Below, piece by piece: positions 1 through 64,000 of a stretch of DNA of 64,000 nucleotides. Source of the stretch: an uncultured Chloroflexia bacterium (GTDB taxonomy: Bacteria > Chloroflexota > Anaerolineae > Promineifilales > UBA4811); assembly GCA_963707345.1 (NCBI GenBank), contig CAVPPE010000003.1, positions 512,072-576,071 on the forward strand, read 5' to 3'. The notes under the pieces were generated by a model, which was not told the DNA's origin, did not search any database, and was given only the letters and a program-made list of their open reading frames with translations. The position numbers and the translations under genes were made by a program. Position 1 is the first letter of the stretch. Every line of letters starts with the position of its first letter.

Positions 1-3
1 TTT

Positions 4-3000
4 TTGTCATTCATCCGTCGTCGGCCGATGCAATCCGTGCACTTGTCCAGTGACTTTTTGCCGCTCCTGCTGGCATTGGTAGCGGCATTGATGGGGCTGC
101 TGTTTCTGGCCCGTCGCCGCCTCTTGCCCGCGGATCGCAGCCGCCTGGTGGAGCGTGTTGCGGAACTGGAGGCACTGGGGCAGGCCGGCCGGGCGCTGGT
201 GGAAGCGCAACTGGACCCGGATGCGCTGTACGAGTTCATTTTTGAGCAGATCAGCACCATCATTGACACGTCTATCTTCCAGCTTGGCCTGTTTGAGGAT
301 GGCTGCTACCGTATTGTGATCTGGGTGCGGGATGGGGAGCGCTGTCCCCCGGCCGAGTTTGACCTGGGCGAGGGGGAGGGGTTGGTGGGATGGGTAGCTC
401 AACACAAGCAGCCACTACTTATTCGCAACTTTCAGAGCGAGTGGCAGGATTTGCCGGCCCGGCCGCGATACATCAGCGAGCACCCACCCAGTTCAGCCAT
501 CTTCATCCCTTTGGTGACAGGCGGCCAGTGCGTGGGAGCCATGGCCGCGCAGAGCTACCAGACCGGTGCTTTTTCCCAAGATGATGTGCGCCGGCTCTCG
601 ATTGTGGCCAACCAGGCAGCTTCGGCCATCGCCAACGCGCGACTCTACCAGCAGGCACAGTCCCGCGCAGCGCAACTCGAGTTGGTCGGCAGCGTGTCAC
701 GCCAGGTTCGCGCCATCACGCCGCTGCCCGATCTGTTTGCACAGACTGTGTCGCTGATACAGCAGACCTTTGGCTACTATTGTGTCAATATCTATAGCTA
801 TGATGCTTCGACTGACCAGGCTGCTTTGCAGGCCAGCACCTCGGCCGATGTGTGGGAGAGCCACCAACAACTGCCGGCCGACGGGGGCTTGATCAACTGG
901 GCAGTCGATCACCGCAAGACGGTGCTGGTCAACGATGTTTCGGCCGATGCGCGTTTTCTCTTCCTAAGCGCCTTGCCGAACACCCGCTCAGAAATGGTAG
1001 TGCCATTGCTGATCGAAGATCATGCGCTGGGCGTGCTGGACCTGCAGAGCGACCGACCGAATGCTTTTGGCTCAGAGGATCAATTTGCGCTGGAAGCGCT
1101 AGCCGACCAGATTGCCTTGGCGATTCAGGAATCCCGGCTGTACAATGCGGAGCGGCACCAACGGTCAGTTGCCGAGACGCTCCGCGAAGTGGCGGAAACC
1201 ATCACCTCTTCATTGGACTTGGAAACGGTGCTTCATGCGATCCTTACCGATTTGCGGCGGGTGTTGCCCTACGACGCGGCATCCGTGTTACTGCTGGAGC
1301 GCGAAGATACCGTGGTGGTTCAGGCTGCCCAGGGGCTGCCCAGTGTAGTTGGCACCCAGGGAGAAGAGTTCTGCCTGGCTGATTCGGAGCGACTGAGCCA
1401 GCTGGCGGAGGTGAATCATCCCATTGTCTTTCACTGTGAGGACGGGGCCGGCTGCTACCATGCCTTGCTGGATTTGCCGCCGGAGCACGCCTGCCTGGGT
1501 GCCCCGCTCATCGCCCGGGGTGAGCTGATTGGTTTCATCACCGTGGATGCGTTGCCGCCGCAAACATACGGGCGCGAGGACGTGGCGGTGATTGCGATGT
1601 TTGCAGGACAGGCGGCCGTGGCCATTGACAATGCCCGCCTCTTTGCATCGCAAAAGGAGGAGGCCTGGGTCTCCGGCGCGCTGTTGCAGATGGCAGAGGC
1701 GACGGCGCGTTCAACCGAGTTGGAGCAGGTGATTGACACCATTGTGCGCATGACCGTTTCTCTGGTGGGGGTAGGCCAGTGCGGTATCCTGCTCTGGCAG
1801 GATGAGCCGGCCGCGTTCCGGGGAACGCAACTGGCCGGCAAGGGGGCAGAACTGACCAACGAGTTTGCCCACATCTGGTTGCCACTCAACACCTGGGCGC
1901 CGCTGGATGCACTCAAAGTTCGGCCGCAGCCGCTCCTGCTGGGCGGCGGCGAGGCGCTCAGCGCGCTGCCGGACGAGCTTTTTGACTTTTTCGGGCTGGA
2001 CAATTGGCTGCTGCTGTTGCCGCTGGTAGCCAAAGGCGAGTTGATGGGGGTAATGTTGGCCTCTGGCGACACGGCCGACGTGGACCTCATTCGTCGCCGG
2101 GTGCACCTGGTTGGAGGGATTGCTAGCCAGGCCGCCATGGCCATTGAGAACGCCCGGCTGTACGCTGCCCAACAGGAAGAAGCGTATGTCACCATCGCCT
2201 TGCTGCAAGTGGCAGAGGCGGTCAACAGCTTGACGAACCTGACGGATATTCTCGACACCATCGTCCGACTGGCGCCCATTCTGGCTGGCGTGGATCGCTG
2301 CGCTATCGTCATCCGGCAGGGGTATCAGGTCTGGGATTGCGGGCCGCATTATGGCTTTGGAACGGAAGAGTGCGTGCTGATGGAGCAATCGCTGTCGCAC
2401 GACTCGATCGTTGACTTTTTGACAGCTATGGAAGAAGGGAATGGTCCGCTAGGTGCCGGGCCTGGCTACCCTTTGCCGTTGCCGGTGGCCTGGCAGGAGT
2501 TGCTGGCGGCCGATGGGTTGCTGGCCCTGCCGCTGGTCACCCGGAGAGAGCTGGTCGGTGCTATCCTGGTCACTTTTCCAGCGCAAGTCGCTCCATTCAG
2601 TTCTCGCCGCCAAAACATTTTGACCGGCATTGCACATCAGGCTTCGATTGCAATTGAAAATGATCAGTTGTACGGCGAGGCGCTGGAGCGTGAGCGGATG
2701 GAGCGGGAGTTGGAAGTGGCGCGCGGTATTCAATCCAGCTTTCTTCCAGACGTGCGGCCGGAGCACCCGGGTTGGAGCGTGGATGCTTTTTGGCGTGCGG
2801 CCCGTCAGGTTGGGGGTGACTTTTACGATTTCTTTCGGCTGACCCGCAGCGCCGAGGAGAGCGAGTTGTGGGGAATTGTGGTGGCAGACGTGGCGGACAA
2901 GGGGGTGCCGGCCGCGCTGTACATGGCTTTGTCCCGCACTCTCATCCGTTCGGTGGGCCACAACCGACACGACCCGGCCGCCTGCCTGGCCCGCGTCAAC

Positions 3001-3450
3001 GATCTATTGCTCGCCGACTCCCGCTCTGACCTGTTTGTGACGGTCATTTATGCCGTGTGGGAGCCGGAGAGCGGCCGGTTGAGCTACACCAATGCGGGTC
3101 ACAACCCGCCCCTTTATTTGCGGGCCAATGGGGCGGTGGAGGTGCTAAAGCAAAACAATATCGTGCTGGGGGTGTTGCCTTCCGCACCAATGGACACGCA
3201 CACGATTCACATCCGGCCGGGCGAGGCAATGATCCTGTACACCGATGGCATCACCGACGCCCTCAACCAGGACAAGGATGAATTTGGGCTGGAGCGGCTG
3301 GTGCAGGTGGTGCGTGAAAATCGCCGCCTGGGGGCCACCGGGATGGTGGAAGCAATTCGGGCGGCCGTGGATGACTTTGTGGGGCAGGAAGCCCAGTTTG
3401 ACGATCTGACGCTGGTGGTTATCAAGCGGGAGCCGGATAGCGACCGATGA
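4..3450 (+). CDS. Membrane-anchored multi-GAF (5x) PP2C/SpoIIE-family serine phosphatase (RsbU-like)
   Basis: 1148-aa ORF with an N-terminal TM segment (LLPLLLALVAALMGLLFL). Five GAF-like modules each end in an AxAIxNARLY-type helix (ANARLYQQ, QESRLYNAE, DNARLFAS, ENARLYAAQ, ENDQLYGE). C-terminal PP2C motifs: ARGIQSSFLP, GGDFYDF, ADVADKGVPAAL, YTDGITDA. The frame is open to the window edge, so the 5' end may be truncated; alternative ATG at 28. Confidence 0.85.
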   Translation: MSFIRRRPMQSVHLSSDFLPLLLALVAALMGLLFLARRRLLPADRSRLVERVAELEALGQAGRALVEAQLDPDALYEFIFEQISTIIDTSIFQLGLFEDGCYRIVIWVRDGERCPPAEFDLGEGEGLVGWVAQHKQPLLIRNFQSEWQDLPARPRYISEHPPSSAIFIPLVTGGQCVGAMAAQSYQTGAFSQDDVRRLSIVANQAASAIANARLYQQAQSRAAQLELVGSVSRQVRAITPLPDLFAQTVSLIQQTFGYYCVNIYSYDASTDQAALQASTSADVWESHQQLPADGGLINWAVDHRKTVLVNDVSADARFLFLSALPNTRSEMVVPLLIEDHALGVLDLQSDRPNAFGSEDQFALEALADQIALAIQESRLYNAERHQRSVAETLREVAETITSSLDLETVLHAILTDLRRVLPYDAASVLLLEREDTVVVQAAQGLPSVVGTQGEEFCLADSERLSQLAEVNHPIVFHCEDGAGCYHALLDLPPEHACLGAPLIARGELIGFITVDALPPQTYGREDVAVIAMFAGQAAVAIDNARLFASQKEEAWVSGALLQMAEATARSTELEQVIDTIVRMTVSLVGVGQCGILLWQDEPAAFRGTQLAGKGAELTNEFAHIWLPLNTWAPLDALKVRPQPLLLGGGEALSALPDELFDFFGLDNWLLLLPLVAKGELMGVMLASGDTADVDLIRRRVHLVGGIASQAAMAIENARLYAAQQEEAYVTIALLQVAEAVNSLTNLTDILDTIVRLAPILAGVDRCAIVIRQGYQVWDCGPHYGFGTEECVLMEQSLSHDSIVDFLTAMEEGNGPLGAGPGYPLPLPVAWQELLAADGLLALPLVTRRELVGAILVTFPAQVAPFSSRRQNILTGIAHQASIAIENDQLYGEALERERMERELEVARGIQSSFLPDVRPEHPGWSVDAFWRAARQVGGDFYDFFRLTRSAEESELWGIVVADVADKGVPAALYMALSRTLIRSVGHNRHDPAACLARVNDLLLADSRSDLFVTVIYAVWEPESGRLSYTNAGHNPPLYLRANGAVEVLKQNNIVLGVLPSAPMDTHTIHIRPGEAMILYTDGITDALNQDKDEFGLERLVQVVRENRRLGATGMVEAIRAAVDDFVGQEAQFDDLTLVVIKREPDSDR

Positions 3451-3461
3451 CTTGGCCTCTG

Positions 3462-4892
3462 CTAGGGCGCAAAGTTGAAAAAGTTGTAGGTTGCCCGCGA
3501 AACATCCGCCAATAGCGGCGAGCTGACCTGCCATTCCAGCCAGCCGGGGGTGTACAGGTATTCCACCAGCACATAGTCGCCACCGGGGGTGAAAACAATG
3601 CCCGCGTCACCGTGGGTTTCGGCCGCCCAGCCATGCTTGTGGGCTACGTTGGTCCCCTCCGGCACCCCGGCCTCAATCAGCGAGCCAATCCGGTTCTGGT
3701 TCATCATTTCCAGCATCATCCGGCACTCATCCGCGGTTAGCTGGTCTGGATAGGCAACCAGCAATGTGCCACCTCCGGCCGCGCACTGGTAGATCATCTC
3801 TAGCAGCATCCCCAGGTCCTCTGGCGTGGTCTGCATCTTGGGATCGGGCTGGGTGGTGATGTCCGTCCGCTGGTTGGCCGGCGTGGCGTACGTCCCCGGG
3901 ATGTCTTCCTCATAAGGCACGGCAATAAAGGTGTTGATCAGGCCCAGATACCACAAGGATTCGGTCACCTTTTGGGCCCCCAGCATGCCGTTGTCTTCAC
4001 CAGCAATTACATCGAGCAGCAGGTTGGCGGTATAGTTCCCGCTTTCGATCATGGTCTGCGTGAGCAGTTTGGTTTCCTCAATGTTGGGCGGCCGGTCCAG
4101 GGTGCGAAACGTCTCCAGCATGATGGGGATTTTGGTCATGCTGAGGCCCGAGAAGGCCACGTCTTGATTGATTCCCAGCGTCTGGCCGGTTTGCAGGTCA
4201 ATCACGTAGATAGCATAGATGCCGTTAAAATCGGCCAGATGATTCTCGATCAGCCGGCCGAGAATCTCCAGATCCGGCAGAGCCGATGCCAGTTGATCCA
4301 CGACCAGCGTCGCCTGACGGTCGGCCGGGGCAAGCAGCGCTTGTTCCACCAACGGCAGGGAAGCGGCCACATTCATCTGATAGCCCGGCTGCCCGGACTG
4401 GAAGTTGAGGGTGGCCGGCACAGGAACAGGGGGTTGGGGTGGGGCATCCCGCGTGTTGGCAATGTTGGCCAGCATCACTTCCAGACGGCGGGTGTTCAAG
4501 CTGGCATCCAGCTCTACCGGCGTAATCTCTACCAGCCGGTTGAGCAGGAAATCGATAAAGCCAGGCCAGAAACCCTGCGTGTCCTTTTGCTCTGTGGCCT
4601 GTTGGAGCATGGAGTCCAGGTTGATGGTGAATTCCACGTCGGCCGGGCTCAGGGGGATGCGCTCGCCCTGGTAGTAGAGGTCAACCTCCGAGTTGTAGAT
4701 GGCTTGGACCTGGCGGGCGGCTTCCTCATCGGTCAGCCCGCCTACGTTCACGCCGCCGATGGTCAAGCCGCTTGGAAAGCGGGTGCGAAAATTGGAGTAG
4801 CTGTTGAGCTGGATTACCAGCAGCGCTACCGCAATCACCACCAACAGGATGACGATCCATTCAACCCAGACAATAGCCCCTCGTCGGCTCAC
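3462..4892 (-). CDS. Membrane-anchored class A beta-lactamase-like serine hydrolase
   Basis: 476-aa ORF with GTG start preceded by a GGAGGAG RBS. N-terminal TM helix (WIVILLVVIAVALLVI) and an SxxK motif (GLSMTKIPIM) in a beta-lactamase/transpeptidase-like C-terminal half. Confidence 0.7.
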   Translation of the reverse strand: MSRRGAIVWVEWIVILLVVIAVALLVIQLNSYSNFRTRFPSGLTIGGVNVGGLTDEEAARQVQAIYNSEVDLYYQGERIPLSPADVEFTINLDSMLQQATEQKDTQGFWPGFIDFLLNRLVEITPVELDASLNTRRLEVMLANIANTRDAPPQPPVPVPATLNFQSGQPGYQMNVAASLPLVEQALLAPADRQATLVVDQLASALPDLEILGRLIENHLADFNGIYAIYVIDLQTGQTLGINQDVAFSGLSMTKIPIMLETFRTLDRPPNIEETKLLTQTMIESGNYTANLLLDVIAGEDNGMLGAQKVTESLWYLGLINTFIAVPYEEDIPGTYATPANQRTDITTQPDPKMQTTPEDLGMLLEMIYQCAAGGGTLLVAYPDQLTADECRMMLEMMNQNRIGSLIEAGVPEGTNVAHKHGWAAETHGDAGIVFTPGGDYVLVEYLYTPGWLEWQVSSPLLADVSRATYNFFNFAP

Positions 4893-4931
4893 TGGTCACT
4901 CTCCTCCAAATATGCCTCGTAAGGCTTGCAC

Positions 4932-4960
4932 AAAAGCGCCGCCCCCAATTGAGGCGGCGC
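4932..4960 (-). terminator. Intrinsic terminator downstream of rdgB
   Basis: 8-bp GC stem GCGCCGCC/GGCGGCGC (4936-4943 with 4953-4960), followed on the minus strand by TTTT (4932-4935). Confidence 0.5.
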
Positions 4961-5000
4961 GGTGAAAAGTATAGCACAGTTGGGGGGCAGGCACAACCAC

Positions 5001-5606
5001 TCAACTTAGCTTGTCAAGGATGATCGGGCAGGCGGCCCGCGCGGCGCGCCCGCGGTGGCTGATGTGGTTTTTGGTGGCTTCCGGCAATTGCGCCATGGTG
5101 CAGTCGTGCTCCGGCAGGCAAAAGACCGGGTCGTAGCCAAAACCATGCTCCCCGGCCGCCTCAAACGCAATCATGCCCTCGCAAACACCTTCCACGACGG
5201 AGAGCTGGCCGGCCGGTGTTGCCAGCGCGATGATGCAACGAAAGCGGGCGGTTCGACGCTCCCAGGGCACCCCATCCAGCTCCTTGAGCAGGTGCTGCCA
5301 GCGGCCGGCGTCGCTCAATCCCGGCCCGCCAAAGCGCGCCGAGCGGATGCCGGGCCGGCCGTCCAGCGCGTCCACCTCCAGCCCGGAATCGTCGGCCAGC
5401 GTCAGCGGAATGCCAAGCGAACTGCTGGCGCAGGCAAAGGCCAACGCCTTGATGGTTGCGTTTTCGCGGTAGGTGGCGCCGCTCTCGTCAACCTCCAAGT
5501 GGATGCCCAGTTCGGCCGGGCCAATGCAGGTGATGGGCAAATCGGCGAACAGGCCGTTGTATTCCCGGACTTTGCCAGGGTTGCCGGTGGCAATCAGTAA
5601 CTTCAT
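5001..5606 (-). CDS. rdgB: Non-canonical purine NTP pyrophosphatase (RdgB/HAM1 family)
   Basis: 201 aa. N-terminus MKLLIATGNPGKVREY and C-terminal FGYDPVF...ISHRGRA are family hallmarks. Confidence 0.9.
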   Translation of the reverse strand: MKLLIATGNPGKVREYNGLFADLPITCIGPAELGIHLEVDESGATYRENATIKALAFACASSSLGIPLTLADDSGLEVDALDGRPGIRSARFGGPGLSDAGRWQHLLKELDGVPWERRTARFRCIIALATPAGQLSVVEGVCEGMIAFEAAGEHGFGYDPVFCLPEHDCTMAQLPEATKNHISHRGRAARAACPIILDKLS

Positions 5607-5759
5607 CGCGGCTCCTCAAGCGCCTGCCAAAACTGACTGGCTGAACGATATTACCTCCTCAACAGGTCTGCGCCGATTATACCTGCTCGGCAGGCGGGAT
5701 CAAGGGCCGATTTGCGCCACGGCCGCTCCACTGTCGCCCGCTGTTTTGGCAACGGCCGC

Positions 5760-5787
5760 TTGACTTTCACATCCCCCTCTGTACAAT
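5760..5787 (+). promoter_or_regulatory. Candidate sigma70-type promoter for rmlA-rmlB
   Basis: TTGACT (5760-5765), 16-nt spacer, TACAAT (5782-5787), about 60 nt upstream of the rmlA ATG. Confidence 0.35.
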
Positions 5788-5846
5788 TCTAGCAGTTGCA
5801 CCGACAGGTCGGGGCAGCACACCCAGATAAGGAGTTTGTATCAACT

Positions 5847-6926
5847 ATGAAGGGACTGATTCTTTCCGGCGGCAAAGGGACCCGCCTTTATCCGCTCACG
5901 TTTACCAGCGCCAAGCAGCTTATCCCGGTGGCCAACAAGCCTATTCTTTTCCGCGTCATCGAGGCGATCCGCGAAGCGGGGATCGAGGATATAGGCATTG
6001 TGGTGGGTGACACGGCCGACGAGATCAAGCAGGCGGTCGGCCGGGGCAAGCGCTGGGATGCCAATGTGACCTACATCCACCAGGAAGCGCCGCTGGGGCT
6101 GGCCCATGCGGTCAAGATATCCCGCGATTTCCTGGGTGACGAGCGTTTTGTGATGTTCCTGGGTGATAATGTGATCGAGGGCGGTATCAGCCCCCTGATC
6201 GCCGAATTTGCCCACAGCGACTGGAACAGCCAGATTGTTTTGACCCGTGTGGAGCACCCGGAACAGTACGGCGTGGCCGAGTTGAGCGAAGACGGCCGGA
6301 TCATCCAGCTTGTCGAAAAGCCCCAGGTACCCCCAAGTGATCTAGCGTTGGTGGGAATTTACATGTTCGATCACCATGTGTTTGAAGCGGTGGAGGCGAT
6401 CAAACCATCCTGGCGCGGTGAGTTGGAGATTACGGATGCCATCCAGTGGCTGGTGAGCAACAGCTACCGGGTGTTCCCCTACATCCACCGGGGTTGGTGG
6501 ATCGACACCGGCCGCCCAGGCGACATGCTGGACGCCAACAGCATGGTGCTGGAAGAGCTGGCTCACAAGGTGGATGGGTACGTGGACCGCGACTCGACCG
6601 TGGGGCACAATGTCACGGTCGAGCGGGGCGCCGAGATTGTCAACAGCGTGATACGCGGCCCGTCGATCATCGGCCGGAACAGCCGTATTGTAAACAGCTA
6701 CATTGGCCCTTACACCTCGATCTACCACGATGTGGTCATCACCAACAGCGAGATCGAGCGCTCCATCGTCCTGGAGAACTCGCGCATCTCCGATATCCCG
6801 GCCCGCATTCAGGACAGCCTCATCGGCCGGCAGGTGGTGATTGACCGCTCGCCCATCAAACCCAAGGCGCACAAGCTGATGCTGGGTGACTATAGCCAGG
6901 TTGGCATTCTGAACGGTGCGGCATGA
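5847..6926 (+). CDS. rmlA: Glucose-1-phosphate thymidylyltransferase, long form with C-terminal left-handed beta-helix
   Basis: MKGLILSGGKGTRLYPLT nucleotidyltransferase signature. ATG at 5847 preceded by AAGGAG; the ORF-track start at 5796 lacks an RBS. The C-terminus has hexapeptide-repeat character. Confidence 0.85.
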   Translation: MKGLILSGGKGTRLYPLTFTSAKQLIPVANKPILFRVIEAIREAGIEDIGIVVGDTADEIKQAVGRGKRWDANVTYIHQEAPLGLAHAVKISRDFLGDERFVMFLGDNVIEGGISPLIAEFAHSDWNSQIVLTRVEHPEQYGVAELSEDGRIIQLVEKPQVPPSDLALVGIYMFDHHVFEAVEAIKPSWRGELEITDAIQWLVSNSYRVFPYIHRGWWIDTGRPGDMLDANSMVLEELAHKVDGYVDRDSTVGHNVTVERGAEIVNSVIRGPSIIGRNSRIVNSYIGPYTSIYHDVVITNSEIERSIVLENSRISDIPARIQDSLIGRQVVIDRSPIKPKAHKLMLGDYSQVGILNGAA

Positions 6927-7951
6927 AACGACTGATGATCACAGGCGGGGCGGGTTTCATTGGCTCTAATTTCACCCGCTATTTGCTGGAACGGTACCCA
7001 GACTACTTTGCGCTGGTCTACGACAAGCTGACCTATGCCGGTAATCTGGACAACCTGAAGGATGTGGCGGCCCGATTTGCCGGCCGGTACGCTTTTGTGC
7101 AGGGCGATATCTGTGATCCGGCCGCGGTGGAGCAGGCAGTCAAGCAGCACCGGATTGACACGATTGTGAACTTTGCGGCCGAGACTCACGTGGACCGCTC
7201 GATCATGGACCCGGACGCATTCATCCGGACCGACGTGTACGGCACCTACGTCCTGTTGGAAGCAGCCCGCACGCTTGGGCTGGAGCGCTATCACCAGATT
7301 TCCACCGACGAAGTTTATGGCCACGTTCCGGATGGGGCTTCCAACGAGACCGATCCCGTAGCGCCGCGCAGCCCATACGCCGCCAGCAAGACCAGCGGCG
7401 ACCTGATGGTGAACGCCTACTGTGTCACCTATGATCTCCCGGTGACCATCACCCGTGGGGCCAACAACATTGGCCCGTATCAATACCCGGAAAAGGTGGT
7501 CCCGCTATTTGTGACCAATGCCATCGATGATGAACCGCTGCCGGTGTATGGGGATGGTCTTCAGGTCCGGGATTACCAGTACGTGCTGGACCATTGCGAG
7601 GGGATTGACCTGGTGTTGCACAAGGGGCAATTCGGCGAAATCTATAACGTTGGCACCGGCACCGAGATGCACAACCTGGATATGACCCATTTGATTCTGG
7701 ACCTGCTGGGCAAACCCAGGACGCTGATCCGTCACGTTCCGGACCGCGCCGGACACGACCGCCGCTACAGCTTGAATGTGGAAAAGATCTGTGCGTTGGG
7801 TTGGGAACCAACCCACAGTTGTGCTGAGGCAATCGAACTGAGCGTCAATTGGTATGTGAAAAACGAGTGGTGGTGGCGCAAAATCAAATCGGGAGAGTAC
7901 AAGGAGTATTATCGGCAGCAGTACGGCTGGCGACTGGCCCAGATGCCATAG
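6923..7951 (+). CDS. rmlB: dTDP-glucose 4,6-dehydratase
   Basis: MKRLMITGGAGFIGSNF Rossmann motif, YAASK catalytic motif, and a 4-nt overlap with rmlA. Confidence 0.92.
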   Translation: MKRLMITGGAGFIGSNFTRYLLERYPDYFALVYDKLTYAGNLDNLKDVAARFAGRYAFVQGDICDPAAVEQAVKQHRIDTIVNFAAETHVDRSIMDPDAFIRTDVYGTYVLLEAARTLGLERYHQISTDEVYGHVPDGASNETDPVAPRSPYAASKTSGDLMVNAYCVTYDLPVTITRGANNIGPYQYPEKVVPLFVTNAIDDEPLPVYGDGLQVRDYQYVLDHCEGIDLVLHKGQFGEIYNVGTGTEMHNLDMTHLILDLLGKPRTLIRHVPDRAGHDRRYSLNVEKICALGWEPTHSCAEAIELSVNWYVKNEWWWRKIKSGEYKEYYRQQYGWRLAQMP

Positions 7952-7973
7952 CCCTATAGGCTGATGTGTTCAA

Positions 7974-8010
7974 CCTCCCGCAGATGTGGACCTTTGCGGG
8001 AGGTTTTTTT
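7974..8010 (+). terminator. Intrinsic terminator after rmlB, possibly bidirectional
   Basis: 9-bp stem CCTCCCGCA/TGCGGGAGG (7974-7982 with 7995-8003) followed by T7 (8004-8010). It lies between convergent genes. Confidence 0.7.
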
Positions 8011-8013
8011 GTG

Positions 8014-9903
8014 TCAGGCGATGGCCCAAAAGTTGACCCCGTACACAATCAGTGTCAGTATGGCGTCGGAGGCGGCCGCTACAGCGTAAAAAACCACCGC
8101 AGACTGAGTGCGGCGCTTGCGGATGCGAACCGCCACTAGCAGGGCTATGCCTAGGATTGCCAGCGGGACTGCTATCTGGAGCATGCGGTGCAGCCCGGCC
8201 GGGAGGTCCAGCCAGGCTGAAAACGGCGTGTATGTTAATATGCTGGGAAAGAGGAGTAGCTTGGTTGCTTGATACACGATGATCCCAACTCCCAACAACG
8301 CCTGGTTCACATCTTTCGGCCGCCGATCCTGGTTCCAGACGAGTTCCAGCCCACCCAGCAAAATCAGGCCCGGCGCCAGCCAGATTAGCGCAAAGGGGAA
8401 CATGGCCAAGCCAGAGAGCCCTTCCATCGCTCCCTGCAGCGTTGCGTGAACCAGGTCGTCTTTGTTTAACCGATCCAACAGGGCGCGGGCGGCCGGGTTG
8501 GTGGTGGCGTAATAGGCCTGTGTCCTGGCAGCGCCTTCTCGCCAGACCATATGCAGGTTGCCGGCCGCATCGGCCGATAGGGCCGCCTCCTGCGAGAGTG
8601 ATTCCGTTTTGGATGCTGGCTGATAGCCCTTTTCTGTACCCTCGGAGAACAGCACTGTCGCCGTCTGCGCACGGACGTCCTGCCGGAATTGCTGGTAAAA
8701 GGTGAACGCCACCGCCAATTCGCCCCTCTCACCATCCAGTGGAGACGGCTGGTAAATAAAGTCGGACCTCAACTGGAGGGAGGCCGGCCGGATCATTTCG
8801 GCCAGCGGCAAGCTGCCACTGTACGGCACGGCCGGTGGTGATTCAATGGCATACAGGTTGATGCGCTCTGGCGCGGGTGAGGATGGATGACCCATTGGGA
8901 AGGCGATGAACTCGCTGTGTGCGGTGCCGGCTTCTTCACCAGACTGTCTTTGCTGGTGCCACAGCACGTACACCCAACCTTCGGAGAGTCCCAACTCGGG
9001 GCCATACAACGAGATGCCTGTGCCAGAACTGATCTGTGCCACTTCGGTCGGTGTGTTGGGTGCGCTCTGGCCTGGGAATAGAGTAGTGTACAGGAATCGC
9101 TGCTCGGTGCGCCAGGCGATGTGGTAGGTGCCGGCCGCACCGCGCTGCACGGCCGGTGCTTCGCCCTCGGTTGAGATCATAAGAGGGGGAGCCTGGGTAG
9201 TGCCCTGGGGGTCGAGCGCTAGCCCGTAAATCCCTCCTTCGTCGCGGATGTCCCACACCACGAACGCGCCACCATCCTCGGCCGGCGTCACATCATAGCT
9301 GTCAATTGATCGGTCTGGGGCAGTCAACTGCTGGATTTCGCCAATCATTTGACCTGTGCCATCCAGGAGCACGTGGCGCAGTGACCAGAGGTTCTGGACG
9401 TTGGGCCTGCTGGCCCACAAGAGGTGCAGTTGACCGTCTCCGGCCGGCACCAGTCTCACCGTGCGGGGGTGCTCGTCCGCCAGTTCCATGTCGGTCGATA
9501 CTGTTTCTTCGGCCAGCGAGTCCAGTTGCTGGTAGTGGATGCCTAGTGTGTTGCGAATCTGATAGGGCCAGACCAGGTGAACGCGGCTGCCGTCGGCCTC
9601 TGTGACAATGCTGGGGGCGCCGCTGACAAACTGGCCCAGATAAAGCGCCCGGCTCCAGTCCCGCGATGGTTTTCTGCCTCTGGGCGGCGCGACCGAACAA
9701 CTGGTCAGGGTGACCAGCAAGATTGCAATCAGTACCAGTGGCGCTTGGGCGCGGATTTTTGTGTTGCGCACGATTTTCTCCAGTTTCAGCGGCTTTGGTG
9801 GCGTGGGTGCCAAGTCGTAAAGTTTACTCCCCAGCAGCGCAATCGGTTCAGATTGCTCATCGCAGATAGCCGATCCAATCATATCACAAGACGGCAGATG
9901 CAA
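8014..9903 (-). CDS. Hypothetical membrane protein: N-terminal anchor or lipobox, propeller-like ectodomain, four C-terminal TM helices
   Basis: 629-aa ORF. Has LLVTLTSC (lipobox-like) and six recurring hhhhW strand motifs (VHLVW, LHLLW, AFVVW, YHIAW, VYVLW, LHMVW). C-terminal hydrophobic helices. The true start is uncertain. Confidence 0.6.
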   Translation of the reverse strand: MHLPSCDMIGSAICDEQSEPIALLGSKLYDLAPTPPKPLKLEKIVRNTKIRAQAPLVLIAILLVTLTSCSVAPPRGRKPSRDWSRALYLGQFVSGAPSIVTEADGSRVHLVWPYQIRNTLGIHYQQLDSLAEETVSTDMELADEHPRTVRLVPAGDGQLHLLWASRPNVQNLWSLRHVLLDGTGQMIGEIQQLTAPDRSIDSYDVTPAEDGGAFVVWDIRDEGGIYGLALDPQGTTQAPPLMISTEGEAPAVQRGAAGTYHIAWRTEQRFLYTTLFPGQSAPNTPTEVAQISSGTGISLYGPELGLSEGWVYVLWHQQRQSGEEAGTAHSEFIAFPMGHPSSPAPERINLYAIESPPAVPYSGSLPLAEMIRPASLQLRSDFIYQPSPLDGERGELAVAFTFYQQFRQDVRAQTATVLFSEGTEKGYQPASKTESLSQEAALSADAAGNLHMVWREGAARTQAYYATTNPAARALLDRLNKDDLVHATLQGAMEGLSGLAMFPFALIWLAPGLILLGGLELVWNQDRRPKDVNQALLGVGIIVYQATKLLLFPSILTYTPFSAWLDLPAGLHRMLQIAVPLAILGIALLVAVRIRKRRTQSAVVFYAVAAASDAILTLIVYGVNFWAIA

Positions 9904-9939
9904 AAGGGTGGCCTAAAAGGACAAATGCCGCAAAATCGG

Positions 9940-9968
9940 TTGACGGCCGGGGCAAACCCGACTATAAT
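9940..9968 (+). promoter_or_regulatory. Candidate sigma70-type promoter of the IclR regulator gene
   Basis: TTGACG (9940-9945), 17-nt spacer, consensus TATAAT (9963-9968). The palindrome TGCAACnnnGTTGCA lies at 9980-9994, just downstream. Confidence 0.45.
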
Positions 9969-10016
9969 GATTTCCGACTTGCAACGCTGTTGCATAATGT
10001 GCGACTTGATTGCGAA

Positions 10017-10787
10017 ATGGACAAGGATAGCGCTAGCATCCAATCCATCGAACGGGCGGTTAAAATCCTCAAAGCATTCAGCCTAGACCAACCCGAATGG
10101 GGGGTAAACGAAATGGGCCGCCTGCTGAACCTGCACAAGAGTACGGTGTCCCGGTTGATGATGACCTTGGAGCGTGGAGGATTGCTCTGGCGCAACCCGG
10201 AGACCCAGCGCTACCAACTGGGAATCGACCTGATCGGGATGGCCTCACTGGTTACCAGCCACCTGGATGTCCGGGCTATGGCGCGCCCGTTCCTGCGGGA
10301 GCTTGCCGGCCGGTGTCAGGAGACTGTAAATTTGGTGGTGATGGACGAGGGCGATGTGGTCAACCTGGAGCAATTCGTGCCCCCAGCCCGGCAGGTGAAG
10401 AACATTGGCTACGTGGGGCGGCGCATGCCGGTGTATTGCACGGCCGCCGGCAAGGTGCTGCTGGCCTACCTCCCGGGGCACGAGCTGGAACAAAAGCTGC
10501 CAGCCGAATTGCACTGCTACACCGATCATACCATTTCTGACCTGGCTGTGCTGCGGGCCGAGTTGCGGCAGGTGCGGCAGATTGGATACGCTGTGGTCCA
10601 AGAAGAGTTGGAAATTGGGCTCAATGCCATTGCCGCGCCGGTGTTCGATCACGCCGGCCGCGTGCGGTATGCTGCCAGTGTTGCCGGGCCAGCCTATCGC
10701 GTCAAACCAGAACTGTTCCCAGAACTGGCCGGGCAGGTGGTGGCCACTGCGGCCGAGCTGTCCCGCCAACTGGGTTATCGGCCGTAG
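10017..10787 (+). CDS. IclR-family transcriptional regulator
   Basis: SIERAVKILKAFS...LHKSTVSRLMMTLE winged-HTH followed by an IclR effector domain (GLNAIAAPVFDHAGRV). Start is ambiguous: TTG 9990, GTG 9999 or ATG 10017. Confidence 0.85.
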   Translation: MDKDSASIQSIERAVKILKAFSLDQPEWGVNEMGRLLNLHKSTVSRLMMTLERGGLLWRNPETQRYQLGIDLIGMASLVTSHLDVRAMARPFLRELAGRCQETVNLVVMDEGDVVNLEQFVPPARQVKNIGYVGRRMPVYCTAAGKVLLAYLPGHELEQKLPAELHCYTDHTISDLAVLRAELRQVRQIGYAVVQEELEIGLNAIAAPVFDHAGRVRYAASVAGPAYRVKPELFPELAGQVVATAAELSRQLGYRP

Positions 10788-10794
10788 GGAAGGA

Positions 10795-10987
10795 GGCGAA
10801 CCGGGTCTTTTCACAACCCAGGCGTGAAGCGCGAGGGAAGACCGGTGAAACTCCGGAGCTGTCCCGCAACTGTAAGCCTGGCCCTCCCGGCCGGGCAAGC
10901 CAGACACCTTGGCTCCATGACTCTACCCTGAGATCTTCGTGGAAGGAGAACAGGCGTCCATCGATTGGATAGCCTGTTCTTTTTTTA
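10795..10987 (+). promoter_or_regulatory. Cobalamin (B12) riboswitch with intrinsic terminator expression platform
   Basis: Core AGGGAAGACCGGTGAAACTCCGGAGCTGTCCCGCAACTGTAAGC (10834-10877). B12-box-like AAGCCAGACACCTTGGC (10897-10913). Terminator stem GAACAGGC/GCCTGTTC (10948-10955 with 10972-10979) plus T7. Sits directly upstream of the corrinoid protein gene. Confidence 0.8.
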
Positions 10988-11012
10988 TTACATTCATTTA
11001 GGAGGTTTTGCG

Positions 11013-11648
11013 ATGGCAGACATTCTGCAAAAGATAGCGGAGAATTTGTATAGCGGCGAAGAAGAAGAGGTCGCTGCGCTGGTCGAAAAGTGCCTGGAGC
11101 AAGGAATGGCCCCGGCCGATATCCTGTCCAATGGCCTCATCGCTGGCATGGATGTGGTCGGCCGCGATTTCAAGGCGGGCGATCTGTTTGTGCCCGAGGT
11201 GTTGATTGCTGCCCGCGCCATGTCGGCCGGGATGGAAGTGTTGCGGCCGCTGCTGGCCGAGTCGGGTGCCGCCAGCACTGGCAAATTCCTCATCGGCACG
11301 GTCAAGGGCGACCTGCACGACATTGGCAAGAATCTGGTCAAGATGATGCTGGAAGGGGCTGGTTTTGAGACCGTTGACTTGGGCACCGATGTGGAGCCGA
11401 AGGTCTTTGTAGACAAGGTCCGCGAGCACAAGCCCCGCCTGATTGGGATGAGCGCGCTGCTTACCACCACCATGGTGTACATGAAGGCGACCATTGAGGC
11501 GCTGGAAGAAGCTGGCTTGCGCGATTCAGTCAAGATCATGGTGGGCGGCGCTCCGGTAACGGCCGCCTTTGCCCAGGATATTGGCGCCGATGCCTATGCC
11601 CCCGATGCGGCCAGCGCGGTGGACAAAGCGCGCGAACTGACCGCATAA
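11013..11648 (+). CDS. Methyltransferase cognate corrinoid protein (MtbC/MttC/MtgC-like B12-binding protein)
   Basis: ATG 11013 preceded by GGAGG. N-terminal B12-binding cap helix bundle, then a DxHxxG motif (GDLHDIGKN) and MSALLTTT. Confidence 0.9.
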   Translation: MADILQKIAENLYSGEEEEVAALVEKCLEQGMAPADILSNGLIAGMDVVGRDFKAGDLFVPEVLIAARAMSAGMEVLRPLLAESGAASTGKFLIGTVKGDLHDIGKNLVKMMLEGAGFETVDLGTDVEPKVFVDKVREHKPRLIGMSALLTTTMVYMKATIEALEEAGLRDSVKIMVGGAPVTAAFAQDIGADAYAPDAASAVDKARELTA

Positions 11649-11722
11649 AAATGTGACAAGCTGGGCGTGGAACACGGCTAAATGCACCGGTTCCCCGCCC
11701 TTGAGGTAGTGGGGTAGATACG

Positions 11723-13180
11723 GTGGCAAAACAGAAACGGCAACCACAGACGGGGTTACCCGGTGGTCAATACCGGCCGCTGACCGATGAACAAATAGCT
11801 TGCATCCACCAGGCGGCGCTCAGTATCTTGGACCGAACCGGCGTCCAGGTCGAGGAATCCGAAGCGCTGCGCCTGTTCCGGGATGCGGGCGCTTTGGTAA
11901 CTGGAAACCGGGTGCACATCCCGCGCGGCTTGGTAGATGATGCGGTTGTTTCGGCTCCCGAGCGGGTGGTGTTGGCCGGCCGGGATTCCCGCTGGGACCT
12001 GGAGTTGACCGGCTCGCAGGTACACATGGGCACCGGCGGCGCTGCGCTGACGGTGTTCGACATCGAGACCGGGCAGCCACGCCCGGCCGTGTTGCGGGAC
12101 GTGGCGGAATTGGCCCGGCTGGTGGATGCGCTGGATCATATTCACTTCTATCTTGTCCCCGTGTACCCAACGGACATGGGCAAAGACGAAGTGGATGTCA
12201 ACCAGTATTATGCTGGGCTGGCCAACACGGTCAAGCACGTCCAGTCCGGTGTGTACAGCGTGCAGGGCATCCGCGACACGGCGGCGATGGCGGAGCAGAT
12301 CGCCGGCGGCGCGACCGCGCTGCGCGAGCGGCCGATCGTATCCTTCATCACCAGCTGGATGGTTAGCCCGCTGCTGTTTGCCACCGATGTCACCACGCTG
12401 CTAATTGAAACCTGTCGCCAGGGGCTTCCGGTGGTGCTCTCGGCCGCGCCGATGGCCGGCTCAACCTCGCCGGTGACGCTGGCCGGCACGCTTGCCCAAC
12501 TGACGGCCGAACAACTGGCCGGTGTGGTGCTGACCCAACTGGTTCGCAAAGGGACGCCGGTAGTCATGGGCCCTATCCCCGCCACGGCCGACATGAAGAG
12601 CGGCCGCTACCTGGGTGGCTCGGCCGAGTTTGGGCTGACCAACGCGGCGATGGCACAAATCGCCCAGTTCTACCGGCTGCCGATCTACAACTCGGCCGGG
12701 ATGACCGATGCCAAAATCCCTGACATCCAGGCCGGCTTTGAAAAGGCGATGAGCGTGGTGCTGGCCGCGCTGGCCGGCAGCAACTTTATCCACCACGCGG
12801 CCGGGATGCTGGAAAACATGAATAGCGTCGCGGCCGAGCAGTTTGTCATTGACAATGACATCCTGGGTATGGCGTTGCGGGTCTTGCGCGGCGTGGAAGT
12901 GAGCGATGAAACCCTGGCGCTGGACACCATCCATCAGGTCGGTCCGGGCGGCCATTTCCTGATGGCCGACCACACGCTGCGCCACATGCGGACCGAGTTC
13001 TTTTATCCCTCGGCCGTGGTGGACCGGCGCGGCTGGGAAGGCTGGCTGGCGGATGGCGGCCGGGACGCGGCCGCCCGCGCCCGTGAGATCGCCCGCGACA
13101 TCCTAGCTAACCACCGGCCAGAGCCGCTGGCCCCGGCCGTGGACGGCTGGATTCGGCAGCGGTTTGCCCTAAAAATCTAA
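11723..13180 (+). CDS. MttB-superfamily methyltransferase, non-pyrrolysine (paralogue 1, subfamily A)
   Basis: 485 aa with trimethylamine-methyltransferase-family N-terminus (LTDEQIACIHQAALSILDRTGVQV) and no in-frame TAG. Most similar to paralogue 3. Confidence 0.9.
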   Translation: MAKQKRQPQTGLPGGQYRPLTDEQIACIHQAALSILDRTGVQVEESEALRLFRDAGALVTGNRVHIPRGLVDDAVVSAPERVVLAGRDSRWDLELTGSQVHMGTGGAALTVFDIETGQPRPAVLRDVAELARLVDALDHIHFYLVPVYPTDMGKDEVDVNQYYAGLANTVKHVQSGVYSVQGIRDTAAMAEQIAGGATALRERPIVSFITSWMVSPLLFATDVTTLLIETCRQGLPVVLSAAPMAGSTSPVTLAGTLAQLTAEQLAGVVLTQLVRKGTPVVMGPIPATADMKSGRYLGGSAEFGLTNAAMAQIAQFYRLPIYNSAGMTDAKIPDIQAGFEKAMSVVLAALAGSNFIHHAAGMLENMNSVAAEQFVIDNDILGMALRVLRGVEVSDETLALDTIHQVGPGGHFLMADHTLRHMRTEFFYPSAVVDRRGWEGWLADGGRDAAARAREIARDILANHRPEPLAPAVDGWIRQRFALKI

Positions 13181-13243
13181 CACTGTACCTGGCCCCAAAC
13201 CGGCCGGGTACAGGCAACGCGCAAACGATCAAGGAGAGTTCTT

Positions 13244-14686
13244 GTGACGCAACAGATACCTGTTCCTACTTTGCATCCCACTATTCGGATGCTTTCGGAT
13301 GACCAGATCAAGGCCATCCACAACACCAGCCTGGACATCCTGGAGCAAACGGGCATTGTGATGAAACACGATTACGCCCGTGAGTTGCTGCTGGAAGCGG
13401 GCGCGTGGGAATCGGATAGGCGCATCAAGATTCCCGAGTTTATGGTGATGGATGCCATCGCCTCGGCGCCGTCGCGCATCCCCATGTACAACCGGTTGGG
13501 CGAGCTGGTGATGCCGCTGGAATCGGGCAAGGTCTTTTTTGGCCCTGGTTCCGATTGCATTTTCACCATGGACCTGGAAACTGGCGAAAGGCGATTTGCG
13601 ACGGCCGAAGACATCCGGCGAATTGCTCATCTCTGCAACGGTCTGCCGCAGATGGATTTCGTTATGTCAATGGGGAACCCATCGGACGTGCCGGCGATGG
13701 ACATTTACATTCACGAGTTTGTCAGCATGATCCGCGGCTCGGTCAAGCCCAACGTGTACACGGCCAACAACCGCGCGGACATGGAGGCCATCTACCGGAT
13801 TGCCTGCGCCGTGGCCGGTGGCGAGACGGCGCTGCGGGAAAAGCCTTTTATGATGTTGTATGCCGAGTCGATCTCGCCGCTGCTTTATCCGGAAGAGTCG
13901 GTAGACAAGCTGCTTTTCTGCGCCGAGGTGGGCATCCCGGTGACTTATCCGCCCTCGCCCAATACCGGCGGTGGCGGCCCGATTACTCTGGCGGGCGCGC
14001 TGGCGCTGGGCAACGCTGAGTGCCTGGTGGGGCTGATCCTGACCCAGTTGGTCCGGCCGGGTACCTCGTTCCTCTATGGCATGAACACGGCCGCGCTGGA
14101 CATGAAGTCGGCCATCGTCAGCTACGGCGCACCGGAGTGGCCCACCGGCATGGCCGCCTGGTGTGACCTTGCCCGCTATTATGACCTGCCCACCTGGGGC
14201 GCAGGCGGGGCGACCGACAGCAAGGTGGTGGACACCCAGGCTGGCATTGAGGCCACCACTTCGATCATGGCCGCGTTCCTGACCCGCTGCAATCTGGTCC
14301 ACGACGTGGGCTATATCGAATACGGCACCACTTCGTCCATGGAGATGCTGGTGGTGGCTGATGAGATTATCCGCGACATCCGCTTTATCATGGGTGGCGT
14401 GGAGGTGAGCGAGCGGACGCTGGCCCGTGAAGCGATTCACCGTGTCAAGCCGGGTGCCGGTTTCCTGGCCGAGGATCACACGCTCAAGAACTGGAAGTGG
14501 GCGCAGTGGCGGCCGGAGCTGATTGACCGCAGCCGCTACGACCGTTGGGTGAGCCAGGGCAGCAAGGATATGACCAAGCGCGCCAACGAGCGGGCGCGCA
14601 AAATCCTGGCAGAGCACCAGGTTCCGGCGCTGCCCCAGGCGGCCGAGGATGAGATCGCCCAGGTGCTGAAGGAGCGAGCCGGTTAG
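13244..14686 (+). CDS. MttB-superfamily methyltransferase, non-pyrrolysine (paralogue 2, subfamily B)
   Basis: 480 aa, GTG start after AAGGAGAG. LSDDQIKAIHNTSLDILEQTGI. Most similar to paralogue 4. Confidence 0.9.
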   Translation: MTQQIPVPTLHPTIRMLSDDQIKAIHNTSLDILEQTGIVMKHDYARELLLEAGAWESDRRIKIPEFMVMDAIASAPSRIPMYNRLGELVMPLESGKVFFGPGSDCIFTMDLETGERRFATAEDIRRIAHLCNGLPQMDFVMSMGNPSDVPAMDIYIHEFVSMIRGSVKPNVYTANNRADMEAIYRIACAVAGGETALREKPFMMLYAESISPLLYPEESVDKLLFCAEVGIPVTYPPSPNTGGGGPITLAGALALGNAECLVGLILTQLVRPGTSFLYGMNTAALDMKSAIVSYGAPEWPTGMAAWCDLARYYDLPTWGAGGATDSKVVDTQAGIEATTSIMAAFLTRCNLVHDVGYIEYGTTSSMEMLVVADEIIRDIRFIMGGVEVSERTLAREAIHRVKPGAGFLAEDHTLKNWKWAQWRPELIDRSRYDRWVSQGSKDMTKRANERARKILAEHQVPALPQAAEDEIAQVLKERAG

Positions 14687-14709
14687 CAGCATGCGTTTGG
14701 GAGTGTGGT

Positions 14710-16146
14710 ATGGCGCGTTTGGGTCTGCCGGGCGGGCAGTATCAGCCGCTGATGGCCGGAGAGGTTGAGCAGATTCACCAGGCATCCTTGCGGGTGCTGC
14801 AGGAGACCGGCCTGCGCGTGGAGAACGAGCGGGCGCTGGGCCTCTACCGGCGGGGCGGAGCCCGCATTGACGGCGACCGCGTTTATTTCCGGCCGGAGAT
14901 GGTAGCGGATGCGCTGCGAAAGGTACCGTCCCGCGTGTTGCTGGCCGGCCGTGACGCGGAGCAGGATCTGCTACTGGAGGGCAAACGGGTCTATGCCGGC
15001 ACCGGAGGTTCGCCGACCATGGTGCTGGACCCGGGCGCGGACACGGTCCGGCCGGGTGTGCTGCAAGACCTGGCGGACCTGGTCCGGCTGGTGGAAGCGC
15101 TGGCTTTCTGCGATTTCGTCGTCATCCCGCTGCACCCCACCGACGTCCCTGACGCGGAGGTGCCGATCAATCGCTTTTTTACCAGCCTGTCCAATACTGG
15201 CAAACACGTGATGGGCGGGGTTGGCTCGGTAGATGGCGCGCGCCAGGTGATCGAGTTGGGCACGCTGGTGGCGGGCAGCCTGGAAGCGCTCCAGGCCCGG
15301 CCGGTCATTTCGGCCATCGCCAGTTGGATGGTCAGCCCGTTGCAGCTGGACACTGGCGTGACCGACATCTTGCTGGAGTGGTGCCGACACGGGTTGCCCG
15401 TGGCGCTTTCCTCGGCACCCATGGCCGGCTCGACCTCCCCGGTTACGCTGGCCGGTTCTCTGGTTCAGCTCAACGCAGAGCAATTGAGCGGCATTGTGCT
15501 GACGCAACTGGCCCGTCCGGGCACGCCCGTTCTGGCCGGCTACATCCCCGGCGTAGCAGACATGCGCAGCGGCGGCTACCTGGGCGGCGCGGTTGAATTT
15601 GGGATGATGCAGGCGGCCGCGGCCCAACTGGCTCACTTTTATCGCGTGCCCATCTACTGCTCGGGCGGAATGACCGATAGCAAAGTGCCGGATGCCCAGG
15701 CCGGTTACGAGAAGATGAGCACCCTGCTGCTGGCGGCTATGGGTGGCTGCAACTATATTCACCACGCCATCGGCATGATCACCAATATGAACGCGACCTC
15801 CTTGGAGCAGGCGGTCATCGACGATGAGATTGTGGGCATGGCGATGCGGGTGTTGCGTGGAGTCCAGGTCTCTGATGATGTGATGGGTGTGGAGGCAATC
15901 GGCCGGGTGGGGCCGGGAGGCCATTACCTGACCGATCCCCACACGCTGCGATACATGCGTTCGGAACTGTTCCAGCCACACCTGTCGCATCGGCCGAGCC
16001 GGACGGTGTGGGAGGGGGAAGGCAAGCGGGATACGCGCGGCCGGGCGGCCGCTCGCGTGGAAACCCTGTTGCGCCAGCACAGCCTGCCCAAACTGCCGGA
16101 AACGGTGCAGGCGGCCGCCAAGGCGAGATTCCGGATTGTGGCATGA
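14710..16146 (+). CDS. MttB-superfamily methyltransferase, non-pyrrolysine (paralogue 3, subfamily A)
   Basis: 478 aa. LPGGQYQPLMAGEVEQIHQASLRVLQETGL aligns along its length with paralogue 1. Confidence 0.9.
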   Translation: MARLGLPGGQYQPLMAGEVEQIHQASLRVLQETGLRVENERALGLYRRGGARIDGDRVYFRPEMVADALRKVPSRVLLAGRDAEQDLLLEGKRVYAGTGGSPTMVLDPGADTVRPGVLQDLADLVRLVEALAFCDFVVIPLHPTDVPDAEVPINRFFTSLSNTGKHVMGGVGSVDGARQVIELGTLVAGSLEALQARPVISAIASWMVSPLQLDTGVTDILLEWCRHGLPVALSSAPMAGSTSPVTLAGSLVQLNAEQLSGIVLTQLARPGTPVLAGYIPGVADMRSGGYLGGAVEFGMMQAAAAQLAHFYRVPIYCSGGMTDSKVPDAQAGYEKMSTLLLAAMGGCNYIHHAIGMITNMNATSLEQAVIDDEIVGMAMRVLRGVQVSDDVMGVEAIGRVGPGGHYLTDPHTLRYMRSELFQPHLSHRPSRTVWEGEGKRDTRGRAAARVETLLRQHSLPKLPETVQAAAKARFRIVA

Positions 16147-16155
16147 ATCGGCCGG

Positions 16156-16197
16156 TTGACTTCTGGTGTAACGTGTGCTATTCTGTAGTGCAGAATA
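16156..16197 (+). promoter_or_regulatory. Candidate promoter with overlapping operator palindrome upstream of the ABC importer genes
   Basis: TTGACT (16156-16161), 17-nt spacer, TATTCT (16179-16184). A perfect inverted repeat TATTCTG-N5-CAGAATA (16179-16197) overlaps the -10. A second candidate is TTGCAT (16252-16257), N17, TACAAT (16275-16280). Confidence 0.35.
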
Positions 16198-16462
16198 TCT
16201 GATATTCGGATAGTTTGGCGCCACTGCGCCGGTGATCAGAAACAGCGATTGTTGCATGGGTTGTGCGAAGGTGATACAATGTGCTTCGAGAATTGCGCGG
16301 CAATCCCTTTTAAAACTACGATTCTTCCTCTGTAATCACCTCGTGATTTCTGATCTGACGTTTCCACATAGAGTGAAAGGAGTGTTATCAGGCGAATTTC
16401 CCAGACATCAGCCCAACCTTTGATTTTGCCTTTACAAATACTCAAGGAGGAGTGGTTTACCC

Positions 16463-18163
16463 ATGGAGATCATTAAGAAGCACAAGAGGGATGAGGTTCA
16501 CGAGTACATCCCCGAGTTGAAAGACCTGTACCGCAAGGGTCGTGTCAGCCGGCGCGAGTTCCTACGAACGGCGACCCTGTTGGGTATGTCCCTGGCTGGC
16601 GCCACCACGTTTTTGGCGTCCTGCTCACAGGAAGAGCCCACCAAGGTTCCTGAGGCCACCACGGCTCCGGAAGCGACCGAGGTTCCGGCCGGCCCCAAAC
16701 GCGGCGGCACGTTGACCATCGCCACCCGCGTGCAGCGGATTGACCATCCGGCCCGCCTGTCGTGGATTGAGGGCGTCAACCAGTGGCGCCAGGTCTGCGA
16801 GTACCTCACGCTGACCGGCTATGATAACGTTACCGTTCCCTGGCTGCTGGAAAAGTGGGAAGCCAATGCAGACCTATTGGAGTGGACCTTGTTCCTCAAC
16901 AAGGGGATCAAGTTCAACGATGGCTCTGATTTTACGGCCGACGATGTGATTTTCAACATCGAGCAATGGCTCTCCGAGGAGGTTGGCTCCTCCATGGTCG
17001 GGTTGATGGGTGGCTACCTCGCGGCCAGTGATGCGGAAAAGGTGGATGACTATACCGTCAAGTTGCACCTCTCCCAGCCACAGTTGGCCGTGCCGGAGCA
17101 TCTCTTCCATTACCCCGCCATGGTCCTGCCCAAGACCTTTGAGGGCGACATCGTTCGCCAGCCGGTCGGGACCGGCCCCTTCAAGATGGAAGAGTACGTG
17201 GAGACCGAGCGGGCGGTTTACGTCCGGCGCGAGGACTACTGGAAGATGGGCGCCGATGGCAAACCGCTGCCATACCTGGACAAGGTTGTGTTTCTGGACC
17301 TGGGCGAGGAAGAGGCAGCTCAGATTGCGGCGCTGCAGAGTGGGCAGGTGGACAACATCTTTAACCCCTCGGCCGAGATCTGGCAGGCGGTCAAGGACCT
17401 GCCCAACGTCAAAGTCTACTCCGCCCCAACCGCGCAGACCTTTGTCATCCGCATGCGGGCAGACATGGAGCCCTGGAGTGACAACAAGGTCCGCCAGGCG
17501 CTAAAGAAGAGCATTGATCGCCAAAAGATGCTGGACCTGGCTTGGTTTGGCAACGGTGTGCTGGGCCACGACGCCCACGTCGCCCCGGTGCATCCCGAAT
17601 ACTGCGAAAAGCCGATCCCCGAGTACGACCCGGAGGGTGCCAAGGCGTTGCTGGCCGAGGCCGGCTACCCCGATGGCCTGGAGGTCGAGTTGGCAACTCA
17701 GGAAGCTCGCGCCGAACCGGCGATGGCCCAGGCGCTCAAGGAATCGGCCGTGGCCGGTGGTTTCAACATCAACCTCAACATCATGCCGTCGGCGCAGTAC
17801 TGGGATGTCTGGACCGAGGTCCCGTTGGGCATCACCATCTGGGCGCACCGGCCGCTGGGTACCATGGTGCTGGCGCTGGCTTACACGGCCGACGCGGAAG
17901 GCAAAGCCGCCCCCTGGAACGAAACCTACTGGGTGGATGAGGAGTTCAGCTCCCTGCTCAAAGAAGCCGAAAAAACCCTGGACGTCGAAGCCCGACGCGA
18001 GATCATGTGCAAGCTGGAGGACATCCAGATGGAGCGCGGCTCAATTGGCATCGCCTTCTGGACCAGCGTTTGGTACATCGCGCACAAGAAGTTGCAGAAC
18101 GTGGCGGCACATCCGACCAACTACGACCTGCTCTTCGATGCGTGGATTGATCCGGATGCCTAA
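16463..18163 (+). CDS. ABC transporter substrate-binding lipoprotein, family 5 (peptide/opine/nickel type), Tat signal
   Basis: 566 aa, RBS AAGGAGGAG. Twin-arginine signal SRREFLRTATLLG followed by lipobox LASC. DppA/GsiB-like body. Confidence 0.9.
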   Translation: MEIIKKHKRDEVHEYIPELKDLYRKGRVSRREFLRTATLLGMSLAGATTFLASCSQEEPTKVPEATTAPEATEVPAGPKRGGTLTIATRVQRIDHPARLSWIEGVNQWRQVCEYLTLTGYDNVTVPWLLEKWEANADLLEWTLFLNKGIKFNDGSDFTADDVIFNIEQWLSEEVGSSMVGLMGGYLAASDAEKVDDYTVKLHLSQPQLAVPEHLFHYPAMVLPKTFEGDIVRQPVGTGPFKMEEYVETERAVYVRREDYWKMGADGKPLPYLDKVVFLDLGEEEAAQIAALQSGQVDNIFNPSAEIWQAVKDLPNVKVYSAPTAQTFVIRMRADMEPWSDNKVRQALKKSIDRQKMLDLAWFGNGVLGHDAHVAPVHPEYCEKPIPEYDPEGAKALLAEAGYPDGLEVELATQEARAEPAMAQALKESAVAGGFNINLNIMPSAQYWDVWTEVPLGITIWAHRPLGTMVLALAYTADAEGKAAPWNETYWVDEEFSSLLKEAEKTLDVEARREIMCKLEDIQMERGSIGIAFWTSVWYIAHKKLQNVAAHPTNYDLLFDAWIDPDA

Positions 18164-18189
18164 AGCGTTACGCTGTAGGTAATCTGCGG

Positions 18190-18230
18190 GTAGTGAGGCG
18201 GGCACTGTTCGCCTCACTACCTTTTTGTTT
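18190..18230 (+). terminator. Intra-operon hairpin/attenuator after the SBP gene
   Basis: 11-bp stem GTAGTGAGGCG/CGCCTCACTAC (18190-18200 with 18210-18220) followed by CTTTTTGTTTT. Confidence 0.5.
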
Positions 18231-18269
18231 TCCCCCACTGGGGACATTCCTGGACACTGGGGAGAGCCT

Positions 18270-19568
18270 ATGTCAAAGTACATCATTCGACGTCTGGGAT
18301 TCATGTTGCTGACCATGTTCATGGTCTCAATAGCCGTCTTTTTAATCTCGGAGGCGGCTCCGGGAGACGTAGCGCGCCACATTCTGGGGCAGTTTGCCAC
18401 CCCTGAACAGGTCGAATTAATGCGGGATCAGATGGGCCTTGATGAGCCGTTGTACGTTCGCTACTTTGATTGGCTGGTTGGCAACGATTGGCGGGTGGAT
18501 AATCTGGTGGGGTTGCCCCTGACCCAGGCTGAGGTTGGTAGCTCGCAAGAGGTGGGCTGGTACGCCCAGGCGCCAGATGGTACCTTGAAGCAGTGGAAGA
18601 TGAAGAAGGAGGGGTTGGTCGAGATTCGTGTCTCGCTGGATGGCAGCCGGAATGAGTTGCCGTTTGACAACTGGCAAATGGATGACGATGGTAACGAAAT
18701 CTTTTGGGGGGTAGATACGGCCAGCCACGTGGTTTTGTGGCAAAAGGACGCCGAGATACGAGAGACGGGAGCGGCTTCGGCCGGGCGGGCCATGACGGAG
18801 GCGAGTGGCCAGCAATACTATCCCATCCGGAAAGGCTTGCTGCGCGGCGATCCGGGTGTTTCGCATCGCACCGGCCGGCCGGTGGGCCCAACGCTCGCCC
18901 GGCGCGTGCGCAACTCGTTCACCATGGCTGGCATCGCCTTTCTCATCATCATGCCCGTCGCGCTGGTTCTTGGCATTGTGGCCGGCCTGCGCGAGGGGCG
19001 GGCGGCCGATCGCGCGATTTCGGTTCTCAGCCTGGTCACCACCTCGATCCCTGAATTCGCCAGTGGCGTATTCCTCATCCTGGTCTTTGCCTTTTGGCTA
19101 GAACTGTTGCCGGGTGCAGCCATCTTTGTCAACGACACGGCCCCGTGGCAGGAACCCAAGCTGCTCATCTTGCCGGTACTCACGCTCACCCTTGTCGAGG
19201 TGGGATACGTTGCTCGGATGACCCGCGCCAGCATGGTGGAAGTCATGAATGCCCCCTACATCCGTACCGCCTTTCTAAAAGGGCTGCCTTACCGACGGAT
19301 CGTCATCAAGCATGCCCTCCGCAATGCCCTGATGGCTCCTATTACTGTCATCATGCTGCACGTGAACTGGCTGGTGGGCGGCATTGTGGTGGTAGAATCG
19401 GTGTTTGGCTACCCGGGGTTGGGCCTCTACCTGCTCGACTCGGCCCTGTTCAAGGATGTAAACGCCATTGAGGCAGGCGCCATGCTGATGGTGGCACTGG
19501 CGGTCGGCACTCAGTTGATTGCTGACGTTCTCTACACGTTCCTCAACCCGCGCATTCGGTACACCTAA
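18270..19568 (+). CDS. ABC transporter permease (DppB/OppB/GsiC-like) with a large extracytoplasmic loop insertion
   Basis: MSKYIIRRLGFMLLTMF is a typical OppB N-terminus and the C-terminal permease core is present. About 115 extra residues lie between YFDWLVGN and LLRGDPGVSHRTGRPV. Confidence 0.88.
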   Translation: MSKYIIRRLGFMLLTMFMVSIAVFLISEAAPGDVARHILGQFATPEQVELMRDQMGLDEPLYVRYFDWLVGNDWRVDNLVGLPLTQAEVGSSQEVGWYAQAPDGTLKQWKMKKEGLVEIRVSLDGSRNELPFDNWQMDDDGNEIFWGVDTASHVVLWQKDAEIRETGAASAGRAMTEASGQQYYPIRKGLLRGDPGVSHRTGRPVGPTLARRVRNSFTMAGIAFLIIMPVALVLGIVAGLREGRAADRAISVLSLVTTSIPEFASGVFLILVFAFWLELLPGAAIFVNDTAPWQEPKLLILPVLTLTLVEVGYVARMTRASMVEVMNAPYIRTAFLKGLPYRRIVIKHALRNALMAPITVIMLHVNWLVGGIVVVESVFGYPGLGLYLLDSALFKDVNAIEAGAMLMVALAVGTQLIADVLYTFLNPRIRYT

Positions 19569-19577
19569 GGAGGAGCT

Positions 19578-20450
19578 ATGGTTCAGTCCGGCGAAAAAAG
19601 TCAGCGAGTTAGCGCCCTGCGGCGTCTGTGGGAAAATGTATCCGCGTTGAGCAACTCACGCGTGGCGATGGTGGGCCTGGCACTTGTGCTCTTTTGGGTC
19701 CTGGTGGCGATTTTTGCTCCACTCATATCTCCCTATGACCCGTTGGCACAGGATTCATCGGCCATCAATCAGGCCCCATCACAGCAGTACATTCTGGGCA
19801 CGGACAACCTGGGGCGGGACATCCTTTCTCGCCTTGCCCACGGTAGCCGCACCATCCTGTTATTGGCCCCCCTTTCCGTGCTGGCCTCGGTAGTGGTGGG
19901 GGCTTTTCTGGGGCTGGTGGGCGGTTATTTTGGCGGTACCGTGGATGAAGTGGTGATGCGCATCCTGGATGCCATCATGGCCTTCCCCACCATTTTGCTT
20001 TATCTGATCATCATCTCGGCAATTGGCCCCTCGGCAATCAACGTGGTGGTGGCGATTACCTTTGTAGGCGCGCCGGGCGTGGCGCGTCTGGTGCGCAGCC
20101 TGACGCTGGACATCCGCACCCGTGACTATATCCGCGCGGCCGAAACCCGGGGCGAAAACCCATTCTATATCATGTTCCTGGAGATTCTGCCCAACGCCCG
20201 CGGCCCCATCATCATCGACTCGATGCTGCGGGTGGGGTATGCCATCTTTTCCATCGGTACATTGGGCTTTTTGGGGTTGGGGCTGCCGCCGCCAACCCCC
20301 GACTGGGGCGGGATGATCAGCCAGGCGCGTAAATTCATCTGGACCAATCCGCTGGGCGTCCTGTGGCCGGCGCTGGCGATTTCTAGCCTGGTGGTCGGGC
20401 TCAACCTGTTTGCCGATGGCTTGCGTGAAGAGTCAACCAGGTATCAGTAA
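19578..20450 (+). CDS. ABC transporter permease (DppC/OppC/GsiD-like)
   Basis: 290 aa, RBS AAGGAGGAG. ILGTDNLGRDILSRL motif and binding-protein-dependent transport inner-membrane signature. Confidence 0.9.
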   Translation: MVQSGEKSQRVSALRRLWENVSALSNSRVAMVGLALVLFWVLVAIFAPLISPYDPLAQDSSAINQAPSQQYILGTDNLGRDILSRLAHGSRTILLLAPLSVLASVVVGAFLGLVGGYFGGTVDEVVMRILDAIMAFPTILLYLIIISAIGPSAINVVVAITFVGAPGVARLVRSLTLDIRTRDYIRAAETRGENPFYIMFLEILPNARGPIIIDSMLRVGYAIFSIGTLGFLGLGLPPPTPDWGGMISQARKFIWTNPLGVLWPALAISSLVVGLNLFADGLREESTRYQ

Positions 20451-20462
20451 GGGAGTTTGAGC

Positions 20463-22563
20463 ATGAATATCGGCACACACAAACCTCAAACCCCAATCCT
20501 GGACGTGCGCAACCTGGTGATTGCTTATGAGACGCGCAAGGGCGATGTAAACGCGGTGCGCGATGTTTCGTTCCAGATCAACCGGGCGGAAACGGTGGGG
20601 ATTGTGGGCGAGTCGGGGTGTGGCAAGAGCACGGTGGCATTTGGCATTGTCAACTTTTTGGGGCGCAACGGCCGTATTGTGGACGGCCAAATCATGTTCC
20701 AGGGACAGGACCTGGTCGGCCGGTCGCCGGAAGAGTTGCGGCGCATCCGCGGCGATCGAATTGCCATGGTCTATCAGGACCCCATGCAAGCCCTCAACCC
20801 GTCCATGCGGATTGGCGATCAGATGTCGGAAGTGCTGATTGTCCACCGGCAGATGAAAAAGGCCGCGGCCGAGGCCAAATGCGTGCAGATGCTGGATCAG
20901 GTCAAGATGCCCGACCCGGCCAGCGTGATGCAGCGATTCCCCCACCAGATCTCTGGTGGGCAGCAGCAACGGGTGGTGATAGCCACGGCGCTGCTGAATG
21001 ATCCGGCGTTGCTCATCATGGACGAGCCGACGACGGCGCTGGACGTGACGGTGGAAGCGGCCGTGTTGGACCTGGTTGGCGAGTTGCAGCGCGAGTTTGA
21101 TACCGCCATCATGTACATCAGCCACAACCTGGGCGTGATTGCCCGGGTCTCCGACCGTCTGGCGGTGATGTATGCGGGGGAAATGGTGGAACGGGGCGCG
21201 GTGCGCGACGTCTTTCTGCGGCCGTTCCACCCGTACACGCAGGGGCTGCTGCGTTGCGTGCCTCGGCTGGGCATGGACAAGCGCAGTAGCTTTCTCTATC
21301 CCATCCCCGGCCGGGTGCCGTCGCCCAAAAACCTGCCACCGGGCTGCGTCTTTGAACCCCGGTGCAGCTTTTCCCGGCCGGAATGCAGCCAGCGTCCGCC
21401 CGAACTGCGCGAAGTGGAGCCGGGTCACTGGGCGCGCTGTCTCTTTGCGCAGGAGATTCGGCAGCAGGGGTGGCAGCCCCCGGCCGATATCCTGGAAAGC
21501 CTGGTGGCCCCGGCCGAGGCCAAGGAAAAGGCTCCCATCCTGCAGGTGGACCACGCCAAGACCTATTACGAAGTTCCCTCGACGCAGCTCTTCGACCGGA
21601 AAAAGCTGTATGTCAAGGCGGTGGACGACGTCAGCATTCAGGTCAAGCCCGGCCAGACGCTGGGTATTGTGGGTGAATCTGGCTGCGGAAAGAGCACGCT
21701 GGTCAAAACCATCATTGGCATGGAGCCGCCCACCGGGGGCGAGTTCGAGTTCATGGGGGTTGACATCTCCAACCCGGTCTCCAAACGAGGAATGGAGATC
21801 ATCAGCAACCTGCAGATGGTTTTCCAGAACCCCGAACTCGACGCTCAACCCCTCGTTCACGGTTGGGCAGCAGATTGCCCGGCCGCTGCGCCGCTTCAAT
21901 ACGGTACCCTCCGATCAGGTCCGCCAGGAGGTGATTCGCCTGTTGGGGATGATGAAGCTGGGCGAGCGCTACTACGACCGGCTGCCACGCCAGCTAAGCG
22001 GCGGCGAAAAGCAGCGGGTAGGTATTGCGCGTGCCATCGCCGGCCGGCCGGAATTGGTGCTCTGCGACGAGCCGGTTTCTGCGCTGGACGTCTCGGTCCA
22101 GGCGGCCGTGCTCAACCTGCTGATGGAAATCCAGAAAGAGTTGGGCACCACGATGATCTTTATTGCCCACGATTTGAGCGTGGTCCGCTTTTTCTGCGAC
22201 CACATTGCGGTGATGTACCTGGGCCAGATTGCCGAGATTGGCCCGGCCGAGGCGATCTATGCGCCGCCCTATCACCCCTACACCGAGGCGTTGCTCTCGG
22301 CCGTGCCGATTCCGGACCCGTCGGCCGCGCAGAAGCACATCCGCCTGGAGGGCAACGTGCCCAGCGCGCTGCGCCCGCCGGCCGGTTGCCGTTTCCACAC
22401 CCGCTGCCCGCGCCGCAACCTGCTACCGGATGGCGGCCGGGTCTGCGAGAGCGAGACGCCGCCCTGGCGAGAGGCCGGCAACGGTCACCGGATCTTTTGT
22501 CACATCCCACTGGACGTGTTGCGGCAGATGGAAGCGGTGGTCACCACGCAAGAGATGCCCTAG
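20463..22563 (+). pseudogene. Fused double ABC ATPase (GsiA / DppD-DppF fusion type), frame broken by a 1-nt insertion near 21831-21834
   Basis: Two Walker A sites (both GESGCGKST), two signature motifs (SGGQQQRV, SGGEKQRV) and two oligopeptide-transporter C-terminal Cys motifs. The frame changes inside MVFQNP|NSTLNPSFTVGQQIARPL, within the run AACCCCG. Confidence 0.85.
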
Positions 22564-22586
22564 TTGGCTGCAAGGAGAAGTGCGAC

Positions 22587-23243
22587 ATGTTTGTAAAGGA
22601 TTATATGACTCGCCACCCGCTAATCGCGGAGCCAACCATGCCGGTGCTGGAAGCCCAGCGGTTTATGGGAGAGAACAAGGTTCGGCATTTGCCAGTAGTT
22701 GGAGATGGCAAACGCCTGCTCGGTCTGGTAAGCCGCCAGTCCTTGATGGTTGATCCCGGCAAACTGGGCAGCTTTAATCTATGGGAGATTGCCAGCTACA
22801 TGTCCGACCTGCGGGTGCAGGACGTGATGGTCAAGGCGGAGAACGTGTTTACCGTGCAGCCAAATGCAACACTAGAGGAAGCCACCCACATCATGGTGGA
22901 TCATCGGGTGGGGTGTTTGCCGGTAATGGAAAACAACGTCGTGGTCGGCATCATTACCGAGATTGATATGCTGGTCCATCTGTCCAACCTACTGGGTGGT
23001 CATGTGCACGGGGTGCGAGCAACGATCCGCGTCCCGGACCGCATTGGTGAGTATGCCAAGATCACCAACGCCGTCGCCAGCCGGGGATGGGGCATTTATG
23101 CCAGCGGCAGCGTGCAATCACCCAAGAATCCGGAATCTTGGGACGTGGTGATCAAGGTACGCAATGTACCTAAGGAACTGCTCGCGGCCGCGTTGATGAG
23201 CGTTGAGGAACAGGAACTGATCGACATCCGCGAGACGTCCTAG
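22587..23243 (+). CDS. CBS-pair domain protein with C-terminal ACT-like domain (AcuB-like)
   Basis: MFVKDYMTRHPLIAEPTMPVLEA...VRHLPVV and a second CBS (VQDVMVKAENVFTVQP...HRVGCLPVM). ATG at 22587 after AAGGAGAAG. The ORF-track 928-aa ORF is read-through of the upstream frame. Confidence 0.85.
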   Translation: MFVKDYMTRHPLIAEPTMPVLEAQRFMGENKVRHLPVVGDGKRLLGLVSRQSLMVDPGKLGSFNLWEIASYMSDLRVQDVMVKAENVFTVQPNATLEEATHIMVDHRVGCLPVMENNVVVGIITEIDMLVHLSNLLGGHVHGVRATIRVPDRIGEYAKITNAVASRGWGIYASGSVQSPKNPESWDVVIKVRNVPKELLAAALMSVEEQELIDIRETS

Positions 23244-23269
23244 CCCGGCCGCCATCTGTTCATCTGTTT

Positions 23270-23300
23270 CAGAACCCGGCTGTACCAAGGCCGGGTTCTG
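23270..23300 (+). terminator. Possible weak terminator hairpin after the CBS gene
   Basis: 11-bp stem CAGAACCCGGC/GCCGGGTTCTG (23270-23280 with 23290-23300). The downstream T-tract is poor. Confidence 0.35.
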
Positions 23301-23314
23301 TCTGGGAGCCAGTT

Positions 23315-24307
23315 ATGCCGCTAGTCGATGAGTTTGTCGCCATGTTTGGGGTCTGGGAAGAGGCCGGGCCGTACCTGACGCTGATGTTCTCTGAACAGGA
23401 GATGCAACTGATTGTGCGCATGGCCGGCCGCACCCTGTCAGCCGATGAACTGGCGGCCGAGATCGCCCTGTCGGTCGCGGAGGCCGAACCGTTGCTGGAT
23501 AGCTGCTATCGGCGCCGGTTGATGGACCGCGCGTTGCGAGACGGCGTGCCAGTTTTCACCTCCACCGATCTGTACCGCTTCTTGAATCACTTTGCGCGCT
23601 ATGAGCGCTGGGATGAGATTCCGCCCGCCGGCCGCCAGTCGCTTGATCGGCGCTTTCTGGCCGAGTTTATCGCCCGCGTCCGGCCGGGAGTGGAGGGCAA
23701 ACTGTCCGGCCGGTTGACGGGCAGCGCTCTCCCCAATGACGCCGTCATGTTGCTCCATGAAGTGGATGCGATGCTGGACGCCGCGACTGACATCGTGGTC
23801 CAGCCATGTGATTGCCGCCGTTTGGCGCAAAACTGCGACCGGCCGGTGGAGGTCTGCATCTGGCTGGACGACGGCGCGCGGGATGCGCTGGCGCGCGGTC
23901 ACGGCCGGCAACTCACCCGCGAGGAGGCCAAGGAGCTGGTGCGCTGGGCGGACAAAAAGGGGCTGATGCACACGGCCGACAGCGACTGGCACAACCGTGG
24001 TCTGCACGCCATCTGCAATTGCTGCGGTTGCGATTGCTATCCCTTCCGCGCTGCGCGGGAGCTGGGCAGCGAACATCTTTGGCCCCAGCGACGGTATGTT
24101 GCAGCTTACGACCCGGCCGCCTGCTCCGTGTGCGGCCTCTGCGTCCAGCGCTGCCATTTTGAAGCCTTTTTCCACGACGGCACCACGGCCGAGGTCAAGG
24201 GCAAGAGCAAGCTGGTGGTCCACTACGATTCCGGCCGCTGCTGGGGGTGCGGGTTGTGCGCCAACGCCTGCCCGGCCGCTGCTATTGTGATGGAACCGCT
24301 GGATTGA
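23315..24307 (+). CDS. Cys-rich Fe-S protein with C-terminal 2x[4Fe-4S] ferredoxin domain
   Basis: 330 aa. Unusual CNCCGCDCYPF cluster, then CSVCGLCVQRC and CWGCGLCANACP ferredoxin motifs. I do not recognise the N-terminal 200 aa. Confidence 0.75.
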   Translation: MPLVDEFVAMFGVWEEAGPYLTLMFSEQEMQLIVRMAGRTLSADELAAEIALSVAEAEPLLDSCYRRRLMDRALRDGVPVFTSTDLYRFLNHFARYERWDEIPPAGRQSLDRRFLAEFIARVRPGVEGKLSGRLTGSALPNDAVMLLHEVDAMLDAATDIVVQPCDCRRLAQNCDRPVEVCIWLDDGARDALARGHGRQLTREEAKELVRWADKKGLMHTADSDWHNRGLHAICNCCGCDCYPFRAARELGSEHLWPQRRYVAAYDPAACSVCGLCVQRCHFEAFFHDGTTAEVKGKSKLVVHYDSGRCWGCGLCANACPAAAIVMEPLD

Positions 24308-24316
24308 GGGGTAGGG

Positions 24317-24874
24317 ATGGAACCCTGGAAAACGCTCTCGCGCAAAACCATCCTGGACCACAGTAAATTCCTGCGTGTGGAAGAACATGTGGTGCAACTG
24401 CCGGACGGCCGGGTCATCCCGGACTGGCCCTGGGTGATTGCGCCGGATTATGTTAATGTGGTTATACTGACGGAAGACCGCCGCTGGGTGTTGTTCCGGC
24501 AGGTCAAATACGGGGTAGATGGCACCTCGCTGGCCCCGGTGGGCGGCTATCTGGAGCCGGACGAGGACCCGCTGGCGGCCGCCCAACGGGAGATGCTGGA
24601 GGAGACCGGCTACGCGGCCGACCGGTGGGTCAGCCTGGGGCGCTTTCGGGTGGGGGCCAACCGGGGCTATGGGATGGCCAACTTTTACCTGGCGCTGGGA
24701 GCCCGCCGGGTGGCCGAGCCGGACGCCGATGACCTGGAGGAACAGCAGTTGCTGCTTCTGACACGGGTTGAGGTGGAGCAAGCGCTTGCGACCGGCGGAT
24801 TCAAAGTGCTGGCGTGGGCTTCCATTGTGGCATTGGCATTGCAGCATCTGGATAGGCATGACCCGGATTGTTGA
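24317..24874 (+). CDS. NUDIX hydrolase (ADP-ribose pyrophosphatase-like)
   Basis: Nudix box GGYLEPDEDPLAAAQREMLEETGY. Confidence 0.85.
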   Translation: MEPWKTLSRKTILDHSKFLRVEEHVVQLPDGRVIPDWPWVIAPDYVNVVILTEDRRWVLFRQVKYGVDGTSLAPVGGYLEPDEDPLAAAQREMLEETGYAADRWVSLGRFRVGANRGYGMANFYLALGARRVAEPDADDLEEQQLLLLTRVEVEQALATGGFKVLAWASIVALALQHLDRHDPDC

Positions 24875-26289
24875 CCTGCTGGCGGTGCCGATTGCCGGTG
24901 CATATTACACGGAGGACCTGGCTGCGCTGCAGGCCAGGCCGATCCCGCTGGAGGCGCGCTACACGGCCGAGGCGGTCACGGCAGGCTTTCACGCCGTGCG
25001 ACAGGTGGCGGAAGGGGTCTCCGTGGGGCTGGTGCTCGAACTCGGGCCAGGTGGCCTGGGGCGACTGCGTGGCGGTGGCCTACAGCGGCAAGGCCGGCCG
25101 GGAGCCGGTCTTTTCCAGTCAGGCAGGAATGACCGCCATCCGGGAGCGGGTTGCTTCGCTGCTGATTGGGCGTTCGCTGACCAGCTTTCGCGAGTTGGCG
25201 GCCGCGGTGGACGCGCTGACAGAAGAGGTGACGGTAGAGCGGCCGGCCCCACCGCCAGAGTTGGCCGATGAAGACCCCATCATCCGGCCGGAGATGTCCC
25301 GCCGCGAGTTGCTGACGGCTCCGGCCCGCTTTCTCCGCGCGGTGCAGCAGGAGGTGGAGACGGAATCCGGGCCGGCGATGGAGCAAGTGCTGCTAACCCG
25401 GCCGCTTCATCCAGCCGTCCGCTACGGTGTCAGCCAGGCGCTACTGGCGGCCGCGGCGCAAGCGCGCCACCGGACCATGGCCGAGGTGATTTGCCAGGAG
25501 TGGGGCCTGCCCCGGCCGGTGGCGCTGGTTCCCATCCACGCCCAATGCGGGGGTGATCGCTACCACGGGGCGGACAAGATGATCGTTCGGCGAGTAACCT
25601 CGTTGCCTCACGCGCTGGTTGACGATATCCCGGAGCAGTTGGGCTCCGACGGGGGCAAGCTGGTGCAATACGTCCGCTGGCTGGCCGGCCGCATCCGGCA
25701 ATTGGGCGGCCCCAATTACCGGCCGACGATCCACATCGACGTCCACGGCGCGCTGGGCAAGATCTTTGACAACCAGCCAGGCAGGGTCTTGGGCCAGTTG
25801 GGCGCGCTCGAAAAAGCGGCGCAGCCCTATCCGTTACGGGTCGAATGCCCGGTGATGCTGGACAGCCGCCAGGCGCAGATGGACGCCATGCGCACCTTGC
25901 GCGACTATCTCCGCTTTCGCAAGTTTTCCGTCCAGTTGGTGGCTGACGAATGGGCCAACACGCTGGACGACATTTGCGCGTTTGCCGCGGCCGGCGCGGC
26001 CGATATGATCCAGATCAAAATGCCCGACCTGGGGGGCATCCACAACGCGGTGGACGCCGTGCTGGTTTGCAATGCGGCCGGGGTGGAGGCTTTCCTGGGG
26101 GGGAGTTGCGCCGAAACCGACCTCTCCGCCCGGGTTTCCGTACACCTGGCGCTGGCCGCACGGCCGGCGATGGTGATGGCCAAACCCGGCATGGGGGTGG
26201 ATGAGGCGGTGGTGCTGGCGCAAAACGAGATGGCCCGCACCCTGGCCTGGCTCCAGGCGTCGCCGGCCGGGGATTGGCATTTGACATAA
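24858..26289 (+). pseudogene. mal: Methylaspartate ammonia-lyase family enzyme (enolase superfamily), frame broken by a 1-nt insertion near 25044-25048
   Basis: N-terminus MTRIVDLLAVPIAGAYYTEDL...VSVGLVLELG lies in frame 0 and continues as QVAWGDCVAVAYSGKAGREPVF in frame +1. The C-terminus ADMIQIKMPDLGGIHNAVDAVL...AKPGMGVDEAVVLAQNEMARTLAWL matches MAL hallmarks, including the QIK catalytic lysine context. Confidence 0.85.
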
Positions 26290-26303
26290 TCAGAAAGGCA
26301 ACT

Positions 26304-27752
26304 ATGGACACCAACTACACGGCTCACCAAACTCCACAATTTCGCGTTCTGTCAGACCAGCAGATCAACAGGCTTTACCAGGCTACCCTGGAATGCCTCA
26401 ATCGCACTGGTGTCAATGTGCTGAATGCCGAGGCGCGCGAGCTGCTGGCAGCGGCCGGCGCGCGCGTGGATGGGGTGCGGGTGCGGATTCCGCCGCACAT
26501 TATCCAGGATGGGGTAGCCGCCAACCCGCGCTCCTTTACTCTCTGGGGGCGGGATGGCAAACCACGCATTCAGGTGGTCCCCGGCCGGGTACACTTTGGC
26601 CCCGGTCCCACCTGTACCTACTACGTGGACCCGGAGACCGGCGAGCGTCGCAAGACACGCCGCGGCGACCCGGCGCAAACCGCGCGTGCCTGTGATGCGT
26701 TGGATAACATTGATTATGTCATGTCGCTGGGATTGATTGACGACGTGACCTCCTCGCTGGCCTCAGTGTACGAGTTTGCCGAAATGATAGCCAACACCGT
26801 CAAGCCGGTGCTGGCCTGGGCATTTGCCCCCGACCAGGTGTCGGACATCTACCAGATGGCGGTGGCGGTGGCGGGAGGGGAGGAGACGCTGCGCCGCCGG
26901 CCGTTCCTGGCCTTTTTCTCCACCTTTCAATCGCCGTTGGTGCTCACCCAGGAGGATATGGCCAATGTCTTCCGCGCGGCCGAGCATGACCTGCCGATCG
27001 TATTCCTCGGCGGCGGCTCGCTGGGCCAGACCGGGCCGGTTACCGGTGCCGGCCTGATCGTCACCTATTTGGCCGGCGCGCTGGCCGGCCTGGCAGCCAT
27101 CCAGTTGAAAAAGCGGGGCACGGCCGTTTGCATTGGCGGGGTGCCACAAGCCATGGATCTGCGCACCGGCCGGATTGCCTATGGCTCCCCGGAGATGAGC
27201 CTGCTCAGCGCGGCCATGTCCGATATCTCCCGCTGGCTGGGGGTGCCGTTTATGGGCACGGCCGGCGCGTCCGAGGCCAAGCTGGTGGACGTGCAGGCGG
27301 CTATCGAGAGCACAATGCAGGTGGTCTTTTCGCTGCTCAGTGGCGCAACTTTGGTGCACGACGTGGGCTTTTTGGACTGCGCTGACATTGGCTCGCTGGA
27401 GATGTTGGTGATGAGCGATGAGATCATTGCCATGTCCCGGCGAGTCATGCGCGGGGTGGAGGTCAGCGATGGCACCCTGGCGCTGGAGCTGATAGATCGG
27501 GTTGGCCCAGGCGGCGAATTTATGTCTACTAAAGAGACGGCCCGGCTCTGCCGGACGGAGATCTGGACCCCCACCGTGCTGGACCGGGATTCGTGGGTGA
27601 GCTGGGAGGCGGCCGGGGCGCAGACCGCGCACGACCGCATCCGGGCCAAGTTACGCAAGATTCTGGCCACACACCGGCCGGAACCCCTCCCGGCCGGCGC
27701 GCAGGAGCAGATTGATGCCATTTTGTGGGCAGCCGAGGAGCGCGAAGTATGA
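26304..27752 (+). CDS. MttB-superfamily methyltransferase, non-pyrrolysine (paralogue 4, subfamily B)
   Basis: LSDQQINRLYQATLECLNRTGVNV aligns with paralogue 2. ATG at 26304, just after the MAL stop (26287-26289). Confidence 0.9.
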   Translation: MDTNYTAHQTPQFRVLSDQQINRLYQATLECLNRTGVNVLNAEARELLAAAGARVDGVRVRIPPHIIQDGVAANPRSFTLWGRDGKPRIQVVPGRVHFGPGPTCTYYVDPETGERRKTRRGDPAQTARACDALDNIDYVMSLGLIDDVTSSLASVYEFAEMIANTVKPVLAWAFAPDQVSDIYQMAVAVAGGEETLRRRPFLAFFSTFQSPLVLTQEDMANVFRAAEHDLPIVFLGGGSLGQTGPVTGAGLIVTYLAGALAGLAAIQLKKRGTAVCIGGVPQAMDLRTGRIAYGSPEMSLLSAAMSDISRWLGVPFMGTAGASEAKLVDVQAAIESTMQVVFSLLSGATLVHDVGFLDCADIGSLEMLVMSDEIIAMSRRVMRGVEVSDGTLALELIDRVGPGGEFMSTKETARLCRTEIWTPTVLDRDSWVSWEAAGAQTAHDRIRAKLRKILATHRPEPLPAGAQEQIDAILWAAEEREV

Positions 27753-29089
27753 GCATCCGGCCGGTCACCGACTTGATCACCAGCCTGAGCTGGGAGCGGG
27801 TGCCACCGGCCGCCCGGGAACGGGCGCGGCTGGCCTTTCTCGATACCCTGGGGGCCATGCTGGTGGGCACGCTGGCCCCGGTAGCGGGTATCACGGCCGA
27901 TATGGCGGCCGAGACCTGGCCCGGCGATGCAGCCACTATTCTGCTGACCGGCCGGCGGGCGTCGGCCGTGGGGGCCGCCTTTGCCAATGGCTATGCAGCC
28001 AACGGAATCGACATCGACGATTGCGCCCTCTACACCAAGGGGCACCCCGGCGCACAGATTGTGCCCACGGCGCTGGCACTGGCGGAGGCGTTGGGGCGCA
28101 GCGGCGCGGAGATGCTGACGGCCGTGGTGGTGGGGTACGAGGTCGCGCACCGGATGGCGCGCATCTGGCACGTCACCCACGAGGTGTACCAGGCATGCGG
28201 CTCGTGGGGCTCGGTGGCCTGCGCGGCCGTCGCCGCACATCTGCTCCGCCTTGCTCCATCCCAAACGGAGCACGCGCTGGGCATTGCCGAGTATCACGCC
28301 CCCAACCTGCCGATGATGCGGGATATTGACCATCCAACGATGGTCAAGCACGGTATTGGCTGGGGTGCGATGACCGGCATCATGGCCGCTCAACTGGCGG
28401 CCCGTGATTTTACCGGAGTCCCGTGCAGTTTGGGCTTTCCGGAGTACTCGGATTGGGTGGCGGACGTCGGCCGGTGCTATGTGATGGTGGACGGCATTGC
28501 CTGGAAGGGGTACGCGTGTTGCGCCTGGGCGCACGCCACGCTGCGGGCGGCCGAAGGGCTGGTGGCGGCGCATCCCATCCGGCCGGAGGCCATCGCCCAC
28601 GTCCGGGTGGAGCTTCCGCGCGACGGCGTCCGGCTGGGCGGCCGGCTGCCCACGACCACCGAGGAAGCGCAATTCAACGTCGCCTGGCCACTGGCGGCTT
28701 TGTTGGTGGATGGGGAGGTGGGGCCGGAGCAGGTGCTGCCCCATCGCCTGTCTGATCCCCGCTTGCAGGCGTTGGTTGGCAAGGTGGAACTGGTGGAAAC
28801 GGCCGAGCTGAACGACCTTTACCGGCGTGCGCAGCAGGGCGACCCGACCGGCCGCTATGCCAGCGTAGTCACCATCACACTGCATGACGGGCAAGCGTTC
28901 CGCTCTGGCATGGTGGAGGGCGAGATTAACTACCCGCAGGCGGGATGGGACGCGGAGCGGGTAGAAGCCAAGTTCAGTTGGCTGGGCGGCCGGGTGCTGG
29001 ATTCCGAAAGACTGGCCCAGGTGTTGTCCGTGGGGCGAAAGATGGACGGGGTCGCTACTGTGGCCGCTCTGACCGGATTGCTGCGTTAG
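27749..29089 (+). CDS. MmgE/PrpD-family protein (2-methylcitrate dehydratase-like)
   Basis: MSIRPVTDLITSLSWERVPPAARERARLAFLDTLGAMLVG is a typical PrpD-family N-terminus. ATGA overlap with paralogue 4. Confidence 0.88.
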   Translation: MSIRPVTDLITSLSWERVPPAARERARLAFLDTLGAMLVGTLAPVAGITADMAAETWPGDAATILLTGRRASAVGAAFANGYAANGIDIDDCALYTKGHPGAQIVPTALALAEALGRSGAEMLTAVVVGYEVAHRMARIWHVTHEVYQACGSWGSVACAAVAAHLLRLAPSQTEHALGIAEYHAPNLPMMRDIDHPTMVKHGIGWGAMTGIMAAQLAARDFTGVPCSLGFPEYSDWVADVGRCYVMVDGIAWKGYACCAWAHATLRAAEGLVAAHPIRPEAIAHVRVELPRDGVRLGGRLPTTTEEAQFNVAWPLAALLVDGEVGPEQVLPHRLSDPRLQALVGKVELVETAELNDLYRRAQQGDPTGRYASVVTITLHDGQAFRSGMVEGEINYPQAGWDAERVEAKFSWLGGRVLDSERLAQVLSVGRKMDGVATVAALTGLLR

Positions 29090-29195
29090 TTGCCTCGCCG
29101 CTCAAAGAGGGGTATCATCCCTTCCGCTGGAATTGTAACCATTGGGTACCTGCCCGCTGGATGAATCGCGCTGCGGCGCTAGAAATGAGGAAAGC

Positions 29196-30135
29196 GTGAA
29201 AACAGTCTTTGTCGCTCAACTCCAGGCCGGGGTGGAGCTATTTGACCAGCCCTTCCTGTTGGTGGACCTTTCCCCCCGCACGACGCGGGATGGCCGGCCG
29301 TTCATTCTCTTCAACCTTTCAGATCGGACCGGCAAAGTAAGCGCGGTCTACTGGAACGTGCCGGATGAAGTGGTGCGCGATTGCCAGCCCGGCAAGGTGG
29401 TGCTGGTGACGGGGGATGTCCGCCTGTATAACAAGCGATTGCAGGTGGTTGCGCTGGATTTGCAGCCGTACGAGCCCGAGACGATGGCCGATTTTGCCCC
29501 CGCCACCGGCCGGGACCGCGACGAGATGATCGCCGAGTTGCGGCAAGTGATTGACGGGGTTCGCCAGCCGCTGGGGCAGTTGCTGGCCGATCTGTTGCTG
29601 CAACCCGCGTTTCTGCGTCAGTACGCAGAGGCTCCGGCCGCCAAACTGATGCATCACGCCTACATTGGAGGCCTGCTGGAACACGCGCTGCGGTTGGCTG
29701 TGCTATGTGATGCGCTGGTTGAACAATACCCGGCTGTCGACCGGGATCTGCTGGTCGCCGGCGCGCTGCTGCACGACGTGGGCAAGGTCTATTCATACGA
29801 GTTCGGCTGCCAGTTTTCCCCTCACCGACGACGGCCGGCTGGTGGGCCACATCACCAACGGGGCGCTGATGGTGGACAGAGCGGCGGCCGGCATCTCGGA
29901 CTTTCCGGCCGACCTGCGGCGGGATTTGTTGCATCTCATTGTCAGCCACCATGGCACGCTGGAATGGGGGTCGCCGGTGCCCCCCCGCACCCTGGAAGCG
30001 GTGCTGCTTCATCAGGTCGATTTGCTCGACAGCCGGTTGCAGGGGTTTATGGATCACGTGGACGGCGAGCCCGGCGATGTGGAGTGGACCTCCCCCAGCC
30101 CAATGTTTGGCTACGAGTTGAAACGCAAAGTCTGA
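29196..30135 (+). pseudogene. OB-fold + HD-domain 3'-5' exoribonuclease (YhaM-like), frame broken by a 1-nt insertion near 29814-29820
   Basis: GTG start after GAGGAAAG. OB-fold N-terminus (RDGRPFILFNLSDRTGKVSAVYW). HD region HHAYIGGLLEH...GALLHDVGKVYSYEF in one frame continues as FPLTDDGRLVGHITNG...LIVSHHGTLEWGSP in the +1 frame. Confidence 0.75.
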
Positions 30136-30159
30136 GTGGGGCGGCTTTGCCGCGTCAGG

Positions 30160-30834
30160 TCACAGGATCTCGGCCAGATCGGCCGTGCAACCTAGCAACA
30201 TGTGAGCGCCAGCGCGCTCCAGTTCGCCTTGTTCCCCAAATCCACAGAGCACGCCCACGCTCCACGCGCCGGCGCGCCGGGCGGCCTGGATGTCCACCGG
30301 CGTGTCTCCCACCATCAGACAACGCTCGATGGGCACCCGCAGCTTGGTGGCTGCCAGTTGTAGCGGCGCAGGGTGTGGCTTGATGCGGCGCGTGTGCTGC
30401 CGGCCGATCATGGCCTCCAGGTGGGTTGTAATCTCTGGGTGGGCGGTTTGCAGAGCGGTGAGGTGGCGCGTGCTACGGGTGGTGACCAGCGCCAATTTGT
30501 ATCGGCCGGCCAGTTCAGCCAGCATTTGCGGCACACCGTCGATCGGGTGGTAATTGGTTGGACCCTGGCTCCCGCGCCGAGCGTGCCAGCGAGCACTGGC
30601 GGCCGTCAGCGGACCATCCAGCCCCAGCCGGTCCAGCAGGGAGAAAGCGGTGTTGACAGGGGTTTCGGCTTGCATCATTAGCCAGCGGGCCAGCGGCCGG
30701 GGAGACCGGGCGGGGAACAAGGCGCGAAAGACACTCAGGCGGGCTGCCAGGCGGTCCACCGCCGCGTCATCCGTGTCCACCAGTGTCCCGTCCAGGTCGA
30801 ACAGGATGGCGTCGATGTTGGCGGGGTCAATCAT
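30160..30834 (-). CDS. HAD-superfamily hydrolase (phosphoglycolate phosphatase-like)
   Basis: Motif I ILFDLDGTLVDTD and motif IV MVGDTPVDIQAARRAG. ATG at 30834 forms an ATGA overlap with the upstream gene. Confidence 0.85.
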   Translation of the reverse strand: MIDPANIDAILFDLDGTLVDTDDAAVDRLAARLSVFRALFPARSPRPLARWLMMQAETPVNTAFSLLDRLGLDGPLTAASARWHARRGSQGPTNYHPIDGVPQMLAELAGRYKLALVTTRSTRHLTALQTAHPEITTHLEAMIGRQHTRRIKPHPAPLQLAATKLRVPIERCLMVGDTPVDIQAARRAGAWSVGVLCGFGEQGELERAGAHMLLGCTADLAEIL

Positions 30835-31478
30835 CCGGCCAACAGCGCAAGCAGCAGGGTGGAAACCGCGGGGATGGTCAGGTTGTCCAATCCCCACGGC
30901 GAGACAGCCTCAACCAGCGTGGCTCCGAGGGCGGTCGCCAGTGCCAGTCCCAAGGGGCCGGCCACATTGAAAATGGCCAGCGCCAACGCGGTGGCTACGG
31001 CGCTGGCTGTAAGCATGGCGAGGCTGCCCTCCAGCGTGCGGGTGGAGCCCAGCACGGTATACCTCCGCCGGCCGAATCGCCGGCCGATGACGGCTGCCAG
31101 CGCGTCACCCCAGGTCAGCGGCATCAGCGCACCCACCAGCAACCCCGGCCGGTCCCAAAACAGCCAGATGATGACCACAAACGCGAGCGGAAAGTAGACT
31201 GTGCCCAGGTTGGAGCGGTCGGAGCTGGTCATGGCCTGCAATACGCCGTACTTCCAGTCGAGCAAGTTGATGAGGATAAAAGCGGCCGGTGGGATGATCG
31301 CCCATTGTCGTTCTTGAAAAATGAGCACGGCGATAAAGCTGTACATCCCCACCGCAAGGTGGATGAACTTGCGAGTAAAGTCGGGGCTATAGTTGCGCCA
31401 GCGGCGCAATCCTTCCCCGATGCCGATCACGGTGAGCACGTAGGCAAAGGAAAGCAGAATGGCAAGCCAGGGCGGCAT
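30831..31478 (-). CDS. Integral membrane CTP-dependent polyprenol/phytol kinase-like protein (CTP_transf_1 / DGK1-VTE5 family)
   Basis: 215 aa, multi-TM. WGDALAAVIGRRFGRRRY...RTLEGSLAM motif. Confidence 0.7.
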   Translation of the reverse strand: MPPWLAILLSFAYVLTVIGIGEGLRRWRNYSPDFTRKFIHLAVGMYSFIAVLIFQERQWAIIPPAAFILINLLDWKYGVLQAMTSSDRSNLGTVYFPLAFVVIIWLFWDRPGLLVGALMPLTWGDALAAVIGRRFGRRRYTVLGSTRTLEGSLAMLTASAVATALALAIFNVAGPLGLALATALGATLVEAVSPWGLDNLTIPAVSTLLLALLAG

Positions 31479-31489
31479 GTGGATCTCCT

Positions 31490-32425
31490 CTAAAGTCGCA
31501 GGTGTTCGTACAGCATGTCCAGGGTCAGGTCTGGCACCACAGTCTGGTCGCTGGCAATCGTCAGGCTGGCAGCCGAGCAGCCCAGGTGCATGGCCTGGGA
31601 GGCCGGGATATCATTGAGCAGGGCAAAGATGACGGCCGCGGTCAGGGCATCGCCCGCGCCGGTGAGGTCCACCACCTCGGTGTGCACGGCCGGCACGCGC
31701 CCGCTTTCATCCACGGTTGCGTAGCAGAGCCCGTGTTCCGCCATGGTGATGACGGCGATTTCCACACCCAGCGATACCAGTTTTTTGGCGGCCGCCAGCG
31801 CCGCCTCTGTGTCGCCGTCCGGGATGGGCAAATCGCACAACGTTTGAGCTTCCTGGGTGTTGGGCACAATCAGCAGCAGGTCGCGCAGATAGGGGCGCAG
31901 GCGAGTGGCCAAACCGGCCGCCGTCGGATCGGCGCAGATGGGTAGCTGGTATTGGCGGGCCAATCGGAAGATGGTCTTGAGCGTGGAGCGGGGTAGATTG
32001 GCATCCACTACCACCATGGCTGCGTCGCGGAAAAGGCGGCGTTTTCCATAGATGTAGCTGGCGCGGATAGCGGCTGCGATGCGTGTGTCGTCCATGCCGT
32101 ACTGCAAGGCCCCGCTCTGGTCCAAAAAGGCCATGTACGCACCGGTAGGTTTGCCGGTTTCCACCATTATGTGGGTGGTATCGATGCCGGCTTCGGCCGC
32201 CTGAAAGAGGATGCGTTGACCGGAGCGGTCGTCGCCCACCGCCGAGAGCAGGATGGTGGGCACTCCCAGCCGGGACAGGTTTTCGGCAATGTTGCGCGCC
32301 ACGCCACCCACGCTGGCGCGGATTGTGCCACGGATGGAAGTGCCCTGCTGCAACGCTTCGGCCGCGCGCCCTTTCATGTCCAGGCAGGAAGTTCCAATTA
32401 CCAGGACGTATGGTTCACTCATCAA
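31490..32425 (-). CDS. PfkB-family carbohydrate/nucleoside kinase (pseudouridine/ribokinase-like)
   Basis: VLVIGTSCLDMKG...GGVARNIAENLSRLG and the C-terminal DLTGAGDALTAAVIFAL signature. Confidence 0.85.
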   Translation of the reverse strand: MMSEPYVLVIGTSCLDMKGRAAEALQQGTSIRGTIRASVGGVARNIAENLSRLGVPTILLSAVGDDRSGQRILFQAAEAGIDTTHIMVETGKPTGAYMAFLDQSGALQYGMDDTRIAAAIRASYIYGKRRLFRDAAMVVVDANLPRSTLKTIFRLARQYQLPICADPTAAGLATRLRPYLRDLLLIVPNTQEAQTLCDLPIPDGDTEAALAAAKKLVSLGVEIAVITMAEHGLCYATVDESGRVPAVHTEVVDLTGAGDALTAAVIFALLNDIPASQAMHLGCSAASLTIASDQTVVPDLTLDMLYEHLRL

Positions 32426-32457
32426 ACACCTCCGGCCGGTATGGGGATTCTGCCGGT

Positions 32458-33303
32458 TTATTCTGTCGGTTCGGCAGGCTTGGCTTGCAGCGCCTCTAGC
32501 CGCTGGACAGCCGCCTCGATCAGGCGCGCTGCCAGGGTTGTTTTACGGCTGATGGCGTCGATTGCGTTCTGCGCAGCGCCAGCCGCGCGAGCGGAGTACA
32601 TGGCCTGTTCGGCCGCTTTGGCCGCCAGCATGGAAGCTTTTTCTGTCCGAATTAGCAGTTGTTCGAGTTTGTCCGTCAACTCGTGCAGCCGCTTTTCGGT
32701 GGAGGCCAGCCGGTCCTCGGTGTCAGCCAGCCGGTTCAGCAGCCCGACAATCTTGGGATCGCCGAGGGTTTCGTGGCGCAGCAGCGTCTCGTGGTCCTTC
32801 TTGAGCAGGACGTGGATGCTCTTTAGATCCTTGAAAAGCTGGTCGCGGTCTGCCTTGGGCAGCGAGCTGCGTGTCTCGGCCTCATCCAATTCCTGCTCGA
32901 TGCAGCCCAGCGCCGATTGGTAGTGCCGCAGCGCGGTGGACCACTCGCCGGGAAGATGCTCCAGCACCATGCCCATGGACCAGTAGGCAATGCCCTCGTT
33001 ACGCAGGCCGCCGGGCTGTCCGCCGGCCAAAGTAAAATGCATGCGCGCCTGCCCAAAAGCCTCCAGCGCATCCTGGTAATGGTGCGGGCCCAGCAGGCGA
33101 AAGATTTCACCCAGTTGGCAGGCAATGATCCCCTGGTGGGCGTGTTGCCCGTGCGCTTCTACCTTTTTGATGAATTCGCGGCACAAGCGGATTGCATCCT
33201 GTTGGCGATGGCTGGCACGTGCCTCCTGGATGCGGACCAAAAGCTGTGCCAGTTGGTCATCGTCGGGGATGGTAAGCCATGAGATCGTATAGTCTGCTTG
33301 CAT
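32458..33303 (-). CDS. Hypothetical protein: helical-repeat N-terminal half and coiled-coil C-terminal half
   Basis: 281-aa ORF with a strong GGAGGAGGG RBS, 3 nt downstream of the SPFH gene stop. The C-terminus has heptad-like LADTEDRLASTEKRLHELTDKLEQLLIRTEKA. Confidence 0.6.
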   Translation of the reverse strand: MQADYTISWLTIPDDDQLAQLLVRIQEARASHRQQDAIRLCREFIKKVEAHGQHAHQGIIACQLGEIFRLLGPHHYQDALEAFGQARMHFTLAGGQPGGLRNEGIAYWSMGMVLEHLPGEWSTALRHYQSALGCIEQELDEAETRSSLPKADRDQLFKDLKSIHVLLKKDHETLLRHETLGDPKIVGLLNRLADTEDRLASTEKRLHELTDKLEQLLIRTEKASMLAAKAAEQAMYSARAAGAAQNAIDAISRKTTLAARLIEAAVQRLEALQAKPAEPTE

Positions 33304-33306
33304 TGA

Positions 33307-34740
33307 TTAACCCTCCTCCGGCTGTGTGCGCCCGCCCTGGATGGTCTTGCGCAGTTGGCTGAGGCTGTGATCTAGTTGTTGTGCATGGTCTTCCCGGCCG
33401 GACTGACGATAAAGCTGTTCCAGGCTGTCGATCAGGCGCAGGGCCAGCAGTTGTTTGGGCGGGACGGATGGCGTTGCTTGCCGGGATGCCTGAAAGCTGG
33501 CGACCAGGGCCTGGATGATTTGTTGCTGCGCCTGCGCTCGCGCCCGGCCGATCTGCCGGATGGCGGAGGCACGACCCTCGGCCTCGCGTGCCCGGTCGCG
33601 GCGCTGTCGCTCCGCCCGCCAGAATTCAACGTACTGTTCGGTGATAGCGGGGCTGAGTTGGAATTCCCCAAGCCAAACCTCGGTGACCTCGATCCCGGCC
33701 GGCTCCATCATCTGGCGGATTCTTGCCCTTACTTCATCCTGGATTGCCAGGCGGGGATCGGCCGAGTTGTCCAGCGGCTCGAAGACTTCGTCCAGGCGGT
33801 ATTTGGCCACTACCACGTTGAGTGTGCCAGGGGCCAGGTTGATGGCGCGGTCTTCCCAAGGCCGCGGGCCGCTTTTGGTAAACATGGTGGTGCGGGACAG
33901 AAGGTTGACCGCTTTTTCATCAAAGGCAAAGGGTTTTCTGGCCGAGGGTGGGGGTGGCTCTGCTGGCTGCCGGATGCGGCTGTGGACCGTGACCTCCACG
34001 GTGACGGGGATGCCATCGCGGGTGAGGGCGATGACGGTGGCGCTGCGGACGATTTGCCGCAGGTTGATGACCTTGTACACGCGCTCAAAGCGGTGGAGGC
34101 GGGCCACGCTGGGGCCGACCACCCGGCTCAACCGGCCGCCCCGTTCCAGTTGCGCTGCGTGTTCGGGTGGGATGATGACGTTGCCCGGGCCACCGGCCCA
34201 GGCGATAGTGCGATTGCGGGCGCGGCCGCCGGCCGGGGTGAGTACCCCGTCCTTGATCATGGCTACTCGGCCGGGCCCCTGCCCCCGCCCAAAGCCGGGG
34301 GGCAGGATCTGCTCTTCGTCGCGCGGGTCAAGAAAATAGAAAGATGGGTCAACCATGGCGTCAAAGAGGTATTCCAACGCTACAAAGTAGTTGTCCATGC
34401 CGTAAAGCCGCTGCACAAAGCGTGCTGCCCCCAAAAAGGGAATGACCGCCATCAGATTGATGGGGAGCAGGTAGCGCAAGACATCCCAGTTGAGGAAGGT
34501 GCCGATCAGGGTCATGACCATGCGAACCAGCGGCCGTGCCAGCAAGGGTGCCATGGTGAGGTAGGCGTCCCACGGCCATTGAGTCAGGTCCGGTTGTGGT
34601 TTGCCGTTTACCTGCCAGGCCAGCCAGAAAGCCAGCAAGTTGAGTGCCGCCAGCAAAGCCACTTTGACTATCAGGGACCCCGCCCTTTCCTGAACCCACA
34701 GGCGGCGGCTTTCTTCAGCGCGAGGGCGCGATTCTGTCAT
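33307..34740 (-). CDS. Divergent SPFH/band-7-like membrane protein (paralogue B)
   Basis: 477 aa with N-terminal TM helices. Core VVGPSVARLHRFERVYKVINLRQIVRSATVIALTRDGIPVTVEVTV resembles an SPFH beta-sheet. Long helical C-terminal tail. ATGA overlap with the upstream paralogue. Confidence 0.7.
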   Translation of the reverse strand: MTESRPRAEESRRLWVQERAGSLIVKVALLAALNLLAFWLAWQVNGKPQPDLTQWPWDAYLTMAPLLARPLVRMVMTLIGTFLNWDVLRYLLPINLMAVIPFLGAARFVQRLYGMDNYFVALEYLFDAMVDPSFYFLDPRDEEQILPPGFGRGQGPGRVAMIKDGVLTPAGGRARNRTIAWAGGPGNVIIPPEHAAQLERGGRLSRVVGPSVARLHRFERVYKVINLRQIVRSATVIALTRDGIPVTVEVTVHSRIRQPAEPPPPSARKPFAFDEKAVNLLSRTTMFTKSGPRPWEDRAINLAPGTLNVVVAKYRLDEVFEPLDNSADPRLAIQDEVRARIRQMMEPAGIEVTEVWLGEFQLSPAITEQYVEFWRAERQRRDRAREAEGRASAIRQIGRARAQAQQQIIQALVASFQASRQATPSVPPKQLLALRLIDSLEQLYRQSGREDHAQQLDHSLSQLRKTIQGGRTQPEEG

Positions 34741-36011
34741 AGCAGGTCTTGCTCCTCAAGCCAGTTGCGCATGGCCAGCATGGCATCCAGTGTCTCCTTG
34801 GGGATGTGCGGTTGCAGCAGCGGGTCGGCCGACATGGATTCCACCGCGTTCAACAGTTGCCAGGTGACCAGGTCGGCTGGCTCAATGCCCGCCAGTCCCT
34901 GGGCGGCCGAGAGCCCGTTGATGAGGCCCTGCACCATTTCCCACTGGGCCGCCGCTTCGGCCGACCGCTGGATGCGCTCCGCTTCAGCATCTCCAATTGC
35001 GCGCGTACTTTCTGCACGGGCAGCCCATTCCTTTTGCCAGGTGGCAATGCGTTGTTCCAACACCGAATCGGGGAAGGTGAGGGTGCCAAAGCCAGCCGCA
35101 ACCAACTCAATCCCGCGCTGCGTCAGATCGTTGCGCACGGCCGTCGATAGCAGTGACGCGAGAGCCAACCGCGGGGTTTGCTCTGGCGAGGTGGGGGCAA
35201 ACAACTGATCCAACCGGAAGCGGGCCATGATCTCCCGAAAGCGCGACACCGCTACCTGCAGGGCATAGTCGTCCCAGTGGTAGAGAGTATTCTCCGCTGT
35301 AGTTCCTTCCCGGCCGTAGACCACCCGGTGGACGGTTTCCCCTGACCATGGAAAATCATCTGACGCGCTGGTTGCGGTACTGGGCTGGATGCGAAACAGG
35401 CAAAAGACCATTGCTTCCAGCGGCACCCCATCCTTGGTGCTGGCCTTGACTTGGCTGGTGCGAATCTGTGTGTGCAGGTCCACCGGCGTTTTAATGCGCT
35501 CAAAGCGCCGGAGAAAATTGATCCCCGGTCCCACGACTCGCGAAAACATGGTTGCAGTTTGAAGCACGACCGCGTTGCCCACGCCCACCAGTATTACGCC
35601 TGTGCCCCATCGGGGGACCATGCTGGCGCGAACATCCCGCACGACCCTGTTGCCATCTACAACATAGCTGGTGAGGTGAAAGTTGAACAGGTAGGATGCC
35701 AGTGCCTGGGCAGCGCGCAGCCAACTGACCCCTTTGATGATGGGAAAGAGCGAGCGGGAGACCATGGTCAGGGAGACGGCAAAGAAGACCAGCGCCAGGG
35801 TTGGCGTCAGCAGGGCGCCCCCAAGCCCATTCCAGCGGCCGGCGATGATGGAAAGATACGCACACGCTGCTGACAGGATGGAGAGGCGAATCCAGGCTTC
35901 ACTTCGGCCGAAAAAGGGGCGGCCCAAAAACAGCACAAGCGCCGGCACGAGCGCCGCAATAGCCACAACCAGGAATTCCAGCCACTTCATTTCCGGTTTG
36001 CCTGACCCCAA
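34737..36011 (-). CDS. Divergent SPFH/band-7-like membrane protein (paralogue A)
   Basis: 424 aa with 3-4 N-terminal TM helices. Core VVGPGINFLRRFERIKTPVDLHTQIRTSQVKASTKDGVPLEAMV parallels paralogue B. Alternative ATG start at 35990. Confidence 0.7.
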   Translation of the reverse strand: MGSGKPEMKWLEFLVVAIAALVPALVLFLGRPFFGRSEAWIRLSILSAACAYLSIIAGRWNGLGGALLTPTLALVFFAVSLTMVSRSLFPIIKGVSWLRAAQALASYLFNFHLTSYVVDGNRVVRDVRASMVPRWGTGVILVGVGNAVVLQTATMFSRVVGPGINFLRRFERIKTPVDLHTQIRTSQVKASTKDGVPLEAMVFCLFRIQPSTATSASDDFPWSGETVHRVVYGREGTTAENTLYHWDDYALQVAVSRFREIMARFRLDQLFAPTSPEQTPRLALASLLSTAVRNDLTQRGIELVAAGFGTLTFPDSVLEQRIATWQKEWAARAESTRAIGDAEAERIQRSAEAAAQWEMVQGLINGLSAAQGLAGIEPADLVTWQLLNAVESMSADPLLQPHIPKETLDAMLAMRNWLEEQDLL

Positions 36012-36041
36012 AATTCTTTTCCGAAATGTGACATTGCCAAG

Positions 36042-36815
36042 TTACTCTACCACATTTTGCAGGAAAGGAAAAGCAGCTTGGCGTACGCCATCGCACAGAA
36101 AGACACGCGCACCGCTGTCTCGATACCCTAATCCGGCCGCCAGCCGCCAGGATGCCTCGTTCCCATCAGCCATCGTGTAGAGAGGGGTCACCCTGTGTTC
36201 CAGCAGCCAGTTGCTCAGAGCCGATACTACGCTGCGGCCAAACCCACGGCCGCGAACTTTGGGATCGGTATTGACATAAATGTCCGCAAACGCGGGGGAG
36301 CGCCAGTTGACCCCGGCCGTGGACAGCGTCGGCCCCACCGGCCGGGCACCGCGGTCAAAGCTCTGTCCCCGGATGACAAAGCGCGGGTCGCCGCCGGGCG
36401 TTGGCGCCCGGGTCACCAGCACATTGATCACCGGCCGCAAGTCGCCCGGTTTGAGCTGGTAGATACTGGCCAGCGTTTCTCCGCTGACTGCAAAAAAAGC
36501 CTCGATCACCGGCCGCAGATTGGCGGGAACAGCAATGATGACAGCCGCCTCCGGAGGCAGGGCGCTGGTGAGCAACTCGGCCGCCACCTCAGGTTTCTCT
36601 GCGCGCAGGGTGAGCAGCGGCCGGAACAGGTCCATCCCGGTCTGGCTGAGCGCGAGAAAACCGTCGGGCCGCTCGCTCGAATCACGGTGGACCAGCAGCG
36701 TGGTGCGCTGGTCCGGGTGATGGAAGGCATAGTAGGATGCCAGTGCATCGGCTGGGGCTTGGGGGTCCAGCAAGTGGCGGATAGCCTGCCGCTTGAGAGC
36801 CAGGTTTTCGCTCAT
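36042..36815 (-). CDS. GNAT-family N-acetyltransferase
   Basis: C-terminal acetyl-CoA-binding motif VRGRGFGRSVVSALSNWLL...GNEASWRLAAGLGY. Confidence 0.7.
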   Translation of the reverse strand: MSENLALKRQAIRHLLDPQAPADALASYYAFHHPDQRTTLLVHRDSSERPDGFLALSQTGMDLFRPLLTLRAEKPEVAAELLTSALPPEAAVIIAVPANLRPVIEAFFAVSGETLASIYQLKPGDLRPVINVLVTRAPTPGGDPRFVIRGQSFDRGARPVGPTLSTAGVNWRSPAFADIYVNTDPKVRGRGFGRSVVSALSNWLLEHRVTPLYTMADGNEASWRLAAGLGYRDSGARVFLCDGVRQAAFPFLQNVVE

Positions 36816-37474
36816 CGGCCAAACTCGGTAGGGGGTGATGAGCGATCAAAATGCACCGCCTGTACCTCGCCGCGCCAGTGGCGGAAGGCGTTGGGCACCC
36901 AACTGCGATGGCCGACGTCCAGCGGTGGCAGCGCGCCTTCGGGGAACCAGCCCATGTCCAGCTTTTCCCCTGCGTGGGTAGGCGGCAGTGGGTCCAGGCC
37001 CACCGGCCGGCAGAGAAAGCTGAGGTGGTACACGTGTTGACCCGGGAATGTCCTCACCGCCCGGGAGTTGTAGATGCCAATCAGCGCGACCGACTCAACT
37101 CGCCAGCCGGTCTCCTCGTGGCATTCGCGGGCGGCGCCCTCGGCCGCGGTTTCCCCTACGTCAAACGCGCCGCCGGGCGCTGCCCACAGACCGCTGTCGG
37201 CCCGCTGAATGAGCAGGATTTCCCCGGCCGGGTTGATGACCAGCGCATCTCCCATCACCATGGGGGTGTAATGGCCCAGTAGTTGCAGCAAAACTTGCTG
37301 CATGGCCAACGGCTCCCGGCCATCCACCAGGCTGAACATCTCGGCCGCAATCTGCCGCAGCCGCAGATAGTTGGCTTGGTCGTAGGGATTCTTGACGAAC
37401 TGCAGCCCGTTTCCACTGAGGGCGCGCAGCTCGTCGGCCCAGAGGGCAAGCTGTTGTGTGATGTCCATGGGCAT
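36812..37474 (-). CDS. NUDIX hydrolase with Nudix N-terminal helper domain
   Basis: N-terminus QQLALWADELRALSGNGLQFVKNPYDQANYLRLRQIA and Nudix box GGAFDVGETAAEGAARECHEETG. Confidence 0.8.
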   Translation of the reverse strand: MPMDITQQLALWADELRALSGNGLQFVKNPYDQANYLRLRQIAAEMFSLVDGREPLAMQQVLLQLLGHYTPMVMGDALVINPAGEILLIQRADSGLWAAPGGAFDVGETAAEGAARECHEETGWRVESVALIGIYNSRAVRTFPGQHVYHLSFLCRPVGLDPLPPTHAGEKLDMGWFPEGALPPLDVGHRSWVPNAFRHWRGEVQAVHFDRSSPPTEFGR

Positions 37475-37540
37475 AGTGTATCCAAGCGGCCGCTAAACGC
37501 CAAGTGGACGACCGCGCGGATCCTGTTACAATCGGCCGCC

Positions 37541-38599
37541 ATGTTGGACGCAGCGGCAGAATGCTTATTGGCCTGGTGGGATGCCGGGCACGATTCGTTT
37601 CCCTGGCGTGAGACGACTGATCCGTATGCTATCTGGGTGAGCGAGGTGATGCTGCAGCAGACCCAGGTGGGTACGGTGGTCCCCTATTTTGAGCGTTGGA
37701 TGGCCCGCTTTCCCACGGTGGAGGCGCTGGCATCGGCCGATTTGACGACGGTGCTTAAAGCATGGGAAGGGCTGGGCTACTACAGTCGGGCGCGTAATCT
37801 GCAGCGGGCGGCGCGGCAGGTGATGGAGGTGCATGCCGGCCAGTTGCCGTCCGAACCAGCAATCTTGCAGACGCTGCCGGGAATTGGCCGTTACACGGCC
37901 GGGGCAATTGCCAGCATAGCGTTTGGCCGGCCGGCGGCTGTGGTGGACGGCAACGTGACCCGCGTGCTGTCCCGGCTGGCTGATCTGGAGGGCGACGTAA
38001 CCCGCGCGGCGACAAAACGCGAACTCTGGTTACTGGCCGAGTCACTGGTGCCATCCAACCGGCCGGGGGATTTCAACCAGGCGCTGATGGAGTTGGGGCG
38101 CACGGTCTGCACACCGGCCCGGCCGCAGTGCCACCTCTGCCCGCTGAATGCGCAGTGCAGGGCGCGGGCCCGCGGTACGCAACTGGATCGGCCGGTGCGG
38201 CCGCCGCGCAAGCGAGTACCCTATCACACCGTCACGGCCGGGGTGATCTGGCACAATGGCAAGGTGCTAATTGCCCAGCGGCCGGTGGACGATATGCTTG
38301 GGGGGCTGTGGGAGTTCCCTGGCGGCAAGCTGCAAACGGGGGAGACGCTTCCGCAATGTCTGCAGCGCGAGATCCGCGAAGAGTTGGGGTTTGAGATCGA
38401 GGTGGGAGAGTTGCTCACGGTGATCCAGCATGCCTATACTCACTTTCGCATCACGTTGCATGTGTTCTGCTGCCGGTACGCGGCCGGGGAGCCACGGGCG
38501 CTGGAAGTGGCTGACTGGAGCTGGGTCACGCTGGGCGAGTTGGATGCTTTTCCCTTTCCGGTGACCGATCAACAGATCATTGACGCCTTGCGGACCTAA
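37541..38599 (+). CDS. mutY: A/G-specific adenine DNA glycosylase
   Basis: FPWRETTDPYAIWVSEVMLQQTQV, HhH-GPD (LPGIGRYTAGAI), Fe-S loop CTPARPQCHLCPLNAQC and a C-terminal MutT-like domain (WEFPGGKLQTGE...REIREELG). ATG at 37541. Confidence 0.9.
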   Translation: MLDAAAECLLAWWDAGHDSFPWRETTDPYAIWVSEVMLQQTQVGTVVPYFERWMARFPTVEALASADLTTVLKAWEGLGYYSRARNLQRAARQVMEVHAGQLPSEPAILQTLPGIGRYTAGAIASIAFGRPAAVVDGNVTRVLSRLADLEGDVTRAATKRELWLLAESLVPSNRPGDFNQALMELGRTVCTPARPQCHLCPLNAQCRARARGTQLDRPVRPPRKRVPYHTVTAGVIWHNGKVLIAQRPVDDMLGGLWEFPGGKLQTGETLPQCLQREIREELGFEIEVGELLTVIQHAYTHFRITLHVFCCRYAAGEPRALEVADWSWVTLGELDAFPFPVTDQQIIDALRT

Positions 38600-38604
38600 T
38601 CCGG

Positions 38605-39426
38605 TTAGGGGTGGAAGGCGGCCAGGATACGGTCGATGCGAAAGGTGCGCTGGGCATTGCGCAGCCGGCAAAAAGCGATCAGATAGTCGTCGCCCCGGTA
38701 GTTGCCCAGGTAGTACGGCTCGATGATCCGTTCTGTGGTGATGCCGTCGTCGTCCAGGTAGCGGATGCCGATGGGGGAGCGGTTGCGGACCGCTTCTTCC
38801 AGCGGCGAGGGCAGGCTGATGGGAAAGGGGGGTGGAAAGTAGATGGGGCCACCCTGGGCGTGCATCAGGTCTCCCACCGTGTGGATGCCCCAATGGTTCA
38901 GGTCCTTGAGCATGCGGCGAAAGACCTGTGCGGTCAGCCAGGCATCGTTGCGGGCACGGTGGGTCCGGCCGATGCGAATACCCAACTGGCGGGCTACCTC
39001 TTTCAGATTGTTGCGCCCAAAGTGGTACCGCTGCCGGGCCAGTTCCAGCGTGCAGGCGCACGGATTGAGCAGCGGTGTACGGCCGGCCAGCGTCCATTCG
39101 GCGGCGATAAAGGTAGCGTCAAAAGAGGCATTATGGGCCACCACCAGCGCACCATCCAGCGTCTGGGTAATCCGGTCTGCGTGGTAGGCAAATGGATGTT
39201 TATCGGCTACATCAGCGTCGTAAATGCGGTTGACGCGGGAAGCGGCCGGGTCAATCGGCCGGCCGGGGTTGACCAGTTCGTCCAGTTGTGCGGTTTCCTG
39301 CCAATTCTCCAGGCGCAGAATCGCGATTTCGATAATCCGATGGCCCAAAGCCGGTTCCAGGCCGGTAGTCTCGGTATCCAGCACTGCCAGTGGAACCTGG
39401 TCGATCAATTGGTCTTGAAGTCTCAT
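38605..39426 (-). CDS. DEDDh 3'-5' exonuclease (DnaQ/epsilon-like) fused to a WYL-like C-terminal domain
   Basis: ExoI AVLDTETTGL, ExoII VVAHNASFDATF, ExoIII HRARNDAWL. The C-terminus IRYLDDDGITTERIIEPYYLGNYRGDDYLIAFCRLRNAQRTFRIDRI looks like a WYL domain. Confidence 0.8.
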   Translation of the reverse strand: MRLQDQLIDQVPLAVLDTETTGLEPALGHRIIEIAILRLENWQETAQLDELVNPGRPIDPAASRVNRIYDADVADKHPFAYHADRITQTLDGALVVAHNASFDATFIAAEWTLAGRTPLLNPCACTLELARQRYHFGRNNLKEVARQLGIRIGRTHRARNDAWLTAQVFRRMLKDLNHWGIHTVGDLMHAQGGPIYFPPPFPISLPSPLEEAVRNRSPIGIRYLDDDGITTERIIEPYYLGNYRGDDYLIAFCRLRNAQRTFRIDRILAAFHP

Positions 39427-39600
39427 GGTACACCTTTTCCAGAGGGCGTTCTTGTGATAAGCAAGACAGCCGTTGCTTGGGGGCTGTGTACTTGCTTGGC
39501 TCCTATTGTAAAGCGGGCGGACTCGGGTGTCAAACGCACGGCCGCGGGCCGTAGGCCCAAGGCAATTGCATCTTGGTCAATTGCTCCCACAAAAGGTGGA

Positions 39601-39644
39601 AAAGTGGGGGGGGTGCTGGGGGGCTTCGCCCCCCCACTTTTACT
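39601..39644 (+). terminator. Orphan strong hairpin with flanking T/A tracts (bidirectional terminator-like)
   Basis: A 10-12 bp stem AAAGTGGGGGGG/CCCCCCCACTTT (39601-39612 with 39629-39640). T-rich sequence follows on both strands. No CDS ends here. Confidence 0.4.
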
Positions 39645-39747
39645 TTCTTGGAGACTGCGTCACCGAAACTGGGTTGGAACAATCGCCCTGCCGTAGGCCA
39701 AAAGTCTGCTTGCCCGCCCCTGGTGGGGATGGTAAAATAAGCCGAGC

Positions 39748-39830
39748 GGGGCGGTGGCGGAATGGCAGACGCCGGAGACTTAAAATCTTCTGTCCACGCG
39801 GACGTGTGGGTTCGAATCCCACCCGCCCTA
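39748..39830 (+). tRNA. tRNA-Leu (anticodon UAA), class II with long variable arm
   Basis: Hand fold: acceptor GGGGCGG/CCGCCCT, D-arm GCG-GAATGGCAGA-CGC, anticodon stem GGAGA/TCTTC with loop CTTAAAA, variable arm TGTCCACGCGGACGT, T-arm GTGGG-TTCGAAT-CCCAC, discriminator A. CCA is not encoded. Confidence 0.9.
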
Positions 39831-39836
39831 CAGCAA

Positions 39837-39863
39837 GGGAGCGAGTTGGGTCGCCCCCTTTTT
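39837..39863 (+). terminator. Intrinsic terminator after tRNA-Leu
   Basis: Stem GGGAGCGA/TCGCCCCC (one mismatch) followed by T5 (39859-39863). Confidence 0.5.
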
Positions 39864-39919
39864 GGATGCCCGGCCAACTCATGGTTGGTAGAATGGTACA
39901 GTTGCTTGGAGGCTAATTG

Positions 39920-41470
39920 ATGCGCTTCTCCCGCACTGCAGGTGTGCTGGTCCATCCGACCTCGTTTCCCGGCCGCTATGGCATTGGAGATCTGGGTGAT
40001 GCGGCCTACGAATTCATTGATTTTCTGGTCGAAAGCAAGCAAAGTCTTTGGCAGGTGCTGCCGTTGGGGCCAACAGGCTATGGAGACTCGCCCTATCAAT
40101 GCTTTTCGGCCGTCGCCGGCAACCCGTTGCTGGTGAGTCCTGATTTGCTGGCACGCGCTGGTTACTTGCCGGCCGCGGCGTTGGACAAGGTGCCGGACTG
40201 GCCGGAACAGTGGGTGGACTTTGGACCGGTCATTGAATACAAGCAGCAACTGCTAGCTCAAGCCTTTGTCCATTTCCAGAGCTATGGCACGGTCGCGCAA
40301 CGGGATTCGTTTGACCGCTTTTGCCAGGAACAGGCTGGCTGGCTGGCTGATTTTGCTCTTTTTATGGCACTGAAGACGCATCACATGGCGCACCAGGGGG
40401 GAGTGTGGAACACCTGGCCGCGCGAGATTGCCCAACGCCAACCGGCCGCGCTCAAGCGATGGTCAAACAAGCTTGTGGAGCAGGTGGCCCAGTTTAGATT
40501 CCAGCAGTTTCTTTTCTTTGAGCAGTGGTCGGCATTAAAGGCCTATGCCAATGAGCGGGGCATCCGCATTATTGGCGACGTCCCCATTTTTGTGGCCTTT
40601 GACAGCGCTGATGTGTGGGCCAATCCGGAGCTTTTCTATCTGGCCGAGGATGGCAGTCCAACTGGGGTGGCAGGAGTCCCGCCGGACTACTTTAGCGAGA
40701 CCGGCCAGCGCTGGGGAAACCCGCTGTACCGCTGGGACAGGATGGCGCAGGATGGGTATCGCTGGTGGGTGGGCCGCTTGCGGATGACCTTTGCCCAGGT
40801 GGACATTGTGCGGATTGATCACTTTAGGGGATTTGAGGCCTACTGGGAGATCCCGGCCGAGGAGCCGACCGCAGTCGTCGGCCGGTGGGTGAAGGGGCCG
40901 GCGGCCGGCTTTTTCCAGGCCATGCAGCAGGCTCTTGGGGCCGAGTTGCCCATCATCGCTGAGGATTTGGGCGTCATCACCCCCGAAGTTGAGGGGCTGC
41001 GCGACCAGTTTGACTTTCCCGGCATGAAGATCCTCCAATTTGCCTTTGGCGGCGAGAAGAACAACGATTTCCTGCCGCACACGTTTGCCCACAACTGCGT
41101 CGTCTATACCGGCACCCACGATAACGAGACCACCGTCGGCTGGTACCAGAATGCCAGCGAGGAGGAGCGCGACCATGTCCGGCGCTACCTGGCGCGGGAT
41201 GGGCAGGATATTGCCTGGGATATGATCCGGCTGGCCTATGCTTCGGTGGCAGATACGGCTATCGCCACCATGCAGGATTTGATGACCCTGGGCAACGAGG
41301 CGCGCATGAACTTTCCCAGCAAGGCCGGCGGCAACTGGCAGTGGCGGTACACGCGGGAGATGCTGACGGCTGGCATTGCACAGGGGCTGCGAGAGATGAC
41401 CGAGTTGTATGGCCGCGCGCCAGAGGAGGTTTCGGAGGAAGATACATCCGAGATAGAGGCGGCCGACTGA
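39920..41470 (+). CDS. malQ: 4-alpha-glucanotransferase (amylomaltase)
   Basis: RTAGVLVHPTSFPGRYGIGDLG, LPLGPTGYGDSPYQCFS, RIDHFRGF, IAEDLGVITPEV, YTGTHDNETTVGW. Confidence 0.92.
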   Translation: MRFSRTAGVLVHPTSFPGRYGIGDLGDAAYEFIDFLVESKQSLWQVLPLGPTGYGDSPYQCFSAVAGNPLLVSPDLLARAGYLPAAALDKVPDWPEQWVDFGPVIEYKQQLLAQAFVHFQSYGTVAQRDSFDRFCQEQAGWLADFALFMALKTHHMAHQGGVWNTWPREIAQRQPAALKRWSNKLVEQVAQFRFQQFLFFEQWSALKAYANERGIRIIGDVPIFVAFDSADVWANPELFYLAEDGSPTGVAGVPPDYFSETGQRWGNPLYRWDRMAQDGYRWWVGRLRMTFAQVDIVRIDHFRGFEAYWEIPAEEPTAVVGRWVKGPAAGFFQAMQQALGAELPIIAEDLGVITPEVEGLRDQFDFPGMKILQFAFGGEKNNDFLPHTFAHNCVVYTGTHDNETTVGWYQNASEEERDHVRRYLARDGQDIAWDMIRLAYASVADTAIATMQDLMTLGNEARMNFPSKAGGNWQWRYTREMLTAGIAQGLREMTELYGRAPEEVSEEDTSEIEAAD

Positions 41471-41473
41471 ATC

Positions 41474-41968
41474 ATGAAGCTGGGCATTCTTTCTGACACC
41501 CACAACGAGATTAGCAGAACTCGCGCTGCCCTGGCGGCCTTTCGTGCCTGGGGGGCGGACAAACTGGTCCACTGTGGCGATGTGAACAGGCCGGCCGTGG
41601 TTCAACTTTTCCAGGGTTGGGACACAGTTTTTGTGTACGGCAACCTGGACCGCGACAAGGGGGAACTGGATCGGGCGGTGGCGCAGGTGCCGGGCCCACT
41701 CTACATTGACATTACCTATGAGGCGATTCTGGCCGGGGTGCGGGTGGGGGTCTGTCACGGGCACGACCTTGACCTACTGGATGCGATGATCGGCAGTGGT
41801 GCATATGATCTAGTTTTGCACGGCCACACACACGCGCACCGCGATGAGCAGATAGACACTACCCGCGTCATCAACCCTGGCGCATTGGGCGGCCGTTACG
41901 TAGAGCCGCGTTCTGTTTGCATTGTTGACCTTGTTACCCTAGCAGCCGAGTTTGTCTATGTTGGATAG
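41474..41968 (+). CDS. YfcE/MJ0936-family metallophosphoesterase
   Basis: MKLGILSDTHNE, HCGDV, GNLD, CHGH, LHGHTH. Confidence 0.85.
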   Translation: MKLGILSDTHNEISRTRAALAAFRAWGADKLVHCGDVNRPAVVQLFQGWDTVFVYGNLDRDKGELDRAVAQVPGPLYIDITYEAILAGVRVGVCHGHDLDLLDAMIGSGAYDLVLHGHTHAHRDEQIDTTRVINPGALGGRYVEPRSVCIVDLVTLAAEFVYVG

Positions 41969-42977
41969 AACAGCTATCAAAGAAGAGTTTTTTGGTATTT
42001 TGACTGACGATGGCTTGGCGCTGGAGGCCACTCTGGTGCGCCCGGCCGGCATGCCGGATAGGAACGTGCAGGTGGTGCAGGTGTGGTTGCCCAAGTACCC
42101 GCTCACCCGCGGCAGCGTGCTGACTCTGGCTCGGCGCGATACGATAGCCACGGGTGAGCGCTCGCGCATGGTGAATTTGACCTTTGACCTGCGAGGGACC
42201 GGCGAAAGCGATGGCATCCCCAGCCCGGAAGGATTTGAAATCGACCTGCGGTCGGCGCACGAGTGGGCCAAGGAGCGGTTTGGCCACGACGTGGTCTTCC
42301 GCCCGTTGGGCTTTGCGGACCTGGGCGGCGCAAATCGGCTGGTCACCATCCCGTTGCGGCCGGGCGTGCTGTTGGAGCTGTATTGCTATAACTCGGTGGG
42401 GGCGAGCAAGGGCAATGTGCTCTATTTTTCCCAATACACCAGCTTTAACCGTGGCGACGATGCTCTTTGTCGCGAGGTTGCGGATGCGGGGTACACAGTG
42501 TATGGTGGGGATTTGGTGCGTTATCTACTGCTAGCGGGTCCTGCCACCCCAGAGGATTTGTGGGCGGACGGCCGGGCGTTGGCGCTGCAAATGGACCAAC
42601 CGCTCTATCTGGTGGCGCGGGCTTTTGCGGCCGGGCCGGCTATGGTGATGGCGGCCGGCGTACCAGCGATAACCGGGATAATTGTCACCGGCGTGGCGCA
42701 GGAGGGGTTGCAGCCGGCTCATCTCTTTGCGCAAGACAATCCAGCCCATTTCATGCTCTCGCGCCACATCAAAAAGGTGGGGCCTCGACCGATCATCTTT
42801 TTGTGGAACCGGGCTGAGGCCGGTCAGTTTCTTTCGGTGAGCCTCAAAGGGATATTCGAGTTGGCGGAGCAACCCCGTTTGTGGGGAGTGGTCGTGCATG
42901 TTGACTCGTCCATCCTGTTGAACGCACTAAACTGGCTGAAGGACAATGGCGCGTCGGCAGCCAGGGCCGGTGGATAG
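41952..42977 (+). CDS. Hypothetical protein (possible alpha/beta-fold, no clear nucleophile motif)
   Basis: 341-aa ORF with a coding-like composition. A DLRGTGESDG segment is reminiscent of alpha/beta hydrolases. Function unknown. Confidence 0.5.
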   Translation: MSMLDRTAIKEEFFGILTDDGLALEATLVRPAGMPDRNVQVVQVWLPKYPLTRGSVLTLARRDTIATGERSRMVNLTFDLRGTGESDGIPSPEGFEIDLRSAHEWAKERFGHDVVFRPLGFADLGGANRLVTIPLRPGVLLELYCYNSVGASKGNVLYFSQYTSFNRGDDALCREVADAGYTVYGGDLVRYLLLAGPATPEDLWADGRALALQMDQPLYLVARAFAAGPAMVMAAGVPAITGIIVTGVAQEGLQPAHLFAQDNPAHFMLSRHIKKVGPRPIIFLWNRAEAGQFLSVSLKGIFELAEQPRLWGVVVHVDSSILLNALNWLKDNGASAARAGG

Positions 42978-42993
42978 GGGGCCACGGACGAGT

Positions 42994-44457
42994 TTAGGGG
43001 GGAGCCTGATCCAATGCTCGTTGCGCCAACCTGGCGTAGCTGCCGAGCTGTGGGGTGCTGCATGCCCGGCAGGATAGGTCCAGCGCAATAGCCTGCTCAA
43101 AGGCTGCTCTTGCTTCCCGCCACTTTGACAGGCTAGCATACAATTCACCCAGGTGAAAATGGACGGCCGGGTTGGCGGGGTTGCCGCGCTGCGCCGCCAG
43201 CAAATTGGTCTCTGCCAACCTCGGCTGGTCGGCTGCCAGTTGGGCCCAACCCAGCATATCCAATGCGGCCGGATCCTGGGGTGCCAGCGCCACCGCTTTT
43301 TGTGCCGCTAGTAGCCCGCCTTCCACGTCTCGCAGCCCCTCCAGGTGAAAGCGTGCCAGCAGTTGCCAGAAGGCCGGCTCGCTCGGCGCCCGGCGGATGG
43401 CGGCTTGATACCACGCCTCGGCCGAAGCCAGGTCGCCTTCCAGTTCGTAGGTCAGCGCCACATCGGCCGCGTGGGCCGAGTTGTTGGGGGCTAGCTCCCA
43501 GGCGCGGAAGAACTCCGGCCGGGCTAGGTCCGGCCGGGCTGCGCCCAGCCAGTGACGCCCCATCAGGCTGTGGGCCAGCGGGTTCTCAGGTTGCAGTTCG
43601 ATGGCGCGGGCCAGCGCAGCCCGGCCATCTTTCCCCAACAGGTTCTGGGACGTTCCCAGATAGGCCCAGGCGTCGGCATAGCCGGGTTCAATCGCCAGCG
43701 CGACCTGAAACTGTTCCAACGCCAGGGCCGGCTCGCCAATCTCCAGGTAGGCCACCCCAATCCGGCCGGCTAGGTGGGCCGGCTCGGTGACATCCCGCAG
43801 TTCGTGAAGGTTTTCCAGCAGCAGGTCGCAGTGTTGCCGGAAGAGGGGATTGTTCCGTGCCAGCATCAAGTGGCCCCGCGCTAGCTCTGGCTCTGATGGT
43901 AGCAACAGCACACCGGCCCACCAGTGCGCCTCGGTGTTTTCCGGATCCGCCTGTGCGATGGCTGCGTAAGCATGAGCAGCGGCCGGCCACTCTCCTTTGT
44001 GGAGGTGCGCAGGAGCCAGCTCGCGCCAGAGCGACGGCTCGGCCGGCTCGGCCGCGTAGGCCAGTGCCCACTGCTCGGCCGCGGCCAAGGTATCCCCCAG
44101 AGCCAGGGAGGTCTCCGCCAGCCCGCGCCGGACGGCCGGGCTAAATCCTTCGTAGGGTATGGCAGCTAGCCAGGCCAGGCGGGCGGCTTCGAATGCGGCC
44201 GGGTCGCTTGGCCCCTGTTGGGCCAATGCCAGTTGGGCCTGAGCGATCCGCACGGCTGCCGGTGCAATGCCGTCCGCGTGTTCGGCCGCCTGCCGGTACT
44301 GTTGCAGTGCCTCCGCCGGGCGGCCGGAGGCTAGCAGCGCGTCGCCTCGTGCCAGAGCAGTCGTGATGCTGATTGGGTTGGCAGTCAATCCCAACAGCAA
44401 GATCAGGCCGATCACCAACAGCAAGCCAAGCCAGCGGCTGGTCATCTGGTCTCCCAT
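42994..44457 (-). CDS. Membrane-anchored TPR-repeat protein
   Basis: N-terminal TM (WLGLLLVIGLILLLGL) followed by many 34-aa-type helical repeats (e.g. AEAWYQAAIRRAPSEPAFWQLLARFHLE). Confidence 0.75.
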   Translation of the reverse strand: MGDQMTSRWLGLLLVIGLILLLGLTANPISITTALARGDALLASGRPAEALQQYRQAAEHADGIAPAAVRIAQAQLALAQQGPSDPAAFEAARLAWLAAIPYEGFSPAVRRGLAETSLALGDTLAAAEQWALAYAAEPAEPSLWRELAPAHLHKGEWPAAAHAYAAIAQADPENTEAHWWAGVLLLPSEPELARGHLMLARNNPLFRQHCDLLLENLHELRDVTEPAHLAGRIGVAYLEIGEPALALEQFQVALAIEPGYADAWAYLGTSQNLLGKDGRAALARAIELQPENPLAHSLMGRHWLGAARPDLARPEFFRAWELAPNNSAHAADVALTYELEGDLASAEAWYQAAIRRAPSEPAFWQLLARFHLEGLRDVEGGLLAAQKAVALAPQDPAALDMLGWAQLAADQPRLAETNLLAAQRGNPANPAVHFHLGELYASLSKWREARAAFEQAIALDLSCRACSTPQLGSYARLAQRALDQAPP

Positions 44458-44631
44458 GAAATTGCGTCAAAGATAATGTGCAAAATGTGATGCATGACGT
44501 TGCGTAAATTCCTCCAGCGATTATTATACCCAAAGGTCGGTGCCTGGCACTTTTTTGAGTGAGCTGAATTGAATCCTGCACGGTGCGGTCCCGGCCGGTC
44601 TGCAGGACGATTGCTCAAGTCTGTTGTTGTG

Positions 44632-44660
44632 TTGCTGGATTTGTACGTTTGGTGTATCAT
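44632..44660 (+). promoter_or_regulatory. Candidate sigma70-type promoter of the nuoB operon
   Basis: TTGCTG (44632-44637), 17-nt spacer, TATCAT (44655-44660), in a 313-nt AT-richer intergenic region. Confidence 0.3.
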
Positions 44661-44770
44661 TACTGCCGCTCTTGGGGTACTCAACCCCAAAGACTTGGTG
44701 TCAAATACAAGTGATGTGGCCTTGATCACAAGACTGGTCCCCCCGAAATTGACAGGAGATAGGAACACTA

Positions 44771-45418
44771 ATGACAGATGAGCTTTCGCATCCCAATATC
44801 CCTGTGCCTGATGATCTCAAGGGAACGGTAACCCTCGCCACCTGGGAAAAGTTTTACAACTGGTGCCGAGCCCGCTCCGTCTGGCCCATGATGTTCGGCC
44901 TGGCCTGCTGTGCCATTGAGATGGTCGCCATGGCTACCTCGCGCTTTGACTTTGCCCGCTTTGGCATGGAGGTCATGCGCGCCAGCCCGCGTCAGGCTGA
45001 CCTGATGATTGTATCTGGAACGGTCACCAAAAAGATGGTGCCGCAGATTGTGCGTCTGTACAACCAAATAGCGGAGCCTCGTTACGTACTGGCGATGGGT
45101 GCTTGTGCCAGCGGTGGCGGGCCATTCAAAGAGGGCTATAGCGTTGTCTCTGGCGTTGACAAGTACGTCCCGGTGGATGTCTATGTGCCGGGATGCCCCC
45201 CCACGCCGCAGGCTTTGATCTACGGGTTTATCAAGCTGCACGAAAAGATCGAGAATCAGCCGCGCCAGGAATACACCTGGTACCAGAACCGCGGCCAGGG
45301 CGAGGTTATCCCTGTGCCCGTCCTGGGGCCAGATATTTTTGACCCGCGCCAGATTCCCCTCATCAAGGCCGAAACTGCCAAGGCGCGTGCAGCGGCCGCC
45401 GAGACCGACAGCGAATAG
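44771..45418 (+). CDS. nuoB: NADH-quinone oxidoreductase subunit B
   Basis: [36 protein letters not shown] and VPGCPP supply the four N2-cluster cysteines. Confidence 0.93.
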
Positions 45419-45434
45419 AGGAGAAGGTCCCCCC

Positions 45435-47216
45435 ATGAGCGAAAACTTGCATGTTGAAGCGGAAGCCTCCGAGCTGGAGACCAATGCAATAGAGCAGGCC
45501 TACCAGTTGCTGCAGCAAGAATTCCCCGGCAAGGTCAAGCCCGACGGCCGGGAAGGGTACGAGGGCGTCATTGTTGACGCGGACACGTTGCTGGAAGCGG
45601 CGACCTTTATGCGGGACAAGCTGGGCTTTGGCTATTTGTCGAGTGTCACTGGCGTGGATTACATCAACGACGGCTTGTTGGAATCGGTGTATCATGCGTA
45701 CAGCATGGAGGCCGCCGGGAGCGCATTGGTGTTCAAAGCGCAGGTAGCCCGCGACAACCCAGAAGTGCCCTCGCTGATCTCGGTTTGGCCGTCCGTCAAC
45801 TTCCAGGAGCGGGAAGCGTACGACATGGTTGGCATCCGCTATCAGGGCCATCCCAACTTGCAGCGTATTTTAACCTGGGAAGGATTCCACGGCTTTCCTC
45901 TGCGCAAGGATTGGAAAGAGCCGTACTTTGAAGAGGAACACAAGCCCTTTTCCAGCCGCCATCCCGAGGGGCATGTTTCCCGTGTCGAGGATCGCAATCC
46001 GTTTGGCAAGAATGTGCAATACCCACCGGATTTCGACCCAGACGAGTGGACAGAGGATATTGCCCAGCTTTCAGTTTACCAGACACTGGAGCGCAAGGCC
46101 CAGTCCGATGAGTTGGATACCGAGACATTGGTCATCAACCTGGGGCCGCAGCATCCCAGCACACACGGTGTGTTGCGCGTTGTTGCGGTGGTGGACGGGG
46201 AGACGATTGTTGACCTGATGCCGGTCTTTGGCTACTTGCACCGCAATCACGAGCAGATTGGCGAGCGATGTACCTTCCCCCAGATCACGCCCTACACGGA
46301 CCGGCTGGACTATATTTGCTCCATGTCCAACAACCTGGGTTATATCCTGGCGCTGGAAAAGTTGGTTGATGCCCGGCCGCCGGAGCGGGCAGAATACCTG
46401 CGCGTCATCATGGCCGAGTTGACACGCATCGTCAATCACATGCTGGCCATTGGCTTTCTGTGGAACGATGTAGGGGCCTTTTTCACCCCGGTGGTGTATG
46501 GTTTTAACGAGCGTGAGCTGATCCTTGACCTGTTTGAGATGGCGTCCGGTTCCCGCATGATGTGCAACTATATGCGGGCGGGCGGCGTGGCAGAGGACGT
46601 GCCGGATGGCTGGATGGAGAAGGCGCGGCCGGTGATCTTTGATCGCATGCCGCGTTTTGTGGATGAGTTGGAGCGGCTGGTCGTGGGCAACGAGATCTTT
46701 CGCGCCCGGTCGATCGGCGTTGGAATTCTTCCGCCAGAGAGGGCGATTGCGCTGGGAGCCACCGGGCCGTTGTTGCGGGGATCCGGCGTCCCGTACGACC
46801 TGCGGCGGGCAGAACCCTATTCCATTTATGACCGCTTTGATTTTGACGTAGCGGTGCGTTACAATGGGGACGTGTATGACCGTTTTATGATCCGGTTCGA
46901 TGAAATGCGCCAGAGCCTGCGGATATTGCAGCAGGCAATGAACCAGATTCCCGACGGCCCGATTCAGACCAGCAAGAAGAACTGGACCCTCAAAGTGCCG
47001 CCGGGCGAGGCATACCACCGGATTGAGGCCCCCAAGGGCGAACTGGGGTTCTATCTGGTCAGCGACGGCCGGTCGAACCCCTGGCGGTATCATGTGCGCT
47101 CAACCAGCATGATCAACCTGACGACGCTGGCAGAGATGTGCAGGGGCCACAAGATTGCAGATGTGGTGGTCATCCTGGGCAGCATCGACATTACTCTGGG
47201 AGAGGTGGACCGCTAA
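45435..47216 (+). CDS. nuoCD: NADH-quinone oxidoreductase fused subunits C/D
   Basis: ATG 45435. NuoC part ([19 protein letters not shown]). NuoD part ([15 protein letters not shown] ... [14 protein letters not shown]) with no NiFe-hydrogenase Cys ligands. Confidence 0.93.
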
Positions 47217-47845
47217 TGTACGGACTGGGAATTCTCAAGGGCTTGAGCGTTACACTGAAGCATTTCGTCAACACCTATCTGGATGACTTTAAATACGGGT
47301 TTCTGTGGCTGGGGAACAAACGGTACACGCCAGAGGTGCTTCCCATCCGGCAGAGCGCCCAGGCTCGTGGGGTGTTTACCGTGCAATACCCGGACGAGGT
47401 GTTGCCGCCCCAGGAGCGATTCCGTTTTGTCCCTTTCCTGGTGTTCGAAGGGACCGCGGAAAACCCGGAGCATCGCTGCACCGCTTGCGGTATCTGCTCC
47501 AAGGCGTGCCCCCCACAGTGTATCTGGATTGTGCGGGCGACCGACCCTGAATCCGGCAAGCCGCTCAAGCAGCCGGCCGAGTTTTACATCGACATTGACA
47601 TCTGCATGAACTGCGGCTCCTGCGCGGAATACTGCCCGTTCGATGCCATCAAGATGGACCACGATTTTGAACTGGCGGATTACGACCGGACGGTCTCGCA
47701 TATCCATGACATCAAGCGACTGAGCAAGCCGGTAGAATATTACGCCAAGATTCGGCCGACTTACTATGCGGCCGAAGTACAGGCCAGGGCTGAACTGGAA
47801 GCCAAAAAGGCGGCCGCCGCCAAGGCCAAGGCCGCCAAAGAGTAA
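47216..47845 (+). CDS. nuoI: NADH-quinone oxidoreductase subunit I (2x[4Fe-4S])
   Basis: CTACGICSKACP and CMNCGSCAEYCP. The ATG overlaps the last base of the nuoCD stop. Confidence 0.9.
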   Translation: MYGLGILKGLSVTLKHFVNTYLDDFKYGFLWLGNKRYTPEVLPIRQSAQARGVFTVQYPDEVLPPQERFRFVPFLVFEGTAENPEHRCTACGICSKACPPQCIWIVRATDPESGKPLKQPAEFYIDIDICMNCGSCAEYCPFDAIKMDHDFELADYDRTVSHIHDIKRLSKPVEYYAKIRPTYYAAEVQARAELEAKKAAAAKAKAAKE

Positions 47846-47962
47846 ACCCAAGAGCCTCGGCGGCCGAGCGCCGTTCCGAGTAGCTTAGATCTGAACGCGG
47901 GGCCGCCCTCGAGGTAAGGAGGGCGGCCGTTGCGTTATCAAGAGGTTTGGAAAGGATAGATA

Positions 47963-48997
47963 GTGAAAGATAGAATTGACCGAGAGCAGGTTTTGCGTGC
48001 TCTTGGCACGGTCATGGAGCCAGAACTGCACCGAGATCTGGTTTCGTTGAACATGATTGACAACCTGGAGGTGGACGGCGGCCGGGTTCGCTTTACCATC
48101 ATGCTCACCACTCCCGCCTGCCCCCTGAAGGGCAAAATCGAGGGAGACGCGCGTCAGGCAGTCATGCGCCTGACAGGCGTGGAAGAGGTAGAGATCAAGA
48201 TGGATTCCCGGGTGACGACCGACCGCCGGATTATGGGCAAGCTTTCCATCCCGGTGCGCAACACCATTGCCGTTTCCAGCGGCAAGGGTGGGGTAGGAAA
48301 ATCCACCGTGGCCGTTAATTTGGCTGTGGCCCTGGCACAGACCGGCGCGCGGGTGGGCTTGCTGGATGCCGATATCCTGGGGCCCAACATTCCCATGATG
48401 ATGGGGGTGACTGAACTGCCCGCACCGGCCGAGGACAAACTTACCCCGGCCGAAGCCATGGGTGTCCAGTTGATGTCGATGGGGTTCCTGGTCCCGGCCG
48501 ATGAGCCGTTGGTCTGGCGCGGCCCCATGCTGCACAGCGCCATCCGGCAGCTGTTTTCCGATGTGGCCTGGAGCGAGCTGGACTATATGGTCATCGATTT
48601 GCCTCCAGGCACGGGCGACGCGCAACTTTCGCTGGCGCAGTCGGTCCCGCTCACCGGCGTGGTAATCGTCACCCAGCCGCAAAACGTGGCGCTCAGTGAT
48701 GCCCGCAAAGGGCTGGCCATGTTTGCCAGGCTGGAAGTGCCGGTGTTGGGTGTGATCGAGAACATGAGTGGCGAGTTCTTTGGGCAGGGCGGCGGCCGCC
48801 AGTTGGCGGACGAGTTTGGTGTGCCGTTGTTGGGGCAGGTTCCGCTGGACTCGCAGGTGCGGGTTGGCGGTGATGCGGGCACCCCGACCGTGGTTTCTGC
48901 GCCGGATTCGCCGGCCGGCCGCGCTTTCCGCGAAATTGCCAATCAGGTGGCGGCGCGCATCAGCGTGCTGGCTTTTGATGGAAGCCGGCCGGGTTAG
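47963..48997 (+). CDS. apbC: Mrp/ApbC/NBP35-family P-loop ATPase with N-terminal DUF59 domain, lacking the CxxC cluster-binding motif
   Basis: DUF59 ([15 protein letters not shown]...TTPACPLKG), deviant Walker [12 protein letters not shown] and [21 protein letters not shown] appears where family members carry ENMSxxxCxxCG. Confidence 0.88.
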
Positions 48998-49030
48998 CGC
49001 TGTGCTGTATGCCATCTGCTGTGTGATAGC

Positions 49031-50122
49031 ATGCCATCGCTAATCGTTGGGGTCCAATTTGGCCCCGTGGGCAAGCAATATCACTTTGACGCGCAGGGCA
49101 TAGCCGACCTGCAGCCGGGTGATCGCGTGGTGGTCCGGACCAGCCGGGGCAAGCAATTGGGTATCATCACCGGATACGTGCCCAAGGAGCAGCTTGATAG
49201 TCGCTCCTACAAACCCATTGAGCGCCGTGCCTCTCCGCAGGACTTGGTTCAGCAGCAACAATGGGATGCCAAGGCGCATAGCGCTCTGGTAGCTTGTGTG
49301 GACAAGGCGCAAGAGTTGGGACTCACGGACTACAAGTTCGTCCGAGCAGAGTACAACTTTGACGGCTCGCAGGTCACCATCTTTTACACCACGGAGCGCA
49401 AGCGGTCCGACGTCCGAGCGCTGCACCGGGAATTGCGGCGCGCTTTGCGGACACAGGTCGATCTGTTCCAGGTTGGCCCGCGCGACCTGGCGAAAATGCT
49501 GGATGGATTGGGTGCCTGTGGGGAACAGCGCTGCTGTGCCCGCTTTCTCACCAAGTTCAACTCGGTGTCCATTCGCATGGCCAAGGTGCAGAACATTTCC
49601 CTCACGCCCAGTGAGATCACAGGGGTTTGCGGCCGGTTGCGCTGCTGCTTGGCCTACGAGTTCGACCAATATTCGGAAGCGGCCGAGGGGTTGCCCCGCC
49701 GTGGCAAAGATGTGGTTACTCCTTATGGCAGGGGCCGGGTGGTGGAGGTTCGCACCCTGGCCGGGGAGATAGTGGTGGATGTAGAGGGGGCGCGCCATAC
49801 CGTGCTGCGGGAAGATATCGGCAAAAAAGAATTCACTACCCCGCCGACCAAGGATGTCCCCTGGCCATCCTGGCTGCCTGAAAAGGCCGGGCAAGACGAG
49901 CCTGAGGAAGCAGAGCGGCCAGCCAGGGAGCAACCCCGCGCCAAGCCGAAACAGGACAGGAAAAGGGACCGGCGCGCTCCGCGCTCGCAGCAGCCCCCGG
50001 GCAAGGGCACAGATGACCGGCCGGCTGCACCCAAGGAGCCCAAGCCGCAGAAAAGTGGCAGGAAGCCATCCCGGCGCCGACGGCGTTCCAACCCACGCGG
50101 CCGGCAGGATGCACAGGAATGA
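49031..50122 (+). CDS. PSP1-domain protein (YaaT/RicT-like) with Lys/Arg/Pro-rich C-terminal tail
   Basis: IVGVQFGPVGKQYHFDAQGIADLQPGDRVVVRTSRGKQLGIITG and CGRLRCCLAYEF are PSP1 hallmarks. The last ~90 aa are low-complexity and basic. Confidence 0.8.
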   Translation: MPSLIVGVQFGPVGKQYHFDAQGIADLQPGDRVVVRTSRGKQLGIITGYVPKEQLDSRSYKPIERRASPQDLVQQQQWDAKAHSALVACVDKAQELGLTDYKFVRAEYNFDGSQVTIFYTTERKRSDVRALHRELRRALRTQVDLFQVGPRDLAKMLDGLGACGEQRCCARFLTKFNSVSIRMAKVQNISLTPSEITGVCGRLRCCLAYEFDQYSEAAEGLPRRGKDVVTPYGRGRVVEVRTLAGEIVVDVEGARHTVLREDIGKKEFTTPPTKDVPWPSWLPEKAGQDEPEEAERPAREQPRAKPKQDRKRDRRAPRSQQPPGKGTDDRPAAPKEPKPQKSGRKPSRRRRRSNPRGRQDAQE

Positions 50123-50814
50123 CCGAATCGTTGCGCCAAGTTCTGGTGATGATGGCGCACCCGGATGACCCCGACTTTTTCTGTGGCGGGACGCTGGCGC
50201 GCTGGGTCCAGGAGGGGCTGGAGGTCCGTTATCTGCTGGCAACCAGCGGGGACAAAGGGGGCAACGATAACTCGCTTTCTGTCGAACAGTTGATAGCCCG
50301 GCGGGAGGCCGAACAGATGGCGGCCGCCAGCGTGATTGGTGCCAGGGAGGTGGTCTTTATGCGGCACCGTGATGGTGCCTTGGCGCCCGATCTGGCATTG
50401 CGCCGCCAGTTGGCGCGCGCGATCCGCCTTTTCCGGCCGGACATCATTGTCACCAATGACCCTCAGCGCCAGGCGATGGGCGACCGGCGGATTAACCACT
50501 CGGACCATCGGGCTATCGGTGAAGCGGTGCTGGCGGCCGTCTTTCCAGCGGCTGGCAACGGCCGCTACTTTCCCGAACTGCAGCAAGTGGAGGGGCTAGC
50601 GCCGCACACCCCGGCCGAGGTCTGGCTGACGGGAACCGAACAGCCCAACCATGGTGTTGACATAACGGATTTTATCGAGCAGAAGATAGCGGCCATCCGG
50701 CAGCACCGCAGCCAGCTGACTGACCCCGAGGCTCAAATGAGTCGGGTGCGAGGGCGAGCCCTGCAGGACGACGGCCGGTACGCCGAACAGTATAAGCGAA
50801 TTATCTTGCGATGA
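50119..50814 (+). CDS. PIG-L/LmbE-family deacetylase
   Basis: VLVMMAHPDDPDFFCGGTLARW and the HSDHRAIGEA motif. 4-nt overlap with the upstream gene. Confidence 0.85.
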   Translation: MTESLRQVLVMMAHPDDPDFFCGGTLARWVQEGLEVRYLLATSGDKGGNDNSLSVEQLIARREAEQMAAASVIGAREVVFMRHRDGALAPDLALRRQLARAIRLFRPDIIVTNDPQRQAMGDRRINHSDHRAIGEAVLAAVFPAAGNGRYFPELQQVEGLAPHTPAEVWLTGTEQPNHGVDITDFIEQKIAAIRQHRSQLTDPEAQMSRVRGRALQDDGRYAEQYKRIILR

Positions 50815-52007
50815 ACGAATTGGGAGTCGACTGGCGGGCAGAAGCGGATGGCCTGCGCGATCGGTTGGTTGTTTGGCGACGCGATTTCCACATGCATCCC
50901 GAGATTGGGTTTCAGGAGTATCGCACGGCCGGGGTGGTGGCGGCCGAACTGGAGCGGCTGGGTTACGTGGTCCATTCCGGCGTGGCCCAAACCGGCGTGG
51001 TGGGCCTGCTGGCACCCGGACGGCCTGGCCCCACGGTGCTGCTCCGCTTTGATATGGATTGCCTCCCCCTGCAAGAGGAAAACGACGTCCCGTACCGTTC
51101 CCAGAACGACGGGCTGATGCATGCCTGCGGCCATGATGGGCACGTTTCCATTGGCCTGGGCGTGGCGACCTTGCTGGCTCGCCATCGTGATCAATTGAGC
51201 GGGGCGGTCAAACTGATGTTCCAGCCCGGCGAGGAAGGGATGAACGGCGCGGCCGCGATGGTTGAGGCGGGCGTGCTGGATCAGTATGGCCCCCGGCCGG
51301 ACGTCGCCCTGGCGGCGCACCTGTGGAACGATCTGCCTTTGGGGCAGGTTGGCGCAGCCGCTGGGCCGGTGATGGCGGCGGCCGAGGCCTGGGAGTGCCA
51401 GATCAAGGGCAAGGGCGGGCACGGCGCCGCCCCCCACCAGACGGCCGATCCGGTGGTGGCAGCCGCTCAACTGGTCCTGGCCTGGCAAACTGTGGTCAGC
51501 CGCAATGTCAATCCGCAGGAGACGGCCGTGCTCAGCGTGGGCGCCATCCATGCGGGCGAAGCTTTTAACATCATTCCCCACTCGGCGACGCTGAGGGGCA
51601 CCATTCGCACTTTTTCTCCCAAGGTTCGGGAGACCGTGCTGCGCCGCTTTGAAGAGATTGCCCAGCACGTGTGCGCGGCGCATCACTGCCAGGCGGAGAT
51701 CAAGCTGATGCCCCTGACCCCGGCCGTGGTCAATCATGCAGATGTGACCGCCACGGTTCGCCAGGTGGCGGCCGAACTGGTCGGTGCGGATAATGTGCTC
51801 GACGTCCGCACGATGGGCTCCGAGGACATGGCCTTTGTCAACGCCCAGGTGCCGGGCTGCTATCTTTTTGTGGGGTCGCGTAACCAGTCGGCCGGGTTGG
51901 TGCATCCGCACCACAGCCCAAACTTTGATTTTGATGAAGATGCCTTGCCGCTGGCGGTGGGGCTGTTGACGGTCGCGGCCGCACGGTACCTGACAGGTCA
52001 GGCATGA
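50811..52007 (+). CDS. M20D-family amidohydrolase (N-acyl-amino acid amidohydrolase/hippuricase-like)
   Basis: [46 protein letters not shown]. Confidence 0.88.
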
Positions 52008-53473
52008 ACCAGCAGGCAACCCCGGCCGTGGTCGTCATCTTTGGCGCGTCTGGCGACCTGGCACAGCGCAAGCTGGTGCCGGCACTCCACAGCCTGAACT
52101 GCGAGAACCTGCTGCCGCCCACCACCCAGTTGATCGGCGTTGCCCGCAGCCCCCTGTCGGACCAGGCTTTCCGCGACCATCTTTATCAGGGGGTGGAGGC
52201 CTACTCGCGGCTCAAACCCGGCCTCTGCCAGCTTTGGGCTGGCTTTGCCGGCCGGCTGTCCTACCTGGCCGGGGGCTATGATGACCCAACTACCTATCAG
52301 CGGCTGGCGGAACGGCTGGCTCAACTGGACGCCACGGCCGGGACCAATGGCAATCACCTCTTTTACCTGGCTACCCCGCCGTCGCTGTATCCGGTCATCA
52401 TCCGTCAACTGGGCCAGGCCGGTCTGCATCGGGGCCAAACCGGCTGGAGCCGGATTATCATCGAAAAGCCATTTGGGCATGGCCAGGAGAGCGCCCGGGC
52501 GCTCAACCGGGAGGTGCACGCGGTCTTTCAGGAGGATCAGGTTTACCGCATTGACCATTACCTGGGCAAGGAGACGGTGCAAAACATCCTCGCCTTTCGC
52601 TTTGCCAACGCCATCTTTGAACCCCTGTGGAACCGCAACTATGTGGACCACGTGCAGATCACGGTTGCGGAACAGGTCGGTGTGGGCCATCGGGCTGGCT
52701 ATTACGACCGGGCTGGCGTGCTGCGCGACATGTTCCAGAACCATCTGCTCCAGTTGCTGGCACTGACCGCCATGGAGCCCCCGGCCGTCCTGAATGCCAA
52801 CGCGCTGCGCGATGAAAAGGTCAAGGTTCTGCGCTCGACGCGCGTGGCTGGGAGTGTGCGGGGGCAGTACGCGGGTTATCGCCGGGAAGAGGGAGTCGCG
52901 CCTGACTCGCAGACGCCCACCTTTGCGGCGCTGCAACTATATGTGGACAATTGGCGCTGGCGCAGCGTGCCTTTTTATCTGCGCTCCGGCAAGGCGCTTG
53001 CAGAAAAGACCACCGAGATCGCCATCCAGTTCAAGTGCGTGCCCCACCTGATGTTTCCTCTCCCGGCCGACGGCCGCATCACACCCAACCTGCTCTCATT
53101 ATGCCTCCAGCCGGATGAAGGGATTCACCTGCGCTTTGAGACCAAGGTCCCCGGTGCCGGCATGCAGACCCGCTCGGTGGACATGGAGTTCCACTACGCG
53201 GACGATTTTGGCGCGGCCGCGTTGCCGGACGCCTACGAGCGGTTGCTGCTGGACGCTGTCCAGGGCGACGCCGCCCTGTTTGCCCGCGCCGACGAGATTG
53301 AGCTGGCCTGGGGGCTGGTGGACCCGCTGCTGGCCGGCCGGGACCGGTCGGAGGCAGAGCCACTGGCTGTTTACCAGCCGGGTAGCTGGGGCCCGGCCGA
53401 GGCGGACGCCTTCTTGGCGGCCGATGGCCGTGCCTGGGTCAGCGGCTGCGGCGGCCACGATCCGGCCGGATGA
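52004..53473 (+). CDS. zwf: Glucose-6-phosphate 1-dehydrogenase
   Basis: [37 protein letters not shown]. Confidence 0.93.
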
Positions 53474-54192
53474 CTGAATACCGCGTCTTTCCGAATGCCA
53501 GTGCGGTTGCCGAGGCGGCGGCCAACCTCTTGGCGCAATTGGCTCAAGGTGCCGTGCGGGAGCGCGGCCGGTTTGCGGTCGCGCTGGCCGGGGGCAAAAC
53601 CCCTCGCGCGACGTACGCCCTGCTCGCCCGGCCGCCGTGGCGGGAGCAGATCCCCTGGCCGCAGGTGCACCTCTTTTGGGGGGATGAGCGCTGCGTCCCG
53701 CCGGATCATGACGCCAGCAACTACCGGCTGGCCCGGGAAGTGTTGCTGGATCACGTCTCGCTGCTGGCCGACCAGGTCCACCGCGTTCCGGGCGAACTGG
53801 AGCCGGAGGCGGCCGCGCAGGCCTATACCGACGAGCTGATGGTATTTTTTGGCGTGGATTGGCCCCAATTTGACCTGGTGCTGTTGGGGATGGGGGCCGA
53901 TGGGCACACCGCCTCCCTCTTTCCCAACTCGGCCGCCTTGCAGGTCCGTGACCGGCCGGTGGTGGCAGTGTCGGCCGACTACCAGGGGCGGCCGGCGGGG
54001 CGCGTGACGCTGACATTGCCGGCCATCAACGCGGCGCGGCAGGTGCTTTTTCTGGTGACCGGCGCGGCCAAAGCGGACGCCGTCAAAGCTACCCTGATAG
54101 AACAGGCCCCCCTCCCGGCCGCCATGGTTCGGCCGGAATCGGGGGGCCTGCTCTGGTTGTTGGACGCGGCCGCGGCCGGCCAGGTGGCCTAG
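53470..54192 (+). CDS. pgl: 6-phosphogluconolactonase
   Basis: [24 protein letters not shown] and [15 protein letters not shown]. 4-nt overlap with zwf. Confidence 0.9.
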
Positions 54193-57100
54193 CCGCCCAT
54201 CCGCGTCATAAAGTCCTGCACGTCCTTCTTGAACGTGCGCAATTCCTTCAGTTCCGTCTCCAGCTTGGCCACCTTGGGGGGGGCCGCTTCCAGCGTGGCC
54301 TGCTTTTGCTCCAGCGTCTGCAACTGCCCGCGCAAGGCAACCAATTCCTGATCCTTCTGCGCCAGCGTTGTTTTCATCTCCTCCAGCGATGTGCCGAGCG
54401 CTTCGACCTTGGCCGCAGCTGCCTGCTGTGCCTCGGTCTCCACGCGCACCACCTCGGCCGATTTGGGCGCATCCTCGGCCCGCACAAAGTAGCGGACCAC
54501 ACCATCCTGTTCGTAAAGCACCAGCCGGTCGCCGGCTGCAAAGGTTGCCGGCATCCGGCCGACCGCCTGCAAGTTCTTGAGCCCCAACGACGGATCGTAT
54601 TTCTCCACCCGCTCGATGGTCGCGTTGGCATCCTCGGCGTTTTCCAGCGCCTTTTCCAGCGGTTGATCCACCACCTCGTTCTTTTGCGCCTCTGCTTTTT
54701 CCTGCGGCCGGAAGAGGAGCTGGCCGACCTGACCGCCTAGCCAATCGCCGGTCACGTTCTGCGCCAGCTTGACCGTACTCACAGTCTCGGCCAACTTGCG
54801 TTGCAGCAAGCCGCTCTGTACGGCAGCCAGTCCAACGTTCAACTGGGTCGCCTTGGGCATGGCGGCCGCTTGAGCTTGCGTCCGCTTTTGCACAAAACCG
54901 GCCAGGAGATTGGGGAAGACCATGCAGCAGACCTGCTCCACTGCCCAATCCACAAGCGGGGTGATGGGGAGGAACGAGAGCCAGTAGCCCATGGTGGGGA
55001 AGCTTTTGACGTACTGGCGCTGGCTAAAGTTGCACACCTTGAACACTTCTTCGTCGCGCACCTGCACGGCCGCCAGATAAACCTCGTCTTCCTCACCGCA
55101 TTCGGGGCAGTTGACCAGCAGGTGATGGCAGAAGCAGTCCTTCAGGTACTGCACCAAACCGCCGATCAGCGCCACAAAGGCGGCAAACACCTTGGCCCGA
55201 TAGTCCACCAGCGCGTCGTAAAAGGCCTGGTTGCCGGGGATGGGATCGGCCGTGGCAGTCGGTTGCAGGTAGTCGGCCGAGACGACCGTGATGGTCCGGC
55301 TTACCCCGTTGAGGAAGTAGACCCGCTCGCCGTTCGGGTCCACGGCTATACCCATGGGGCCAATCTGCAGCGGCAGGACAAAGGGCGGCAGGTCGCCGGG
55401 CAGCACCGGGACCACCGTGTCGTTGGCCACCTCCACCAGCCCGGCCAGGAACCAGTCAGCGGCCGTGGCGATGAGGTACTCGCTGCCCGGCACGTGCGCC
55501 AGGCGAATCTGGGTGTCCGGCATATCCAATGTGGCCGACGGGTTTGCCTGGTGCCAAGGGAAGATGCACAACTTGCGGTCTTCGCTGCCCGCAACGCTGG
55601 CTACGGCGTACAGCTTGATGGCGTCGCCAAAGGGAACCACGGCGATGTCATCCCGGCCGGTGGTCTGTGCGCCCAGCGATGGCAACTGGTAGGTAAAGGT
55701 GACCGTAAAGTTGCTCCAATCGATCTCCAGCACCTGGTCAAACTCGACGCCGGCCGGGGCGTTTGCGCTGGCGGCCGAGGCAAAAGCCCGCTGCACATCA
55801 TCTGCAAGGACCAGGTGGCCGGCCGCTTTGAAGGGAGTCACCAGTTTGATCGTCGGCTGGCTGTCGTTTAGCTTGCTGATGAGAAACAGCCCGCTTTCCT
55901 CTCCCCGACCCACTGCCAGTAGCCGGTCTTTGAATTTACCCGGCCGGGCCAGCGTTTTGAGCACCACGTCACACAGGATGGTGACCGGTCGCCATCTGTA
56001 CTCGCCGTCCTGGATTTCGGCGGCCGCAAAGACCGTGTTCTCGTTGTTCACGCTGCCGATGGCGTACAATTGCTCCCCGTCGGCCGAGAAAGCAACATCC
56101 TGCACCACCAGCCCTTCGCCGCCGGGCATCTCCACGATCTTGACCAGCTCTTCCTTGCGCAGGTCAAAAACGTGAATCTCGTCATCATAGCCCACCGCGT
56201 AGCCGGCCGCGCCACTGGGATGGATTCGCAAACGGGTGTGCGGGCTGAGGCCAAAGATGGTGGACATCTCGATGTCTTCAAAGGGATAGTCCGGGAACTG
56301 GGGCGCGTCGTCAAACATCGCGCAAAAGGTTTTGCTCTGCAGCACATCGCGGAGTTGGAAGTAGAGCCGCCGCAGGATGTCATCTTCCTTGTCGGAGAGG
56401 TAAACGTGCTTGCCAAAGAGCGGATACGGGAACTGCACCAGCAGGTTGACCAGCGTGATGAGCTGTTTCCAGCGGGCGCTGACCAACCCGCCTTCGTCGT
56501 CATCGGCGGCCGCGCCGGTCAGCAACTCGATCAACTCCTTGAATGGTTCGGCAATACAGTCGCGGTAAAAGTCCGCCAGGATACTCCCCTTGAGCCACTG
56601 TTCCAGCGGGTTTTTGTTGGGAGTGTAGGGGCGCACGTCTACCTGCGGCTGGCCGTTGGCGTCCAGTTCGATGACCAGGGAGAATTCGCCGTAGCGCTTG
56701 CCATCCTTTTCCTTCAGCAAGGGCTGGTTGGGATGGGCGGCCTCCCAGGCTTGCACCAATTCCAGCACCGGGACCGACAGGTTCTCGTCCAGCACCAGGT
56801 CCCGCCCTTCGCAATCCAGCGCGTAGCCCGGCCGCACGATCACGGTCACCCGATCGCTCACCACCTCCGGGTCATCCTCGCACTCTACCTGCAGGCCGCA
56901 AACGACCCCCCAGCCGTGCAGATGTTTGTTGTGATGGCTCAGGTCGCGCAGGGCGCACAGTTGGTCCAGCGCCTCCTGTACGGTGGTCGCGTTGACCGCG
57001 TCACAATTGCTGTCGTCGTAGCACACATCCTCCGCGCAAATTTTGGTGAGCGGCGGAAAGTGCGGCCGGCAATCCTCGACGGTGGAATCGGCCCATTCCT

Positions 57101-58289
57101 CACCCTCGTCGGCCGTGGTGTCCTCCGCCCACGTGATTATTGCCAGCCTGCAAAAGTGGTGTTCCACCCCTTGCGGCGGGGCGGCGCTCAACTCGTCGAT
57201 CTTGCCGGTCGCGGTGCGGGCGGCAAAGGTCCAATAATCGCCAGGCTGGAAATCCGCACCAGAGAACGCGATCTGGACCCCATCCTCCAGCAGAATCGGC
57301 CCGGCCGCGACGGGAATGACGTCGCTGCCCTGATCCCAGCGCCGCACCCTGGCCCCGGTCCCGGCCGTCACCGCCCGGTCCAGCGTCAGGACGCGCTGGG
57401 CCGCGTCGACCTGGTTGATCTTTGCCATCGTTCCGGGCCGCAGCCAGAGGTCGTCAGCCTCATCCAGCACCTCCACCCAGTCGCCCGGCTGCAAGGCCAG
57501 CACCTGGTCCCGGCCGAGCTGCTTGAGCTGCACCTTGGTGGGTTCGGCCGGGAGCATGTCCTCCACGGCATAGACCACCGCGCCATTGTCGCGCGACCAT
57601 TTAAAGGTGGCAGCCCCCATCCCATCGCCATCGTGGATCTCCACCCGGTAGAGTCGGTTTTCCAGCCCACGGTAGCCACCGCCGGCCGGGATCAGGCACG
57701 GATCGGCTGCACCGGGGTCGATCAGCACGCTGGTGGTGAGCTTGCCGCGCTGATCGAGCGGCGGCACCGGCGGCCAGGGGTCAAACTCGCCCTCGCAGTC
57801 GGTCTCCTCCACCCCCGGCCGGACGCGCACCTGCCACACCGTTTGCAGGCGGGTGGTGGTGTCCGCGCCGCCCAGCGCCGGCTCCAGCAGTTCCGGATCC
57901 TCTACGGCCGTCACGTGCCGCTGCCAGATGTCCAGATAGACCAGGTCGACCCGGCCGTCCTGCGGGTTCAACGCCGGCGGGTTTGGTAGGTCGGGTTGGC
58001 TGGCATAGCTGTCCCCCTCAGCCACGCAAACGATGCCGCCAGCGTACAGCCGGCCGTCGGTCAGCGTCAGGTCGTCCCCGGCTGGGGTGGGGGTCACCCC
58101 AAAACCGGCATCGAACTTGGGCACGCCGCACTGGCCGATGACGTCGGTGGCGCGGGTCTCATCCAGGTATGCCTGGATGGCGGCCGACTCGTTCCAGTCA
58201 GCGTCCAGGTCCACCCGGCCCTGCTGCTTCAGCACGCGGGCGAATGGCTTCTTTGGGTCAAAGGTAAAACGTGTGAAATCCCCTTTCAT
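54189..58289 (-). CDS. 1366-aa multidomain protein in the tail-fibre slot of a phage-tail-like locus
   Basis: Uninterrupted 4.1-kb ORF, 13 nt downstream of the gpI-like gene. N-terminus FDPKKPFARVLKQQGRVDLDADWNE...GYRGLENRLYRVEIHDG. Propeller-like strands (IAVDPNGERVYFLNGVSRTITVV). DCFCHHLLVNCPECG. C-terminal heptads. See findings. Confidence 0.8.
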   Translation of the reverse strand: MKGDFTRFTFDPKKPFARVLKQQGRVDLDADWNESAAIQAYLDETRATDVIGQCGVPKFDAGFGVTPTPAGDDLTLTDGRLYAGGIVCVAEGDSYASQPDLPNPPALNPQDGRVDLVYLDIWQRHVTAVEDPELLEPALGGADTTTRLQTVWQVRVRPGVEETDCEGEFDPWPPVPPLDQRGKLTTSVLIDPGAADPCLIPAGGGYRGLENRLYRVEIHDGDGMGAATFKWSRDNGAVVYAVEDMLPAEPTKVQLKQLGRDQVLALQPGDWVEVLDEADDLWLRPGTMAKINQVDAAQRVLTLDRAVTAGTGARVRRWDQGSDVIPVAAGPILLEDGVQIAFSGADFQPGDYWTFAARTATGKIDELSAAPPQGVEHHFCRLAIITWAEDTTADEGEEWADSTVEDCRPHFPPLTKICAEDVCYDDSNCDAVNATTVQEALDQLCALRDLSHHNKHLHGWGVVCGLQVECEDDPEVVSDRVTVIVRPGYALDCEGRDLVLDENLSVPVLELVQAWEAAHPNQPLLKEKDGKRYGEFSLVIELDANGQPQVDVRPYTPNKNPLEQWLKGSILADFYRDCIAEPFKELIELLTGAAADDDEGGLVSARWKQLITLVNLLVQFPYPLFGKHVYLSDKEDDILRRLYFQLRDVLQSKTFCAMFDDAPQFPDYPFEDIEMSTIFGLSPHTRLRIHPSGAAGYAVGYDDEIHVFDLRKEELVKIVEMPGGEGLVVQDVAFSADGEQLYAIGSVNNENTVFAAAEIQDGEYRWRPVTILCDVVLKTLARPGKFKDRLLAVGRGEESGLFLISKLNDSQPTIKLVTPFKAAGHLVLADDVQRAFASAASANAPAGVEFDQVLEIDWSNFTVTFTYQLPSLGAQTTGRDDIAVVPFGDAIKLYAVASVAGSEDRKLCIFPWHQANPSATLDMPDTQIRLAHVPGSEYLIATAADWFLAGLVEVANDTVVPVLPGDLPPFVLPLQIGPMGIAVDPNGERVYFLNGVSRTITVVSADYLQPTATADPIPGNQAFYDALVDYRAKVFAAFVALIGGLVQYLKDCFCHHLLVNCPECGEEDEVYLAAVQVRDEEVFKVCNFSQRQYVKSFPTMGYWLSFLPITPLVDWAVEQVCCMVFPNLLAGFVQKRTQAQAAAMPKATQLNVGLAAVQSGLLQRKLAETVSTVKLAQNVTGDWLGGQVGQLLFRPQEKAEAQKNEVVDQPLEKALENAEDANATIERVEKYDPSLGLKNLQAVGRMPATFAAGDRLVLYEQDGVVRYFVRAEDAPKSAEVVRVETEAQQAAAAKVEALGTSLEEMKTTLAQKDQELVALRGQLQTLEQKQATLEAAPPKVAKLETELKELRTFKKDVQDFMTRMGG

Positions 58290-58302
58290 CGTTGCCTCCT
58301 GG

Positions 58303-60390
58303 TCACGTCACGTAAATGATCCCTGGCTCCAGGCCAAAGGGCAGGTACTCTTCCAATCGGATGCGCAAATTAGTCTCCCGCTGCGGCTGCATCAGGCTGC
58401 AAAACGCGCCCATCTCCGAGCCATCGGCCGCGCCGGTGCGAATCTCGTCCGGGCAATCGTGCCCCAACTGGCCGTAGCCCGGATCGCCGTAGTGGGTAGA
58501 AGTATAGCTGGGGCGCAGGCAGGCCAGGATGGCAGTGTGCTGGGCGGCCGGGGCCTTGTCCAGCGCCAGGTCTGGCTGGCAGCGGTAGCGGCGCGGAGTG
58601 GTGGAGCCGTCCGGCACAAAGCTTAAGCGGACGCAGCCGTTTTGCCGGCGGGCCGCCCGGACTTGACCGTCGAAAATGCACTCGGATGCGGTCAGCTCTT
58701 TGACGTACACTTCGCCCCAAAAGGTGGAGCGTTCGGCCGTGGTGGGAGGCCCCGGCCGGGTGGCCTCGTCGTTGGCGGCGATGGCCGGCTGCGGCAGATG
58801 GCCCACCGGCAAACCCTGCACCATGCTGTCGCGGATGGTCAAACTCTCACAGTCGGCCGGCAAGCGCAGCGGGCCGGTGATGCTCTTGTCAATGGTTACT
58901 GCCAGGTCGGCCGAGCGGCTGCCCACCAGCGTCAGGCTGTCCAGGTCCGGGAAGCGGGGCCGCCCATCTTCACGCAACAGCCGGCCGGGCACTAGCGTGC
59001 AGTGCGCCAGAGTCAGCTTCAGGTCGCCCTTCAGCCGCAGCGCCCCGCCGATCAGCAATCCGTTGAGCGTCAATTCGGCATCGCCGGCCGGCGCGCTGAG
59101 CACCGGCTGACCCACCGGCAGCACCACCGGCCGGAAGCCGTTCTTGGCCTCGATGACCAGCTTGCCATCGGCCGGCAACTGGATGTTGAACAGCCCCCCG
59201 TAAACGCCATTGTCCACAATCTGGATGACGGCTGGCGCCTTGCTGTGGGTCACCTCCCACTCATTCAGCCCATCCTGCAGCGTGCGATTGGGCAACTGCT
59301 TGCCAACCTGGATGAGCACCAGCCCGCGCCGCCCGGCCGCCAGCGATTCCTTTCGGTCGTACGGGCCGCCGCCCATCTCGGCGCTAAAGCCGTAGGTCAT
59401 GTCCACCGTCACTGCGCGCGGGGCGATGCCGGCCGGAAAAGCGATCCGGCCGTGGCGCACATCCACCGCCACCTTGCCGGCCGGGGGGTCTCCCCAGGTG
59501 GAGAGGTCCTGGCAGACAATCTCGGAGAGCGGGACCAGGTCCAGTGGGTCGGCCGTGGGGCCGCGGTAGATAGCCAGGCTTTTGCCCGGCCCGTAGAAAT
59601 CGGCCGGCCGGAAGTAAAAGGCGGCCGGGCGGATCGGGCCGGGGACGTGCAACTCGGTCGCCAACTGGTCGGCGGCCGCCTCCCGCTCCGGGTTGGTAAA
59701 GAGCGGGGCGGGGTTGCCCAGCGGGCTAAAATAAAAGCCACGCGAGAAGCTGCCAGAGCGCCGCGCCGGAACCCCCGTCATGGGGAACTGGCTTAACCGC
59801 CAGAGGAAAAAGTTGATCTTGCGGATGTTGTGCCGGCCGACCCGCTGATCGGCCGGGCGCACATCCACTGTGTGGCAAAGGGTGTCAAACGGCCCATCCA
59901 GCCGGTCCGCGGCGTCCATCTCCCGCAGGTTGACCGTTCCCACCCGGCCGATGGCGTGTGGGAAGCGATGGTCCGGGTTGGCCGCCGTTGTGTAGCGCAA
60001 ATGGTTGACGTTCTGGGTCCAGCCTAGGTTCTCAAAGGCCGCCACCGCGTGCGCACCCCAGTTGGTCACGTCGCGGGCCAGCTCTTCCAGCATGGGCAGC
60101 ACCCCCTTGCGCCGCCGGTAAGAGATGGTCTTGGCGACATCGGCGCGGCGCCCCTGGATGATCTCGTAGAGCGGATTGTTGCCCACCAGATCGCCGATGT
60201 AGGGGATCACCCAATCTGCACAGGTCTCAATAAACAGATCGTCCCACAGGCCGTCAACGTCCCGCTTGAGGATGTCCACCTGCTCCGCGACAATTTCCAG
60301 CAGCGCACGGAGTGGATAGCCTTGCTCGGCGTCGCGCATACGGTAGACGGCCGGGAGCAACTGATACAGGTCCACAGCTTTATCGCTCAT
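58303..60390 (-). CDS. Phage-tail-like baseplate protein (P2 gpI / Afp12 / gp7-position, TIGR02242-like N-terminus)
   Basis: LYQLLPAVYRMRDAEQGYPLRALLEIVAEQVDIL...ETCADWVIPYIGDLVGN. ATGA overlap with the upstream gpJ-like gene. Confidence 0.8.
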   Translation of the reverse strand: MSDKAVDLYQLLPAVYRMRDAEQGYPLRALLEIVAEQVDILKRDVDGLWDDLFIETCADWVIPYIGDLVGNNPLYEIIQGRRADVAKTISYRRRKGVLPMLEELARDVTNWGAHAVAAFENLGWTQNVNHLRYTTAANPDHRFPHAIGRVGTVNLREMDAADRLDGPFDTLCHTVDVRPADQRVGRHNIRKINFFLWRLSQFPMTGVPARRSGSFSRGFYFSPLGNPAPLFTNPEREAAADQLATELHVPGPIRPAAFYFRPADFYGPGKSLAIYRGPTADPLDLVPLSEIVCQDLSTWGDPPAGKVAVDVRHGRIAFPAGIAPRAVTVDMTYGFSAEMGGGPYDRKESLAAGRRGLVLIQVGKQLPNRTLQDGLNEWEVTHSKAPAVIQIVDNGVYGGLFNIQLPADGKLVIEAKNGFRPVVLPVGQPVLSAPAGDAELTLNGLLIGGALRLKGDLKLTLAHCTLVPGRLLREDGRPRFPDLDSLTLVGSRSADLAVTIDKSITGPLRLPADCESLTIRDSMVQGLPVGHLPQPAIAANDEATRPGPPTTAERSTFWGEVYVKELTASECIFDGQVRAARRQNGCVRLSFVPDGSTTPRRYRCQPDLALDKAPAAQHTAILACLRPSYTSTHYGDPGYGQLGHDCPDEIRTGAADGSEMGAFCSLMQPQRETNLRIRLEEYLPFGLEPGIIYVT

Positions 60391-63071
60391 GTTTCACCTG
60401 TCAGTCCAAGTGTGATGGTGATATCGGCCGCGGCCAGTGTCGCCAGTTCGTCAAGCCAGATGGCCAGGTGGGCTTGCACCGGGTCGACCGTCGCGCCGTG
60501 GCTGGCTCGATCGGCCGGGCTCTTGAATTGCAGCCGATTCACTTCCACCGCCTCCACCCCCTCCACCTCCTGCACCACGCGGTACACGTCGCTCAGGTGG
60601 ATGGGTTGGCCCAGGTTCAGGTTGTCAAAATCAAAATAATCAGCCAGAGTCGATTGGGCGGCCGCTTGCACCGTCTCGGTCTGGTAACTGGCATCCAGCT
60701 TGATGGCCGCCTCAATTTGCAGCGCGACCGGGTGGTAATCGCTCACGATCAGCTTGCGGTTGGGGTCGCGCCGGCTGTCCAGGTCGGCGACCAGGTTTTT
60801 GTGCGTATCGCCGCCCGGCTCGACCGGCGCGCCGTCGTCACCCGCTACAGTGAGCAGCACAACCTGCTCCATGCCATCCCACTGCCAGCTAGCGCGTGCC
60901 TTGGCGATGCCGGCATAGGCGCGAGCCGCATCCTCAAAGTCGCGCAGGGAGACCACCCGCTCAAAGGTGCGGACGGTGTTGGGGGCGTTGGTGCGGGCCT
61001 GTGCCAGGCTCTCCGGTTCGGCACCCCCGGCCGCCGCGGCCGGGTTGGTGGCCGATTTGAGGCCAGTGGGTTTGTCCAATAGGGTGGTCAGCACCCCGGC
61101 CGTGATGTTGCCATCCTGCCCGATCCCTTGCCGGTAGTTGCCGATGACGTTGTTGCGGCCGGTGGGCAAACGCGCCCCGGTGGTCCCGTCGCCAAACTGG
61201 ATGGTCATCTCGCCCTCGTCGTCGACACGGGTCACAAAGACCCGCTCGTCGGCCGGCCGGCCGTAGAGCGAATCCCGCTCCTGCCATTTGACGCCGTCCA
61301 CCCGTATCTGTAGAGTGTTTGCCGCGCCGTTCTTGGCCCCCGCCTGGGGGACAAAGGTGACCGGCGACTTTTTGAGCGCAAACGACTGGAGTCCCTGGCT
61401 GGCGTCGCCGCTACCCAACACTTCGTCTGCTACGGTTTCGCCGTGGGTGACGAGCACCACGTTGGCCCGGCCGGTGGCCGTGGCGCTGACCAGCGAATCC
61501 TGCAGCGCGTCCGCCAGCGTAATCTTGAGGTGGTCTCCTTCTACCGCGATGCTGCTGATTTTGCTGGCCTGCGCCCGGCCGGCCCCATCCTCCAAAATGA
61601 TCCGCCGGCCGGAGACCAGATACTGGGCGCGTTCGGCCGCGGTCAACCCCAACTCGGACAGGGGCACATAGACTGCATTGCCGCTGATGGTGGGGCCGTA
61701 TTGGGATTGCCACAATGAGATAGGAGGGCCTTCCAGTTCGTAGACCACGGCCGAGCGCACGTCGATGCCGATGGGTAGTTGCGGCGACACGGCGACCCGC
61801 GTGACGGTGGCTTGCATGACGGGCGGTCCGGTCCCGCTGGTGGGGATCTGTGCGGCAACCTGCTCGACGGCGGTCACCGTCACGGTTTGGACCACCGCGC
61901 CGTTTCTGAGCTTGCCGGCCACCAGCAGCTCGGTGTTCTCTTTCAAATCGTCGTACACACCATCCAGTTGTAGCAAGGCGTAACCGGCCGTGTACGGATC
62001 AAAGCTCTTTTCCTGCCAGAGCACGTTGTTGTGGCTATCCACGCTGACGGAAAAGAACTTAGCCGGGGCGTTGTGACCAAAAAGGCGGAACTTGCGCGTC
62101 CATTTGTGGATCTTGGCTCCGGCCGAAAAGCTGCAGCGCACGGCCGGTTCCCAGGTGATCTCCTGCCGCCAGTCCACTTGCTGGATGTCCGCTACTTCTT
62201 TGTCCTCCACATGGACCGGGTTATCGCAGCCGGTGTAAACCGGTGTGATTTCAATTCCAGGTATGGGCGCTTTCTCTGCCTTTTCCAGTAAATCATCTTC
62301 CATCTCGGCCAGCAGTTCCTGAATGCGGTGCCGGGCTTCCTTTACCTGCTTGCTCACATGGTCAGCCATCTCACCCAGGCCCAGGTCAACGGTGGGGCCT
62401 GCCATGGCCTGAACAAGAACGGGCTGGTAGATGACGATCTTTTCCCCGGCCGCCAGGTAGCTGATGTCCCCCAGCGCGGTGGCTACGGTTCGCCCGGCCG
62501 CCAGTGGCGTATCGGCAGTAGGCTGGGGGTAGACGCGGAAGTGGTTGAGCGGCGGTATGACTGTCAGCGTCTCAACCGTCTCGAATTTCTGCGGTTTCTC
62601 GTCTTGCCCCGGCACGCTCTGCGCCCGCAGGCCGATGGGAATCACCACCGTTTTTCCCTTGTCCACGGTAAAGGCCAGTTGAGTGGTGGCGGCCATGCCG
62701 TTGGCCGGCCGGTAGTCGAGCAGCGCTGCCAACCGCAACACCGACTCGCGGTGCACCGCTGTGCGCAAGTACGCCTCGTTGGCAATCCGTTCCTGGTAAA
62801 AGGTCAGGATATCGGCCAGGTAAGCCCACATCTCCAACAAGGCAATACCAAAATCGTCACTCTGGCGGGAGGTCCAGTCGTTCAGCGGCCGGATAGGTTT
62901 GTGCCCTTGCTCCGGCGTGATTTTGGTCCCGGCGATCGCTTGCAGCATCGCCTGGCGGAAGGTGGGGTAGCTGCCCACCCGGTAGACGACGGCCGAAAGG
63001 CCCGGCCGGTTATCCATGCATTCGGGCGTCGGGGGAACCGGCGCCTGGCAACAGCCACACGAGTCGCTCAT
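60387..63071 (-). CDS. Baseplate J (gpJ/gp6/Afp11)-like putative baseplate assembly protein
   Basis: N-terminus MSDSCGCCQAPVPPTPECMDNRPGLSAVVYRVGSYPTFRQAML. gpJ-type motifs NYRQGIGQDGN and GGAEPESLAQARTNAPNTVRTFERVVSLRDFE. Confidence 0.85.
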   Translation of the reverse strand: MSDSCGCCQAPVPPTPECMDNRPGLSAVVYRVGSYPTFRQAMLQAIAGTKITPEQGHKPIRPLNDWTSRQSDDFGIALLEMWAYLADILTFYQERIANEAYLRTAVHRESVLRLAALLDYRPANGMAATTQLAFTVDKGKTVVIPIGLRAQSVPGQDEKPQKFETVETLTVIPPLNHFRVYPQPTADTPLAAGRTVATALGDISYLAAGEKIVIYQPVLVQAMAGPTVDLGLGEMADHVSKQVKEARHRIQELLAEMEDDLLEKAEKAPIPGIEITPVYTGCDNPVHVEDKEVADIQQVDWRQEITWEPAVRCSFSAGAKIHKWTRKFRLFGHNAPAKFFSVSVDSHNNVLWQEKSFDPYTAGYALLQLDGVYDDLKENTELLVAGKLRNGAVVQTVTVTAVEQVAAQIPTSGTGPPVMQATVTRVAVSPQLPIGIDVRSAVVYELEGPPISLWQSQYGPTISGNAVYVPLSELGLTAAERAQYLVSGRRIILEDGAGRAQASKISSIAVEGDHLKITLADALQDSLVSATATGRANVVLVTHGETVADEVLGSGDASQGLQSFALKKSPVTFVPQAGAKNGAANTLQIRVDGVKWQERDSLYGRPADERVFVTRVDDEGEMTIQFGDGTTGARLPTGRNNVIGNYRQGIGQDGNITAGVLTTLLDKPTGLKSATNPAAAAGGAEPESLAQARTNAPNTVRTFERVVSLRDFEDAARAYAGIAKARASWQWDGMEQVVLLTVAGDDGAPVEPGGDTHKNLVADLDSRRDPNRKLIVSDYHPVALQIEAAIKLDASYQTETVQAAAQSTLADYFDFDNLNLGQPIHLSDVYRVVQEVEGVEAVEVNRLQFKSPADRASHGATVDPVQAHLAIWLDELATLAAADITITLGLTGET

Positions 63072-64000
63072 TTTCCACCTAGCATGTTCAGGCGCAGCAC
63101 GCCGTGTTCCTGAAAATTGGGGTCGTTATCCAGCCGCGCCACCTCCAGGCGACCCAGCGGGATGTACCCCTGATCCAATTCGCTATTGGCCGCCTTGCCA
63201 AACCGTTGAAATAGCTTCACCTCGGCCGAATCTACCCCTTCCACCGCCTCCACGGCCGCATACAGCTTGCTCAAATATACCGACTGCCCAAAGGTCCACT
63301 GGTCGGGGTGGAAAAAGCCACCCGGCCGGTTGCTGAGCGCCTTGAGAACTGCCTGTTGGACGTGAGCCCGGAAATGGGTCGGCGCCACGCAGACGTCGAT
63401 CTCGATCTCTAGCGACACATAAGTTGGCGGGTCGATCTCCAAATCGTAGCCGGCCTGAGTAAAGCGGCGCACCCAGGCCTTGATTCGCTCCTGCAACGCC
63501 GCGGGCAGATCGGCCCGGCCGACCGGGTCCACGGTGATAAAGACGGTGTGCCAACTCCCGGTCCAGCGAAAGGTGGCCACCGCTTTGGAGACATCAGGGT
63601 GTTTTCCGGCCGCCCGGGCGTAATCCGCCTCGGTGACCGCTCGCAACTGCTCAGCGTGGAAGGCGGCCGGGGCCAGTTGTTTTGCCTGCTCGATGGGCTC
63701 CGGATCGATTCCGCCCCAGGCCGGCAGCGGGTTGCGCACGGCCGTCACGTCGGGCCAGGCAAGTGCGGCCGCCGGCCGGATCAGATGACTGAGCGCTTCT
63801 GCCCCCACGTTGCCCGCGCTGCCCACCCCGACCCGGTAGTCCACTCTCACATTGGCCTTGTCGGGCGGGGCAGCACCGTATTCGTTGTCGCCAAAGCGGA
63901 GCAGCGGCCGGCCGTCGTTGTCGGTCTCGACCGCAACGTGGTGGGCAAAGTCATCGCTGTCCAACAAATGGAGCACCGGTTGCCAGTCATCGGCCGGGGA
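63068..64000 (-). CDS. Baseplate J-like protein (C-terminal part; 5' end beyond the window)
   Basis: The frame stays open to 64000. DYRVGVGSAGNVGAEAL and GGIDPEPIEQAKQLAPAAFHAEQLRAVTEADY are gpJ-type motifs. ATGA overlap with the downstream gene. Confidence 0.8.
   Translation of the reverse strand, partial: SPADDWQPVLHLLDSDDFAHHVAVETDNDGRPLLRFGDNEYGAAPPDKANVRVDYRVGVGSAGNVGAEALSHLIRPAAALAWPDVTAVRNPLPAWGGIDPEPIEQAKQLAPAAFHAEQLRAVTEADYARAAGKHPDVSKAVATFRWTGSWHTVFITVDPVGRADLPAALQERIKAWVRRFTQAGYDLEIDPPTYVSLEIEIDVCVAPTHFRAHVQQAVLKALSNRPGGFFHPDQWTFGQSVYLSKLYAAVEAVEGVDSAEVKLFQRFGKAANSELDQGYIPLGRLEVARLDNDPNFQEHGVLRLNMLGGK

What the first reader, a model, noticed from the sequence alone, without database searches (positions are those of the whole stretch)
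54189..58289. 1366-aa terminal protein with an architecture unlike a tail fibre
It occupies the fibre/receptor-binding slot but shows no fibre repeats. Modules I can see: (1) A conserved N-terminal domain, aa 1-380 (QQGRVDLDADWNE, GYRGLENRLYRVEIHDG). I recall this as a DUF found next to such baseplate genes, possibly DUF6519, but cannot verify that here. (2) A segment with 7 Cys between aa 407 and 470. (3) A beta-propeller-like region at about aa 680-1005 (IHPSGAAGYAVGYDDEIHVFDL, VAFSADGEQLYAIGS, IAVDPNGERVYFLNGVSRTITVV). (4) Two hydrophobic stretches (aa 1034-1048 and 1100-1131) flanking a Cys/His knot DCFCHHLLVNCPECG (DNA 55095-55139). (5) A ~75-aa heptad coiled coil at the C-terminus (DNA 54210-54437). 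Hydrophobic stretches plus a metal knot plus a coiled coil suggest an anchoring or adaptor role, such as tethering the particle to a membrane or an oligomeric scaffold, rather than a simple receptor-binding fibre. That would make this a non-canonical injection system.
Basis: partly seen in the sequence, partly recalled or inferred. Interest (0 to 1): 0.8.

Follow-up and report, generated by a model that had tools for sequence, protein, structure and literature searches.

The report
Conserved non-fibrous baseplate adhesin of an injection system
The 1366-residue protein is the "tail-fibre slot" protein of a phage-tail-like injection system in an Anaerolineae-type bacterium: it has a known baseplate-anchor domain joined to a globular distal part, conserved across phyla, that includes a propeller and a cell-wall-binding-type (PASTA-like) domain, and it has no membrane anchor.

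Summary
DUF6519 is confirmed (Pfam E=4e-58). This domain was described in 2026 as eBAP5, a baseplate-anchor domain of eCIS tail-fibre candidates.

The rest of the protein is globular, not fibrous:
- a Cys/His-rich neck;
- a helical and Cys-rich domain that carries an inserted 7-bladed beta-propeller;
- a terminal coiled coil of about 85 residues.

The distal part occurs only together with DUF6519. It is always the last gene after two baseplate-J genes and a gpI/Mu-gp48-like gene (41-51 of 41-51 informative metagenome loci). It has no relatives in 2.9 million viral contigs. It is as conserved as the core baseplate proteins.

The two hydrophobic stretches are not transmembrane helices: they carry conserved charges and prolines, and no window in 120 homologues is favourable for insertion. 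Three cysteine pairs are gained and lost together, which suggests disulfides and an extracellular working environment.

Most likely this is a trimeric baseplate adhesin that resembles, in its N-terminal fold and C-terminal domain type, the tripod protein of phage 812 and binds a conserved envelope ligand, possibly peptidoglycan. The membrane-tether idea is not supported. I rate it a new variant of a known kind, of moderate interest.

The parts
57090..58289 (-). aa 1-400: DUF6519 / eBAP5 baseplate-anchor domain, with the inserted beta-barrel and beta-sandwich typical of eBAP5
   Evidence: Pfam DUF6519 E=4e-58. The AF2 model has mean pLDDT 84.7. Foldseek matches phage 812 baseplate chains 9euj_G/9eui_Q/9euf_0 at E 3e-8 to 6e-6, and more weakly TssK, lactococcal phage p2 RBP and tCIS 7b5h_AA. 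Among viral models it matches phage RBPs and DUF4815 tail proteins. Homology with a shorter DUF6519 protein (L001) ends at aa ~422.
56760..57089 (-). aa 401-510: Cys/His-rich neck (C407, C418, C423, C429, C445, H453, H456, H458, C464, C470, C493). It contains the motif HNKHLHGWGxVCGL...PGYAxDCEG.
   Evidence: Conservation is 97-100% for most Cys and His residues. NCBIfam CIS13_fam positions 31-81 of 392 match in 23 of 23 family members, E down to 6e-10, but at ~35 bits against a cutoff of 370. There is no PDB sequence relative. Monomer pLDDT is low (47-69), which would fit an element that is ordered only in the oligomer.
56268..56759 (-). aa 511-674: beta strands plus helices, forming the first half of a composite domain that hosts the propeller. 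C578 and C656 are invariant.
   Evidence: AF2 secondary structure. Conservation. Cys at the alignment column next to aa 537 co-occurs with Cys at the column next to aa 1074 (73 both, 30 neither, 18 discordant; Fisher p=7e-13).
55278..56267 (-). aa 675-1004: 7-bladed beta-propeller of YVTN/YncE/WD40 type, inserted into the composite domain
   Evidence: AF2 pLDDT mostly above 90. Foldseek matches 7-bladed propellers at E~1e-12, with YncE 7seu_D at TMt 0.78. Sequence match to 1l0q YVTN repeats.
54870..55229 (-). aa 1021-1140: long helix, CxC(D/H)H...CxxC cluster, beta hairpin, and a hydrophobic Pro-punctuated helical segment with an invariant CC pair. This is the most conserved distal element.
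   Evidence: Identity to homologues is 49-67% per 30-residue block, and 7 Cys are 98-100% conserved. There is no relative in PDB or Pfam. It is not TM-like. In 1.84 billion representatives it is found only in this architecture.
54690..54869 (-). aa 1141-1200: poorly conserved, low-confidence helical linker
   Evidence: Identity is 15-17%. pLDDT falls to 37-39 just before the PASTA-like domain (aa ~1180-1199) and is 55-76 earlier in the linker.
54480..54689 (-). aa 1201-1270: PASTA-like alpha/beta domain
   Evidence: Pfam PASTA matches 19 of 27 family members at E up to 1 (best E 1.1e-5); the window's own copy gives no hit. The family profile hits the PASTA repeats of the protein-kinase entries 3m9g and 3py9 at E 7e-6 and 2e-5. 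AF2 pLDDT is 84-96. A profile hit is found in 65 of 78 independent metagenome copies.
54198..54458 (-). aa 1278-1364: C-terminal coiled coil in two helices, broken at a Pro-Pro
   Evidence: AF2 helices. Heptad test, 0 of 2000 shuffles reached the observed value. Homologues have a post-PASTA tail of median 115 aa with 57% E/K/Q/R/L/A.
58303..60390 (-). 695-aa upstream gene: probable gpI / Mu gp48 / TssG-type wedge adaptor that would carry the DUF6519 protein
   Evidence: It ends 13 nt before the DUF6519 start codon. The N-terminal 200 aa weakly match Pfam Phage_Mu_Gp48 (E=0.0087, below the cutoff). A homologue lies directly upstream in 47 of 47 informative loci.
60387..63071 (-). 894-aa baseplate J-like wedge protein (Cis11-like)
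   Evidence: Pfam Baseplate_J E=4.6e-16 and TIGR02243 E=3.6e-71. Present upstream in 41 of 41 informative loci.
63068..64000 (-). second baseplate J-like gene, cut off by the end of the window
   Evidence: TIGR02243 E=2.7e-53 over profile positions 399-658. The reading frame is open to base 64000. Homologous loci have an ~805-aa gene here.

Best explanation
The protein is the distal baseplate protein, in the fibre slot, of an eCIS-type contractile injection system carried in the chromosome of an Anaerolineae-like bacterium.

Shown here:
- The N-terminal ~420 residues are the DUF6519/eBAP5 anchor.
- The remaining ~950 residues form a fixed cassette of globular modules: neck, composite Cys-rich domain with an inserted 7-bladed propeller, PASTA-like domain and coiled coil.
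- That cassette is found only in this architecture.
- The gene always follows two baseplate-J genes and a gpI/Mu-gp48-like gene, and it is as conserved as those core genes.
- It has no transmembrane segment.

Inferred:
- It assembles as a trimer through the shoulder-type N-terminal domain and the C-terminal coiled coil.
- It docks on the gpI-like adaptor.
- It works outside the producer cell after release. Three Cys pairs are gained and lost as pairs, as disulfides are, and the CxC...CxxC cluster probably binds zinc.
- It fastens the baseplate to a conserved component of a target cell envelope, using the propeller and the PASTA-like domain. The ligand is most plausibly peptidoglycan or a peptidoglycan precursor.

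Functionally it resembles the tripod proteins of Staphylococcus phage 812, which are large trimeric baseplate complexes with glycan-binding modules and a C-terminal peptidoglycan-binding hook. It does not resemble a thin receptor-binding fibre.
For: - Domain identities.
- Full-length conservation in 120 homologues from Chloroflexota, Acidobacteriota, Armatimonadota and Bacteroidota.
- The distal cassette is exclusive to DUF6519 proteins. There are 743 representative hits. 58 of 64 long hits start at the DUF6519 N-terminus, and the short hits are mostly colinear fragments (three, P0250, P0181 and P0153, have long unaligned N-termini)..
- Stereotyped locus. In metagenome loci DUF6519 is upstream in 51/51, the 695-aa gene in 47/47 and baseplate J in 41/41.
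- eCIS hallmarks, an AAA+ ATPase and an eCIS_core protein, lie upstream in homologous locus L087. An eCIS_core protein lies beside another DUF6519 gene in L001.
- No relatives in IMG/VR viral contigs.
- The anchor/cassette junction is at aa ~420, where a shorter DUF6519 protein diverges.
- Paired Cys gain and loss: 54/380 (26 of 26), 418/423 (22 of 22) and the columns near aa 537 and 1074 (p=7e-13)..
- No TM segment.
- Literature: eBAP5 is proposed to bind Tail_P2_I-type adaptors by loops (PMC12923769). Phage 812 tripod trimers dock on loops of an arm protein and end in a LysM-like hook (PMC13433997).
Against: - No multimer model could be run, so the trimer, and the docking on the 695-aa protein, are inferred.
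- The window's own PASTA-like copy does not reach Pfam significance by itself. The PDB hits owe their E-values to the sum of several repeats; the best single-domain E-value is 0.83.
- Receptor-binding parts of fibres normally evolve fast. This cassette is as conserved as the core baseplate, which could instead point to a structural or self-directed partner.
- eCIS particles are assembled in the reducing cytoplasm, so disulfides would have to form after release.
- The sheath and tube genes of this particular locus lie outside the window.
Confidence: 0.55

Rival explanations
1. Structural or regulatory periphery of the baseplate. The conserved cassette would not define target specificity. It would bind another part of the particle (sheath, neighbouring copies, spike cage) and stabilise the pre-firing state or transmit the firing signal. 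The coiled coil would link neighbouring copies into a ring or scaffold.
For: - The distal modules are as conserved as, or more conserved than, the core baseplate proteins of the same loci. Median best-HSP identities are neck 51%, knot 54% and propeller 33%, against baseplate J 41% and the 695-aa gene 35%.
- There is one copy per locus and no cassette swapping within the subfamily.
- The knot has no relatives outside this architecture.
- In phage 812, tripod fibre domains bind neighbouring tripods to stabilise the contracted baseplate.
Against: - In the wider DUF6519 family the part after aa ~420 is exchangeable (PMC12923769), as expected for a distal, outward-facing module.
- In the literature as I recall it, PASTA domains and YVTN/YncE-type propellers are typically ligand-binding or surface domains.
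- The identity figures are biased upward for the knot, because the loci were found with knot patterns.
Confidence: 0.2
2. One reading: an intracellular tether. The protein would attach the particle to the producer's cytoplasmic membrane or envelope, like Cis13 of the thylakoid-anchored CIS or CisA of Streptomyces, giving a cell-bound mode of action.
For: - It occupies the same slot as Cis13 and CisA (PMC8894136; PMC12237407).
- It has a C-terminal helical coiled coil, as Cis13 has.
- It shares a ~50-residue motif with NCBIfam CIS13_fam.
- It has a conserved, moderately hydrophobic segment, YWLSxxPxxPxxxxAxExxCCxxxP, with KD up to 1.9 in some homologues and low monomer pLDDT.
- Its conservation suggests a conserved, possibly self, partner.
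Against: - No TM helix is found in the query or in 120 homologues. The hydrophobic segments carry conserved charges and three prolines.
- The coiled coil ends without a hydrophobic tail.
- The CIS13_fam match reaches only ~35 bits against a cutoff of 370. The neck profile does not hit the 7b5h chains.
- The paired Cys pattern suggests disulfides, that is, an extracytoplasmic working environment.
- In the literature as I recall it, PASTA domains of known proteins act outside the membrane.
Confidence: 0.12
3. An ordinary tail fibre or receptor-binding protein of a prophage with a contractile tail.
For: The N-terminal fold matches phage baseplate and RBP proteins. The neighbours are phage-type baseplate genes.
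Against: - No relative of the distal module is found in 2.9 million viral contigs, against 132 in metagenome contigs.
- The flanks are housekeeping genes (zwf, pgl, M20 peptidase, nuoCD).
- The homologous locus has an Afp15-type AAA+ ATPase and an eCIS_core protein.
Confidence: 0.03

Closest known systems
eBAP5 (DUF6519) tail-fibre candidates of extracellular contractile injection systems (Nachmias et al., Nat Commun 2026, PMC12923769)
   Same: The N-terminal DUF6519 domain is well above threshold. The gene lies directly downstream of baseplate-J and gpI-type genes. The anchor is modular, with an exchangeable distal part. The paper's source data already list DUF6519 proteins with PASTA or Lactonase (propeller) Pfam hits.
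   Different: The eBAP5 fibres described in that paper have macroglobulin-like shafts and beta-helix, lectin or haemagglutinin tips, and are presented as fast-evolving. They are reported as correlated with Actinobacteriota. Here the distal part is a fixed cassette of neck, Cys-rich domain with inserted propeller, PASTA-like domain and coiled coil. It is conserved across Chloroflexota, Acidobacteriota, Armatimonadota and Bacteroidota, and it is not discussed in the paper's main text.
Tripod protein (gp119) of Staphylococcus phage 812 and related Herelleviridae (PMC13433997)
   Same: This is the best structural match of the N-terminal 520 residues (9euj_G, 9eui_Q, 9euf_0; E 3e-8 to 6e-6). It is a large (>1000 aa) trimeric baseplate protein of globular domains. 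It docks on loops of an adaptor protein and ends in a peptidoglycan-binding-type domain.
   Different: That the matched chains are the tripod protein is my inference from their lengths and from which entries contain them. TM-scores are low (0.23-0.24), so only part of the fold matches. The distal domains differ: CBM16/61 sandwiches and a LysM-like hook there, against a propeller, Cys-rich domain, PASTA-like domain and coiled coil here.
Cis13 (All3316) of the thylakoid-anchored CIS of Anabaena (PMC8894136)
   Same: Both occupy the fibre slot, bind the baseplate through the N-terminus and have a C-terminal alpha-helical bundle. Cis13 is the precedent for a 'fibre' that tethers instead of targeting.
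   Different: Cis13 is short and ends in a transmembrane helix that penetrates the thylakoid membrane. This protein is 1366 aa and has no TM helix. There is no detectable sequence match to 7b5h chains with the neck profile.
TssK of type VI secretion, the receptor-binding-protein 'shoulder' domains of lactococcal phages, and Cis19 crown trimers of tCIS
   Same: Weak Foldseek matches over ~170-185 columns (6n38_A prob 0.82, 7b5h_AA prob 0.75, 5y0e_A E 6e-3). This agrees with the published statement that eBAP3-5 share a shoulder-like substructure.
   Different: E-values are marginal (6e-3 to 0.3). DUF6519 carries a ~200-residue insertion, and the distal parts are unrelated.
PASTA domains of PBP2x-type penicillin-binding proteins and PknB/Stk1-type kinases
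   Same: There is family-level sequence similarity over the whole ~65-residue domain, and the model shows a small alpha/beta fold of high confidence.
   Different: Here it is a single copy with an extra helix, in a protein with no signal peptide or membrane anchor, placed between a Cys-rich domain and a coiled coil. Ligand binding is untested. No paper in the searched library mentions both a contractile injection system and a PASTA domain.

Membership tests
DUF6519 / eBAP5 baseplate-anchor family | Match to Pfam PF20129 above the gathering score | tested here: met
   197.8 bits against a cutoff of 22.4, E=4e-58, in two stretches.
DUF6519 / eBAP5 baseplate-anchor family | Gene directly downstream of baseplate wedge genes in a CIS locus | tested here: met
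   In the window: baseplate J, baseplate J, the 695-aa gene, then this gene. The same order holds in L002, L003, L005, L006 and L087 and in 41-51 of 41-51 informative metagenome loci.
DUF6519 / eBAP5 baseplate-anchor family | Upstream adaptor of the Tail_P2_I type | tested here: inconclusive
   There is no Tail_P2_I hit. The N-terminal 200 aa of the 695-aa protein match Phage_Mu_Gp48 only weakly (E=0.0087, 16 bits against a cutoff of 37). There is no PDB sequence relative.
DUF6519 / eBAP5 baseplate-anchor family | Shoulder-like fold shared with TssK and tCIS Cis19 | tested here: inconclusive
   Foldseek gives TssK E 6e-3 to 0.3, prob 0.2-0.8, and 7b5h_AA E 0.11, prob 0.75. The matches to phage 812 baseplate chains are strong (E 3e-8).
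Classical fibrous tail fibre or tailspike (Afp13/Pvc13-like, beta-helix, triple beta-spiral) | Fibrous repeats or a beta-helical shaft over most of the length | tested here: not met
   The AF2 models show globular beta, alpha/beta, propeller and helical domains. There are no Pfam fibre or beta-helix families. Foldseek on the C-terminal model returns only propellers.
tCIS Cis13-type membrane-anchoring fibre | C-terminal transmembrane helix | tested here: not met
   The maximum 19-residue KD is 1.57. The Hessa-scale sum is at least +6.4 kcal/mol in the query and at least +3.0 in 120 homologues. The C-terminus is a charged coiled coil.
NCBIfam NF053767 CIS13_fam | Whole-protein score above the curated cutoff (370 bits) | tested here: not met
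   30-35 bits, covering only profile positions 31-82 of 392. It is a shared motif, not membership.
PASTA domain (PF03793) | Sequence similarity to the PASTA profile and to solved PASTA domains | tested here: inconclusive
   At family level the test is met. 19 of 27 members hit Pfam PASTA (best E 1.1e-5), and the family profile hits 3m9g and 3py9 at E 7e-6 and 2e-5. The window's own copy gives no Pfam hit at E<=1, and the best single-domain E-value against PDB is 0.83.
PASTA domain (PF03793) | Binding of peptidoglycan fragments, lipid II or beta-lactams | not testable with these tools
   Needs binding assays.
7-bladed beta-propeller (YVTN / YncE / WD40-like) | Seven four-stranded blades closed into a ring | tested here: met
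   29 strands at pLDDT above 90. Top Foldseek hits are 7-bladed propellers with TMt 0.64-0.78 for single-domain targets (0.45-0.52 for larger multi-domain chains). YVTN repeat match to 1l0q.
Extracellular contractile injection system (eCIS, Afp/PVC-like) locus | Sheath and tube, Afp15-type AAA+ ATPase, eCIS_core (DUF4157) proteins; no capsid genes | tested here: inconclusive
   The window ends inside the baseplate genes. Homologous locus L087 has an AAA+ ATPase with WHD, an eCIS_core protein, VgrG and gp25 upstream. There are no relatives in viral contigs. Sheath and tube genes were not reached in any locus.

The most novel reading that the evidence does not exclude
The conserved cassette may not be a target-cell receptor binder at all. 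It could be a peptidoglycan or lipid-II sensor, or a tether, that couples the particle to a bacterial cell wall. That wall could be the producer's own sacculus or ghost after lysis, or the inner face of the envelope through the conserved hydrophobic Pro-rich segment. This would define a further cell-wall-associated mode of action for CIS in Chloroflexota, Acidobacteriota and other environmental phyla, alongside T6SS, eCIS, tCIS and the CisA-dependent Streptomyces system.
Probability: 0.12. Interest if true: 0.8.

Novelty: new variant of a known kind. Interest (0 to 1): 0.45.

Why it matters
Almost nothing is known about what the many CIS loci of uncultured environmental phyla bind.

This subfamily comprises hundreds of 50%-identity clusters across at least four phyla. 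It carries one fixed distal cassette, not a fast-evolving fibre tip. That implies a conserved ligand or partner.

A PASTA-like domain on a CIS baseplate points to the bacterial cell wall. This makes a concrete, testable prediction: these systems target bacteria, or bacterial sacculi. The Afp, PVC and MAC systems characterised so far target eukaryotic hosts.

The cassette also contains a conserved Cys-rich domain with no relatives in PDB or Pfam. Structural work on it would yield a new fold or a new metal site.

For engineering, a compact, conserved, non-fibrous adhesin could be a useful alternative scaffold for retargeting.

Tried and rejected
- Exact look-ups. The window's own proteins (this ORF and the 894-aa gene) and the 100%-identical P0255 and P0377 were not found in the gene-position index. 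The rest of this genome's locus therefore could not be fetched.
- Genome-contig scan. I used the single protein as query, and it returned only one distant locus (L001).
- Cluster look-up. It gave no names or organisms.
- PDB and Pfam searches with profiles of the Cys knot and the neck found nothing meaningful.
- Foldseek on the C-terminal model was swamped by propeller hits.
- Model coordinates are not exposed. Cys-Cys distances, a possible Zn site and the packing of aa 511-674 against aa 1021-1140 could not be measured. I used co-occurrence of cysteines instead. That evidence is indirect and inflated by shared ancestry.
- tblastn with the PASTA segment found it in only 20 of 78 loci. A profile search raised this to 65 of 78.
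- Prophage fibre: rejected (no viral relatives, housekeeping flanks).
- Integral membrane protein: rejected (no TM).
- Member of the CIS13 family: rejected (score far below cutoff).
- Enzyme, for example a lactonase-type propeller: not pursued. The Pfam hits are only sub-threshold propeller families. Catalytic residues were not examined.
- The Hessa-scale values used were entered from memory of Hessa et al. 2005 and are position-independent. Treat that number as approximate.

Full report
**Observation**

The ORF 54189..58289 on the minus strand is real: ATG start, 1366 aa.

Seven Cys lie between aa 407 and 470. The Cys/His string DCFCHHLLVNCPECG is at DNA 55095-55139. The C-terminal ~80 residues have a heptad pattern that none of 2000 shuffles reached.

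The gene is the last of a minus-strand operon. Upstream are a 695-aa gene that ends 13 nt before its start codon, an 894-aa baseplate-J gene, and a second baseplate-J gene cut by the window end. Downstream, pgl and zwf converge on it; the two stop codons overlap in the palindrome CTAG, and no terminator-like site lies between them.

The rest of the window is chromosomal housekeeping. The nearest named relatives of its G6PD are from Anaerolineae MAGs, at 74-78% identity.

**Domain anatomy**

- **aa 1-~400.** Pfam confirms DUF6519 at 197.8 bits, E=4e-58.
- **N-terminal model (aa 1-520).** Built on 68 sequences; mean pLDDT 84.7. Its best PDB matches are three chains of the phage 812 baseplate (E 3e-8 to 6e-6). 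Weaker matches go to TssK, the lactococcal phage p2 receptor-binding protein and the Cis19 crown trimer of the Anabaena tCIS. Among viral models it matches a Lactobacillus phage RBP, DUF4815 phage proteins and tail fibres. I infer that the phage 812 chains are the tripod protein. They are longer in the pre-contraction entry (1082 residues) than in the post-contraction entries (821 and 908), where the paper says the tripod's anchor and hook are unresolved.
- **C-terminal model (aa 380-1366).** Mean pLDDT 81.9. It shows:
  - a low-confidence Cys/His-rich neck;
  - a beta-plus-helix region (aa ~480-674);
  - a 7-bladed propeller (aa 675-1004, pLDDT above 90; Foldseek to WD40/YncE; YVTN repeats);
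  - a long helix running into the Cys cluster, a beta hairpin and low-confidence hydrophobic helices (aa 1021-1140);
  - a poorly conserved linker;
  - a confident small alpha/beta domain (aa 1201-1270);
  - two helices (aa 1278-1364).
- **PASTA-like domain (aa 1201-1270).** 19 of 27 family members hit Pfam PASTA at E up to 1 (best E 1.1e-5). A family profile hits the PASTA repeats of the protein-kinase entries 3m9g and 3py9 at E 7e-6 and 2e-5. The window's own copy is sub-threshold.
- **Neck motif.** The neck contains a ~50-residue motif, HNKHLHGWGxVCGL...PGYAxDCEG. It matches positions 31-81 of NCBIfam CIS13_fam in all 23 members tested, but at about a tenth of the family cutoff.
- **Cys knot.** It has no relatives in PDB or Pfam.

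**Family and context**

A sequence search found more than 5000 relatives. The best 120 are all long (1258-1793 aa) and cover 70-100% of the query at 34-52% identity. They come from Anaerolineales, Herpetosiphonaceae, Acidobacteriota, Armatimonadota and Bacteroidales. All modules are conserved, and the knot (49-67% identity per 30-residue block) is as conserved as the DUF6519 core.

I searched aa 1010-1280 against 1.84 billion representatives. This gave 743 hits. 58 of the 64 long hits begin at the DUF6519 N-terminus, and the short hits are mostly colinear fragments (three, P0250, P0181 and P0153, have long unaligned N-termini). The cassette therefore appears exclusive to this architecture.

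In 80 metagenome loci found with knot patterns, the following were upstream on the same strand wherever enough sequence was available:

| Upstream element | Loci with it / informative loci |
|---|---|
| DUF6519 N-terminus | 51 / 51 |
| 695-aa gene | 47 / 47 |
| Baseplate J | 41 / 41 |

The PASTA-like profile was present in 65 of 78 complete tails. No relative exists in 2.9 million viral contigs.

Five annotated homologous loci show the order VgrG, base_V, small protein, gp25, J-like, J-like, 700-1000-aa gene, DUF6519 gene. Unrelated genes follow. One of these loci, extended upstream, adds an AAA+ ATPase and an eCIS_core protein.

A shorter DUF6519 protein from Terracidiphilus is homologous only up to aa ~422, right after the DCRxxFPPLT motif, and is followed by an eCIS_core protein. 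The anchor is therefore aa 1-~420, and the remainder is an exchangeable distal cassette.

**Is it a membrane anchor?**

The two hydrophobic stretches are real but weak. In the family consensus they read GVLEAFADLLGGLLQYLKDCFC and YWLSLVPIIPLIKKAVEKFCCAVLPDLF, with conserved acidic and basic residues and three prolines.

None of 121 sequences reaches KD 1.6 in the first stretch. The second reaches 1.6-2.2 in 38 of 121 and at most 1.93 in the metagenome copies.

A position-independent Hessa-scale sum is at least +6.4 kcal/mol for the best window of the query and at least +3.0 in 120 homologues, against -5.4 for a model TM helix (scale values from memory).

There is no signal peptide, and the C-terminus is a charged coiled coil. 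Integral membrane anchoring of the kind seen in tCIS Cis13 is therefore not supported. Peripheral membrane contact by the second segment cannot be excluded.

**Cysteines**

Twenty-two of the 24 Cys are conserved.

Three pairs are gained and lost together:
- C380 is absent in 26 homologues, and all 26 also lack C54.
- C418 and C423 are lost together in 22 of 22-23 cases.
- Two Cys columns that the query lacks (next to aa 537 and aa 1074) co-occur in 73 sequences, are both absent in 30, and are discordant in 18 (Fisher p=7e-13)..

Pairwise behaviour is what disulfides show; four-ligand metal sites do not behave this way. I therefore infer that the protein works in an oxidising, extracellular setting.

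The 537/1074 link also suggests that the regions before and after the propeller form one domain, with the propeller as an insertion.

The invariant CxC...CxxC group is a plausible zinc site.

**Mechanism**

The best-supported reading has four parts.
- The N-terminal shoulder-type domain trimerises and docks on the gpI/Mu-gp48-like adaptor. That adaptor matches Phage_Mu_Gp48 only weakly. The literature proposes loop-mediated docking of eBAP5 on Tail_P2_I proteins.
- The distal cassette projects from the baseplate.
- After release of the particle, the propeller and the PASTA-like domain bind a conserved envelope component.
- The coiled coil holds the three chains together or links neighbouring copies.

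The closest functional analogue is the phage 812 tripod, a large trimeric baseplate complex with glycan-binding modules and a peptidoglycan-binding-type C-terminal hook.

What argues for caution is the conservation. The cassette evolves no faster than the core baseplate genes of the same loci. That is unusual for a receptor binder and keeps a structural or trigger role, or a self-directed tether, in play.

**Comparison with what is known**

DUF6519 was described in January 2026 as eBAP5, one of five baseplate-anchor domains of eCIS tail-fibre candidates. It was found in 658 genes, with macroglobulin-like shafts and beta-helix or lectin tips.

The paper's source data contain DUF6519 proteins with PASTA or Lactonase Pfam hits. 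Its main text mentions neither PASTA, nor coiled coils, nor this architecture. No paper in the searched library links CIS and PASTA.

The protein is thus a member of the eBAP5 class by its defining N-terminal domain and gene position. It is not a classical fibre, not a Cis13-type anchor and not a CIS13_fam member. Its distal cassette is an undescribed, widely conserved variant.

**Verdict**

The membrane-tether and 'non-canonical system' claims are not supported.
- Novelty: new variant of a known kind.
- Interest: 0.45.

Noticed in passing
window 54189-54192: The stop codons of the convergent genes pgl (+) and the DUF6519 gene (-) overlap in the palindrome CTAG. The two genes share 4 bp at their 3' ends, with no intergenic space and no terminator-like site between them.
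   Followed up: partly
window 63068-64000 (-): The first baseplate-J-like gene is open to the last base of the window, so it is truncated by the window end. Homologous loci have an ~805-aa gene there. The rest of the CIS locus (gp25, VgrG, ATPase, sheath, tube) lies beyond base 64000.
   Followed up: partly
window 11723-16146 (+): Three tandem paralogues of the MttB (trimethylamine methyltransferase) family, of 485, 480 and 478 aa, lie upstream of an Opp-type ABC transporter with an SBP_bac_5 binding protein.
   Followed up: no
window 33307-36011 (-): Two adjacent SPFH/Band-7 genes (477 and 424 aa), overlapping by 4 bp.
   Followed up: no
window 45339-47216 (+) and 4-3450 (+): A fused NuoC-NuoD (30 kDa + 49 kDa) subunit gene, and a 1148-aa protein with three GAF domains and a SpoIIE-type phosphatase domain.
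   Followed up: no
homologues P0001, P0003-P0006 (~1540-1570 aa) and P0028-P0047 (~1645-1790 aa): The closest homologues carry an extra ~90-residue insertion just before the neck, and some have a precomputed SBP_bac_5 Pfam hit. The Bacteroidales-type homologues carry an additional BNR/Sortilin-type (PSII_BNR) propeller. The cassette therefore accepts insertions while keeping all other modules.
   Followed up: no
L001 10001-15592 (Terracidiphilus MAG): A short (841 aa) DUF6519 protein shares only aa 1-422 with the query. It is followed by a DUF6734 protein and an 820-aa eCIS_core (DUF4157) protein. This is an example of the same anchor with a different distal part and an adjacent putative effector.
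   Followed up: partly
L087 1-4603 (homologous locus in a 3.76-Mb genome): Upstream of VgrG lie an AAA+ ATPase with a winged-helix domain and a 505-aa eCIS_core protein. Downstream of the DUF6519 gene is a DUF2079 protein (651 aa), whose possible link to the system was not examined.
   Followed up: no
window proteins vs the public collections: Proteins 100% identical to the window's G6PD and 894-aa baseplate protein exist in the protein collection, on an 844,962-bp NCBI/ENA contig. They are absent from the gene-position index, as is the DUF6519 protein, so the source contig could not be read beyond the window.
   Followed up: yes
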